Shown piece after piece: positions 1 to 64,000 of a DNA stretch of 64,000 bases. This DNA comes from Marsupella aquatica (taxonomy: Eukaryota; Plantae; Marchantiophyta). The notes beneath the pieces are model-generated. The model saw only the letters and a list, made by a program, of their open reading frames with translations, ran no database searches and was not told the origin of the DNA. Within the stretch, counting starts at the first letter, position 1, and each line of letters begins with the position of its first letter. The stretch spans positions 8,743,875-8,807,874 of the forward strand of contig OZ316891.1 of assembly GCA_973895155.1 (NCBI GenBank), written 5' to 3'. The translations under genes and the position numbers were made by a program.

Positions 1-64
1 GAACACGGTCAATTCTATCAACTACGAGGTACATGATCGTCGGCCTGTCGAATTCAAGGAGGAG

Positions 65-1940
65 TTGAATCAACCGGACTTTACCAAGGCATCTTTAGCC
101 CCAGGAGTTCTCGAATCATTGAAGGAACAATTCTTCAAGGATAAAATTGTTCTATGTTTTGAAGGGGTGGTTAATATCCGACAAGCGGAACTGTGGATAG
201 ATTTGTACAATCAACAGCATATACATCAGTTGGAAATCTTTGAACCTTTAGCAAATGCGCTTTTTGTCATTTCGGTTATCGATACTGATCCTGTTAAAAC
301 AGTACAAGCATTGATTCTTTCGTCTCCCCTCATTCTGGCTGAGTTCCAGCATAGTCGTGCTCTACAGGCTAATCTTTCGGGTAAACCTCTTCACATTGAA
401 GACCGCCAGGTGTCGATTAATGAGTTCTCTCCGAACTTCAACCCAGAGAAGCCAGAGAATTTCAAATATCTAGTTACCATTAAAGTCGCTAAGGCCAATC
501 ACCTTTTATACATGATTATTGATTCGGTATTTCAGAAATTTGGGAAGATTACGCGGCGACATGTCAGTGAAGGAATTGATAAGCACAGTATCATTATCCT
601 TCTGGAGACTAAATATCGTCAGTGGACTTCATCCATCTTATTTCAACTTAGCGCCACAGAGGAGACTACCATACAATTTGAGGTCATTGATAAGCAATTA
701 CGGTGTCAACTCTGTTTCTCTCCCACACATTTGGCGGACCGGTGCTATCAAGGGGACGGAGGGGTGATCAGAGGAGGTCAACAACGATATCAAGGATCGG
801 TACAGGGGCCGCAACGAGACCTCTCCCAACGCAACGAAGTGATCCGAAGGCCGATACAGAAGTTCAGTTGGAGCAGTGCAGTCAACACGGGGAATGCGCA
901 GTATACACAGCAACTGAGAAACAATTGTCCGGAGATCCAAGAGTGGACTAAAGAGCGGCTGATAAGTCAGATCTGCGAAATTGTCCAGTGTCTTCAAGTA
1001 CATTTGCTCCAGAATTGGCTATCAATTTGGCTATCAAGCAGGCTCAGAGTTTAGCCCCCTTCATACTTGAATAAGAAGAAGGAACGTTTGGATAAGGAAA
1101 AAGAGAAGGATAATCAGCCCGAGGTTAGTCATTCAACATCCAAATGTTCATCACATATTCAGCGGAACACTAAAGTAGTGAGTAAGCAGGAGAAGGAGTT
1201 CAGAGACGCACAAGCCTTGGCACTTCGGGAGTGGCAACAAATACAGGAGGTGGAACTCTTGAAAAAAGAGAATCTATCAATTTTGGAAGAGAAAAATCAG
1301 CAGTCTTAAGGGGAAGGCTGTTCAAGAATTGATCACTCCTAGTAATCCTCAGAGCTTTCGCGGTGTTTGTGAATTACTCCCCATACAGGAGACTAACTCA
1401 CTCACAGAAACAGGAGATACTCCTCTGCATCCTAACCTCTTGTGCACTCCGAATCTGAGTGGAATTTTTCCGATTGATTTTGAAGGGATTCCAGCTTCTC
1501 AACTATTCTCTCATCTCCAAGAGTTACACAAGAATATTACTGAGAGGTTAATTACTCTGGCGGGACCAGATACAAAGTCCTTGGAAGTTCCTGTGAATTT
1601 GGTGGGACCATTGGGTACTTTCACATCGGTGAAACAATCGTTAGCAGGCAGCCCTGATTTGGTGGCAAAGCAGTCGCTAGTGGGAAGCCCTGATTTGGTG
1701 GTAAAGGGTTTGTCACTTAAAAGAGGGAGAAAAAGTGCGGTAGCATCTTCATCTCAGATCAAACCTTCTCCTAGGACTCGTCGTCATCTGTTTAAGCATT
1801 TGCCAATTGAAGGTGGAACTAATCAAGTGGGTAGTACATCTTGTCAGATTCCGAGCTCGGGATCTCCTTTTATCCCTGATTCTCAGGTCTTGGTTACTAC
1901 ATCTGATAAGATCACCAAAGAACAGTTACCATCTCAGTAA
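65..1940 (+). pseudogene. LINE ORF1 (gag-like), broken by stops and frameshifts
   Basis: ORF pieces 65-1054, 1067-1309 and 1329-1940. Zinc knuckle CQLCFSPTHLADRC. Lies directly upstream of ORF2. Confidence 0.7.
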
Positions 1941-1965
1941 GTTTGGGTTCCATTTGAGTCCTCTG

Positions 1966-4659
1966 ATGAAATTACATATTGTCTCACACAATTTACAGGG
2001 GCTTTGCGGGATGGACCGTATTGCTAAAGTTTGTCAATTCATTCGAGAGGCATCTCCCAGATTGGATGTCTTTTGTGTACAAGAACATCATCTACGGGCA
2101 GGAAGGCTTCCTATGCTCTCATTTCAGATTTGGAAGGAAGCGGAGATTTTTTTCTGTCCTGCGACAGATGGCATTATGGCATCTAGAGATCCTGCTGCTG
2201 ATTCCGGCAAAGGTGGTTTGTTCATGGCAGTGGGGCCCAGGATGTTACTTCACTTGTTTCAGTCGGGTTCCTTCCGGGGGGAAGGGGAATGTGGTGTTCA
2301 TTTCATCATCCTAAGCTTGGTAAATTTGGTATTATTAATATCTACGCTCCAACTGGTCAAGAAGGAGCATGTGAGCATACTAGGCTTTGGAAGGAAATTT
2401 TTGAAACCATTCCTAATGATCAGGCTTGGATATTGGTGGGCGACTTCAACATGGTTGAAGATCTTATGGACCAAGCTGGCGGAAGACCTCATGTGGTTTC
2501 CGGAAGTGAAAACGGGCTTGGGAACATCTTAAGCGCAAGATGAAATGGGCTGATACTTTCAAAAAAATTCCTGGTCAACTTCGATTCTGGTGGTGTAACA
2601 GAAGGACAGTGGAAAGTGGGGTAAATACAGAACGTATTTACAGGCGTCTTGACAGGTGTTATGCTCCCACGGATTCCTCTCTTGTTCACTTTTTGATTGT
2701 CTCCCGTATTATCCCAGCTCAGTATATGTCTGATCATCACCCTATTTCTGTGATTGGTACTTCGGGGGACCGGTCCCCCTTTCCTTCAAGGTTCAAAATG
2801 AACATCGCACATTTCAAAGATGTTAAGTACCGACAGCAAATGGAGCAACTGTTGGTGAGTGAAGTGACCAGATTGGAACGGAAAAAAGTCCCTCTAGATA
2901 AGTGTCTTGAAATCTGCCTCAAAAAGGCAACTAACTTGGATAGATCCTGGGGGAAAAAACAAGCTATGATTTGTATGCTCAAATTAAATGTGCTAAGAGA
3001 TGTCTTGGCTAAAGCTCAGGTTGATTTGGAACTGGATCCTCAAAATGAGATGTATCAGTTGAGATTCCTTGATTGTCAAAAACAATTGAAGCTGTTGGAG
3101 GAAGGAAAACTTAAATGGATTCAAGAGGCAATGCGAATGAATTGGATTCAGTATGGTGATGTCTGTACGAAGTTACAGTTCAATTCTTTCAAATCCCGAG
3201 CTGCTGCAATGGAAGTCAAGGGTCTCTATGATGCTGACAGGACAGTTCAGAAAGAGTGGGATGCGATGTCTAAGATCGCTACTGATTTCTACACCAATTT
3301 ACTTTCATCTAAGCACATTCCATCTGAAGAAGAGCTGGAAAAGGTGCTAGATAAAGTTAAGATCCAGATCACCCCTGAAGATCAATTGATGCTTGAAGCA
3401 AAACTGACGTTGGCAGAGATTCACATGGCAACGAAGGTGTTGGGTCAACATAAAGCCCCTGGTCATGATGGGGTCCCGGCAGAATTCTTTCTAACCTTTT
3501 GGGATCAGATTGGCCCATCTCTTCTATTGGCGCTCAAGCATGGATTAGAACGGGGATGTTTCAGTACATCCTCCTTTCTGAAAGGGATTATTGTTTTACT
3601 CATGAAGAAATGGGATGAGTTTAAAATTGAAAATAAGCGACCAATATCACTCCTCACTGTGAGCTACAAAGTGGGAACGAAGACGTTTCAATTACGCCTG
3701 GTGAAAATCCTGATCAAGGTCATTTCAACTCAGCAGTATGCGTACTTACCAAGGAGGTCTATTCATCACACACTGCTGTTGACAAATGAAATGATTGATC
3801 AGGCTATGATATCACCGGACCCTTTTGTCTTTTTAAAACTTGACGTCATCAAAGCCTTTGATAGCGTTGAATGGATCTTCATTGAACGGATCATGGAAAA
3901 AATGGGCTTCGGCAGTTTCTTTGTCAAGTTTTTTAAATCCATTATGACCAATGCATCATCCACTATCTTGATCAATGGCAGAACCACGAAGTGTTTTAAG
4001 ATCACTCGTTCTGTTCGGCAGGGGTGCCCGATTTCACCTCTTTTTTCTTGATTGCTATTCAAGGATTGGATTGTGTCTTATCAGATAAACTTTCATCTGG
4101 AGAGTTAGAACGAGTTCGATTCCAGCGAGAAGGGCTTCATCTTGCCCAAAAATTCTACGCTGATAATACTATGATCATTTTGAAAGGTGATAGGCAGAAC
4201 ATTAATATCTGCAAGGAGTTATTTGGATTTTTTGCCACTGCGTCAGGTTTGGCCTGTAACTGGGATACGGCATCTGCGATTCTTTTGAGCAACGGATCTA
4301 TTCCAGCGGACCTGAGTGACTTACAATGGGTTTGGGAGAGCCCGGGTCATTATTCAAAGTTGCTTGGTTTCTTTTTTGGAGCGGATGGGATTGATAAAGC
4401 TCACACATTGATTTACATCAAGGAGGTGCTTGCAAAAAAGCTTGTTCAAATCAATAAGAGACCTTACTCTTTTATGGCCAGGGTTCTGGCGATCAATCAC
4501 ATCATGATGGGCTCTCTTTGGTATACTCTAACCCTTTGGTGTGGAACGGATGAAGAACTGCACACCATTAAAATGGCTATGATTGATTTTCTATGGGCTA
4601 GACAAGCTACTTCGGCTCGTCACCAGATCAGTTTCAATATCCTTGCTCTCCCAAAGAAG
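1966..4659 (+). pseudogene. LINE ORF2 5' part: APE endonuclease plus reverse transcriptase, frameshifted
   Basis: ATG at 1966 (MKLHIVSHNLQG). APE motifs: VFCVQE, INIYAP, LVGDFN, RLDR, SDHHPI. RT motifs: KAPGHDG, RPISLL, KLDVIKAFDSV, RQGCPISP, YADN (degenerate YADD). Confidence 0.92.
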
Positions 4660-4991
4660 TGTCACACCATTTAGAGTGGTAGTAAAGTATATCGTACTAT
4701 CTAGGATATAGAGGTTTTATATGTGTGCTATATGAGCACTTTGTGTTTAGTTTGAGTTGGTGTGAGGGATAGTTATCCCCTTGTGTTGGCTCAAAGGCCT
4801 CATCTTTCAATGTTGAGCCTTTGAGCATGAGCTTGGTGGCTATAGTGTGGCTGACCAGGTTGTGTGCATGTAACGTGGATTCCTTGAAGCACAAGGTGCG
4901 TTGGGCTTGACATATATGTGTGATCGAGTCGGACGGGATCGATGTTGGATTAGCACTGATCGTTGTTCGATTTCATCCAGAAAAGATTACA
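4660..4991 (+). repeat. Repeat block A1 (TG...CA, 332 bp)
   Basis: Near-identical to 13923-14252, with about 3 transitions counted by eye. Confidence 0.93.
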
Positions 4992-5000
4992 TTGAAAGAT
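4989..5000 (+). promoter_or_regulatory. Putative self-priming primer-binding site
   Basis: ACATTGAAAGAT is the exact reverse complement of ATCTTTCAATGT at 4802-4813 inside block A. No TGG-type tRNA PBS follows the CA end at 4991. Confidence 0.6.
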
Positions 5001-5569
5001 CACTGCAAGTTGATTCAAAGCTGTTCGAAGCTTGCTGTATTGCAGAGTTGATCCATGGTAGCTTGGATTGTTGAGATCTTGCTGGTTGACTTGTGGTAGC
5101 TCAAGTCAGATCAGCCGTTGGTAGATTGGAGATTGTGAGCTATTGATTGCTCTGAGAGTACAGCGTGGTGCTGTTTGAAGCTCTCTGATAGTTTGTTCAT
5201 TGAAGTTCTCTCTGGAGTTGATTACCGGATTGACATTTGGAGCTTCTCGAAGCTATGGCAATGAGGGATTGATCGAAGATCAGAAGGCGCCTCAAGTGGT
5301 AGTTGCTACATTGTGTTTTTGGAGTTCTAGTCCTTATCGATTGCGTTGCAGCATCGCAAAGACTATTGCGGATTTGAGATTCGTTGATGGATAGTACACT
5401 TTTACGAAGAAAGTGACAATCAAATGTTGGTGAATTGCGTTGTCGGCGTCACGATGGAGTCCGCGTTGCGACGAGGTGCGGCAGCGACCTAGGGCACAAG
5501 GAAAACGACAATATTGTTGAACAGTGTTTTGGTCCGAGAATTGCGGCGTGTTTTGTGGCGCGCCTTGTT

Positions 5570-5942
5570 TTGGACTAGGATCATCCGAGTCCAATTGTGG
5601 GTTGTCTCTTGAGACTTCATTTTGACTCAAAGTTGGATTTGGATTGGGATCATCCGAGTCCAATTGTGGGTTGTCTCTTGAGACCGCATTTTGACTCGAA
5701 GTTGGATTTGGACTAGGATCATCCCAATCCAACTGTACATTGACAACGTTGGAGACTTGATTTTGGGCGAAGGTGAAATTGGATTGGGATCATCTCAATC
5801 CAACTGTATGTTGGCGTGTCCAGAGACCTCATCTGGACCTTGAAGTGGATTTGGATTAGGATCAACCCAATCCAACTGTATCTTGGTGACTTCACCTGTG
5901 TAGAGGATGTGAAGGACTTGGACTGGGATCATCCCACTCCAA
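5570..5942. repeat. Array of six 25-bp palindromes (consensus TTGGATTGGGATCATCCCAATCCAA) at 67-72 bp period
   Basis: Copies start at 5570, 5639, 5708, 5779, 5851 and 5918. Arms are 12 bp around a 1-nt centre. Confidence 0.9.
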
Positions 5943-6194
5943 CTTGTGGACCGGGCGTCCGAATGACTATTGAATGGATTTGAATTGGAGGTTCACCCCG
6001 ACATAGCGAAGTGTGGCGGGTGTGAAGGGCTCCCTTAGGCTCATCTCGGCGTTTCAAGGCGACTCGTGACGAGGGGCGTGAGGACGGAACAGGAGCCAGA
6101 CCGGAGCGGGCCGCAAGGTAGCTTGTTGGTACGTGAGGAGTAGTTGACAATTGGTTGGTTTGGAGTGCCTAAGTTGGTGCATAACTCCAAGGGG

Positions 6195-6265
6195 GGAGGT
6201 CACCCATCCCAAAGCTATTCCTCTTGCGCGTGCTTAACCATGGAGTTCTTATGGCATGTAGTGTA
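6195..6265 (-). ncRNA. 5S rRNA-derived segment (Pol III internal promoter A-box/C-box region) within the retrotransposon leader
   Basis: The plus strand reads GGAGGTCACCCATCC...GCTTAACcatGGAGTTCTtATGG. This matches the reverse complement of plant 5S rRNA (C-box GGATGGGTGACCTCC and A-box GTTAAGC region) at about the right spacing. The 5S ends are not conserved. Confidence 0.72.
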
Positions 6266-6568
6266 CACACAAGTTTTCACAACTTGTTGTCTAAGTTAAA
6301 GGGCCAGGGGGCTTTATACACTTATTAGTTTGTCTAGAGACCTGTTTTGGGCCAAATTAGATGCTACTTGGAGGTTTTTGATGCTTCTGAATCCATCTAG
6401 ATGCATAGATTGGATTAATTTTTCATGGATTCTTAGCTACAACCTTGGGGCATTGTGAAGCCTATTATGAAGGTGATGGTGATGATTTAGGGCAGATTTG
6501 TCATCACGGATTCTTCGGGTGCTACGGAACTGTCCGAGGGACAAAGGACCGGTTTCACTCGAAGTGGG

Positions 6569-8284
6569 GTGCCGTTTCGGCCAACGACATTGATAGCAGT
6601 TCCAAGTGCAGCTTCAGATAGTGATTCTGACAAGGACTCTGTGACCAGTTCTCCTTGTCATCGGGTGATTGCACCTTTGTTGTGGGATATGGAAGAGATG
6701 TACGGGGCTACAAAGGGTCCACGACGATACTCTGGTGCAGTTGGCACGATTGATCTGGATGACTTCATCCAGGAGTTTGATACGTGGTGCGACATGCAGT
6801 CATTGCGTAATGCCACGTTGTTTACCCCTTTCATGGCATGGAAGGGATTATTTCAGCATTTGGAGGGGCCACCCATGGATGATTACCATGAGTTTTGGAA
6901 GGCTCATTTGGTTGAGATTGAGGCATGGAGGCAGCATTGGTCACCTAATTATGTGTCCATCACCTATGGCACTAGAGCGGCTGCCCAACCCATTGCTATA
7001 GCTGTTGCTTCTTCTAGTAGCACTAGCCAGAGTGGCACACCATCTACCAGTACCACTCCAACAACATCCACCGCTACTCCTACCAGTGCGATTGTGACAG
7101 GGGTTGGAGTCACGCCAACATTTAACCCTGTGGTGGAGTTCTTTGAAGTATTAAAGCAAAACTATCAGGGTGTGAGGACTGATAAGTTGAAGGGTCTCCA
7201 GGAGTTTCAGTGCAAGACTGAAGAGAGTCTACGTGAGGCATACACTCGTATGCGCAGATTGATCATTGTCACCAAGGGAGTGACAGAGGCTCAAGCAGTC
7301 CAATTTTGGTATGCAATTCTGGATAGAGAATTGCGACGTAGAGTGAGAGATGTCACTCTGCTTAGGGATGCAGATCCCACATTGGCAGTTGTTTTTACAC
7401 TTTCTGAGCGAATTGAGCTCAATATGGTGAATGAGAAGGTGGTGACTTCCGGATTTGCCAAGGAAGCACCCAAGGTTGCATCTACATCCACACCACAGCC
7501 TGTTGCACGGAAGAGCCAGAGGGAGAAGCCTACTGCACGAGAGTCTACCAGTCAGAGACCTGTGCCTTCCTATGTTGGACAACAATCAGGATGTTGGACC
7601 TGTGGTGGGGATCATGCGCAGCGGTATTGCCCTGATCCTAGAGGGTCAGGAGGGGCCTCAGCAACTGATCAGCGGTAGTGTGATCATTGTGGAGCTCCTG
7701 GACACACCAAGGATAGGTGTTTCTCACTCCATCCCGAGTTACGGAGAGGAGGACAACGCACACATGATCAGGGAAGAGGAGGTAGAGGTGGTGGTCATGG
7801 CCGAGGTATGCCACATGTAGCGAGGCAGGGAGGTGATGTTGCTCCTGCTGTGACCACAGATCCTAAGGATGCTAAGATTGCTCAATTGGAGCAACAACTA
7901 GCTGCTATGGCTAGTTCTCAGGTGAGACCTGCTTCTGGTGATGGGGCTTCTACATCCTATGGGGCTTCCACATCTTATGGGGCTGATGGAGATCTTGCCA
8001 CCATGGGATTCATGTGTGGCACTGCACACATTGATGCATCAACAGTTTTGACGTGTGGGGCAGCAAAAGCTCTTGAGCCCCGAGGAGCAGTAGTGGACCT
8101 AGATCCATAGAGGGGGGATGCACGTCGTCAGACAAAGCTTCCTCAGTCTTTTACATTGTCAGAGACAGTTCAGACTGCCTCTATGAACCCGATTCGGACA
8201 AACCCTAGCGTGGGTAAGTTGGCAGAATCAGGTAGTGATGCAACAGGGATGACAGGTACCCTACTGGGGCGGCTACTACCATAG
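6569..8284 (+). pseudogene. Gag with two CCHC zinc knuckles, in-frame TAG stops at 7676 and 8108
   Basis: Capsid-like region (ESLREAYTRMRRL). Knuckles CWTCGGDHAQRYC (7592) and CDHCGAPGHTKDRC (7679) in one frame. First ATG at 6689. Confidence 0.85.
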
Positions 8285-9345
8285 TGCGCACCCCATTATT
8301 TTCAGCTACAGACATGCTGAACTTGGGAGTTGGTCCTGCAGAAGTGTTCAGATTGGCAGCTACACTCTGTGAGGACACTCCAGTTGTTGCTTCCCATGCA
8401 AAAGCAGCTTGCAGTGTTGAAGCTGTGAAGACCATGCCACCTACGGCTACTAGCGAGACCTGGCATGCAGCAACAGCGAGGTTGGTGGATTTACCAGCAC
8501 GCCCTGCATTTGAGAGGACTAGGTTTAAACCTAGTGTTGTGTCATTGGATAATCGGAGTGGTATCTTCCGATTAGTTGGGTCTACTGGAGCCATATACCA
8601 GCTAGAGAGAGTGTTACTGGATACTGGTGCTCAGCCCTTGATGTTGGGTAAGTCTGCGGTACGAGGATTGGCATTGCGTCCAGATGATCTGGAGGAGTGT
8701 CCCTTTCCTATTCAGACTTCATTGGGGGGACCTACACCCACACAGCACATCACCAGACGACCACTTGAATTGAGGATTCAGGAGGGTCATGCCAAGGATA
8801 GCTCCCACATACGAGCGCGAGCTATTTTGACTAAGGCCAAGTCCTATGACGTGTTGGTGGGATGTACAGTGTTGTACCCCATGGGATTTATTCTTGATTT
8901 TTTGGATGAATCAGTGTCATACAGACCTGATTGGCAGTCAGGAGATGCTCGATTGAGCAGGTTGCCAGTGCAATTTAGTGGACCTGTGGGAGGCCCTAAA
9001 CCCACACTATTGTCTTTGGCAGCCTTCAGTGGTGTGATCACTGGTCCTGATGATTTGATGAAGGGTAATGCACATGCAGCAGATGTTCCATCAGTGGAGG
9101 AGTCACATGAGGAGCAGATGGTGCGAAGGAGCAACTTGGATTGGGATGATCCCAATCCAACTAGTGTTGTGCCACCAGTATGGGGTACTACACAAGCCTT
9201 GCCGCAGAGGGCAACACAATTGGTACATGATGCATGGCGTCATGCTTTTACACCACAGTCAAGAGCAAAGAAATCTCCTACAGGTGGACCAGTGACTCTT
9301 TCACCATTGGATACCACTCCTATTGCATGGCAGTATCCACCAGAG

Positions 9346-10290
9346 GGTATTTGTTTGCTTGATCTATTTGGTGGAATTAGCACTGGATTGGCTACTATTC
9401 TTCAGGCAGGAATTCCTGTGCGTCGATACTTGTATGTGGAGACAGATGAGACAACACGGAGAGTCTCATTGCGCCATGTGGCTATGTTGGTAGACCGTTA
9501 TCCACAGTTGTTGCCAGTGGATGTTGTTCGTGGCTATTAGCATGCATTGCCGGCTGATATTTCATTGCTGGGGGCGGATCATTTGGATCGCGTTGGCCCC
9601 ATTGATTTGGTGATTGCTGGTTGGTCATGTCAAGGCCAATCAAGAGCTGGAGTTGGACATGGACTTCATGATCCACGCTCTGCATTATTTTGGGAGATGT
9701 TACGGGTATTGCGTCATCTCCAGTTACACCAAACACATTCCCCTGCCTATATTTTGGAGAATATGCCACTATTGGGTGATGAGCGTCATCGACTTGTTGC
9801 TAGTGTTCATCAGGTCAGATCTTGGATTGGACCTGCTGTATTATTGGATGCTGCACGTATGGGTTCTCGTGCACATCGTCCACGCTTGTGGTGGACTAAT
9901 TTGTTACCTTGTGAAGTGTTGAAGCGAGCATTTGATAGCATTCCTCGCTCAGCATCCTTGGTGGTGGATGATATTTTGGATCCAGGGCGTTGTGCACAAC
10001 ATGTGACCCAGTCTGACATATCTCCATTGGCAGTGGTCAATGTAGTTGGTCGTCCGCATTGTGCATTACCCACTTTTGTGAGCCATTCTACTTCATATGC
10101 ATTTAGAGCAGGTGGGCCTGGACTTGTATGGGATACAACGCTACAGCAATTAGTGGAGCCTACTACTGATGAAAGAGAGCGTGCTATGGGATTTTTGACA
10201 GGCACTACTGCAGTTGCCTCGGTGTCAGAGAGTTCACGCCGCCAAGTCCTTGGTCAAGCCATGGATTTGAATTGCTTGACTTGGATTATC
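9346..10290 (+). other. C5 DNA cytosine methyltransferase domain (DNMT3-like) within Pol
   Basis: Motif I LDLFGGISTG; IV DLVIAGWSCQG (PC changed to SC); VI YILENM; VIII AHRPRLWWTN; IX ERERAMGF; X RRQVLGQAMD. All in canonical order. Confidence 0.9.
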
Positions 10291-13200
10291 AGCTTGGGAG
10301 TAGTTGAACAGTTGCGGATGCGCTCTGCTGGTGTTACTGATCGTCCATTAGTGAGCTTGCGGTCCACTGAGACAATGATGACCACAGCTGGGGGCGAGCA
10401 TGCAGTCCATGGACCTATGGCAGGATTGGCCCAGGCTGGACAGATTGTTGAGCAGGAAGGGACTGCTCAATCTATTGCTAAATAGCAATCATTGGCTATC
10501 TCTTCTACCCTACAAAAAGATATTAGGGATCTGGTGAAGAGTTGGGAGCCACAGATTGGTCCTAAGTTGACAGGGGAGGAGAGACGTCGCATGCATCGAT
10601 TCTTGAAGAGTTACTGGAATTGTTTTGCATTCAGCATGAAGGATTTGGGGACATTGAAGGGCCCTGGTATTCAGATTGAATTGGCTAGTGATGCGCCAAT
10701 CTTTCGTAGACCATATCGTTATAGTGACATGGAAAGAGCTCTGATTCAGAGTAGAACTCAGGATTTGTTGGAGGCTGGTTTGGTGGAGATCTCATACGGG
10801 GAGTATGCATCTGCCACAGTGATGCCAGCCAAGAAGGATGTGCATGGTAATTACACGGATAGGCGTATGTGTGGTGATTACCGACCTATTAATCGTCAGA
10901 CAAAATTTGATCGATATGCCATGCCCACACCTGAGGAGATCTTTGATGCAATGGGGCATGCAAAGGTTTTTAGTTCATTGGATCTGAGGGCAGGGTACCA
11001 TCAGCTTCCAATCAGACATTCTGACAGGTCCAAGACAGCATTCTGGGGAATTGATTCTTATGGCAAGGATCGTTTGTATCAGTGGTTGTTCTTACCATTT
11101 GGGTTGAAGAATGCACCTGCTGAGTTCCAGAGAGTCATGGATCGAATCCTTGCAGGTTTGGATTTTGTCAGATGTTATATTGATGATATTTTGGTTTATT
11201 CTTCTACTGTGGAAGAACATCAACGACACTTGCAGATTGTGTTTGAGAGATTGAGGGAACATGGATTGAAGCTCCATCCCGGCAAGTGTAAGTTCTTCCA
11301 AGAACAGATTGAGTATTTGGGCCACACTATATACCCAGGGGGATTGGGTGTACAATAGACTAAAGTGGAGGCCATTACACAGATTCCTCGTCCTACTGAT
11401 GTGAGTAGAGTTCGTGCATTCTTGGGATTGGCGAGCTACTATAGGAGGTATGTTAAAGGATTTAGCCAGCTTGCTAAACCTTTGACCATACTCACTAAGT
11501 TGGATCAGGAATGGATTTGGGGTGATGATCAGGAGCATGTCTTTCAGGAGTTGAAAGAAAGATTGGCATCATCCCCTATTTTGAGAAGACCCATTTCAGG
11601 GAGACCATTTCAGCTACACACTGATTGGAGTGGAGTAGGACTTGGAGCAGTGCTGACTCAGAAAGATGATGAAGGACATGACTTTGTTGTGGCATATGCC
11701 AGTAGATCAAACAATTTAGCAGAGGCTAAGTATAGCTCTTATGAGGGAGAGTGTTTGGCAGCAGTGTGGGCTGTGGCACACTTCCGCTGTTACTTGTTTG
11801 GTAATCCTTTCACTTTGATCACTGATCATCAGCCTCTCAAGTGGTTAATGGAGTTTGACAAGCTTACAGGGAAGCTTGCACGATGGGCATTGTTGTTATA
11901 GGAGTATGATTTCCAGGTGGTGCATAGGCCTGGAAAGGTGAATTTGGATGCAGATGGGTTGAGCCGCAATCCATGTACCAGTCAGGAGGATGAGACTGGA
12001 GCTAGATGGCATGATGAGTCAGATAAGGAGATGGTGTCAGGATGGCATGCATCTGCCTTCCTTTGTTGGGTTCCAGCATGCAGTGGTTCTGTGGACTCTA
12101 CTTCATTGGATGAAGCAGATGATGAGTCTTCAGATGTGGATGTTGGTGAGGTAACTTTTGGACAGCAAGATATTCACAATGATGTGAAAGTGTTGGAATA
12201 TCTGCGCAGTGGTTCTATTGTTGGCAGTATTGATGCCAAGGAACGTGACAGGGTTCTACAGAGAGCCAAGAGGTTTCGATGGGAAGGAAGCCATCTTTTG
12301 AGAGTACTACGTGATGGTAAGGTATTGGTGGTACCAAAACCATCACAACGAGTACATTTGGTGCGACATGCGCACGAGGAGTTAGGGCACTTTGGTGTCA
12401 AGCGCACTTATAGCTTGCTGCAGACACAGTATTGGTGGCGTGGTATGCACACTCATGTCCAACAACTGATAGCTAAGTGTGTGGTATGTGATCGAGTGAG
12501 GGCATCATTTAATGCTCCCACTCCCCAGTTGCATCCATTGCCAATCATGGGTTTGGGGTACAGATGGAGTTTGGACTTTGCTGGTCCATTGCCTCTCACC
12601 CAACGATATAACCGTTATGTTTTGGTTATGGTGGAGCACTTCTCCAAGTGGATTGAACTAGTGGCATTGCCAGATAAAGCTAGTGGAGGAGTGGCTACCA
12701 CATTTCTGGATCGAGTACTTAGTCACTTTGGAGCACCAGCTGAGGTGTTGACTGATCAGGGCACGGAATTCCGTGGAGATTTTGAGGGTTTGTGTGAGCA
12801 AGCTCTGATTGACCATCGTACTACTTCTCGCGATCATCCTGAGGCAGATGGATTGGCAGAGAGAGTTGTACAAACTGTGAAGAGAGGATTGCGCAAGTAT
12901 GGCTTATAGGTTGGTCATTTGGGAGACTGGGATCTCCAACTACCTTGGTTAGCTATGGGCTACCGTTTCAGTCGACAAGCATCACTTGCATCCTTCTCAC
13001 CCTATTTCTTGCTCTATGGTAGAGAGCCAGATTTGCCAGCGGCTATTTGTCGTGATGTTGCAACTGTTGTGGATTTGGATGATCCAGATATTTGGATAAA
13101 GGTTTGTTCAGAGAGGGCACGAGTTTTTGAGAGAGTCATGCCCATGGCCTTTGACAACCTTGCTATTGCCCAACATCGTGATACTTTGCGATATGCTACT

Positions 13201-13470
13201 ATTTGTGGAGGAGGTTATCGCACGAAGATTAGGAGATTTCATCTTGGCGATTATGTTTATTTGCAGCAGATAGCACCAACAACGCTTGATGTGACCGCAG
13301 GGCGGACAATCTTGCGTGTGCGTGAAGTGTTGCCTTCTGGAGTCCTTATGTTGGAAGGGCGTGATGGTATGGTTTGGAAGGATCACATGCGTAATTGTGC
13401 GCCATGTCACCTTCCAAACATTGATGGCATTGTGGATCCAAGCTTGGCACATGTTCGTGCTAGCTTGAAG

Positions 13471-13608
13471 TGTATGTTGTGTGGGTCTGCTCAGGAAGCA
13501 GCTACTATGTTGATTTGTGATAGGTGTTCTAGAGGATGGCACATGTCGTGTTTGACACCACCCTTGCACATGATTCCTAGTGGATCATGGTTTTGTCCTC
13601 AATGTCGG
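13471..13608 (+). other. PHD finger at the integrase C-terminus
   Basis: CMLC...MLICDRCSRGWHMSCLTPPL..IPSGSWFCPQC, a C4HC3 pattern with the conserved Trp. Confidence 0.92.
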
Positions 13609-13775
13609 TGATGCCGACTAGTTATCATTTGTGTTCTTGTGGAAGATATAGATTGCAGGTAGGTGATCGATGGGGCTCACTTGCACCCGGCCTCCTGATC
13701 TTCGCACCTAAAAAGGTGTATATTAACCTTGTAGAACTCATGGCTAGCTAGAGTTAGGGGACCTCACTCCCAGCT

Positions 13776-13786
13776 AGGGGGGCGAT
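13776..13786 (+). promoter_or_regulatory. Polypurine tract
   Basis: AGGGGGGCGAT lies immediately before TGTGGG, the start of block B1. Confidence 0.7.
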
Positions 13787-13920
13787 TGTGGGTTTTAGGC
13801 ATGTGGACATTGGTTCCATTTGTACTCCATTCTCTTATGTTCGTGTTAGTGGATTGTGACTATGTTTGAATATGTGTGACAAGCGATGTATGTTGTGTAG
13901 CGATGTGTATGCGCACGACA
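13787..13920 (+). repeat. Repeat block B1 (TG...CA, 134 bp)
   Basis: Matches 14254-14387 with one transition seen. Confidence 0.93.
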
Positions 13921-13922
13921 GC

Positions 13923-14252
13923 TGTCACACCATTTAGAGTGGTAGTAAAGTATATCGTACTATCTAGGATATAGAGGTTTTGTATGTGTGCTATATGAGC
14001 ACTTTGTGTTTAGTTTGAGTTGGTGTGAGGGATAGTTATCCCCTTGTGTTGGCTCAAAGGCCTCATCTTTCAATGTTGAGCCTTTGAGCATGAGCTTGGT
14101 GGCTATGGTGTGGCTGACCAGGTTGTGTGCATGTAACGTGGATTCCTTGAAGCACAAGGTGCGTTGGGCTTGACATATATGTGTGATTGAGTCGGACGGG
14201 ATCGATGTTGGATTAGCACTGATCGTTGTTCGATTTCATCCAGAAAAGATTA
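13923..14252 (+). repeat. Repeat block A2 (lacks the terminal CA)
   Basis: Copy of 4660-4989. Confidence 0.93.
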
Positions 14253-14253
14253 T

Positions 14254-14387
14254 TGTGGGTTTTGGGCATGTGGACATTGGTTCCATTTGTACTCCATTCT
14301 CTTATGTTCGTGTTAGTGGATTGTGACTATGTTTGAATATGTGTGACAAGCGATGTATGTTGTGTAGCGATGTGTATGCGCACGACA
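14254..14387 (+). repeat. Repeat block B2, 3' terminus of the element
   Basis: Copy of B1 ending GCACGACA, followed by resumed LINE sequence. Confidence 0.93.
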
Positions 14388-14391
14388 AAAG

Positions 14392-16330
14392 GAAGGTGGA
14401 GTTGGTCTTATAATATCTTTTGAAAATCAAGTGCACGCCTTGGCTGCTAGATTCATCATGTTCGCGTTGTCGGAAGGTTCTCATCCTTTACAGCTGCTAT
14501 TAAGATCTTGAATTCTCACTCTTTCAACTCATCGGTGGGGAGTAGAGGATTATTCTTGGATTTTTCACCCTTGTCGGACTCTGCCATCTTCGGGGAATTT
14601 GGAAAATCATTTGTAGATCCTGGAATAAGCTGAAAATACTTCTGGAACCTACTATACCTGATAATATTTACTCCAGCCTGGATATCTCACTTTGGTCGCC
14701 ATCGATTAATCATCTGGAGTTTTGTAAGGCAGGGTGTAAAACTAATCCGCAACGACATCTACGTTCGATTGGTCTTAAGTGTTGGGGAGATTTGATTCCT
14801 ATCACTAGGATCCCCATTACATGGGAGTCAATGATTGATATGGGTGCATTACCACGGGAGAAAGATGCTTTCCTAGCCATTCTGGCCAATGCTCAGATAC
14901 CACTTTGTCACATGGATCACTCGATGGTGGAGAAATCTGTGTTGATTTCCTCTATTCTTGTCAGGGAAGGTAATACTGTTTGGGAATACCTTATTCCTAA
15001 TCATCAGATGCAGGATTGCTGGAGGTTAGAAGATCTTTGACAGGATCCAACGCACACGTACATTATTCAGGATGGAATGTTATGTAAGATTGATAATCTC
15101 GGGGGGGTCACTATATGGAGGGCCATACATCGCGTGCGACGTTTTAGGGTTTGACCCCCCTAACTTATAAGTGAAAATTATTTTTTTGCAAAGCCCTTTC
15201 TTTCTTTAAATTTTGTCATTTTTTATTAAAAAACCCCTAAAAACTTTAAAGAAAGTATTTTTTGCAATTAAATAGGCCTATGTGTTCTTTAAAGTCGACC
15301 AGTCAATAAAACATGCCCTATGTGTTCTTCCACCAAACTTTGGAAGTCTTCCGCCACACCCATTTAAATGGGCCTATACTTCGTCGCACGTGATGTGCCA
15401 CTTCCATGGAAGTGACCCCCCCTGAGTTGATAATGCTCAGATTTCTGGGGATGTTTTACACAACATGGTGTTGGGCTTATCTAAGAGCTGGCGTACACAT
15501 AAGATCGGTGTGGGATTGAAAGGCGCTTACAAGTCTGAGGTTGGAATTTCCAATCGATACCGGTGGAAAGATGGTAAATATTTTTTTTATGCAAATACAG
15601 CTAGTATTCGAAAGATGTTACTTAAGCATTCATCGGGAAGTCTGATTGGCTATAACAAGTGGAGGATGGAAATTCGTGGGGTACCGGATGTTAGTAAGGT
15701 CTGGAGTGGAATCTGGAAAGCATATCGGGAGGAAAAGATCAATCACTTCCTTTGGCAAATTGTGCATCGTCTTTTAGCTACGAAGCATTATATTGGTTGA
15801 CGGTCTGTTAGATACTTAGAGGATGGTACCATGATTCCATTTACTCGTGATGATGCCGCATGGTGGTGTTCTCGCTGTGATCTACGTTCTCATGAGGACA
15901 TCCTCCACTGCCTCTGGTCATGTCTGTTTTCTCAGAAGCTTTGGGTTTGGATCTTTTCTATTATGCAGCATGCTGCTGGGCCGAATGTTGCCATCTTCCA
16001 TTTCGAGGTTGTTCATGTCTTTCTTAGTGCAGCACTTCCATGTAACTGTGGTATTCCTCTTAAGATATGGCACATCATTAGAGGAATAGCCATATGGCAG
16101 ATTTGGAAAGCTCGTTGCACCTTGGAGAAAGAAGCAGTTATTTTCTCTCTCTTGCATCCAGTGCAAGATCTGGTCTGAGATCCGTTTATGTTTACGGATT
16201 ATTTGGCAGAATGGTTGGAGAAACCATATGGAGAAAGGTGGCTGTTGGCAGGAGTTGGTTGGCAAGATGAAAAGAGACTTGGGTCGTGCAATGGTGGCAT
16301 TTATGAGTTGGTGGACCAATGCATTATTGT
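14392..16330 (+). pseudogene. LINE ORF2 3' part including the zf-RVT region, degenerate
   Basis: EGGVGL resumes at 14392. Later motifs: KINHFLWQIVHRLL, CSRC...EDILHCLWSC, IWQIWKARC. Confidence 0.82.
15098..15426. mobile_element. MITE with about 45-bp imperfect TIRs and an 8-bp TSD (hAT-like)
   Basis: Ends CTCGGGGGGGTCACT...AGTGACCCCCCCTGAG. TTGATAAT is duplicated at 15090-15097 and 15427-15434. AT-rich interior. Confidence 0.88.
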
Positions 16331-16786
16331 TGACTACCGCCCACTATGGGCCTTTGATCCTCCTTGAGATCTTTTTGTACGAGTCTTTTGGATTCACTTG
16401 TCGTTTTGCTGTGATCCTGGACTGATTAGCTTAGTTTCTTTCGGACTTTCTATGGCAATTAGTTAATCCGTTAGTTGGATTTTCCCCGGTTTATAGATGC
16501 TCAGATCTTGGTTTTTGACTAGATCTCTTCCTGTTCGCCGGGCTGAGTGGGCCCTCATCTTTGCTTTAGCTGCTTAGCTGGTTTCCCTGAGTTTGTTTCT
16601 CAGGTTACTCCCCTGTTTAGTTTACTCTTGTCTCCTTTCCCTCTTGGCCGAATGTGTTTGGTCTTGTTGTGGATTTTGGCCTCTGTTCCTCTTTTTGAAT
16701 CTGGCCTGTGACTCCCTGATTTATTGGGTTTTACTTTTCGTATAAGTAAAGTGCTCCTTTCAAGAAAAATAAAATGTAAATGTTCT

Positions 16787-16810
16787 CATATATATATATT
16801 TATATATATA
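16787..16810. repeat. (TA)n microsatellite
   Basis: Direct reading. Confidence 0.85.
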
Positions 16811-17160
16811 ATCAAACTACTGTAGTCCAATCCCATTCCTCTACATAACTACAGTGCATAGAAGAAGTCATTTTTGTCCAAGATATCTTTATGGAAAAGA
16901 AATGACGTGAAAGATATCCTTACATAAAGGAGGTTATTGCGCTAATGATGTCAACTAGAAAATTGTTGCAAGAAAGAAGTGTTTCCCTAATTGTGCAAAA
17001 GATGATGTGGGAAAATGGAGCAAACAAACTTAACGAAGTGTCATTGAGCCAAGGTGTAGATGTCTTTGCAAGACAAGTAACAATTACTATGGGGTCCAAG
17101 TATAATCATGCAATGCATTTTTCCTCCTTTCCCTCCCCCTTCTCTCACCCTGCCCCCCAG

Positions 17161-17180
17161 CACACACACACACACACACA
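17161..17180. repeat. (CA)10 microsatellite
   Basis: Direct reading. Confidence 0.9.
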
Positions 17181-20100
17181 AATGAGGAAAGGCAAGGCCC
17201 AAGGGAAGGCAAATGGGCACAAGATGTAGACAAGAGATAGACAGACAGACTAGAGCCCCTTTCATCTTGGGTGCAGGCAGGCTCTGGGCAACTAGCTGAC
17301 ATAGAAGGGGGTATGGATGAATCTGATGGTAACAGAAAAACCAGGCATGTGACCAAAGAGGTTTGGTCACAAAAATTGAACTGTTACAAATGCCCTTTCT
17401 TTAGTATTGTACATTGTATTTTGTTGAACATAGACGATAATTGCAACGGTAAGCAAATGACATATCCAACACGTAAGTAGTCGACACAAGAGATAAGTGG
17501 TTCACCTCCTCAAGGCTACATCCACGGGAACTCACAAGAGAGTTTTACTGAACTCTAAGCCCGTCGGCCATACCAAGTCTCCACAGTGTAAGCTCTCATC
17601 ATTTCTCAAGTGGCTCCGTAACAATGAGTCTTAGTTTCACTTATCCAAGCAAACACCGTTTGGTATATAGTGTGCATCCTAGTTAAAACCAAATCTTTGA
17701 CTATGGTTAGTCTAATTATGGTTACATGTCGTAACCCTAGACTGACCTTGAATAAATACCTAACATATTTTGTAGAATCATATGCACATAATCGTATGCA
17801 AAGAGATGGTATGCGCAAAAAAAAAGATTTGGAGACATTTTTGGGCCCCCACCACAAACCAACAATTTTTGGATGAAAGGCCAAGATTGACTCCCCTTTT
17901 TTCTTTATTTTGTAAACAGATGATAGTATGATACACCCTTTTGGCAGGATAGTGTATTATAGTTGGTAGATTTAATTTCTTGTTGTATGCTATAATTTAC
18001 ACACCTAACCCATTCCCTAGTAGCCTATTGTAGATAGCTCCCCTCCCAAGAAAATATGCTCTGTTTGAGAACCCCAATGCACACAATCTGACAGCCACAA
18101 AACTATATATTTTACTGTTGGATTTTATTCCTTAGCTCTACCAGGCTAAAAGACAGTGGGGGCCATTCAGTCCCTCCTCTTCCAAAGCAAAGTCGGGGGC
18201 CACTTAATGAACTAAAATTAGTGAACCGGGGCAAACATACTACCAGGCTGCAGCGAACAGCGCCCAGCCTCATGTAAAGTCAACAACGCCCACTTTGAGA
18301 GAGGGGACACAGAAAAGACAGAAATTAGGGCCAGCTGTCTGATAACTCCCAAAATTCACGGGGAGGAAATATGTGATTGTGCGGGAGAAGATCATAAAGC
18401 TCATCCTTTCTTCCAATCAATGGTGGATCTTCAAGCATTGGACAGAAGAGAGCTTGAGCAAACAGGTCCTTGTGTTTATGGACCCATACTGAGAGATCTA
18501 CCATGGCCAAAAAATAGAAAAATCAAACTTCAGCTGTGAAATTTTGTTCAACTAGGAAGACGCTGATACAGTCGCACATAGCAACATTGAATCATGGAAC
18601 CTAGAGAAATTTTGTCAAGTGAGAGCCATGATTTGTACAAAGAAATTGAGGCAGAAGAAATGTTCGATCAAGAAGACCAATGCACTGATGAATAATTATG
18701 CTGGTGAACAGGTCAGAAGCTTTTGTTGTTCCTGTCCCTGCCAATTTCGATTTTGGAATTTCGTTTGTGCATTTTAGGATTGTAAAATTGTACTCTTATC
18801 AATTGTTTCCATCACAAATACTTGAGAATGCTTGTTCATGGACAAATTATTAAAAAAAATACAAGTGAGAATTCTTGAGAATGCACGTTCACAAATTGGG
18901 CGCCCTCCTGAATTGCCTGGATAGTCGCTTCAGTGGGGTCAGAGTTAATGCGAAGTCTGAAAATAACAATGGACCAAATGGACGAAAGAAAAAACCACCG
19001 GAGGAGGTGGTCTAAAACTTTGCCTGAACAACCATGCTTTTTAATGAACTTAACATTGATAGATTTAGTTGAGTTCTAAGTATATTATAAGTTTCCAATG
19101 TTCTTTAGCTTTCCAATGAGTGTAACATTGGGAGATTTTATCAAGTACTAAAGTGGTCATGAGTTTCTAACTTTCTCTAGCTTTTGATCGATTCCAAACT
19201 CCACAATTGAAGATTTGTTTCCATGAAAGTTTTTGTCTTAAATGATTATGCAAAGTTATTGATTTGATGACACCGATGACTTCTCTCTCTTTGTCTATCT
19301 ACATGTAGGAATTGAAAGTGATTACTTTTGATGCAACTTGAGTGCATCCAGCATCCCTTCGATACTGTGGAGGAAATCGTCAAGCACTGTTTTGCTGAAG
19401 TGGACAATTAAGCTACCCACACATTAAACAGTAGTTCACAATGCAGTTGGTTTTGCGATTGATGTTAATTATGATTGCCTTGGTAAGTTTGGCAACTGTT
19501 TCAAGTGTCAAACATTGACTTGTCCATTTTTGGATTTTTTTTCTTTTGATTTGGAGGTCCATCTAGGCTTCAGTTTCTAGATAACTGACTCTAAAATAAC
19601 ATGGGGGTCCACGGATTAATTATACAATTGAATGATAAATATGTAAGAATGTGTGCCAAAGGAAATTCAAGTCCCAGCATGGACCTCCATGTTTTCCAAA
19701 AGGCTCAAATGTACTTTTGGAACTGGAATGGACTGCAGCAAAACAATTTTATCTGCTCATATGATACAAATTATAGTGGAGAATGGAATGTGACAGAATC
19801 AATGCAGTCATCTCTCCAAAGTTGTAGCTCTCCCAATTCTTAATGAAAGTTGGCTATACTAGACTCATTGGAAAGATCCTTTGAAGCAGGTCCTAATGAA
19901 CCCAAGAATAGCCAATCCTACTGCATGTCAAGGGAAAATGGAAGGTCAAAACTTGCTGAGAAAAACTTTTGGAAGCCAGAAGAGTGCGAGCATGTGACAG
20001 TGTAACTATTGTTCATCTTCAGTGGCAGAATGAGGAACCTAAGTAAACATTAATCATAAAATCTACACTAAGGGGGATTATTCTAGTTAACCAATTTGGC

Positions 20101-23080
20101 ACCACTTCCACTATAGTTCAAATAACCGCCATTGGCCATAGATAAGGGGAAAATGTCCAATACTTCTCTCTTTTCCACATTCCACTCATTCCTCTCCTCT
20201 ATAGTGCCAAGTCTTTGCTCCACAATTTCAGGGAAAGTGTACTATTTTTTATGAAACCAGGTGGATTCAAGTTTTGTCATGGCTAGTGGTGGCTTAAGGG
20301 AACCCCTAACAAACTTTGTCTTTCAAAAGTCACCTGACAGATCCTCACTGAGTACAATGCACGAACCATGTGGATTCCATGGAATAACACAACCAAAGTT
20401 GTATATGTCCCTCTGGTTTGGAACATGGCACTTACCAAGTATTAGATCAGTCAATTCTGACAGGACAGGGCATCAAACATCTCTACTTTGTTCAAAAATC
20501 TCATTGTCCATCCACTTGTCTAGCAACTCAATGTCCAAGGCAACTACCACCTCCCGCTCGATGATATTGTTCAGAAACCAAATCACACAAAATGTGCATT
20601 GATGGACAGAGCATCTCAAGGCATTTCTGATGCTGATGAGCCATCCCCCACAACATTTTCATGAGGCAAGGAAAGAGAACGATCAATGCAAGTGACCAAA
20701 TTCTTGCAATGTGCACACAGGGAAACCTAGTTGCAAGAATTTAAGACATATTGGCTTTCTGTCTTTGTCTTTGTTTTTGAGTTGTTCAATAGATACGGGC
20801 AAAATGTGCAATGGACAATAAAAGAGAATTTCCACCTATGCCCGCCTTGCCACCATTGCCCAGGAACTCCATTCTAAGGAGTCATCCCCCTAAATTCTCC
20901 CAAAGCCTCTCCGCTAAATCCACTCTAAGCCTTAGTGTTGAGCCTGCCTCTCCAATTAAAGCTTGGCCACCTCTGTTCCCTATCTTGTACATGATAAACT
21001 AACAAAAGAAATGAATCTTGCAAAATCTTGCTACTACTTCAAAGCCCCTTGGCAAACCCAACACTTGGGGTTCTCAATATATGGGGGCCTCCCCATCACC
21101 TGCGATTTTTTTAGGTTTCGGACCCCCTAAAATGTAAGAAAAAATATTATTTTTTACCTCTATGCAATTGGAATATTCCAAATTTTGATTAAAATGACTC
21201 TAATGGACTTACAAGTCTCAAAATTGGATTTAAAAGACCCTAATGTTCTCTTGAGAAAATTCTTAAGTCTTCCCCCTTATAACCAATAAACCAAATATTG
21301 GCCAGTTCAATATTGATTGGAAGTTCTGTTATATTCTCTTAATATACTCTTGTCACAATAATGCCTTATTGCTCAAGATAGTTACTCTAACCATTATTTT
21401 AGAGTTGAGGAACAAAAGATAAAAATGTAAGTTACATTTAGGTTTTGAGGACCTTATCTCATTTTATGGTTAATGAAACTATGTGTAGGCTAAGGGCTTC
21501 ACAGTTTACTCTTAGCGCCTCAAGTAGGTTGTTTAATGGGGTCAAAAACAATATGAACTCAATTATCCTCAAGAATATTTGTATCTTGATGATAGACAAT
21601 GAAAACCCCAAGAAAGGGGGAAGCAAGCAGCACAATGACCCATCAACCAAGGAACAATTTCCAAGAGGAAAACTAGGGGGAAGATCTTGATTCTTATAGA
21701 GTATTGCTCTTGTTACTCCCCCCTTTACTCCATTGTAGTAATTTTGCCATTGCAAAGCTAAAAGAGATTTTAACTTGCAAAAGCATTGTCATGGGAATTG
21801 TATTTTTCATAAAGTGTTGCGCTTGTTATAAGGAGGGTTTTGACTGATTTTGCTATTGCAAAGCTACCTGAGATTGTAATCTAAGGGAGTATTGTTGAGA
21901 ATTCCTAATTTTCAGAGAGCAATCCTCTTGTTACAAAGACTTCTTTGAGTAATCTTTCCGCCACGAAGCTCCAAGAAATCATGTTTTTCAAAGAGTGTTG
22001 CTCTAGTTACAATAAGGGCTTTGAGTACTTTGCCACTTCGGAGGTACCAAAGATTTCAGATGCATTACTAAATGTAAACCTTAATTCCATTCCATGCAGG
22101 TTTTAATTTCACATTTAGGTGAACTCAATCTCATTCCTGTAACAACAATGTATGTAAATAGACAATGACAACATTTATTATCTTACTAAATTCTCTAATG
22201 ATTATGTGTAAAGTGAGCAGCCTCCCTGTCACAGTCCATGGGGATGACTCTAGACAACTTACATCCATCCAGGCTGTAGTTTCTAATGCACTATAGTTTG
22301 CTAATTAAATAAAGGCAGATGTCTTCATGATTAGACTTGTAACATTCTTAAAGATAAGAACATGTTTTATGGAATTTATGAAGCATCACATACATGAAAC
22401 ACGAGAGATATGCTTAGTAGACCCCCTTCTGGAAAATTTTTGCCTAATCAACCCCCTCGATACTTTTCCCCAATCTGGACCGTTGATGGACCTTTCGATC
22501 TCAGATCTGGACCGTTGATAGACCTCAGGGGGTCGATCAAGTAACAAGTTTCATTTTGGGGGTTGATGAAGCAAATACCTCCATAAAACACTCTCAAAGA
22601 GTACCATACCAATAGAATGGATCCCAAAGGTGGGAACACCAAAGCCCGCACCAAAGAGCCAAAGCCCTCAACTTCCCAAATTAAAGATTTACCAACTGAA
22701 GCAACAAATTGAAAATCCTGGTTATTAAAAGTCTAGAGTGGACCGCACTTGAAGAGGATCTGACTAGTAGAGACCCTAAAACCAACTGCCTCTGCCTGCC
22801 AAAGGATACTGACCACATAGCAAGGCACTAAGTGCATGGAAGCACATTAAAAAAATACTTAAATTGGTCAGTGAACTGAATTTAGTTTCTTACTCTTACC
22901 AGCCTGAGTGCCCAAGCTTTGCTCCTAAATAGATGGTGAGTACCATCTTGCCCATTTCCAGTTCCATCCCCTTAGTTGTGCCCTAGAGTCACAGCTACAG
23001 GCTTCACGTACTCTAAACTGTAGGCTCTTATTCTAGCTTTTGATCTTGCTTTATTAGATAGATTCTCAACTTCATCAGTA

Positions 23081-25687
23081 TTAGGGCTTGGTATTGCCTA
23101 CACTTAGTACTTTTCCAAATATGTCTGTGTCAATGTGGTCTTTGTCTTGCTCTTTCTGTGGCTCTTCTCCCACATCCTTACCATTCCGCGGTATTTCCAC
23201 TTTTGCATCATTTGGATGGAGAAATTTAAGTTTTGCTCCAGGTTGAGGTGGAGGATATGAAGTATCACAAATCCTATCAGATTTCCCCCAATATACCCAG
23301 TCTAATCCTTCTGTTCCATGCTCTACCATGTACATCTCCACTGACCCCCATACTTTATTCTTTCGAGGCCACTTCCATTCCTCGACAGGGGTTTTCTCAT
23401 CTTCCAATCTTCTGCCTACCAGAGGACGAAGTACTATGGTACCCAAAGTGGGTTCATTGTTCCAATTGATCGGCACTACTGGAGATTCTAAGTCTTTATC
23501 CTTAAGAACTTGTTCAAGGTCGTCTGGTACTTGAACTGCTTTGTCGGCCTTGATTAAAGCCTCATTTGAATATGATTCATCTAGTTGTACCACTTCCTTA
23601 CCTTTTCCTACCTTACCTTTTTTCCCAACTGAGTTGACTTGAACTAAGCCATCCTCTTTCTTTGAAGAGTCGGCATTCTTTGCTTTTCCCTCTTTATCAT
23701 CACCTTTTCCATTCCCAACCTTGGTCACTGCTGCTTTGTTATCTTTGTCATTGTCCCCCTTATTCTTAGAGATTTGGCTGTCTGTGATCAATGATCAAGA
23801 AGACTGAATTTCATGATAAAACATAGGTTTGAGATTCATTTTGAGAACAAGATCTGGTAGACTTTTAGTGAATAAGATGTCTTTCCCCTGTTGGCTAAAA
23901 TTTACCTGCTCGATAATTGCTAACACAAGATCATTTGATAAATACATTGCAAGTGTACGTATGCTAAGAATCGTCCAATGAATTGTTGAACAAGCATTAC
24001 GAGATCCACAAAACTTTGAAAGGTACATGGCACCACAAGTGTACACCCCACTTTTCCTATTCACATCTCCAGAGGAAGTGAATAGAAAACAGCAAACCAT
24101 AGTCAAACTCAAGTTGGAGTGGTTTGGCTTACTTCTTTTCTTGCCTATGTCAGAATCTGAAGCTTTCTCTTCCTGAGCAAGATCACCAGTACCTTCTATA
24201 GGGCTTGGGATAGGTGGACAAATAGGCACATACCACTCCACCATAGAGCGCCACTTGTTCTTCCTATGGTTAAATTTCTTGAACCAAACTCCTTCAGGTA
24301 TGAGTATTTCACCCAAAGAAGGTGTATGGGTATGCTCTTGCTTCTTGCAATGATTCCCGAGATTGAAATAAGGATGGTAAAAACATCCTAGCCCTGGGCA
24401 GCTAGGATCAGTTACAGGGTCTATACTATCATCTATCAACAACTTAGCTTGGCTCCCCAAGAAAGTCCAAATTAACTTTATTTTAGATTGTTTTTCATCT
24501 TTGGATGCCCTTTCCTTGGTGTCAGGTTCTTGTAACTCCAAATCTCTTTCACTACCTTGACTTTTTTGCAGATCCCTTGACGCAACATAATTTCTTGCTA
24601 AATTTTCTGCTTTTAAGTTGACCTTACTTTCGGCATCTATCAAGGGCTCAAGCAGTTTATCTGTGTTGGTTTCCATACCCTTCAGACTGCTCATTTTCTG
24701 AGGATTGTCAAGTATTGGAACTGGAATTTGTTTCACGGTTCCATTACCATTTGGATTTACAGCCTTTTCTGATTTCCTTCTTGAATTGCTGCTTTCATTT
24801 GGATTTATGTTTTTTGCCAAGGAGAACTCATAATTGGTGTTAGTTTCAAATACTTGCTTCAATTCTGCCTCCAGTGCATCTTCGTCCAATGATTTGTCCT
24901 CCTTCAAGATCTCAAAGCCACTACAACGGTAAAGTTCCACCCTCTCATGAGGTTTGTATGTCACTGGATCAAGTTGGGGAGGATCAGCAATCTTTTTGGG
25001 CTTAGGTTGCGTTTTACCCCCGGGTTTACCTTTCTTAGTTTGTTTGTTACCTTCCATTGGCTGCTCTTCATTGTCTAAATCAACTTCAGTGTCTCCTTCT
25101 ACATAACAACCGATGCGCAATATCAAGTCTCCCTGTTCAAACTTGAACTTCTTGTCCCCATCATGGCAAATGCAAAATCCACCACCAATCCTTTTGCTCT
25201 TCCACCATAACTCCTCAGGAGATGGCTTAGGATCTAATCCCAATCCTCTTGGGTGAACTATTAAGATGTCACCCCTGGCTGGTGTAAAATATGGATCCAC
25301 ATCTCCAGGGTATATGAGATTGGGATCTTTATCAGGGGGAGTAGGAGGCCTAAGACGAGGTGGCCAATAATAATTTATCTTAAGACAATTATCGCAAAGT
25401 TTGTCACAACGGATCTCATCAGGGTGCCATTTTAAAGGCCTTCGAATCAAGCCATCCTCCTCACTTTTCTTTTCCTTTCCAATGTCAGGAAAATCTGGCA
25501 GGATGCTATCTGTCCCCTTGGATTCCATTGGAGGAGACGAAGGAGCACCTAGTATAGGCTTCAATAAATCTTGATCATCCTTCTTCTTTGGCGACATTTT
25601 CCCATCTCCTTTGGAAGATTTTGCAGTTTCATTTTTTGCAGTTTTGTTGTTTTTCCTATTTTCTCTGGCTCCTTTTGTATCAGCCAT
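23081..25687 (-). CDS. Two-exon gene for an unknown Lys/Asp/Glu-rich protein, about 751 aa (exons 25687-24133 and 23781-23081)
   Basis: Long biased ORFs. A GTAAGC donor at 24132 and a CACAG acceptor ending 23782 splice in frame (phase 1) and remove the stop at 23795 plus an atypical hydrophobic stretch. Confidence 0.7.
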
Positions 25688-28600
25688 ACTCAACACCCAA
25701 TAGCAACGTGGTGATAATAATGAAATGAATCTCAGCAACAGAGATTGAACAACGTGATTAGCTAGACTTCTCTGAAAGAGCCAATCTGATCAGCACAAGA
25801 AAATGACATCTTTGTAAACTAAGCTTATGATTCATAAAAGCAAACTTCTGGCAAATAGTTGGTATCAACTAAAAATTGCCAATCATGCATTAATTTTTGT
25901 GCGAAGGGAACATTTTCCTGATTCAGGATGCCAAGGAGTCCTTCTGGTATAACTTGGTATCCTCGGTGTACACCTGGACAGTGATTATGATGTGAGTAAA
26001 TAATGTCTCAAAAAGGTCAGTTGCATGGATTGGTACTGTTAATATTTGTTAAAAGTCTGACACTATAGTATGCTAAAGCAAGATCAAGTTAAAACAATTT
26101 CCTCTGCATGACATGCAAAACCATACATGACACAGGACATAACGTACACATCTATAGATAATGCGACGGGTCATGGGACCAAAAGAAAGGACAAAATTGT
26201 GAGATTTAAAGGAACAGGGTGCCCAATGTTTGTTAAGAAACCAATGGACATTCTCCTCGGATGTAAATAACTATGGACTTGCAATTAAGTCCTACTTGGT
26301 AGATCATAGCAAGAATTGTATAGTTTCATGTTCAGTATATAGCAGCAAAAACGAGTGTAAAACTCTTGGATAAACAGCATTTTCTTTTTTGCAAAAGGAG
26401 AAGGAAAACTCTGCCCTAACAAATTGGCCAAGGAGAGGCAATTGGATGGATATTATGTTGAAATAGATCCAGCTCAATTCATGAGAAAGAAAATGCATGC
26501 AGACCCAAAAGAAACAGCTGTCAGAGGAAGCAAGCCCCATCAGTAGATCATTCTAGAAAGCATTGTAAGGGCCACCCAATGCTTTGTCAAAGGCATCGAG
26601 GTTGATTTACCAAGGAGTTGGCAATTTGTACGTTCCTGGAAGTATACTGTCTGTCTCTGATGATTTTTGAATGCCAAGTTTTGGAGTTTGATTGGAACCT
26701 GCACATTTGGATCTTTTTTATTACTAGTTAGAAGTTGTCAACAAGATGACCCTGTATTAGCTATTGCTGGCAACTACATCAACAATCTATGAATGGAATT
26801 GAACACAATCTTAGAATTATTTCATGAGCAAAAAGTAGGGCAACAATATTGGCAATACATGGCCACACTATGTTGTTTTTAGAGGGGAACCACATTTGTT
26901 GTAAGAGTAATTGGTATTAACAGCAGTTATCAAGCCCTGAGGATTTCCTGTATCATCATGGTTCATAGTGTTTGCTTGAATGAACTCTCCTGCAAATGTG
27001 CTGGAAAATGCTGTGTCATGATTTTGTTAAGGGCCATGGTTACCATGAATTATTCTGAACAATCAGGATACGAGGGGAAGCCCATTAGGAGGAAAACTCT
27101 AAGGGAGATGTCCAAGTCTTACTCTTACTCTTACGTTTGAGTGTGGTTGGCTTTATCTCTGATGATTTACTTAGGTCTCAGTTGTGGCCATGCGGTTAGG
27201 GTTCACAAGTTTGCTCAGGAGACACATTTCACCATCCCTTGTAGCCTGTACACCCCTTCAATCTATTTGGTATCAATATAGTCATGCCTTCAGGATTTCT
27301 AACAAATATGTGATATTAAAGGTCCACGTTTTTCAGGAAACAGAGAGACTGATTAATTTCACATTTGTCTTTATTAAGAAATTGGAATTGCCGATCAGCT
27401 TCTATCAACAGCTATAAAGACTTCGGCGGGGCCCTAGACTGAGGGATTTCATGTGGCATGATGGTTCCTTAAGAGTGTTTGTTTGAATGATGCTTTGGCT
27501 AATGCTGCCTCATGGTTATGTAAGGGGCATGGTTACCATAAATATTGGGTATGGCTTCAACATGTTTAGAGAAGATTTATCATGGACTTACTCTTCTGAT
27601 GAACATTCTTCACCTTGATAACATACAATCAGGATAAGTCTATCAGGGGGATGAGTCCAACTGGAGGACCAAAACTTACTCTTTTGCTGAGTGTGATTAG
27701 CTTTATTGCTAACGATGTACTTAGACCTCATGCTGTAAGGGTTACTTAAGTTCCTTGTAGCATTTACACACCTGCAATCCATTTGCATCAATACTGCCAT
27801 GACTTCAGGTCAATTGGTTAACTGCAACATCTGAGGCTCAGCACATCCTTTCATGTCACGCACTATGCCTGCCAGGGTACTACCAACAAGCCTGATTTTA
27901 TATAGTGTTGTATACACCTAATTTAACTTCTTATGCTGTATAAAACTTTGGTCAAAGTACTTTGAAAATATTTATTTCGGATTGCCTGTGATGCCTATGG
28001 TTTTTTGGGGGTCGATCCCCTAGGACTGAACCTCAAAAAATTATTGAAATATAGCATCGCTTCATCTGAAAGATATTAATAATTTTGGCATCTAGTGTTT
28101 CTTGGTATATCTGTCACAATATTTGTTCATGCATGATATCAAGTCACACTGAATGTACATTGAGCATCTTTACTATCAATCCAACAATCAACTAGGGCAT
28201 AGGTGATTTGAACCGTTGAGATCAGTTCAAGAATTAACATTTTAATAGTAAGGTCTTAATTTGGTGCCTTCTGGGGGCCATCTGCCCCTGGGGTAAGATT
28301 GATCTCTGTTGTTGCCCCAGCGGCCAGAGGTATTGTGTGCTGAGAGTAAACAAGAATTTCTGTTAGCAAGAAGAGTATTGCTAGCAAGGCACATTAGTGA
28401 TTCTTTCTGCCTTTTGATTTTTGTTGATTTATGTATTTCTAGTGCACGTCTAAGACTCCATATGGCTAGCCAAATAGAGGAGTTCCAAGATTGAGTTTCA
28501 CTAGAAAATGGCGCAAAAGTTACAAACCAGGTCTTGGCTAACTGGAGACTGAGTTTGCTAGCAAAGCTCTATAATATAACCTTTAGGGTTATTCTCTCCT

Positions 28601-28796
28601 AAGTATGAGGAAAAAGTAGGATGTTGTGAAGAATTTCTCTCTCTTACTGGGAACTAACCCAAATACATGTTCTTTGAACATGATAGACATGATGACAAAA
28701 AAGTGCATCCCATGCATTCCCCAAGTGTCACTCCATCACGCAGCTCCATAGCAAACTATTTTCTAATGTCTTGGTTTGAATGATGATACCAACAAG

Positions 28797-28954
28797 TTGC
28801 CCATTCAACTACTTGCATTCAATCCATCTAGTTCACAGCACCACTCAGCTCCATTGTCAAGTCCCAGCAGCAGCTACTTGTCAATGTCCTTGTTTGAATG
28901 TCAATTGGACCCGTTGCCCATTCAGCTACTTGCATTTAATCCATCTAGTTCACA
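28797..28954. repeat. Direct repeat pair of about 40 bp
   Basis: TTGCCCATTCA.CTACTTGCATT.AATCCATCTAGTTCACA at about 28797 and 28914. Confidence 0.75.
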
Positions 28955-29173
28955 TACTTGCATTTAGTCTTTAGTCACTGTGCATATACACCCATTTTTT
29001 CCACCCCACCCCAATTTTTGTGCACTCACCCCACCTCCCCCTTGTCATTTCCCACCCACACCCCAATTATTGGTTAGGTCCCAAGAGTAGGGTCTAGAAG
29101 CTTCACCCTAGACCATAATTTATGTATAGACTGCAGGTTATTGATATGTTATCGATGTGTAAACCTCTGTGCA

Positions 29174-29291
29174 GGTACTTGTTATTCCATAATCTCTTAC
29201 CCAGAAATAACCTGGCTTACAGAACACTAATTGGTACTTGTTATTCCATAATCTCTTACCCAGAAATAACCTGGCTTATAGAACACTAATT
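29174..29291. repeat. 59-bp tandem duplication
   Basis: GGTACTTGTTATTCC...GAACACTAATT starting at 29174 and 29233. Confidence 0.9.
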
Positions 29292-30599
29292 AACCTGTGG
29301 ACCCAATGTTCATCCAAGGAATGTGTATGATTGAAATGAAATAGGTTTTTTGGAGCAAATGAAACCAAGAAGGTTTCATATGTCCTTTGCTGGTGATGAG
29401 AATCACTTGTAATTTCAATCGGTAAGAGTTACACTGGTCCTACTTTTCTCTAAGTGCTCACTGAACTCTGTGTATAGTTCCACATACCATCTTTGCATTA
29501 CGGGGTGTGTGAAATGCTGACTGAGGATAATTTCAGTAAGCATCTAGAATGGAATCCACTTCACTTCCCCTGCCATACCTCAATTCTCACGCCATACACA
29601 GTGACCAATAGTGACCAATGGTTGGGTACATGCAAACAAACGCATTTGTGCAAACAGTTTTGATCTTACCAAAGGACAGGCTTAGAATTGCTCATCCTCT
29701 TCGATAATGTAAACGACAAAATGAAAAGTTGGCATGCAATGCAATCCACATGGAATTCAATACAACAATTGCATTTGAGACGGGTTTTGAAATGAAGCAA
29801 TCTATGAAGGGCCGCTAATGATCACAAATGGGGTCTGCCAAGTCACGAGGCGGTTGGGGCTGCTGGAGTATGGCAAGGTCCATTAGAAACACTGTGGCTC
29901 CTGTTAGTATGCATATGCATATGGCCAACGTCAGTGCTAGGAACTCCTCATGCTCAAAAACTCCAGCATCGGCCTATCAGTGGGAGTGTTGCGTCCTCAA
30001 TTTCTGTGACGGAGGAATAGGGTAATGACAGTTTGGTCTCTGGTATTAATGTGTAATCTGTGACCAGAAAGTGAAGAAATGCTGATCAGCAACAGCAGGG
30101 AAGTTTTTCTGAGCTTTGTGTGTGGGAATAGGGTTCAGACTAGAACCCCAGTCCAAACCCTCATTATCATACTTAATACCTGCCTCGAAAAAGATTACAG
30201 GGCAAGACTTTCTGGGTACAGGGCTATGGAAATGGTGGCACCTAGATGGCACCTAGAGTAGTAGAAAAGGTTACGCACCAGGAACCAACCTTTCTTCCTG
30301 AAAAGGAATTCCTTGAATACTAAATCTGCTGAGCCCCATCTCCAAAAGAAGGGATACAAAGTATGGGGTATGCCAGGTGTTTGAGAGACTGTGAGCAACC
30401 ATGGCTCCTGTGCCCATGCCTACGCCTGACCTAGAGTGGCAAACATTGCTGCTAGGAACCCTAGTCAAGTGACTCATTCTCGACAACTCTGGCATGTCGG
30501 ATGCGCCCTAGGAGTGTTGCGTCCTGGAGAGAGACAAAGTGGCATCGACACTATGTAAAGTACACTACCAGGTTCGGGTCATTGTAGCCTGCGAGTAAA

Positions 30600-30845
30600 C
30601 GGTAAAATTTTTCCTCACATGACCCCTAATTTTTCTACATCCAACTGCCTTGCTAAAAGTAACCTGGTTGATGACATCTATTTTGGGGACTCCTCTCTTT
30701 GCTAGAGATCTCGCTAGCCATCTGGAGTCTAAGAAAACCAAAAAATATAAAAGGCAGCAAAAAGCAAAAAAAAGTGTCTCCCTAACAACACTCCCCTCGC
30801 TACAAAATTCCTGTTTGCTCTCGCATTATAGAATACCTCGTACAG
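30600..30845 (+). repeat. Dispersed repeat, related copy at about 33695-33960
   Basis: Shared blocks CTCACATGAC.CCTAATTTT, TCCAACTGCCTTGCTAA, GCTAGCCATCT and AAAATTCCTGTTT. Confidence 0.75.
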
Positions 30846-30971
30846 TAATTAGCTCAGGTGGCAAGCATCTACCTAGAATTACATGTTGCAGATCATAAAC
30901 AGTGACTCCCAATTGAAGGCCTGGAACAGATTGAACACCATATCCCGGAGCGCTCAAACCAGTCACACTGG

Positions 30972-31187
30972 CTAGCCCTGGCTCGGAGCTCGAGCAACTT
31001 TTCCCTCTCGGTTCTTGAAAATACGCACCCTTCCGAGGTTATGGTCTGCGGTCAAGAAGGATCCTTCCGGCACAATGTGCACCTGCATGTTAGGGAGCTC
31101 CTCCAGAATCTTCGTCTTCGCCTCCTCCACGTTCAACCCAACCAGATCCGGCCAGGACTTACTCGATGGGTGCCTCGCCGCTGCCAT
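30972..31187 (-). CDS. Potato inhibitor I family serine protease inhibitor, about 71 aa (an N-terminal extension via an upstream exon is possible)
   Basis: KSWPDLVG..VEEAK..I, reactive loop GSFLTADHNLGRVRIF and C-terminal P..G match the family signature. Confidence 0.9.
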   Translation of the reverse strand: MAAARHPSSKSWPDLVGLNVEEAKTKILEELPNMQVHIVPEGSFLTADHNLGRVRIFKNREGKVARAPSQG

Positions 31188-34100
31188 CTTCCTCCACTTG
31201 TTTACCACCCCCTGATCTTCTCCCACGTCCGGCAATTCCGCGTGCCTTGCTATGGGTGCTGCTTCTTCTCTCGTAGTCTCCTGCTGCTCATTCGAGCTAG
31301 ACCTGCACGGGCAAAAGTATCGACTTCGTCATCCTCAGTGGGACGCACGGCATCCACAAATCCACAAATGTACATAATAACCGAGCTTCAGGCAGGAGGA
31401 TCACGTCTAAACACCGTCGTACACCTCTAATTGCTGACAATTTCCAGGACGTGTTGCGACCCAATGCAAAGAGCCTTGATAACGATTATTACCCACGGTT
31501 GTCAGAATCAAAACCTACAAAGGTAAGGACTTCTCCCTTTCAGCAAGTAAGCTGGCGAATACCTCCAAGCACACTCCCGGCAGACTCGAAACTATTTGAC
31601 CGTATCAGGTGGAACAACAGGATCTAACTTGCAGAGCATAGACCAAACTTGAAGGCCCTATCATTGGAATCGTGAGCTTGTCGAGTGTCAGTTCAAGCCC
31701 TGTACTGCCAATGCAGCTGCTTCCTCAACACCACAAACCCTGTCTCGGTTTATCAGGGATGTGATACCGTGTCCTCATGCGATCTTAACGGCGGTCCGTA
31801 ATTAATGCCAAAATTCCACCCAAACTCCCTGATAAAATACCAGGGAGTTGCCTGATAAACTCCCTGATAAACGACCCCCATTTAAAGGAGATCATTCTTC
31901 GTCTGCACTTCCTTGTCCAAAGCAGCAAGGCAGATTCAGCGCGCCTCCACTTCAACCATTCTGTTGCGATTTGATGTTCGGTAGCAATTCGCATGAGGAC
32001 ACGGTATCACATTTTATGCGGGCTGCATTCTAGGTTTTCGGCACTGGGAGACGCGGATTCTAATTCGGGTACTGGATCTCGGATGCCAGCTATGTCACTG
32101 GGCAGCAACTCTCTTATGGACTCTCCAGCTCTTCTGTGAGCTGTGCTCTCATATGTGAGGTTGAAATTTGCATATGGTCGGTCCAGCAGGGACGGAATCT
32201 GGTGTCTGGATGTTCCGTGCAAATGGAGGAAACTAGAAAGCAGCGTCTAATTGAACTCTCACACAATCCATACCACGGATTGGGGAAGATTTCGGGCAAG
32301 ATTTCAGGAGAACTCCAGTTTCTTGTCCTAACGAAAGGAGACGATGATCGATCGGGAGAAAAAGGGCTTCAAAATTAGGTCTGTCGGGAGTCATCTCCGG
32401 AATTGGGAGACATGAAGCCGCGAATTTAGGTCTTTGTGGGTCCAGTTCAGAGGTGGGAGAGCTTTCCACAAATCTAAATGAATATTTCGATTGAAAGTTG
32501 CAATTCGCCCTGAAGTCTTGAACTATCCAACCAGTCTCTGAGAGTCTGATTAGTGCAGTGAACGAATGAAACAGATCTAGCGAACCGTTGCCCGTATTCC
32601 GATGGAATTGAGAAAATCGTTCGGACTGTTCCACGAATCTATGCTCTATCCAATCAGTTTCGGAGCTTCTGATGAGTGCAAGGAAATTAAAAAAACAGAT
32701 GTAGCGAAAAGTTGCGGGAATTACCAGGGAGATTGAGAATATCGATTCAAAACAGTTGACGAATCCGAATGGAAGCCAAATTATCGAACTGCATCTTTCT
32801 TCAGCTTGGCCGTAAAACAACCACCAACATCATCAAATCAAGCTTGGCCCTAAACCCTAAACCTGGAGGCAACCACCGACATCATGAAATTTGACATGTC
32901 CAGATCGAACCTCCGATTGAGGCAGTCAATCACGATGTTCCAAATCCTGATAGATCATCGACTCTATCAACAACAAAGCGCGACCAGCGCATTCATTCAC
33001 AACCAGAATCAGAAACGACGATCACGACCACCATCATTTCAGGGTGAGATAGGAACATCCCATCACTAGCCAGGAAACAAAGTGGGTCCGCGTCACACTG
33101 CAGTAGTGGTTCATGTCCATCCTCCGAACCGACCGAGATTTGCAAGGGTCAACACGGCACAAAATCCACAGTTGGCATTCCCAACGCGTGAAGTGGACGC
33201 GAAAACGAAGATCGTGTTACTCGATCATCCAGTGTTGGCATTTCGTCCACTCCTCACGCAAGATTTTCGGGACATGGGCTGTACAGGAAGCTGCCATGTT
33301 CAGTCCATGGAAACTTCCTCGACATATTCGTGACGCTCAGATACGTTAACGAACGAAAAGCATCGAAAGCCTGATCCGGAACGAAACACACAGCATGGCC
33401 CCTCAGTACCTTCCTCGTGATTGCGATGTCGAGCTCGACGACAGAACCAGAGCATTTTAGGAAACTCACTCGCAAGTACAGTACTCTAACGGCAACTTGC
33501 AAAAGCATGGCACCATTTTCGGAAACTCACTCGCAAGTAATGCCAGCTTGGAAAGTATGGCACAGGCCTCCTTGGCAAGGGCTGGCTGCTGGCTAGGCTG
33601 GAAAAGTATGGCACTGGCCTGTTTGGAAAGGGCTGGCAGCTGGCTAGGGTCATTGTGATGTGCGAGGAAACTGTTAAAAATTTACTTGCATGAGCAAAAA
33701 ATTTACTCACATGACACCTAATTTTTCTATCTCCAACTGCCTTGCTAACAAGAACCTGGTACCATATAACATACATTTTTGTGACTCTCTTTTTGCTACC
33801 AAACTTGCTAGCCATCTCCAGTCATAAAAAAACACTAAAAGTATAGAAAGCAGCAAAAAGCGAAAAGAAATCTAAAACCCCTAACACCCCTAGAGTCTTG
33901 CTACCAACACTCTCATCGCCAACAAAATTCCTGTTTCTTGCATTATACAATACCTCACAGCTGGCTATGTTAGTGCTAATTAGGCTCTTGCAAAAAAACA
34001 ATTGAAATAGGCACTTGACAATAAGAGCAACCCTTAGCACTCACGAAATGAAAAGTAGATCTGCTCTGCTGCCATGCAACATGTCAAGCGCACAAGGCCC

Positions 34101-34794
34101 TTTGTGTTCCTCCATTGTAGTTACCCCTGAAGCTTATACATGGCACACTTTGTCGTGTTATGAAGTTTGAGGTCAGGACTTCAAGGGCTAGAAAGTTTCT
34201 GGGCCTTGCCTGTGGAACTCCAAGTTTTTTTACATCACACGCATGGCAGAAGAGGGGGTTCATGCATGTAACTCTTGCTCACTTATTAGTGGGCATGAGT
34301 CAGGTTCAGGATCTCATTCTTCAAAGCCGCTCACATGCAAGTTGGCTCTAAGCTCAACAGTATGCATTGATGTTTTGATAAGCACATGCTTAGTATAATA
34401 CTTCTAATGAAAAGGACATGGTCCATTTTTGAGCCCCCATGATAACAATTGTACAAAAGTTCAGCCAATAATGTTTTTGGCACCCTACGCAAAAATGTGA
34501 TATCCGCAAAAAAAAAAACATTAAGGTGGGATGCAAATAGTGAAGGATTGGCTGTGAAGCCAGTGGACCGGCAGAGTAGGAATGGATTTTGGCTGAACAT
34601 CTAAAAACACTTGGATAACACATTTTGCAGTTTCAAACTAAAATGTGACTTGTAACGGTTTCTTGACTGTCTGTAACATGTTTCATCTACTGTAGTTGGC
34701 CCAGTGACAAGTCACTACAAATGTCCAAACTACTCAGTTCTCTTCACAAAGTGAAACACCCATCTTCTGTTGATTAATAATACTTGACCATTTT

Positions 34795-35150
34795 GGAACA
34801 CTAGCCCCGACTACCCGTTCTTTGAAAATGAATAGCCCGAGTACAATAAAATTGTCACAAAATAGATCCCTTATTCACATTTTTTGAAGGTTAATGAAAT
34901 GATAAAAAAACTATCATGCATGTAATTATTCTAATAATCATATATAACATACCATACACTTTTCTATCACATCCCTCTTTCTATGCATATATGTTATGGT
35001 GGCCATAAAGCCCACTTTTAATGTAAATAGAAATCATGACAAAAAGCATACATGCTTATCATTTGAGATACATCATGGTCATGAGTTTTCCCCTACACAT
35101 GATGAGCCATGGAGTTATGGTCTAGAGTGTTCACTCTAGAAGCCCCAACT
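34795..35150 (+). repeat. Dispersed repeat with an inverted copy at about 54735-55095
   Basis: Colinear reverse-complement matches, e.g. GACTACCCGTTCTTTGAA vs TTCAAAGAATGGGTAGTC, and CCATGGAGTTA..TCTAGAG..TTCACTCTAGA vs its complement. Confidence 0.7.
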
Positions 35151-35539
35151 CTAACTTGTAATTGACGCTTTATAAGTAATTAAGATAGAACCGGTATAGA
35201 CTAAGGGTCTTCTGAAAGTAGGCTTCACTGTTGGGAAGGACACCCCAATGAAGGGTAAACTGCTGAGGTTTGGCACACTTGTGCATCTGGTTATGGCCCC
35301 AATGCATTTGTTTCGATAACCCGTTTCTGATGTCAAATCTATTATTTGACAAGTCTGAGATTCTTCTGAAATCATTTGCTCCTTTATGATGAGCACATGG
35401 TCAAATAGTATAAAACAATTGTCAATTTAAATGGAGGCTTCACTTTTGTGAAAGTGATAATCTGGCGCTCATGCCAAACTACAATGGTACGGAAAACAAT
35501 TGTAAAATGAATTAAAAATTAAATATACACACTTTTTAT

Positions 35540-37550
35540 ATACAAAGGGACCAAACAGAGTACAAATGAACAAACAAAAGAGGGCCCATGTGGACAAAAC
35601 CAATCGAAAAAGAAGTGAGCAAAAGGGAACCACTAAACACCAAGAAAGAGGAACTAAAAGTAAGAAATGAACAATAGGGAACCCCTAAAAACCAAGAAAG
35701 AGAGAGAGACTAAAACTAACCCAAGCGGACCGAGGTCCTCATCATTCCTACCGATTGTGGCAAAAAGCTAATGGTCCACATCAAGAGTCAAAACTAGATC
35801 GGCAAGTGGGATTGGAACATCCTCAAGGGGAGCTAGCCGCTGCGGAGGCACACTAGCACCCACTGTAAGAGATCGACGATAGATGGCCCGAGCTTGAGCA
35901 CGCTGTAAGGTGACTGAAATGCGTTGGCGAAAGTGCGTGGTCAAAATAGAAAGCGGGGGTCCGGTGGGACCCATTTGGCCATGAACATCCCGGGCAGCTT
36001 GCCGAAGAAGCCCATCAAACTGAGGATGAAGACGCCCAAATAGCTCCACAGCAAGGGGGAGGAAGCTGTCGGATGAAGCTCGTGCAGCATATTTGGCCTC
36101 CTTCGTTGTTGCCGCACGTGACGCTGCTGCCCCTGCCGTAGTTGCCGCTGTCCCAATGATGTCTTGGCGCAATGGGTTTGCCACCACAACATCTGCCAAA
36201 GTACGTTGACCCTCACGGACCATGGTAAGATCCACCCGTAACCGCTGTGATGGAGGACCAGGTAACTCGAGTACCACCTCCCGCCGCACGCATACCAAAG
36301 AGCCAGAGAGAACCTGAGCAGTCGCATCTCGCACAACGTCGTGAACAATAATGGTTTCACCTCCCAAACTGCACCGAAGAAGATGGACGCCTGTGGCATC
36401 ACAAGGCTTCCCACAAGTGCAAGAAGGAGGTAAACCTGCAAGAAGTGGGTGGGGCAGCCCCAGACGAAGACGCATGGCTGTGGAGAACTCCGTTGAAGAC
36501 ATCCGCAAATGAGGAATGACTGGATTGGCCTGAAGCCATCCACCTGCGCCCTTCCCTCCGGAAGAAAGAATCCGAGCTCGGTCCGTGTCAGGTGCCTCGG
36601 AGAGGATGCTGGAAAGGGTGAAAGTGTGCATACGCCCAGCGAGGTCTGCCTGAAGACGAACGGGATCCAAGGATAAAAACTCCTGGAAAGAAGGTAACGC
36701 GGCGCGAACGGGATCTGGTAATGAGGACCGCGCTGCGCGCAAATGAACCTGAAACGGGAGGGAACCCTCCTCTACCTCCATGAGAGATGAAAGTAAAAAA
36801 GGGCGATCCTCAATAAGAAAACGATCGGCCAACAACGAGAAGGCGGCCGCCCATGCACCCAAAAAGGCCAAAGGTGCAAGGCTCTCAATGGAAGTAAGCC
36901 CAAAACCACCCTGCAAAATAGGAAGACTGAGTTGTCGATGAAGCCAAGGAGATGAGAGCAACGTACCCGGACCTAAAAGAGAGGCCAGGGTCTGACGAAT
37001 GGAGACATCAAATGCTCGAAGGTGGAGACAAAGATCCTCGGTAGGGGGATGCATCCTAGCCAGATAAGACGCACGAGGGTGGATGCACCTCAACAACATC
37101 CCTCAACAACATCCCAAATGCTGCCTGAGAATCTGCTAACTTAGGGAGCATAGGAGTATGGGCTAAGGCAGCCTGTATAGAGTCAGCGATGAAAGATGAG
37201 CAAAAGGAGGCGGTACCGACTGGGGAGCCAAGGACCCGAAGACCATCGGCTGGACGTAAGAACCCTAGGGGAAGCACAAGATCAGAGGGTAACCCAGCTG
37301 GACTCCATGCACGACTCTTCACAGGCTGAACGCGTAAACCGAGGCCCATCAAATGGGTGGAAAGAGTGGCGAGGGCAGAAGTAACCGCGGCAGGAGGACC
37401 AATGATGTGGGTGTCATCTGAAAGGGAGGGGAAGATACACTGGGGGTGGGCCATGGCAGCTTCCCGTAAAACTGTAAAATGGGCAATGGCAAAAAGAGGC
37501 CCACCCAAAGGGTCACCCTGACGTGTACCTTCTGCAGAGGAAAGAGGTTT
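35540..37550 (-). mobile_element. 5'-truncated non-LTR retrotransposon with RT and restriction-like endonuclease (CRE-like)
   Basis: RT: GTRQGDPLGGPLF, SLSDDTHIIG, LRVLGSPVG. Then LSLPILQGGFGL, CTC...HLLRC, HDVVRD, RVDL...ADV, LAVELFG. A 13-bp duplication at 37088-37113 shifts the frame. Boundaries are approximate. Confidence 0.85.
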
Positions 37551-37628
37551 GAAACCCATATATCAAATACAGATACCAAATACATTAAAAACTTATAAGA
37601 GAGGTTATAAAAGTTGACATGGATGTAA

Positions 37629-37772
37629 ATACAAAGAATACATTCAAAAGATAACTCATAATGTCCATAGAAGCATGGTTGTGTGGTAGTTCACTTGACT
37701 ATACAAAGAATACATTCAAAAGATAACTCATAATGTCCATAGAAGCATGGTTGTGTGGTAGTTCACTTGACT
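37629..37772. repeat. 72-bp tandem duplication
   Basis: ATACAAAGAATACATTC...TTCACTTGACT at 37629 and 37701. Confidence 0.9.
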
Positions 37773-40700
37773 TACTGAAAGGTCTTGGGTTTAACTTTTG
37801 TGACTCTCTGTTCATTTTATGTGGGGTTTCACATACCTCTCCATGGCAGGGGGCTATGGAATAGAGGAGGGAGAGCTTTGGGACAGAGATAGGAGAGCTA
37901 TGCGATGGAGGCTCGAGGGCTACTGCCCTTTTGGCAAGAGGGCTAATTATAGGATGGAAGCTAGTATGAAAGTCAACTTAGTGTCATGTATATTAACTTT
38001 TGACACATTGGTCTGGGAGTGTCGGTTCTCTTTGTCTGGGAAGTGTTTACTTTTGGGACGGCTCTGCGTGGGTTGGAGGGTGGATGACTATGGACTGGAG
38101 GGTGGAGAGCTATGGAGAGCAGATGGCTATGGCCTATGGGATGGAGGGCTAAAGGGCTAAAGGGCTACATGGCTACTGCCCTTTTGGCAGGAAGGTTATG
38201 GGATCCAAACTAGCATAACAGTCAGCTTATAAATGAACTTTTAACACTGGATTTTATAGGAACATTAATGAGCAACTTGAAGAAAAAATGCCGGTTTATG
38301 ATGAGTGTATAGAGGAAAAAAGAATGGTAAGTCATAAGCACATTTGTGCGTTTCAAGAATGTCAGCTAGAAACAAAAGAATGAACATGTAGGGCATAATG
38401 AATAAATTCAAACTTGACACTCCAGATTTCCAAGGAAACTACATTTAACACTTGGGGTGCCATTTCAGACTTCCTGAATGCACTATGGCATATTTTTCCA
38501 GCCCACCCATTTTGGAAAGTCACTTCATTGTGCTCTCACCAGTTGTTTTCAATTAATTGTTTTTTGCGCGACCCCAATTACTGTACAGTACCAAGGAGCC
38601 ATCAGAAAAATAAGGGATTATCTTTCTGGAGCTTCGGCGAACAATAATAATACAGCCTAGTGCCGTAGTGCGGGTCCGAGGTTCGATTCCCGTTCGCGTG
38701 ATGCAGGGATTACGAACTCTTATCCAAACAAGTGAGGAGGTTAGCAAACGCCGCCGCTGTCGTCAGGACCGCTTTAACCAGGACCGCAGATTGACAAACA
38801 GGATGATCGGGTGGTCAAGGCCTGCCTTCAGAGTCACACATTTGTGGCGCAGGAACTCAAGAGGTCGCATCAAAAGTATCAGCGCTGTCGTGCGCTTTCG
38901 CATGTTGGAATGGTGACATCAGGAAAGCAACGTTGGTACGATGACATCAGAAAAAAATAGTGTGACATAGGGAAAGCCGTCGGGCATTTTCATGCCAATT
39001 TTTTTGGTCCTTTTGTGTATGTACTCACTAAGGACGAGTCTTGGCTGATGTTGTCCCCAGCTAGCAGCTTATTTGTGTGGGCTACGGTAGCTACTTTGAA
39101 GCTGTGGGACTTTTGTCCTTCACTTTTTTCTCGGGAATTTGTCCCTTACCATGCTACCGGGCAGACACGCAAGGTTTGAGACGCCATATTTAATACTTTT
39201 CCCTTGAACCTAAATAGAGATGAAAATATTTTTTTGTTGCAAACCTAGATTCTTTATTCCTTCGGTTTACTTCTACATGCTTATTTGTGTGGGCTCCGGT
39301 AGCTAGTAGTGTTGACCCTTCCTTGAACCTAGATAGAGGTCAAACAATTAAAAAATGCTACAGTAGATTTTTTATTCCTTTAGTTCAGTTTTGCCCCAAC
39401 ATATGTTTTCTGTATGCAGTTTCCAACCTTGAAGAGTAGCTTTTGATGACAGCTTTTGATGGCGCTTTATTAGTAAACTTTGGCTTTTTTGCCTTCTGGA
39501 TTCTGTATCTCGATTTGACACTTTGGTTCTTTGGCACTGGGATATATAGCCACAGTAACTTGTTTATTTCATTGCAATTAAACATGAAAATGTAGTTTCA
39601 GGCCAATTAGAGTCTCCAAGAATAAAATACATTCTTGGATTCTCCCCGTTGTTGGGTCTCTTCCCGTTGATACTACTTTCTCAGGTCTGACACTTTTTGT
39701 TCTTTGGCAGTGTTAAAATAATATAGAAGATTTCAGTGTGTTAAGTATATCACCAGGTGCATGGGGCATGGTTCCCATGTGTCATCTAAAGAGAGGTACA
39801 ATATGTATCATGTAAGTATTCTCCCCTTTGTTTCCATGATCAAGCATTCCAAGTTTATTTGCAAAACAGGGCAGAACAACATACACTGAAGGAAAATCAA
39901 ATAAGGTGCAAAGGGGACAAATACTAAACGTGAAAAGAGGTGTGCAAAGGCAAAAATCAATAACCTAGATAACTTGTGACCCTGACGTCCATAACTGACT
40001 TGCAGACTGAGGGTCTTTCTGTCAAATTTGGGACACCCTAGTAGAGGGTCTCAAATAAGGATCTGTTTAGTTTTCTGTGGGATAGGGCCACTTACCCGTA
40101 ATGTGGCCTGCTGGTGAGATTCAAAGATGCACATACCTTTTGAGGTTTCACTTTTTTGGGTCCAGACTGTGGTGGGGGAAGTGACAAGCGGGAAACAGTG
40201 AGATTCCACTACATATAAGTGCGCTGGGTAGATTCAGTGAAAGCCGTAAGCTTGGCCATATCCCTCCACACCTAAACCCAGCCGTGAGACTGCTTGCGGG
40301 TTATATTTGAGACCCCATAAGGCCATATAAAAAACCTGCAAGTCCGCACCAAAAAACCTGGCCAAAAAGTAACAATTTGGGTCTGCAGTCTGCGGACAAA
40401 CATTTTTGTGTGAGCCACTTTTTGTCCTAAAACACCCTTAGACCGCAGCCAGAGGCCAAACTAAGAGAATTGAGACACCTTAATAATAGCACAAGGAGGC
40501 CAAACGAAGAGAATTGAGCCACCCTAATAATAGCACAAGTAAGAGCGCGGAGTAAGTCATTCCCCGGGGAGAATGCCAGGTAACTCTCTCGCGGAAACTA
40601 TCGGCCGTGGATCTCGTCCATCGACGGCGAGATCGTGGTTGTGGGCGGAGTGGGTGCCAACGGTCAGTAACGGAGGGGAAGCTTCTGGCCGTGCTGGCAC

Positions 40701-42058
40701 TCTGGTGCAAACCGACCATGTCCGGCCCGGACGGGCCCTGGTCCGTGACGAAGAAGTTGCCGTTGTCGACGAATTCGGTGAAGTGTGAAACGAAAGCTTT
40801 GGACCTTCTCTTCGTTTCGGCACTGTGGTGTCTCATGATCACGAATTCAGACAAGCTTCTCAACTATCAATCATGAATTGTTGATCGCCCCTTGGCCTTG
40901 CCAAATGCCAATCCAATTGACGTCGGCAAGAAGGAAAGGACGAGCCGGCCCGACTACGCAAAGCTGGGCTGGCTGGCTGCCGAAGCTAACGAGCCGGTGC
41001 CGTGCGTAGCAACACCGTGGCACACTGGCACCGTCATGAAGAAGTGTAGGATCCAAAGATTTTGTTACCGTCAGCGAAATAATCGTTGGGGTGCCGTAGC
41101 ACGATGCTGAAAAGTAGGTTCCTCCGTTCCTCGCCTCGACGTGAGAATCCGAATCCCAGCTTACAAGTGTTCCTGCATGGGCATGCAGCTGTCGTTTATC
41201 GTTACTTATTAGTGTTGTCTCGGGCCTGACCGGTTTTTTAGCTGAGAGCGAGGCTGGCATGTGGACCCGGGCAGCTACGTCGATTTGGGTTGTCAATTCT
41301 TGAAGTATCCCAGAACCTGTCCGAGAAGAGTGCTTGCTGGAGCGTGCCTTTCGCGGAGGGCTCCCTGGGCCCCGGGGAGAGTCCACAGTCTGTGAGCGGA
41401 GTCAAATACGAGGCGGGCTTTGTCTCAAGTGCCGATCGGTGTAGAGGGGGGTCTGGTCTCCGTTTACTTATACGGTTGACGTTGCAGTGTGGTTCATTCA
41501 TTGCACCTCTATGTAAGCGCCGATGAGCGTTCCTGTGCGGGTGCTCTCATAGACAAATTGCGAGAACGATTCCACTGTGTCTTCATCGTCGTCTTGGACA
41601 TCATTCTTTTCTGCTTTCTTGGACATCATTCTCTTCTTCGTTCTGATGTCATTACCACAGATCGGCGGTCCTCTTTCATTTTCATATCTCTTTCGCAACG
41701 CACGTTCTAATCAAGATAAGTGCAGCGCCTGAGAGCAGCGAGTGTTCATCTTGTGAGGTGTGATCACTTCTTGGCTGATGTTAGGTGATGTTGTAGCCGA
41801 ATGCTGAGAGCTGCTCTCGTCAATTTTAATCATCATCGCTATATTTTATGGAGTTCCAATTGTGACCGTGATCGGAGGCCTCTTCCAACGACACTCAATC
41901 TAGCTCAGGCGCGAAGTTGGAGGAACGAAGAGGAATCCAGCAGTAGCGATCAAGTGACTGAGAAAGAAAGCAGGGAAGTGACGATTGGAACCGAATTGAG
42001 CAAATTTTTGGTGACATCAAGGACTATATCTGTCTAATTACTAGTTCCATTGATGGAG

Positions 42059-42468
42059 GCCGTGAATGAGCGGACGCCTAAGAGGTCACCCTCCAAGCAA
42101 TTGCCAATGTGGCATTTTTGGCCGTGGCTGGAGATGGCGCTGCACGAGGTGCAAGTTCTGCTCCGGCCAGTGAGATCGAAAGGGCACCGGACATCTATTT
42201 GAGCGCACACGCTGCCCTTAATTTTATTCATGGCACGGAGTTGGGTTTCGAAGGAATGCAGAGGGCGTGAAAGAGAGGACGACTAGGAGGTCAGCCTCCA
42301 AGCAATTGCTGATGTGGCATTTTTGGCCGCGGCTGGAGATGGCACTGCACGAGGTGCAAGACCCTCTCCGGCCCGTGAGATCGAAAGGGCACCGGACGTC
42401 TCTTTGAGTGCACACGCTGCTTTCAAATTTTATTAGTGGCACAGAGTTGGGGCTTGAAGGAATGCAGA
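42059..42468. repeat. About 205-bp tandem duplication
   Basis: Two colinear diverged units starting near 42061 and 42266. Confidence 0.85.
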
Positions 42469-42789
42469 TTTAAGTCTCAAAGTCTCTCGTCCTCAGATTC
42501 TCTCGGTACTGATCCGTCAATCCAGGGAGGGAAGCGTTAATCAAAGATCTCGCCAAGTTTCGCGAAGCGCATACAAACTCTGGGAGCGTTGTATAAGTAC
42601 GACGTCGCCCTTGTTTGTCTTGGTAGGTCGGTGACCGAACACCGAACAAATTCATCGACGCTGGTGTGTCTCCAGCTTGGCTTCGAAGATCTTCCCTTTC
42701 AGCTCTGAACAACAGCTGCATAGAACTGCTTTGATGGGCGTCTAAGCCGACATAGCAGCACGGGAATCGCCTGCCCATCTGTTCTCCAG

Positions 42790-43058
42790 AGAATTCTTTC
42801 GAGGTTTTAGGATTCCGTGGCACTCACGCATCACTAGCGTGCTTACTTCTTCGATGTCGTTCTTCCTTGGCCTATTTGCAGGATTGCCAGAATTGTTTTC
42901 GAGGTTATAGGATCCAGTGGCACTCACGCATCACTTGAGTGCTTACTTCTTCGATGTCATTCTTCCTTGGCCTAGTTTCAGGAATGCTAAAATTCTTTCG
43001 AGCTTTTAGGATCCAGTGGCACTCACGCATCACTCGAGTGGTTACTTCTTCGATGTCA
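42790..43058. repeat. About 100-bp tandem repeat, roughly 2.7 copies
   Basis: GTGGCACTCACGCATCACT...TTACTTCTTCGATGTC recurs three times. Confidence 0.88.
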
Positions 43059-44659
43059 TCGTTACAACATATCCGGCCATTTTGGCTATTGTACATTGTC
43101 GAAAGCAGGCAAAATTTTGATTCTCATGTTAAAACAACAATCCAAAGTCTCGTTTTACAAGTGTACAATATTTTTGATTTGTAAATGATTGGATATTTTC
43201 TTTAAGATTATACTAAAAGCTTATATGGATTTGAATACGAATGCTATCCAAAATACTTCCAAGAATGAAATAGTCAGATCAATGTTGGGATACGTTATCA
43301 TGGGAAGTGCTGCAATCGAAATGTTTGTGATACAAATTGAATCAATAATATATGATATATTTAAAACAATTGGACTGGTACGATTGCTTCAGTATGATCT
43401 ATTATGGAAACAATTGGATTGTTCAGGTCCTGAATGACTGAGGAATGCTGCCGGTACAGGGGAATGACAGGTATCGTAAGAGACTACACTTGAAATATAA
43501 GCCTGAAGGGAGTGTCGGTGTCCCATCCTCACTCGTCTCCCCATTCATTGGACAGTGAACAAAGTCATGTAAGTTTGACCCGGTGAAGGAAGAAGTATAT
43601 CTGTGCTACAAATAAACCCTCCATTCCAGTTGAGACCCGAGTATTTGAGTGTTGAGAGGGACGTGCATTCCATTTGACACCTGACTGGGGTGGCAAGTCA
43701 AAGGGACACTCCGTTCGAATTAGTCGTTGCACTTCAGAGGGATTCATCTCGGCCCTTAACAAAACTGCGCAGAGTGGTGCTTTCTTCATGTGTTCTAACC
43801 CATCATCACTTTCATAAAAAAATCAGGAATGATGTAGTTTGCTATTGTTCCTGTCTAGAGCTCCTTGACTGTGACTGATCTGTTCGTGATAAAGACTTAA
43901 TGTCCCATAGTAGATGATGACACAAGTGACGTTAAAATCTTTGGAGTAACAAGGACAAAAGCCATGCCTGGATGCCAAAGGAATTTGTGGCTCATGTACT
44001 TTCCAAGTTCTTCACAAACTGCATACATTTTGAGACTATTGACGAGCCTGCACTTATTAGACACAGTTCAGTGTATTATTTTGAGCACTTTGAAACCCTT
44101 CAACGATAGAGTATCTGGGTTGGTAGGCTACCATATTGCATTTTATTGGGGTTGATATTCATTAATAACATTCAAAATTTATGTTAAACTGATCCACAAA
44201 AGACAAATGTAAGTAATCTAAAACTATAATAAGCCCCCCCTCTTTTCTCCTGTCTGTTTATTAAATGACATTGAGGTGAATCAGCTTTGGGTGTTGGATG
44301 AATTGTGTCTTTTCTCTAAATCATTAGATATTTCCAAAGGGCACTTAAACAAGGCCTGGAAAAAACTTGAAAATGCACATGAAACTAAAATCATTGAATC
44401 CAAGCGATCAATGCATACAATTGAACAATGGCTAACAAAGGAGATGGGAAAGGTCATGAGGGAAGGCACAAGTCATTGGATCTTCCATGTACTTGACAAA
44501 TGAGATTAGATTTCAAAATTTAATCGGGACGGCATTCTATAATCCAACTGCAATTCAAGTTCACATTGGTGTTCTGTTTGAGTTTTCATTGTGCAGTTTC
44601 TGTGGTATTGAGATACATAAACCTCTTCAGTTGAGCCAAAGACTTAGCATGACCCTCCT

Positions 44660-45445
44660 ACCTCTTTAGGACTTGATGGACAACAAAGATGGATGTAGTA
44701 CTTGACCAGACCCTTCCTACAGCAGGCCATCTGAAATTCTGGAAATGCAGTAAATCTGTAAAGGTTAATGTCAGGTCCATCTCGGCCACTCAGGGCGCCA
44801 CTACTTGAGTAACCTGCAGAATGATAATTTTTGCAAAAACCCAATATTTTATTGAATGATGAAATGATATTTGTCTGGGCTGAAAACTGTTTGGCGTGAT
44901 CTCTGAAGTTCAAGCACCTAATGACAAAAGTTGAGACATTTTGGCCCCCCCTAACGCACAATCTTATATCCTCATTTTTTCACAAACTCCAATGTCCACT
45001 TGGACACTTTTCTTTAGTCTTTGTTTTGCAGAAGTATAATACTATCACACTTTAGTTAGAAAGTGTTATTTATTTGAAGAAGCCACATAGCTTAGTTTTG
45101 GTTCTCACTTTGCTCTAGATAACTAAAGGAAAAAGGGCCAAAGCTTAGATTACAGTTTGTGAAAAAATGGTTCTTGCTAATAGAAGATTGAGTTTTGGAG
45201 ATGTCACCAAACAATTTTCAACCCAACCAGAGTTCATTTGGCCATTCAATAAAGTGTTTGGTTTGATCAAAAAATTAGGATATTGCAGGATCAGGCCCAT
45301 GTGTAACAAAGGCTGACCTGATATTAACTATGGCAGATCTATTGCTTTTCAGATTTTCAGATTGCCCCCTTCAAAACTGCCTGGTCAATAGGGCCTGGTC
45401 AAGTACTAAATCCATCTTTGATTTCCATCAAGTCCTAAAGATGCA
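44660..45445. mobile_element. Foldback or MULE-like non-autonomous element with about 270-300 bp diverged inverted arms
   Basis: CTTTAGGACTTGATGGA...AGTACTTGACCAG at 44664 is mirrored at 45390-45440. Colinear inverted similarity continues to about 44930 and 45175. TSD not identified. Confidence 0.72.
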
Positions 45446-45957
45446 ACAGGAGCTCAATCAAGTCCTTAGAATAGTGAATTCTGTACATCAACATGAAAGT
45501 TTTTGAGGTTCTGTTTCCAAGTACACCCCTTGCAATCTTTTGGTTTTAACTTTGTTGTTTTTAACTGGTAGCTTCTCCAAAGCAAACCTGGATCGTTGCC
45601 TCTCCTCAACAGGTGCAAGAGCGATTGCTAGAGTGGTGCAAAATGGGGCTGTACCGCCCTATTGCCCCTTTTCCCGACTGGCAGAACTTTTTGTCTCACA
45701 CACATTCTCTTGATCCCAAAACATATTTGCGGGCAGCACACAAAGCAATTTCCTGACCACCACATTGGGGCAATTTGGCCAGCACTAAATTCATTTCCCT
45801 GGCCTGCCAAATTGAATCAATTAATCCCTCAGGATGCCACCCATGGAACATTGGTACTCAATTCAAACATTCCCTCCATGTGGTCCTGTAGCTTGTTGAC
45901 AATAGAAAAATATATTCCTATGGCTGGTGCAAAAACGGGTGGTGCAAGTTCGCTGTG

Positions 45958-45980
45958 ATATATATATATATATATATATA
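45958..45980. repeat. (TA)n microsatellite
   Basis: Direct reading. Confidence 0.9.
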
Positions 45981-46182
45981 ACTGCCAAAAAAAAGATGCT
46001 CAACCAAGAGACATGGTCCCAAAGGCAAACTGCCCAATCAGGGGAGGCAACAAGAAAGCCAAAAAGACCAGGGGACCCTAAATTTTCCTTTCCAGACAGT
46101 GGATTGTTAAACAGGTGCAGTCACTCTAACTCATGGGTAGTCTCTTGATCAAGCTCTGGATTGTTAAACAGGTGCAGTCACT

Positions 46183-46760
46183 CTAGCTCATGGTATTATC
46201 TTGATCAAGCTCTCCATTGCTCTGCCTTTGGCCTTGCTCATTCTCAACCTGCTCTCCACCACATTCTGCATCCGGAGACTCATTTTCTTTGTCATTAAGG
46301 AGACCCTTTCCCTTGCCCTTCTGCTGTGCAGCTTTTTGTTTCATGTCATCCATAATCATTGGAAATCTAGGACAGTCTTTCAACAAATACCACTAGTCAA
46401 GGTAACTGAAATCCTTTGCCTTTGCCTTCGGATGCTTTGTCACATACCCGGTCACATACATCTCCTTTGCCCTGGCCATAGTATCTTCCTCGTTCTCACC
46501 GGAATAACAGGCATCAACTACAGATGCATGCAACTCTGAAAACTTGGCAACGTCGTGTTTCAAGTTGCTCCACTTGCTCTCCAAAGATCGACAGTTCCTC
46601 TTTTGTGTGTCCTTTGGTCAATTGTCATTTTAGTGGATTGTTGTTCGTTCCCCAAAAGCTCCATTCTTTTGCCCAGAACCAATGGTTGGGTCTTGCGAGA
46701 AGTGCATCCAGGAACAAACCAACTGCTTCAACTCTGCAGATGAGAAATTGCTGTCTCTTG
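46183..46760 (-). pseudogene. PIF/Harbinger-type Myb/SANT-like (NAM-associated) protein remnant
   Basis: SKWSNLKHDVAKF...SGENEED...AKEMY...F.Y..*WYLLKDCPRF pattern, with an in-frame stop and an upstream frameshift. Confidence 0.62.
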
Positions 46761-48361
46761 CTTTGGTCGAGTCTGCCATTGTTGCTATCTCTGGTCACGA
46801 GGGGAATGTGCCGCAGGCTCTCGATCGTGCAATTTCTGCACAACACACGTACCTGTAGCAACACAGTTCAGTAGTGTCTGTTGATAGTCCTCCAGTTGCA
46901 CCACGAGGATGGCGCCCCCCTAGTGAAGGTAGAGCCGCCCATTTCTTCCAAGATCCACAACTCTCCTCCGTGCGATTCAAATGGAGTGTTTGACGGGGCA
47001 GGCTAGTGCGGGGCATTCTGCAGTGCGGGAGGTCTATTTTGGCGAGACGGCATGGTGTTTTAAAAATTGCAGTATCCCGGTGGGAATGAAAATATCCACT
47101 CACAGTCTTCCCTGAGGTAAAACCCTCACCGGGCAGCTGTTTGCCGCGTGTGGTGGGGATGCTCTGCACCATGATCCCAACATCATCAGGGTTAAGTTTT
47201 AAGGAATTGTTATGTGGCTAAGAATCTTCTTGGGGCAAGGATTCTATCGAGGTGGAAAATTCGCCACTAAAAAGAACCCAATCTCGAAATGTTCCCCATC
47301 GTTGACACATCTTCAATCCCAATCAGTATATTCTTGGTCCATTTTTTTAATGGGAAGTCTAGTCTGCCACTTGTCCAGATGCCAATCTGCCAATTGGCAT
47401 TGTCCAGGTCGTCGATTGAATTCTGTGCTTCTCAGCTGCTTCGATAAATATATCTCTCTGGAACGGGATGAACATTGAGTTCCTGATCCTCCCTCTTCGA
47501 GTCCGTTGATGTGTGCTTTGCTTTGATTTGTCGAGTGATTGGAGGTCTGAAGCAATATTTTTTCCACCAAGAGTGAGCTACTGCAAATCAGACAAAGTCC
47601 GTCTCAGAGCGTTTGGCGTGACACCGAAGAAGGTAGGAGCTCTTCAAACCTGTGGGGCGAAAGGAATTGATTTGTGAGGTTGCGCTTCTTGCTGACAGCA
47701 TCAGCAACATCCGGATGTTCCTGATCCTGTCTCCTCTTTGCTCATATGTGAGATCGTTCTGATCCGGATGTTACTGAATCCGGACTGCCTCTCATATCGG
47801 GGAATTGTCTGGGGTCATGGAACGCAATCAATGTCCCAAAGTCATCCTATAGTAGCAAGCCTGATGAACATTTGATCTCCCGCACTTTTGGAAAAGCTCT
47901 CATAGAGGGGCCTGCACTGTTGTTATTGCACTTTCGAGATTGATTTGTCATCTGGCTTTACAGAGCTCGTTGATGCATGGGTGGTGGTCTATCATTTTGT
48001 CTGTGCTCTCGCCTGAGTACATGACGAGGTGGAGAGTGCGATACTCCAACTGCTTCTGGGCTTTCGATAATGTCCTGTAATTGCACAATTAACTGCTAGG
48101 ATTGTACTGAATGCACTTTTGCTTTTCCATACAGTCAGTCTGTTGTCTGGACTGAAAATGAGGGTCAAGAAGACATGTGTATGTCGATCAATTGCTCTCC
48201 AGGGCCGATCCAGATCTCTTCTACAGAGCTTTTGCCTTCACGGAAATCTCGCAGTTACATTGTTAGGCCCTGAAATAGTAGAGGCGCTGACTTTGCTTGC
48301 TTTGTCCGCAGATTAGGTAGTTTTCTACAGGACCTTCAGTTCTTAAGAAAATCCGTTCTTC

Positions 48362-48739
48362 ATGGCGCATGAGCACAAGCCTGGGCTTATGGACAAGCTC
48401 AAGGAGAAGTTGCCAGGGCACCACCATAGGCCAGATCTGTCCGGAGAAACAGAAGAGACAGTCCCGCGCATATCAGAGGATATGACTTCCACTGGCACTC
48501 ATACCACAGCTGGAACGCCTCGAGGGGAGAAGAAGAGCATGGTACAAAAGATTAAGGACAAGTTGTCGGGGCACCATGACAAAGAGAACTCTGGCCCCGA
48601 TGCATATGAGAAGCCGGTGACGCACAGCGATGAATATGCAGTGAAAGAGACGAACGTCGATGATACAAATGGCCCTGGCTTGGGCACCCGCAAAGCAGGG
48701 GCGAAGAAGCCTGGTATGGCCCGAAACAATTCGTTTTGA
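48362..48739 (+). CDS. Dehydrin-like (LEA group 2) protein, 125 aa
   Basis: K-segments KPGLMDKLKEKLPG and EKKSMVQKIKDKLSG. Hydrophilic, no Cys or Trp. Likely 5'-UTR intron acceptor near 48311. Confidence 0.85.
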   Translation: MAHEHKPGLMDKLKEKLPGHHHRPDLSGETEETVPRISEDMTSTGTHTTAGTPRGEKKSMVQKIKDKLSGHHDKENSGPDAYEKPVTHSDEYAVKETNVDDTNGPGLGTRKAGAKKPGMARNNSF

Positions 48740-51487
48740 GTGGTCTAACGTTGTCTCTCCATGTGACTTCAACTGAGAAACAATCTTCGTGAAGATTCCA
48801 TGTCGTCTATGATGAGAAGTACTTCGGCTGCTTGGTCAAGGGCTTGACATGCCATTCGGTTAGGGATCCAGGGCGAATTCAATGCCTGCCCTGTGCCTGC
48901 AGATTTTTATCAGCAATGTACATAAGACATAGAATTTGAGGCGAAGCTGTAAAATTGCGATTTATACCTGAGGTTTTTGTAGTAGGAATTTATTGATGAT
49001 CTCCACTTTCGTTGATTGAGAAATGTCGTCACTGCAAGTCTGTACTCCATGTCCCTGGAACTTAGATAGTGTAATATTTGTGCAAATTTAATTGGGTACA
49101 GCTATCATTTTGGGAGCAGATGTAGATTGCCTATTCTGCACCACTTCCTCGAGGAGTCCTGTGTATGGGGTATGAAACACACTTTTGTTGTAAAAATATT
49201 CGTAACCTTCATTGTCGATCGGTTTCAAATGTATGATCGATCTTTCCAAGCTGAAAAAGTCTAAACCTTCTTATATTTGTGGCAGTTTAGAAAGAGTTCC
49301 AATTATAACATGTTTAGGGTACAATTTTAGTCAGCTTATTCGGAGTCTACGATTAGAGTAGTGGGAGAATTGCGACTGAATACTGACATAAATTCGAGAT
49401 CGCTTCGTTAAATTTGTAGGATCGAGCTCGGCTATACAAGTACAGCAATGTGCGATTATTCAGTTAAAAATTTCGAATCTCTTTGCTTCTCATGTCTAGG
49501 AACAGGTTCACAAATTTAACCAATAAGTCATTGGTCACAGTGAAATCATTTTGTTCCTGTAGTTAACCGCTTTCTCAATGATATCCAAATATCCACCAGT
49601 CAAGACTTTCGATTCAGAATACTGTAATCATAATCGTGGTCCTTTGTATCAATGCTTTAGGAGGTTCTATCAACTTCTGCTGAAGCTAAGATGCAAGCTC
49701 GATGAAATCCTGTGCAGTGTACATCATTTTCACTTCATAATACACCGCAGATATGTTGTACAAGTACTTCAGTCGAAAAATGTGGATGAGGCTTAGTGTC
49801 CACACCAAATTTTAGTTTTTTGAGGGGATGAAGACAACACACTGTTAACGGTTTGACATATATATGCTCAGTTAGTCGTTCATTAACATCTGTTGGTCTC
49901 ACTGGCTACAAAATTATAAATGATGGATGTCCAATCCACATTGCGGTCTTCGTGTGCGAGATCCACCACTTTTCAGAATCTCTTTAGTTCAGCTTTTCCT
50001 AATCCAGAAACACATATTGCCCAACTCAATACCCACTGTTCGTAGCTCAAAAAACCTGAGATCCTACTCTCCTCTAACATGTCTCGCAAGATCTAAGATA
50101 GAAACTGCAACATCACCTCTTGTCAAATTCTCTCTAACTCAGCTTTTCCAATCCAGAAACACATATTGCCTAACGCAATACCAATGTTTCTTAGGTCCCA
50201 TATCTGAGACGCTACCATCCTGTAACATTACATTCGGTACATCTCTTTAAATTCAACACCCTGCTCAGAAGCCCAATTGGAATGACCTCCTTGAAAACTA
50301 TGGTAATAACATGTGAAGCTAAGTTCCCCAGAAAACAGAATTAAGCTCGAGCTCCAAGACGTGGTTTCTCCAACAATCCAATACCGAATATGTCTCATCA
50401 ATCTAGCTTCTAGGCTAGGGCAACTTCTGGTCATAGTATATAACCAATCTTTATATGGCAAAAAGTTATCTATAATAAGTTTTGGTAGTCCATAAATATT
50501 TATATCCCCTAACCTCAAGTACTGTTTATGGCAAAAAGTTATCTATTACAAGGTTTGGTAGTCCATAAATATTCCTATCCCCTTACTTAACCTGCACATT
50601 TTGAGTTTTGAGACCCCCTAATAGAGTACTTAATTAGTAATTAAGGAGGATGAGTCATAAGACGCCACCAGTAGAATTGTGACATGTCAGCTTGTAGTTG
50701 TTGGGCGCAACACTTGTCGACCCATATCGTCCCCTCTAACTTGGGTCTCATCGTCGATTTCGTTACAGTTCAGCCACCTTCACTACCTTCACTGCTGCAC
50801 TGTTGCATGCATGTATTTCGCGGCATAAGGTTTCAGTCTCCTCATCCTCCTATTCTCTTTCACATGCCTACTGATATTACGTAGGTTGTGAGGCAGGTGA
50901 GCTTGCTGTTGTGTGCGTTCGAGACCAATCCAATTCCCATGAGAGGGTCTTCAAGAATGTGAACTCGAGACTGCTCTGGAAGTAAATCGGTATGCTTGTC
51001 GGTCACTCAACCGTCCGATACTGTTGTACTTCGGAACTGTTGAAGATTTCTAAGGATCCAGTCCAATTTGTTGTGTATGCTGATGACAAGTTTTTTAGTT
51101 TGAATGGGCACAATCACGGAGCTGTGAATTGCCGTTATAGAGTTGCCGTTAACAAAGGGTTGTCATTGTTGAGCACACTGGCAGAAGCAGAAACTGGTCA
51201 GGCTGAGGAGCGAAATTAAGAATTCCAAATTGATTCTCTAGATGACAGGATTTTATAAAGCCCAGGTCCGATGAAGGGGATATGATTGATGGTGAAATCC
51301 TGACTGAGCTACATTGGGTGGTTGATGTGCCAGATTTCAATATACAGTCGGCAGTCACTTGCGCTGGACCGACAACGCACAAACTTCTCAAGTTGGTTTT
51401 CTTTTGAAACATTAGTGTGGTGTTCAGGAGACTCTTGCAGAAGTTGGAAGTTTCTGTATTCCGCATTCCCGCTGTTGATGGTTCATC

Positions 51488-51877
51488 ATGGTTGACAGTG
51501 AAAAAAATCTTCACCGTTCGTCTTTCGCTGGGAAGATGAAAGAGAAACTGGCGGTGGTTAAGAACACGCTGACCCCAGGTCATTCAACTGAGAGCCCTGT
51601 TGCGTCTACCGGTGGGATAACAACCCCTACCCAGAAGCAGAGCACTCTGGAGAAGATGAAGGACAAGATGTCTGGCCATAAAGAGACTCCAAGAATCAGC
51701 AACAAGATGAGCGGTACTGGCAGCGGTGTTCTTTACGAAACTGTGCACGGTGACGAGGAGGTAAAGGCTGCAGAAGAAGGCCATCATCATCGAATTGGAG
51801 AGAAGATTGCGCACATGATGCCTGGCCCACCGTACATTCAGCGGCACGAAAAGGAGAGTGATCCTGTGGACGATTGA
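51488..51877 (+). CDS. Divergent dehydrin-like protein, 129 aa
   Basis: K-like segments SFAGKMKEKL, STLEKMKDKMSGH and RIGEKIAHMMPG. Hydrophilic, no Cys or Trp. Confidence 0.7.
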   Translation: MVDSEKNLHRSSFAGKMKEKLAVVKNTLTPGHSTESPVASTGGITTPTQKQSTLEKMKDKMSGHKETPRISNKMSGTGSGVLYETVHGDEEVKAAEEGHHHRIGEKIAHMMPGPPYIQRHEKESDPVDD

Positions 51878-52599
51878 TGAGCCTGCTCGTTCATTCCGGC
51901 CAGGTAGTGTTGGGAGAGTTTGCATCCAGGTCTGCACAGAAAATTCATCTGAAGTTAAAGAGTCTGGGTTTCGGAGGATGACTACGAAGGAGCCAAACTT
52001 TCAAAAACAAATCCACGGCCAGACCTAGTCATTTGTGTAGGCAGCAGGTCGGCTTTTCAAATTGAAGGATGTCAAGATTGCATTTCCAGAGTTCATAGGG
52101 TTTGGTGCAAAGGCTTTGCAAGATTTTTGTAAGTAGGTGAGCTGATCTACACAAAGAAGTTTAGATTACGCTTGTACATGAATCGTAGAGTTTGCTCTGG
52201 GTTTGAGCATTGAATCAATACTTGATAGGAAGGCAGCTATGTTTAGTTGTCTTCAATTCTTCGTCGGAGTAAGGTGGAATGGCTCGGAAACTACAGATTG
52301 AGCGTTCCGAATTCCGAATCTCATAACCGGTGCCGGAGTGATTGTACCCCAATCTGAGAAGGTGTAGGAAAGTTAAAGTAGACGGAATGACTGTGAGCTT
52401 TCTGGCTTGCAAGAGTTACGCTATTTCATGTGTACAGGGGCACCAATGGCTGGGGCAATGTTTATCAGGTTTTAGCTGAGAGAGAGTCGTTATAGACGCG
52501 TCAAATCCTGTAGGCGTAGAGGTATAGTTGGATTGGGAGCGTCACTCGGACAACTTGCAGTTATTCAATGTAAGGAGATATGGAAAGGGTTTATTCTGT

Positions 52600-55500
52600 G
52601 ATGCAGTCTCTTCCACGCTTTGTACTAACATACTCTCTGGGTCTCTGATGACTTCACTGTATAATTTTTATATTCGACTGCATGCAGAACTTGAATTTTC
52701 TTAATTCGTGGTATGCATTCAACAAGTAATGCTTGAAATTCTTTGATAGGTTAAAGTAAAAGCTCTGAATGTAATGTAAAAGCTCTGATGTGTGTAGATT
52801 GACTTCTGGAAATATTGCTTGCTTCCAAGAATGGGTTCTATTTTCCCTTGGATTCGCCTTCTTGACTTTGGCCTTTCGGATTCTCTGCAACCGAGGACTG
52901 CACCTTAAAACGTTAGTTCTGTAGATTCTAACCAATTTGCATATCGCTGTAAAGATAAGATATCCTGGTCTCGCCAAGTTTCCCTCTGCAACCTGTTTTC
53001 GTAATTTGAATGGTTCAGCACCAATCCATCATCCCAACTATTAAAACAATTCGAGGAAACCGTCGGGATTGGTCCTCAAAGGTCATATACAGACAACCGC
53101 CATCATAGTTGCAAATGCCGAAGTAGGACCTGCACCACTGAAGGCTCTTCAAGGTATACATCAACCAACTGGGGGACTGCTTTCTGATGTATACTGCGTT
53201 CGCAAGTAGGGTTCCAATTTTTATTGCATTATAGTGTAATTTAAGAGAAAAACAAGTCTCTCAAGGATACTTGACAGGAGCTTGACCAAGAGCCTAAACT
53301 TCTGCATTACTGTTCGTGGAGATGATTTAAAATTTACGAACTGTGACAATGTTCCATTTGGTCCTAGAATGATTTCAGACATTGAGCTCTGGTTTATTCC
53401 AATTGGATAAGATCCAACAATATGGTTTAGCAGCTGTTTACTCTGTCGTCGTGAATCAAGGATCTTTGGCTAAAAAACGTGAAATGTGTGTTTACTGAAC
53501 GCCTTCACACCCATTTCATGTCTTGCAGATGCCTTGGGCAGCCTTGTCATGCTTGTGACGGCTTTTGAGATTTCAATTTTTATCCCTAGGAATAATAGCG
53601 TATGGGGGTATGAAGCAGTAATCCTAGTATCTTGGTCCTCGAAGACTCACGAAAACTCTGCACCTCGTTTCACAATTACCTCGGCTATTCTAGAACGTAT
53701 GGGCTTCCAGCTAATGCACCGAGAGGGGAGATAGCTCTATCTAGCCTTTACGCTTCACAATTTAGAGGCATTGGTACTTGCGAATCAACTTGGCTGCTGT
53801 CCACTAATTGACATATATGATTCGAAAGTAGTCCGGAGTCCATTACCTATTTGTTTTCCGAGTGTGCCAACAAAGAAACTATTTCGTCCCCGCTGTTCCA
53901 TGACCACCCTACTTTGTCATCGAAGAGCCATCGATCTGACTGTGATTCACAAAGATTGCATTCTCCTTTTCCATGGTACCTGATCAGGGGACTGGCTCCA
54001 GTGTAATTCCCTCATCATGCAATTGACGAACCTGAGGCACTTTCAGTGGAGGTCTGCCTTCTGAAGATAATCACAGGGATCCCAAGAATCTTCAAGAGAT
54101 AAGTTTAAAGAGCATCACTGCTTCAAATGCTTTAGAGTGCTTCAAATGCTTTAGAGTACAATCAAAGAGTAAGGCTTTTGCATGCTTTGTCATCTTTTAA
54201 AGGTTTTTCTTTTTTAGCTTGGATGTGAAAGAGAGATGCTAAGAATATGATTTTATCTAATTTTACTAGACTAATTTACTAAGTTATATGTCCCTAGATT
54301 TAAGGATAACTGTTTGGCTTGTGAGGTCTGTGCGTAGGTGGGAAATATGGTAATTGCTAATGGCAACAAAAAATCTATGGAACACTTTAATGCATTTGGT
54401 GATTTTTCTTTCTAATTTTCAATATATTTATGGGAAAAACTGAGAGTCTAGATTTGGATGGGCTAGAAATTCACATAAAATTTGCCCAAATAAATGCAAA
54501 AGTCCTCCAAAAAGCAGATGCAACCGAAGTGTCAAAACCCAACAAGGGTGCATGGAAAAACGAGTACCTAGATGTACTCTAAAGTGAAGTGTTTGCAACT
54601 GGCCATTTTATTTTCTTTCGGGTGTAATCTGCTTATGACTTTACATAGTCCATGCGGATGGGCAGGACACCCCCATCCATCTGGGCTCTAAATCTTATTA
54701 TAAAAGTACCAACTGAAGTCTACTTTTAAGAGCCTAGGTCTAGAGTGAAGCCTCTAGAAGTTAACTCCATGGCCATCATGTGCAAGGAAAACCTCATGTG
54801 CATGGGAAAAACCCATGACTATGATGTATGTCAACTGGTACATGCAAGTTTTTGGTGATAATTTCTAAGTATTTATATTCAAAAAATGGGCATTGTGGCC
54901 CCACCACGACATATGTGCATAGAAAGAAGAATGTGCAAACAAAGACCAATGGTATATTATATATGACTATCAAAATGATGGGTTTTTTCTGTTTCAATAA
55001 CCTTCAAAAAATATGAATATAAAATATATTTCGAGAACATTTTTATTGTCCTCTCTACTATTCACGTTCAAAGAATGGGTAGTCACGGCTAGTAGGAGGT
55101 TGATATTAACCCCTTGGTCCATCGAGCTCTATTTTGGACGTCAATCTAAACCCCTTGGTCCATAATCTAAACCCCTTGGTCCATCCCGGCTTGTTGTAGG
55201 GCGTTGAAGAAGTCTGGCTAATGGAACACAAAAAGCAACATGTTATTTGAGTAGTTTTGGCCAATAAGAAAATATGATTGGAATCACTGCAGGTGCAGAA
55301 CTTCCACCTGGGAAGGTGGGGCCAATAGGGTTACGTTATTGTAGTGTCCTGAGTAACCGACCACAGAATTCAACCACTGTTGCCCGATCCCCTTTTCTGT
55401 AGGCACACTCAATGCCGAGAAAAGTCATGGTAGGCTTTTTGAAAAGAAGGAACTTTTATTTTCCGTAGGTTCTTTTCCATTTTCTAGCCTTGCTTTGGTG

Positions 55501-56760
55501 TAAGGTGGATCATAAAATCTTTTGCTTAGGCTTTTGATGGTCATCTCTAGAAAGAGAAAAACCTTAGCACTGCCGGGCAGGTGTCTTTCGTGACCCTCCT
55601 ATGGGGTTCAGGCTTCAGGTTTCTGCTTTTTCTTGTGGGGTGCTCTTGTATGGGGACCTTTGGCTTTCTTTTGGCTCTTTGATCTTCTTGTGATTTTCCC
55701 TTGTTTTCTCTCCTCCATTGGGTCTCCCACATTGTTTTCTCTCCTCTATTGGGTTTCCTGTCTTTGGGCTCATGTCTTGTTTTCTCCCCTTTATTGGGTC
55801 TCCTGTCGATGGATCATCATGTCTCCCAGTTTTCCCCCTTTATTGGGTCTCTTGTCCATGGATCATCATGTCTCCCAGTTTTCCCCCTTTATTGGGTCAC
55901 TTGTCGATGGATCATCATGTCTCCCAGTTTTCCCCCTTTATTGGGTCTCCTGTCTTTGGGCTCATGTCTTTTTTTCTCGCCTTTATTGGGTCTCCTGTCG
56001 TTGGATCATCATGTCTCCCAGTTTTCCCCCTTTATTGGGTCTCCTGTCGTTGGATCATCATGTCTCCCAGTTTTCCCACTTTATTGGGTCTCCTGCCCTT
56101 TAAGATCATATTTCCAAGCTTGACTTTGGGATCATGTCTTCCAGTTTGCGTTTAAGATCATATTTCCAAGCTTGACTTTGGGATCATGTCTTCCAGTTTG
56201 GAGCCTTATGTTCTTTTGGCTGACATAAGACTTCCTCGTCCTACCTGTTTGGACTAAGCCACATCACACACTGAAGATGATGTTGGTACAAATGCTTATC
56301 AACTACCCAAAAAACTTTAAGAGCAATGAACGTTGTGACTGAATTAGCTTGCAGTCGGAATGATCCTTGCAATCCGAATGACAACGAGTTAAGTTAACAA
56401 ACGACAATGAGTTAGCTTAAAGTTAGCTTATGTTAGTTTTGCTACCCATGATCCTCCAGTTGACTGCGTGATCAGAGTCTAACTCTTGTCTCCGGTGAAT
56501 AATTTTCTTACTTTGCAATTTTGGAATGTGGGCAGTGACCCCTTATCGTTCTCAGACTTCTTCAAAAAATAAATGAGACTGGATGATCTCTGCAGCCTTC
56601 ATACCGGTGTCCTCATTACCTAGCCAAATTTTTTGAATTGAGCCACCCTTCTCGTTTAGTCTGTCACTATGTTAAATGTCCATTGCTCCCCATGCTCCCC
56701 ACCTCTCAATCCCACTCGACCATCCTCATCCCCCTCTAGCTGTTTAATTGGGTGATTTCC
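52600..56760 (-). mobile_element. Highly decayed LINE remnant interrupted by younger repeats
   Basis: Minus-strand traces of APE motifs (GDFN-like, EKGG, SDH) at about 56460-56700, and RT traces (*QGCP near 53545, SGQ near 53795, SWKQ near 52825). Weak and fragmentary. Confidence 0.38.
55712..56200. repeat. Tandem minisatellite (49-bp and about 45-bp units) followed by a 53-bp duplication
   Basis: TTTATTGGGTCTCCTGTCG.TGGATCATCATGTCTCCCAGTTTTCCCCC recurring. All three plus frames give repetitive spurious ORFs. Confidence 0.92.
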
Positions 56761-57308
56761 CATCTCTGATCTCTCACTCCTCACTTTCTACTCTCTACTT
56801 ATCATGCTTGTGCTATACGTTGACGTGCTACTGCAGACGGATTGCGTGAGGGAAGGGAAACATTGTTAAACTTCAGCTAAGTACATTCAATTGAAGTAAG
56901 AGTGGCAGGACACCAAATCAGAGCGACTGCGAATTGTGTCAACCAGGCGCACAGAAACCAAAGCACTCTCTATCCCCCTTGACACTATGATTTTGGATCC
57001 CCCTTGGGCAGTACGCTCCCGACTGATGAGAGGAAACTTTCAACTTGTGTCCATATGGGTCCCACTTCTTTTCCTACTGCAGGTTTCGCTTTACTAATGG
57101 TTGGAGGCAGCAAATCTTAAAGGCAGGTTGGACCCTACCCAAGTTACACAAAGGGAATCAAGATTTGGCTTGTAATCTAACGTTTCCACCCAGAATAACT
57201 TGTGTGTGAAGTATGAACTCAATGACAAAGCATGCGTGGAAATACTGCGTCCACAGGACTAATCAAACAAAACCCTTTCCTCCTGGTCATGAACCACACT
57301 CCAAGACA

Positions 57309-60300
57309 TCAGCGCACTTGGACTATGCCAGCACTAACAAGCTTTTGTATCTTCCCCATCACCATAGGATTCTTCATATGCTCCTGAGCGGACTTGGGAT
57401 TTTCTTGAAAATCTGTCAAGACCTGTTCAACGCATGCACAAACCCCAGCTTCAATACTCTAAGAACAAGGACCTTCACTGGGAGGGTATGCCCATCAGCT
57501 ACATCAACAGGACTACCGCAAAAGGTCTAGTACACGTTTACTTTATGGGTGTAGTCAGATAAGATATTTAAACTTTCGGTCCCACTCCAGAATCGAAATG
57601 AAACTTCACGCACCAAGGAGGTTAACAAGGAGAGGAAGTCAGAATCCAGATGGGCAGCGAATTGTGCCCACAGCGAGGTTCCCAAAAACAGGGGCAGTCA
57701 TCACTTAATAAATGAACAAAGCAATCCATGGTCAAGAGTTTACCTGTCTCATGACAGGATCTGATAAGATTTGCTGAATATCTGGGTCTTGCATTGCCTT
57801 GGCCTGTACAAAAGACGGCCACAAATGTCCACAAAGTCAGTACTCCGAAGCACACCATGATTGGATTTAGCAAGGGAAACAGCTGATCGGCGCAAGCAAA
57901 GACTCTAGCTGCTTTCAATCGCAAGAAATGGATCCAAGAAATAAAGAATATTCAACTAGTTCGGAAAGTAAATTTGAAAGAAGAAAAACACAGTTTATTC
58001 ATTTTATTACCAATATTCTCATTTAAGTGAAACTTTAGCACCAATCTTTAATTTTTGAAAATACGAAAACTTCAGTTCACACCGAGCTCCAATGCTTAAA
58101 GAAACTTGATTAGTAGGGAAAGTACCTGTCTCTCCTTCAGGTCTTCAGCACTAATATCCCCTCTGTTAGTTTTGTTAACTTGCTCTATGCATCTGCCAGC
58201 CAACACCCAAGAACATGTCACTACTTTTATTGGTAACGCAAAGCAGCATAACAATGCACTTGCTCTTTAATGGAAGTCACCTTTTACTAGAAGTATACAA
58301 ATACATCATGTTTATTATAACGATAAGAATTACATTGTGCCTTGAAACATTCCTTCTTCTCAACTTCAACATGAAATTATGCGCAGAAAACAGTCCAAAG
58401 AGATGAACAGATGGTGGGATGATCAATTGAGCCACCTCGTTTGATATGCCACTGACGTTTCATTCTAAAACAACTTGAGAAAATAGGTGGTCAATATTGA
58501 AAGCACCAACCTGCGTGCACCATCGAGAAGCTCTTGGTTATCCTTCTCATGAGTCAGTCCAGTCTGCCATCAAAAAGGTCACTCGGATTAATCTGAATTC
58601 CATATCAGTCACCAATGTGAGGCCTACAAATCTAGTGAGAAGCTACAGAAAATGTCAGCAGATATCTTCAATGCACATTTCTTCGATATTTTGGTTTACA
58701 GTCGTTCATTGAACTTAGAAATGCCCGTCACTGAAACTACATAGTACACAATCTCACGAGAAATAGTGAGAACATAAATAATGACATAGAGATGATTTCA
58801 TGCTGATACTGCAGAAAAACTCCGCCATGCAATACTAGCCGTTCTACTAGCCGCCAGGTTTTCACCAGAGTGTGTTTCAAATAAGGTACAGTTACTGACC
58901 TGGTATGTCTCCAGAGCCTTATCATACTCCTTCATGAAGAATTGCACTGTGCCCTTGCGCGAATACCCTTTCACAAACGTTGGGTCAATCTCAATACACT
59001 TGTCTGCATCTTTCAAACCCTCAGGTAGTGCTCCAAGCTTCGTGTAGCATGCCGCCCTATTGCTGTAAGCCTTCACAGTCGCAGCAACAATGTCAGTTTG
59101 AATGACCTGTGCAGGTCTTAGTTTAAGAAGAACTCACACCTGCCCAACTCCAAGCGTAAAGATGAAAGCAAAGACAACAAAAGACACGAACACACAGGCC
59201 CTTTTCTTACCTTGACATCTTTTGGATTCCGTTTGATGGCTTCAGTGTAACCTTTAATAGCTTCAGGATACTGGGCTTTCTTGAAAAAATCGTTACCTGC
59301 AAAATGCGCATGACACATAATCAAAAATCAACCTAGATTCGTTACAACACGGCGTTCTGGGCCGTTAAGATACGATTGAAAATGAGACCATTTTTTTCCA
59401 GAATGACGATGTGACAATGCAGCAAGCCACTAATTGGTGAGTCACTCTTGCAGTCAATCTCAAGAGTCACGGATATCAAGAACAGCCAGAATCCAATGAT
59501 CCATGTGCCACCATCGACTACTGAGGGCCGTAAGAAAGTCCAGTAAAACCATTCTCATAACAATAAGGAGCCATTTTACTGTTTGAACACCCATTACGGC
59601 ATCGTCCTGAAAATCTGACTCAGAGCTAAAGGGATTGAACGAATCAGGACCGACCTCCGTAGGATATTGCTGCCAGCCAGCAAAAGCAGTTTAGGAGCAA
59701 AACTTACCTTTTTCCCGCTCTTCATCTGCTACTACTGGATCAAAATATTCTTGTTGCTCCAATTCTTTCTTTGCTCGCTCGGCATCATTCAACCTCTTCA
59801 ATGTGTCTGGGTTACGGTGTTCAGTGAGTGCTTTGTTGAAGGCTTCAATGGCGGGTATGTAATCTTTCGAAGTTTTGGCCATTTTGACATAAGCAGTTCC
59901 TTTCCGCGTCAAAGCCCGTGCAATAATTTTGTAATCAGCACGCACTTCTCTGCCTCTCTCTACAGCCTTATCACAATCCTTGACAGCTTCCTCAAACTGA
60001 AACCGACGAGCAAAGGCATGGTCAGAAACAATTTTCAATTTCCTCCTCCGCAGTATACACCACTAAACTGTCGCAATGCCTGTTTTAATAGTCTCTGACT
60101 TGATCCAGAGAGGACACTTGGCTGATTCTTTATCTATCTGCAGTAAGGGCACTGTGGTTCTTGGTTTCCTAAATTAACCTGCTATACAGCTCACCAAAGT
60201 TTGGTACAGAGACAACATTTTTCGATGTAGAAGACCTCAACAAAACGTATCTCGGACATAAAGAGTCAAATTCTAGTTCCTCAAACCAGATCAGTTCAAA

Positions 60301-61453
60301 CTCTGCAACACTTCTCATGAGGTTCAAGAACGTCTAGACTACCATTTGTTTGGCTATCAGTCTAACCTGAATCACCACTTAATAATTACCCAACCATTCA
60401 GAAAGAGTCCACGGACACTCCCCTTTCCAACTCATCCAAAAACAGACACATTCATTTCCAGCCCGGAAGATAAACTACGGGGGTAGGGCAGAAGGAGACG
60501 CGTCCTACCTGACCCATTTCCAGGTAAACAGCCGCTCTGTTAGTAAGGTACGAGATATCCTCGTCATCCAACTCGAGAGCCTTAGTATAGTGCTCGATTG
60601 CTTCCTGGAACTGTTTCTTCTTGTAAGTCTGGTTGCCCAACTCCTTCTCCTTGAGTGCCTCAGCCTTCTTGTCCTTCTTTCCTTTCTCTTCACTTGAAAT
60701 TTCCATTGCCTCCGGTTCTGGTTCGACTGGAACTGACTGCGGTTCCCTACTTGATGTCTCTGCTGGCTTTGGTGGGGAAGACCGACCTGTCGTGGCAGGA
60801 AAATCATCGGCAGCAGCACTATCATCATCCCATTTTCCGCTCTCCATATCTTCCGCCGACGGAGTTTGAATGTTGACACCGAGAAGAATGCCCAAAACTT
60901 GCATCATCCTCGGATCATTGATATACCGATTGAGGTTGTTGGGATTCCTTTGCACGTCCTGAAGCATTTTGACGAAATCTGGTTGTGCTAAATAAGCTCT
61001 AGTTCTAGGGTCTGTCTGTATCTTTGCCCACACCTCAGGGCCCTGAAATATATTGGCAAATGGAGATGCCCCGGCCCCAATAGGCGGGGCTTTGGCTTTG
61101 GCACTGGCCGCCTGGGCATCCGATAGTCCTGATTTGAAGGCCTCATTGCTGGGATCAAGCTTCAATCCATCCTTGTAGGCCGTGACAGCATCATCAAACT
61201 TGCTCAGGCCCACGTAGGCAGCCCCGAGTCTACTGTAACCTTTACTCCAGTCCGACTTTAGCTCTACCGTCTTCTTGGCATCAGAGAGGGCCTCAGAATA
61301 CTTCTGGACAGACGCATACGACGCAGATCGATTCGAGTAGAGGACATGGTTTTCAGGTGCGAGAGATATTGCCGTCGAGAAGTGTTCTATGGCTTCCTCA
61401 TACCTGCCTGCTGAAAACGCTGAGTTTCCTTTCGCTTTCGCATCATCTGCCAT
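57309..61453 (-). CDS. HOP: Hsp70/Hsp90 organizing protein (HOP/STI1), 8 exons, about 594 aa
   Basis: Exons 61453-60509, 59996-59708, 59296-59211, 59070-58900, 58563-58511, 58192-58126, 57803-57744 and 57422-57309. All GT-AG and phase-consistent. TPR1-DP1-TPR2A-TPR2B-DP2 layout ending [14 protein letters not shown]. Confidence 0.96.
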
Positions 61454-62694
61454 CGCTGGGCTCTCCTATACAACTCTTCAATGCTCCCTGCCAACGGCAA
61501 TTCAAATCAACCCATGTCCCTCAAATTACTTCGCGATAAGCATACCAGACATAGATAGAAACGCTTTTGAACGGGAATCATCCCGACAAGGTGCATAACT
61601 TTGACAGAATCGTCCAGCACAGAAAACATGACAAATCCCCATCTCTCGAGCTTTCTCAAAAAAAATCAGGAGACTACTAATTCAGACCACCATCGGTGAT
61701 GCAAACAGTACCAATTGTACCTATTCTTATAAGCAACAACCGCTCTGACCTTCAACCCAACCCCAACCCAACTCGAAAGCAATCTTCAAGATCAAAAAAG
61801 ATTTACCAAGCAGATCATCACATCAAACGCTGGCAGACGGACGCTAACTGTATAAGAAGAGAGCTCTGGGCAGAAACAAATGCTACAATTATTATTTTAT
61901 TCTATGGAGAACATAAAAATGCACGAGAGGTGAAGGCCCGATCCGCTGGCCCAGGAGCAAGACCTTAATTAAATCAGGGGATGCAGTAGATTGCTGGATT
62001 CAACATTGAATTCAGGACCCAGAGACACTACATACCAGTTTTCTTTTGAAAAATAGGTGAAAAACCTCTACTTGGAAAGACACAAAGATGGCAAAAACCC
62101 TGCCAAACAATGACCTAATTAATGACGGGGCTTTTGCCGTTAGCTTTTTGCGCTTTTGGGGCTCATGGGTCTCCCCTTCGCACTATTGGGCTTTTTGGCT
62201 CGAGGGTTTTTCCTGTGTTTTCCCCATTTATTGGGTTTTTGGCGTCTTGGATCATGTAACCTGATTAGAGCACCCCTATTGGTCTTGGATCATGTAACCT
62301 GGTTAGAGCACCCCTATTGGTCTGGTAAACCTACCAGCCGTTATGCCTTTGGCATGAGGGGCGAAAAACCATTCCCACCACACCGACTATAAATAAAAGG
62401 GGTCGCCTGGGCCCGCCTTGCTGTTATCCTTGGACAGCCTCCTACGCTCCAAAAGTGGGCGGAAAAAGGCCCATCACCTGCCTGCCATTGCTGTGCAATC
62501 GCCAAGATCCATTCGCGGATGTTTGATCTGTCGGCTCAGAATCACTTGGGATGGTCCCAGGTCCCATCGATGTCCAATTTGTGAGGATCTTGTGCTCACA
62601 CAGGAACTAGAGTGTTGATTTTCCCTCGCTTCTGGAGTGTGCATACTTGCTTGCTTCCCCACGCTCTCGAGCTCTCGTTCGTGCATTCTGGCAT

Positions 62695-62836
62695 GATGGT
62701 AGCAAATGCTCGTGGTCAAAGTTTCTCATCAGCAGAGTTGAAGCAATTGTACATGTCCTGGGTGAACATTGGACACAAAACTATTGTTGGTGCAGGGCAA
62801 AAGAACCAAGCATTTTGGGACCACGTTCCTTTGTAG
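62695..62836 (+). pseudogene. N-terminal fragment of a Harbinger-type Myb/SANT-like protein
   Basis: RGQSFSSAELKQLYMSWVNIGHKTIVGAGQKNQAFWDHV matches the family pattern F...E...L..SW..I.....VG..Q....FW..V. Confidence 0.55.
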
Positions 62837-63099
62837 TTCTATATACAATGATGACCAAAAGATGCAAAGGTTAGGGTGGGCTCAATAGGACCACCAAAAG
62901 TTAAGTTTTAATCGTTTTGTGATAAAATCCAAAGACAACCACCGGAGTTAATTCACGTCTGGAGTTAAAAATGTAAAGTTAAGGTCTTAACCACCAATAG
63001 TTACAATGGTCTTCTTGTGAGAACTTAACAAAAAGGTTACCAGCCAAAAAACTAGGCACTTAACTTTTGTCAAGTCTTTCCCTGACATGAAAACTAATA

Positions 63100-64000
63100 T
63101 GTGCTTTTGGCTAGGTGTGTCAACAGTCCAACCTCACAAGATCTTTCACACACTTTCAACAACTACTTTGCTGCACTTTGAGACTGGCTTCATTCGACAC
63201 ACTTTTAAACATTCAATTCATGCAATTCTTTGAAGTGGGTTCAATCCACGTCTTGATTGCCGACATGGTCCTATCTCTCTTCCTCCTGCCAGACGCCAAA
63301 TTAAGTGAAGTTCCTGTTCTAGACAACATTCCCAACAGAGTGAAACGCATGAGAAACAATCAAGGCCTTGAGCTAGGAACTAGACCAAAATTGAGATGAT
63401 CTGTTTGGCTCAGGCCAAGAAGGTTGAGGCAGAGCTTGGATGTCAATAAGGTAGGGCAGCAGCGTCCGGCAGTGAAAGAGTCATAGTGAGAGAATCTAGA
63501 TTGTTTAGAGGAATCTCATCTCGAGCAGAATGATATGGTTTTGCCCAATAAGTGTTGCAGAAGGAGACCGAGAATAGGTTTGAACATTCCAACTGGTCTG
63601 TCGAGTCTTCCAATTGCCAGAGTGACCAATCTAATAGAGGTCAAGATCCCCATGGAGATCAAATTTTTGGTTAAACATGGAGTCATTTTAACACACAAGG
63701 TCATGGTGGTGTGTCGGGGGAAGACGGTAGTACAATTGTTGGGATAATCTGGACCGAACAAGACAACATCAACACATGTTCACAACAACCTCCATACACT
63801 CCGACATTGGAAGTATGTGGTTCACCTTGTCTGGGCTACATCCACAGCCGTGCGAGAAATCAAGTAATACAAAACAATCACACCGGATCCATAACCAATG
63901 TGCTAGAGCTCCTCCTCTCACCTTCTCACTCTATCTCCTTCTCACTCTATCTTGGAGAGTAAACTCCTTCAAGTGTGAGCGCGCACAAGTTTGTGTTCCC
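63100..64000 (-). mobile_element. Very decayed LTR-retrotransposon RT remnant
   Basis: LDFSHG followed by FGPDYPNNCTTVFPR, resembling LDL..GY and FGL.NAP..FQR. Many stops. Confidence 0.3.

Follow-up and report, generated by a model that had tools for sequence, protein, structure and literature searches.

Predicted Tf1-like self-priming in a Gypsy-type element with split repeats and a DNA methylase from Marsupella aquatica

The stretch of 64,000 nucleotides analysed here (the window) harbours a decayed Gypsy element at 4660-14387, nested in an older LINE, whose reverse transcription is probably primed by the first 11 nucleotides of its own RNA, in a manner similar to Tf1. The same reading, which we regard as probable in all its parts together, includes a hairpin that masks the primer sequence in the downstream repeat copy A2, and cDNA ends that are defined by the element's primer-binding site (PBS) together with its polypurine tract (PPT) and become joined. 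As a prediction from sequence, self-priming without a tRNA is well supported, since the complementarity between PBS and repeat is conserved with changed sequence in three reverse transcriptase (RT) groups, and this conservation backs the proposal of tRNA-independent self-priming made in the initial annotation. More tentative, and in our estimate slightly short of an even chance, is a wider picture of a self-primed, integrase-bearing lineage in seed-free plants and algae, in which an end-joined intermediate is opened at a palindrome and a hairpin over the start site acts as a lock that leaves only the 5' primer copy functional.

According to the proposed mechanism, the RNA likely starts at A4802 and its first 11 bases would fold onto the PBS at 4990-5000, as in Tf1. 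A cut between G4812 and U4813, for which the RNase H of the element is the candidate by analogy with Tf1, would generate the minus-strand primer, with a predicted stem containing the conserved motif GCTTGAC lying beside the cut. In the A2 copy and in plus-strand DNA the hairpin would mask the second primer site.

The element begins with TGTC and ends with GACA, and its repeats are split (A-B-A-B), the order being A1, coding region, PPT, B1, GC, A2 and B2 (Table 1). The pol frame encodes, from upstream to downstream, a protease-like part, a C5 DNA methylase (PF00145, located upstream of RT, RNase H and rve within one frame), RT, RNase H, an integrase (H2C2 and rve) and a PHD finger. No Pfam match was obtained for the protease-like part, which is presumably marked by a DTG motif; likewise, Pfam yielded no chromodomain in the pol frame but a PHD match instead, and no recombinase was matched in the seven element frames scanned. 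The best solved-structure relative of the RT is that of Ty3, while the closest named relatives of the methylase are found in liverworts and moss (Calypogeia, Marchantia and Sphagnum), with no protein named from Klebsormidium among the 50 matches listed. At the 4660 end, eight contigs with unlike flanks break off in the public run X3, and at the B end 14-22 such contigs per run do so in the public runs X1, X2 and X4. The LINE-like RT frame surrounding the element extends over 2510-4674 and 14392-15040, and its reading LALPKK resumes as EGGVGLI past the element if the four duplicated bases are counted once. The leader contains six tandem repeats of 67-72 nt (5535-5944) with a palindromic TTGGA..TCCAA core, a further copy of which is present inside pol (9132-9162). 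Elsewhere in the window, both on the minus strand, a frame of 444 aa at 35768-37102 presumably resembles the C-terminal part of a non-LTR retrotransposon with restriction-like endonuclease, and a TPR-rich exon at 60452-61465 is one that we take to resemble the Hop/Sti1 co-chaperone.

Table 1. Features of the split-repeat Gypsy element, in coordinates of the window
Feature	Position	Strand	Remarks
Target duplication GAAG, 4 bp (likely)	4656..4659	+	AAAG on the right side (14388-14391), with one mismatch; lies in older LINE frame
Repeat A1	4660..4989	+	330 nt; left element end, starts TGTC; 99% identity to 13923-14252
Hairpin	4789..4826	+	5' arm 4789-4801, loop 4802-4813, 3' arm 4814-4826; 13-bp stem, one bulge
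Predicted self-primer (first 11 nt of RNA)	4802..4812	+	same position and G-T boundary in relatives
Strand pairing with about 4810-4820	4903..4913	+	stem adjoining predicted cut; fold of RNA from 4802
PBS	4990..5000	+	11 nt, abuts A1; no TGG; complement of 4802-4812
gag-like frame	6491..7678	+	no Pfam family; frame of relatives 40-50% identical
pol frame	8239..13611	+	interrupted by in-frame stops; domain search
PPT	13776..13785	+	last base adjoins B1; same tract before B in relatives
Repeat B1	13786..13920	+	135 nt; 3' terminus GACA
Palindrome GACA-GC-TGTC, B1-A2 joint	13917..13926	.	equals the element's right and left ends separated by 2 nt; kept in relatives
Repeat A2	13923..14252	+	second hairpin copy 14052-14089; second primer copy 14065-14075
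Repeat B2	14253..14387	+	right element end, GACA; A2-B2 joint = predicted PBS-defined end joined to PPT-defined end

Segments 4802-4813 and 4989-5000 are exact reverse complements of each other; in the 64-kb window this 12-mer and its complement occur solely at 4989 and at 4802/14065, i.e. in both copies of A. Directly 3' of A1, TGG is absent from 4990-5015. These bases, as well as the 13-bp stem with one bulge, had been correctly given in the initial annotation, which gave 4989-5000 as the complementary segment; the complementarity of that segment is exact, but the identity of A1 and A2 stops at 4989/14252, so that base 4989 is part of A1 and the PBS proper comprises the 11 nt 4990-5000. The 12th pair (A4989:T4813) falls past the predicted cut G4812/T4813. 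Shuffling A 20000 times yielded a complement of at least 11 nt beginning 0-5 nt after A1 in 15 cases, and the same criterion picks out 27 of 10590 positions in the window, the PBS site among them; with the complement forced to begin at the first base after A1, the count was 1 in 10000 shuffles. The methods section of PMC6317226 recognises self-priming by at least 10 bases that are complementary to the 5' repeat and begin 0-5 nt past it, and the PBS shows this arrangement. In runs X1 and X2, loose contig ends at 4973 / 14236 carry a PBS-like 14-mer unlike that of the window, and some run contigs possess indels in the primer region; possibly these belong to a sister subfamily with a different primer pair.

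Relatives of the element were compiled from metagenome contigs (80 loci) and genome contigs (one useful locus, L081). Most loci constitute family 2, in which the RT of L008 is 77% identical to that of the window, while the RTs of L038 and L081 share 63% identity with the window and 93% with each other; the latter two are collapsed contigs with a single A copy, in which the A ends were deduced. The four elements, from three RT groups, have four different PBS sequences, each beginning at its own A end and each matching its own A 160-177 nt upstream, over 11 nt in the window, 16 in L008, 15 in L038 and 12 in L081. Such a match was reached by one of 10000 shuffles for the window and by none of 10000 for each of the other three. 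In all four elements the match stops at a G/T boundary, after which follows the strand that pairs with GCTTGAC (4905-4911 in the window, and found in each of the four). L038 and L081 differ in two primer bases located in the hairpin loop and both differences are mirrored in the PBS (covariation); two changes in L051 are likewise mirrored between primer and PBS. Loss of complementarity among relatives had been named in the initial annotation as an argument against self-priming; what we find is complementarity that is kept, with two loop-PBS changes compensated.

The family-2 alignment is based on 16 distinct left copies, five of which were dropped (primer site deleted in four, interrupted in one). 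Among the remaining 11, Watson-Crick pairs are present in 8-11 copies at positions 1-9, in five (plus four wobbles) at position 10, in nine at position 11, in six at position 12, and in 8-10 at positions 13-16 and 18-20. As the pairing reaches ~20 nt in this family, an internal or long primer stays a rival there. Further searches returned no relative among 13 pattern matches in viral contigs and none among 25 in genome contigs (pattern P0043); genome contigs searched with the window RT gave four loci, of which one is a real relative and three are weak bacterial matches. Nine divergent loci were also scanned, upstream of the first domain, for inverted matches. L038 alone was informative; the region is missing in L041, and the remaining loci gave either nothing or matches in host DNA that could not be placed. 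L081 is a complete relative on a contig that is filed under a cyanobacterial genome assembly and has overlapping ends of 127 nt; this contig is likely a collapsed eukaryotic repeat that was misbinned.

Signals for the start of transcription are in register with the base at which the match begins. A TATA motif has its first base 29-31 nt ahead of the predicted +1 in nine of the 11 intact family-2 copies (with an 11-nt primer) and at -29 in L038 and L081 (with a 12-nt primer), and the predicted +1 is an A preceded by a pyrimidine in all four elements. TATA at that spacing and a pyrimidine-A initiator fit plant promoters. In the window copy, TATA is absent within 40 nt of 4802; just one contig per run, at 2-7% of depth, has an additional TATA after 4773. 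A transcript starting near 4802, one of the options raised in the initial annotation, is supported by the conservation of the complementarity with changed sequence in the three RT groups, the start itself being a prediction.

RNA modelled from 4802 forms the primer:PBS duplex with a per-pair probability of 0.60-0.97, the last three primer bases competing with the adjoining GCTTGAC stem. The same modelling for RNAs beginning at 4789, 4760 or 4660 gives the hairpin, without a nested duplex (a kiss is beyond what nested folding can model). For RNAs beginning at +1 of the relatives, the duplex is of high probability in L008 and L020, of 0.26-0.38 in L034, and drops at the last two of the 12 pairs in L038. 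For RNAs beginning 40 nt upstream, the long duplex outcompetes the hairpin in L008 and L034 but not in L020, and the long family-2 duplex does so in three of four co-folds.

The hairpin is the minimum-energy local fold (-20.1 kcal/mol for the hairpin alone), and the fold of 4770-5020 has a z of -3.7, with none of 200 shuffles equally stable. Its 5' arm is located upstream of 4802, the predicted start, and, as the hairpin needs these bases, it likely forms only in the 3' RNA copy (A2) and in plus-strand DNA. There it would hide the duplicate primer site or a cut-site stem, and we infer that it likely limits mis-priming. All four elements compared (window, L008, L038, L081) possess a hairpin over the predicted start, the 5' arm of which ends at the predicted +1 or at most 3 nt before it. 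The initial annotation had considered the hairpin loop as a display for the primer, with a kissing interaction between loop and PBS as one option. Neither can be upheld as a general design and loop display is rejected as such, because the whole primer lies inside the loop in the window family only, while most of the primer and the predicted cut are paired within the 3' arm in L008, L038 and L081. One relative (L071:3361-3878) terminates in A2 plus an inverted stretch of A (180..1) that starts from the exact primer boundary and ends with GACA. This inverted A is likely an integrated fold-back or a long-primer product, and shows the outcome when the duplicate primer site of A2 gets used.

Self-priming might alternatively proceed from an internal or 3' copy, i.e. 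an RNA started upstream would have its hairpin (in A1 or A2, possibly on a second RNA) invaded or kissed by the PBS, and a cut at G/T would leave a long primer. We consider this unlikely. It would account for the family-2 pairing to ~20 nt, which can outcompete the hairpin, and for the inverted A of L071, which is the product expected from a long primer, but the latter represents one of ten A2 right ends and is equally explained by a fold-back of plus-strand DNA with the 11-nt PBS copy. The window copy, having no TATA at -30, would also agree with an upstream start; yet its match is exactly 11 nt long, and that of L081 exactly 12 nt, beginning at an A 29 nt below TATA. Moreover, the primer is in the loop in just one of the four elements, and a kiss of 11-12 bp within a loop of 12 nt is sterically implausible unless the stem opens.

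Priming by the RNA's own 5' end, as favoured here, also has to be weighed against two readings in which the repeat does not prime at all. That the complementarity acts at the DNA level only, in strand transfer or circle closure, with the minus strand primed otherwise, appears highly improbable to us: the site is placed exactly as a PBS of the LTR type and defines the A end, the PPT defines the other end, and the start-site signals line up with the beginning of the match, although, as L071 shows, pairing of the two sites is possible in a replication intermediate and the layout is DIRS-like in the sense of the passages on repeats in PMC5890265. To a host tRNA or tRNA fragment as primer, with a merely coincidental match to the repeat, we assign next to no probability, given that each of four different PBS sequences matches its own repeat, and does so at the same place, and that no TGG follows A1. 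The bases flanking CTTTCAA are unpaired, so this motif is not an anticodon arm, and Rfam gave no match at E <= 1 in 4500-5600. What leaves some room for a tRNA is that the ARAGORN scan was limited to the window and 42 of the 80 loci, where it found no tRNA gene.

With self-priming as proposed, PBS and PPT would set both termini of the linear cDNA (B-A...B-A), and these termini, when joined, would correspond to the A2-B2 joint. GACA^GCTGTC is the likely site at which the integrase opens the molecule, giving the A1..B1-A2-B2 copy; cutting GACA-GC-TGTC in a staggered manner, after each CA, would produce two CA-3' ends with 2-nt overhangs. The match of the element ends to this palindrome, which marks the ends of every copy in which both could be seen, suggests integration from a joined circle, and retroviral integrases can cut palindromic circle junctions according to passages in PMC1905944 and PMC4372172. 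The 4-bp target duplication (TSD) is perfect in six of the eight relatives with both ends, the other two having one and two mismatches. Ten A2 right ends, including that of the window, comprise six precise joints, three imprecise ones and one inverted. The imprecise A2-B2 joints (L013:5690-5706, L015:12057-12073, L079:10838-10858 and L074:1909-1919, representing three insertions) carry a PBS-like remnant, PPT-like bases, and extra or missing bases. At the joint of the family-2 insertion L013/L015 we found an 11-nt PBS-like piece (10/11 matching) and four PPT-like bases, a remnant that fits an unremoved 11-nt primer.

Copies with the order A-B-A-PBS (B before A) were absent among the 16 left ends, though a symmetric circle predicts some. 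Eleven distinct insertions end directly after B1 (A..PPT-B, without repeats; L011/L016, L012, L020/L033, L025, L028/L069, L032, L035/L036, L044/L065, L052, L057 and L066), compared with nine that continue into A2, and the 4-bp TSD is perfect in three of the four B1-ending insertions for which both ends are present. Opening of one-repeat circles at the palindrome, B1 x B2 recombination or assembly collapse could account for the B1-ending insertions. In L070 (4959-5513), a rearranged copy, an inverted B and PPT are fused near the start of the PBS-leader.

Self-priming in a Gypsy-DNMT lineage with no chromodomain would imply either an older origin of this mode or a further invention. The primer and PPT sites would tell the cDNA end-join from the integration site, in a layout that has been noted for KnitGypsy-Dnmt3 and left unexplained in the passages describing it. 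Joined circles as the normal substrate of a DDE integrase become testable in Marchantia-type hosts, and software that looks for LTR elements on the expectation of two plain LTRs plus a tRNA site would likely misdraw elements of this kind.

Among known systems, the closest parallel in priming is with Tf1/Tf2 of Schizosaccharomyces pombe and the Tf1/sushi group, including Tj1 (passages in PMC4600332). According to the part of PMC7175516 on Tf1, the first 11 bases of its RNA pair with the PBS and are cleaved off by RNase H; the liverwort element likewise has no tRNA site, a PBS complementary to an 11-nt stretch of its own repeat, and a predicted cut after base 11, its priming being deduced from sequence. 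Unlike Tf1, which has two plain LTRs, it possesses split A-B-A-B repeats, a DNMT and PHD, and a hairpin across the predicted start. A seed-free-plant Gypsy group with predicted self-priming also exists in the Tcn1 chromoviruses of mosses and clubmosses, for which the relevant sections of Neumann 2019 (PMC6317226) give 83% predicted self-priming, 100% chromodomain and 100% 5-bp TSD; self-priming in plants is predicted in the sections of that survey concerned with it for the Tcn1 and TAR lineages only. Membership in Tcn1 or the Tf1-sushi chromoviruses is rejected in view of PHD instead of a chromodomain, 4-bp instead of 5-bp TSD, and split repeats instead of plain LTRs. Phygy, with a tRNA-Trp PBS and an NCGN target, is rejected as well, the element having no TGG and TSDs other than NCGN.

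With regard to its repeats, the element resembles the DIRS order (Ngaro, PAT, SymbioDIRS-Dnmt3) in its A1..B1-A2-B2 arrangement, where B1-A2 reproduces the joined ends; an assignment to DIRS (Ngaro/PAT) is rejected in view of its rve DDE integrase, 4-bp TSD, PBS and PPT, with no match to a tyrosine recombinase. The predicted opening of a palindromic CA..TG junction by integrase is similar to the internal cleavage of retroviral 2-LTR circles, as far as the passages cited above describe it; there, however, it is a side route acting on a true end-to-end joint, whereas in the present element the palindrome is a separate and fixed one within the repeat. In the open-access literature (Repbase and subscription journals lie outside this scope) we found no description of priming in a Gypsy-DNMT or split-repeat Gypsy element, and the passages of a 2026 preprint that deal with the Gypsy-DNMT lineage contain no account of it. 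The most similar element in overall construction is KnitGypsy-Dnmt3 of Klebsormidium nitens, described in passages of de Mendoza 2018 (PMC5890265), which say nothing of PBS, priming, PPT, TSD or a junction palindrome, as a Gypsy element with DNMT and DIRS-like A-coding-B-A-B repeats. Both share a DNMT inside the Gypsy Pol and the A-coding-B-A-B repeats, and the liverwort element fits the Gypsy-DNMT3 type by its domains and repeats.

Follow-up and report, generated by a model that had tools for sequence, protein, structure and literature searches.

A decayed Gypsy retrotransposon of the liverwort Marsupella aquatica with its own DNMT3-like methyltransferase, a leaky-type stop codon and a permuted LTR

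Introduction

Why should a retrotransposon carry a DNA methyltransferase of its own, and at which step of its life would the enzyme act? The question is raised by a Gypsy element at positions 4660-14387 (TGTC at its start, GACA at its end) of a 64,000-nucleotide stretch of the genome of Marsupella aquatica (contig OZ316891.1); the whole stretch is called the window below. An initial annotation, made from the letters alone, had proposed that a DNMT3-like cytosine methyltransferase is a working part of the polyprotein of this element. According to the accessible part of de Mendoza et al. (2018, PMC5890265), the role of retrotransposon DNMTs was left open, and the Gypsy type came only from an alga without genetics.

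We consider it moderately likely that the window copy is a decayed member of a multicopy Gypsy-DNMT3-PHD family in the KnitGypsy-Dnmt3 lineage, in which a methyltransferase made in bulk at the level of Gag would probably methylate the cDNA, and in which a circular form would be opened inside the LTR. Gypsy elements equipped with a DNMT3 are already known as a kind, in print so far from an alga only within the literature searched, and the kind is extended here to land plants and chlorophytes. The leaky-type stop and the permuted LTR with its internal attachment site are well supported as facts of the sequence, and the mechanisms proposed below are what we infer from them. Within the literature searched (Repbase Reports, subscription journals and theses lay outside the search), we found neither of these two features in print, and no paper describing a permuted LTR with self-priming, CARYYA in retrotransposons, the Marchantia copies, or PHD/DNMT Gypsy elements.

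Organization and decay of the element

The element can be read in one long frame (8239-13611, with X at five TAG codons) that leads from a DTGA motif through a C5 methyltransferase, reverse transcriptase (RT), RNase H and integrase to a PHD finger (Table 1). In this Pol frame Pfam matched DNA_methylase, RVT_1, RT_RNaseH, Integrase_H2C2, rve and PHD; the Gag frame gave no Pfam match, and no additional long frame was found within the element. The protease (PR) of the initial annotation stands as a motif and not as a Pfam family: no protease match was obtained on the Pol frame of the window copy, and the assignment is carried by DTGA together with 40-41% identity to relatives with weak Asp_protease_2 matches.

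Table 1. Features of the Gypsy element in the window, with positions, strand and the basis of each assignment
Feature	Positions	Strand	Basis
Left target-site duplication, GAAG	4656-4659	+	right copy AAAG at 14388-14391, one transition apart
Repeat A1: 3' part of the LTR, left end of the element, begins TGTC	4660-4989	+	match of about 330 nt to A2
Predicted transcript start (5' end), also the self-primer	4802-4813	+	12-nt complement of 4989-5000
Primer-binding site of the self-priming type, no TGG tRNA-type site	4989-5000	+	complementarity to 4802-4813
Gag, two zinc-knuckle-like motifs	6689-8265	+	Gag-PR-DNMT models of Marchantia are 50-68% identical
Aspartic protease, DTGA at 8620	8536-8943	+	weak Asp_protease_2 matches of the homologous region in P0017 and P0021
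DNMT3-like C5 cytosine methyltransferase domain	9340-10308	+	motifs, Pfam, sequence and structure comparison
Native stop TAG, then CAA TCA (CAR-YYA readthrough context)	10483-10491	+	reads and relatives
RT-RNase H-integrase-PHD frame	10486-13611	+	frame reading and Pfam
RT	10855-11331	+	
RNase H	11518-11907	+	
Integrase	12340-12840	+	
PHD finger	13471-13605	+	
Purine tract abutting B1, inferred plus-strand primer	13776-13784	+	G tract before B1 in relatives
B1-GC-A2, one complete LTR	13785-14252	+	B1 13785-13920, GC, A2 13923-14252
Palindrome GACA-GC-TGTC within the LTR, inferred integrase attachment site	13917-13926	.	found unchanged or decayed by transitions in families A, B and C
Repeat B2: 5' part of the LTR, right end of the element, terminates in GACA	14252-14387	+	136-nt match to B1; A2|B2 is the putative circle junction

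The window copy is dead. Stops at 7676, 8108, 9538, 11356, 11899 and 12907 occur in none of its relatives, the Gag frame breaks near 8265, where other copies in the reads are one letter different in length, and the methyltransferase has SC in motif IV and ENM in motif VI; the damage listed in the initial annotation (TAG at 9538, SC and ENM) is all there. Between A1 and A2, 3 of 330 places differ, all by transitions, and between B1 and B2 a single one of 136, again by a transition. The surrounding DNA is an L1-like LINE (endonuclease and RT; 1744-4659 and 14388-16200, plus strand), the ORF2 of which is split by the element, and an empty insertion site was recovered in contigs of runs X1 and X3, where 4656 is joined to 14389 and the LINE frame runs through.

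Several other features were noticed in and around the element. Its leader contains five tandem units of about 70 nt (5535-5885), one of which reappears at 9136-9162 in the coding linker between PR and DNMT. ARAGORN reported zero tRNA genes in the 64-kb window. The flanking genes had been described as land-plant-like, which is supported by a potato inhibitor I gene (30972-31328, minus strand) and by one dehydrin gene with a dehydrin-like neighbour that has no Pfam match (48347-48739 and 51479-51877, both on the plus strand); a HOP/STI1 co-chaperone gene lies at 58798-61465 (minus strand). For a flanking gene, the ESM Atlas returned only dehydrin look-alikes, all under 0.9. Broken RT-like frames at 35768-37562 (minus strand), with a C-terminal zinc finger and a restriction-like endonuclease pattern and no Pfam match, presumably resemble CRE-type non-LTR elements. 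Finally, lysine-rich open frames of 664 and 237 codons occupy 23081-25789 (minus strand), the 664-codon frame without a Pfam match.

Identity of the methyltransferase domain

Frame reading confirmed the C5-methyltransferase motifs I, IV, VI, VIII, IX and X that had been proposed at 9346-10290, with the spellings LDLFGGISTG, GWSCQG, ILENM, AHRPRLWWTN, ERERAMGF and LGQAMD, and a Pfam search of the Pol read through its stops, the check suggested with that proposal, was positive for DNA_methylase at residues 454-518 (E 1.3e-6; 28.5 bits, cut-off 22). The motifs are unpermuted and DNMT3 is the nearest solved relative, so that the likeness to DNMT3 claimed at the outset was upheld by both structure and sequence. 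With an AlphaFold model of the domain (pLDDT 77.9, pTM 0.81), Foldseek returned DNMT3A, 3B or 3C in 35 of the 35 rows listed (best E 1.1e-14, TM 0.62-0.71), and when the uninterrupted relative L013 was compared with PDB sequences, 29 DNMT3 sequences outranked HaeIII, HhaI, DRM2 and DNMT2 among the 50 matches. The PHD finger of the element is nearest to those of CHD4, KDM5B and ATXR5.

Relatives, phylogeny and selection

The domain search yielded 54 proteins out of 4904 candidates; with a profile search aimed at longer proteins the figure was 69 out of 7994. A full HMMER scan produced 439 clusters with E of 1e-30 or lower; at 50% identity there are at least 150 clusters, the best 150 all with E below 1e-62. 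Among the named sources, Marchantia polymorpha shows 59-75% identity; the other bryophytes are Calypogeia fissa, Sphagnum fallax and S. troendelagicum, and the algae are Closterium, Klebsormidium nitens, Haematococcus, Pleodorina and Cymbomonas. The nearest named relatives of the element are liverworts and mosses, which, together with the flanking dehydrin and potato inhibitor genes, makes a bryophyte, a non-seed land plant, the likely host. In four public read sets, thousands of contigs, 85-100% alike, cover all 30 element bins, that of the DNMT included, and the element therefore belongs to a multicopy family that carries the domain, as the initial annotation had expected of other copies. 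From a metagenome scan, the best 80 of 374 confirmed stretches were sorted into family A (23 loci, about 60-70% identical; a moss family, its spacer matching a Sphagnum fallax model), family B (4 loci, about 50% identical) and family C (53 loci, about 35-43% identical). No relative was found in the viral contigs searched. Marchantia polymorpha has 18 members within one 90% cluster. Among its annotated genes, Mp_4g09160, Mp_Vg00370, Mp_5g06330 and others, labelled 'hypothetical', correspond to the Gag-PR-DNMT frame of the element, and several such models are on the V chromosome.

Two domain orders were found. The DNMT precedes RT in the window, the bryophytes, Closterium and Klebsormidium, and it lies between RNase H and integrase in proteins with chlorophyte names, of which no description was found in the literature searched. 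In a FastTree of 142 RT-RNase H rows, the outgroups of which came solely from the same search as the ingroup, all DNMT-bearing rows formed one clade (support 0.948) and the rows of the second order a subclade of it (support 0.905). This subclade is large (P0029, P0031, P0221, P0264 and others), its polyprotein being a single frame that can reach about 3100 residues. The proteins without DNMT within the RT clade mostly begin no more than about 150 residues from RT and are therefore no proof of domain loss. DNMT distances correlated with those of RT-RNase H over 84 elements (Mantel r 0.67, reached by 0 of 999 permutations), which, as far as such distances can tell, shows long co-inheritance and nothing beyond it, since kin share both; one capture, after which the domain moved, would be the simplest reading of the two orders. 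The link with algal retro-DNMTs was borne out: the Klebsormidium nitens protein KFL_009030040, with its DNMT ahead of RT, falls into the shared RT-RNase H clade and has 45.6% identity over 252 aa of the DNMT, in trees that include no host DNMT3. Just outside the DNMT clade branches P0260, a PHD-bearing Gypsy polyprotein with a match to a Dam adenine methyltransferase (PF05869) and no DNMT.

Purifying selection on the domain, another point of the initial annotation, is evident among the families. All five comparisons of the window DNMT with family A gave dN/dS of 0.12-0.14 (at dS of 1.7-2.1, near saturation), the two uninterrupted copies L013/L015 gave 0.12 (dS 0.26) and L025/L022 gave 0.09; close dead copies ranged over 0.27-0.86, and the two most distant pairs gave 0.29 and 0.15. 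Values of 0.09-0.14 were thus obtained in 7 of 14 pairs, all of them between lineages or uninterrupted copies. A passively captured host gene fragment in decay would suit the breakage within the domain of the window copy and the values of 0.75-0.86 in close dead copies, yet the low dN/dS in half of the pairs, the number of clusters and the correlated trees speak against it, and we regard this idea as refuted by the family data and give it practically no weight. The domain is, as first proposed, a kept part of the element.

A conserved stop between DNMT and RT

The methyltransferase had been placed in a single Pol frame between PR and RT. The order is right; the single frame is not, for between the methyltransferase and RT there is an in-frame stop, at 10483, that is conserved. 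Judging from reads and relatives, this TAG is native and not a product of decay. In the proteins of Marchantia, Calypogeia and the family-B-like group, the Gag-PR-DNMT frame ends about 60-190 residues past the domain, and the closest protein of all (P0110, 86%), which keeps PC and ENV, has its last residue exactly one before the window stop. In 4 of 4 runs the letters of TAG CAA TCA showed no alternative at 3% or more, with the highest depth at that place, and the variant letters found at seven places of 10430-10550 all fall outside them. Within family A the site is present in 19 of 23 loci and holds a stop in 18 of these 19 (12 TAG, 6 TAA, the remaining one TAC), with CAA CC following in 18 loci, L004 and L008 of this family looking like a single copy. 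L013 and L015 have TAG CAG TTA, and apart from this conserved site L013 is stop-free across 973-8227, from Gag to PHD. Family C has no stop, a point against readthrough, and keeps DNMT and RT in one uninterrupted frame, so that this trait varies within the lineage.

A stop followed by CAR-YYA alone directs readthrough in plant viruses, at about 10% in vivo for TMV, according to the parts consulted of PMC2194720 and PMC2754532. Only one of the eight stops in the two frames of the window, that at 10483, has this context. From these comparisons, RT, RNase H, integrase and PHD are very probably made by readthrough of UAG CAR YY, as a minority product in the form of full Pol. Would the stop instead be a true end, with RT-integrase translated from a spliced or separately initiated message? 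In favour of this, Tca2 shows, in the accessible text of PMC2194720, that an in-frame stop need not be passed via local readthrough signals, and the CAA CCC of family A is one letter off the CAR-YYA consensus. We hold it to be improbable, given that the two frames are in phase in all unshifted loci of families A and B, that CAR follows the stop in three families with differing flanks, and that the CAR-YYA of the window and of family B is exact. With readthrough at a rate like that of TMV, there would be about ten times as much DNMT as RT and integrase. As the last part of the Gag-PR frame, the enzyme is likely produced in bulk, with every Gag; the leaky stop would in this way offer a clue from dosage, an enzyme at capsid level, to the job of the methyltransferase.

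One LTR cut in two and the proposed insertion cycle

The repeats of the element follow the A-coding-B-A-B layout known as DIRS-like. We read them as a single LTR, B-GC-A, that is cut in two, because a self-primer site follows A1 and a purine tract precedes B1, just as they would flank such an LTR. A G tract stands before B1 in 12 of the 12 elements with B1 available, and in L013 as well, and a tRNA-type primer site, sought after A1, is absent. The self-primer match measures 12 nt in the window, 12 in L051, 15 in L040 and 15 in L025, lengths that 0-3 of 2000 shuffles reach (3 of 2000 for the 12 nt of the window). In the window this pairing is seen in both the MFE and the centroid folds, and the same relation recurs with other letters in families A and C; the decayed L076 retains a match of just 6-8 nt.

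The two joints between the repeats behave differently. In the window and in families A, B and C, the B|A joint reads GACA-GC-TGTC, a 10-bp palindrome, or a variant of it in which the decay is nearly always by transitions. At the A|B joint, the window, L008 and L051 are exact, and variation is seen among nine copies of family C, which keep 0-3 letters of the primer site or have lost letters of B. Ragged joints of this sort are what joined cDNA ends in 2-LTR circles leave. After removal of seven duplicate loci, 12 two-ended elements could be inspected for target duplications: 7 have exact ones of 4 bp, 4 differ by one transition, and 1 has none. The duplication of the window can also be read as 3 bp; Troyka elements were considered in this respect and ruled out, as their CG...CG ends, 3-bp duplication and animal hosts (PMC12440569, as far as accessible) do not agree with the element.

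We propose, in line with these repeats, that the RNA would start near 4802 and prime itself as in Tf1-type elements, and that ordinary reverse transcription would give a linear cDNA with two B-A LTRs, of which the inserted form would be the circular permutation. It seems fairly likely, on the evidence of the joints and ends, that end-to-end joining turns the cDNA into a circle, in which the DDE integrase makes a cut, staggered by 2 nt, at the palindrome of the upstream LTR, and that the ends so made are the ones it inserts. For most LTR elements an end-joined circle is a dead end. If true, this reading explains why ends like those of DIRS occur together with a DDE integrase, and insertion of an LTR element from a circle via an internal site would be a new route for this class.

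Among 24 right ends, 13 go on as B-A(-B) and 11 end after a single B, and three A-internal-B copies with both ends available each have target duplications. The latter could come from a one-LTR circle or a double cut, or from later recombination between B1 and B2 after insertion. A plain two-LTR circle would have two equal palindromes, yet the mirror form A-B-A-internal-B was seen at none of 29 left ends; the two are thus not used equally, an asymmetry that speaks against the proposed cut. Only the B-A-B form would retain the repeat required for the next round, and selection would then favour the bias, since no form other than the observed one could go through further copying.

A cycle of the DIRS/Ngaro type offers another view, in which the RNA would run from A1 into B2 and the B1-A2 joint would template closure of the circle, with the integrase in place of a tyrosine recombinase. 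It shares the A-coding-B-A-B layout with DIRS (PMC5890265, accessible text) and would explain the missing mirror form. We judge it unlikely all the same, as the self-primer site and the purine tract sit exactly where a standard B-A LTR needs them, and the A|B joint varies while B|A is constant, which points to fresh end-joining rather than copying. A tyrosine recombinase was sought in the element and not found; an rve and H2C2 integrase is present.

What the methyltransferase may do

The chances are about even that packaged DNMT methylates the cDNA or circle ahead of insertion, with 5mC placed, like that of DNMT3A and SymbioDIRS-Dnmt3, probably at CG. The enzyme would first have to be released by PR and packaged into the particle, as had been proposed at the outset. 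The PHD finger, nearest to fingers of the CHD4/KDM5-PHD1 type, might steer insertion via histone H3 tails. The points on either side of cDNA methylation are roughly balanced: the Gag-PR fusion, the selection and the CG activity of SymbioDIRS-Dnmt3 argue for it, whereas the inactivity of the Klebsormidium domain in yeast and a CpG loss that is not raised here argue against. As a sign of self-methylation, CpG depletion was looked for and showed nothing extra in the element (0.48, against 0.52 in the rest of the window).

Might the domain be kept without methylating cDNA, as a DNA-binding or particle part or as an enzyme acting on RNA? The Klebsormidium domain had no activity in yeast (PMC5890265, accessible text), EC takes the place of PC in family C and in many algal forms, and the Gag-level dosage exceeds what one catalytic pass would need. 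Such a role is nevertheless rather unlikely in our opinion, with the catalytic Cys retained in 21 of 22 loci of family A and in 51 of 53 of family C, EN of motif VI in 22-23 of 23 and 50-53 of 53, respectively, and the SAM-binding F-x-G-x-G across families, and with SymbioDIRS-Dnmt3 domains that methylate CG, as reported in the accessible part of the same paper. In motif IV, 21 of 22 loci of family A still have P, and 52 of 53 loci of family C have E instead. Along with EC, family C and many algal proteins often have ENT or ENA as motif VI, the domain still being under selection; a change of specificity or of activity is possible for these forms.

An active enzyme could also do its work in the nucleus instead of the particle, with integrated copies or host chromatin instead of cDNA as its target, and damp its own family or competitors. 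This option was raised by de Mendoza et al. (PMC5890265, accessible text), and bulk expression would allow it. Against it, the enzyme is fused to Gag and PR, the domain is without a chromatin reader of its own, and the PHD finger sits on the integrase, so that nuclear action strikes us as quite improbable. Fusion to Gag is the usual route into particles.

Returning to methylation of the cDNA or circle, a wider proposal may be put forward tentatively, with rather less than even confidence: a green-lineage clade, from chlorophytes to liverworts and mosses, might have shifted its attachment site away from the LTR tips to a palindrome within the LTR, use the circle as obligatory substrate and load DNMT3 at the level of Gag to pre-methylate this circle. 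If this is true, LTR-finding software misses or mislabels the clade, and dozens of 'hypothetical' genes of Marchantia are Gag-PR-DNMT frames. Counts of DNMT3 genes in bryophytes can, in any case, be inflated by the frames of such elements. More promisingly, the lineage is multicopy in Marchantia polymorpha, a tractable model with methylation mutants, and the question of the DNMT's role is therefore testable.

Comparison with known systems

The closest described system is KnitGypsy-Dnmt3 of Klebsormidium nitens, with Dnmt3 in Pol and DIRS-like repeats. In the accessible part of its description (de Mendoza et al. 2018, PMC5890265), its domain falls into a divergent Dnmt3 clade and gave no methylation in yeast, a result called inconclusive by the authors, while SymbioDIRS-Dnmt3 domains have CG methylation activity; later papers, as far as accessible, cite Gypsy-Dnmt3 elements as streptophyte. 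The window element shares with KnitGypsy-Dnmt3 the Gypsy domain set, the intronless Dnmt3-like domain, the A-coding-B-A-B repeats and purifying selection, the description again being available in part. It differs in its land-plant host and in the leaky-type stop between DNMT and RT, which the Klebsormidium model, with both in one predicted protein, does not have. A PHD finger, self-priming, an internal attachment site and target duplications go unmentioned for KnitGypsy-Dnmt3 in the accessible text (PMC5890265). On sequence grounds, the window element belongs to the described Klebsormidium lineage and is not an independent case.

With regard to Ty3/Gypsy elements at large, the order PR-RT-RNase H-integrase, the TG...CA ends and a target duplication within 4-6 bp are all found here; in place of two complete terminal LTRs there is one whole LTR inside and two halves at the ends. 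The Tf1/Sushi and Tcn1 chromoviruses resemble the window element as Ty3/Gypsy elements of mosses, in self-priming and in ending the integrase with a chromatin reader (Neumann et al. 2019, PMC6317226, accessible part). The window element, however, has a PHD finger after the integrase where Tcn1 has a chromodomain, and in addition the DNMT and the permuted LTR. The DIRS, Ngaro and PAT elements, SymbioDIRS-Dnmt3 among them, share the A-coding-B-A-B repeats and a circular intermediate and, for SymbioDIRS-Dnmt3, the Dnmt3 domain, as far as the sources could be consulted; the window element departs from them in its DDE integrase, protease and 4-bp target duplications.

Foamy virus integrase cuts the palindromic junction of 2-LTR circles (Delelis et al. 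2005, PMC1180852, accessible part). Its site is the LTR-LTR junction, by which normal ends are restored, whereas the site in the window element would lie inside the LTR and lead to a permuted copy. Finally, readthrough of the TMV type has the same UAG followed by CAR-YYA (PMC2754532, PMC2194720, both as far as accessible), and what sets the window element apart is that its stop is in a retrotransposon and comes after PR and DNMT, not after Gag.
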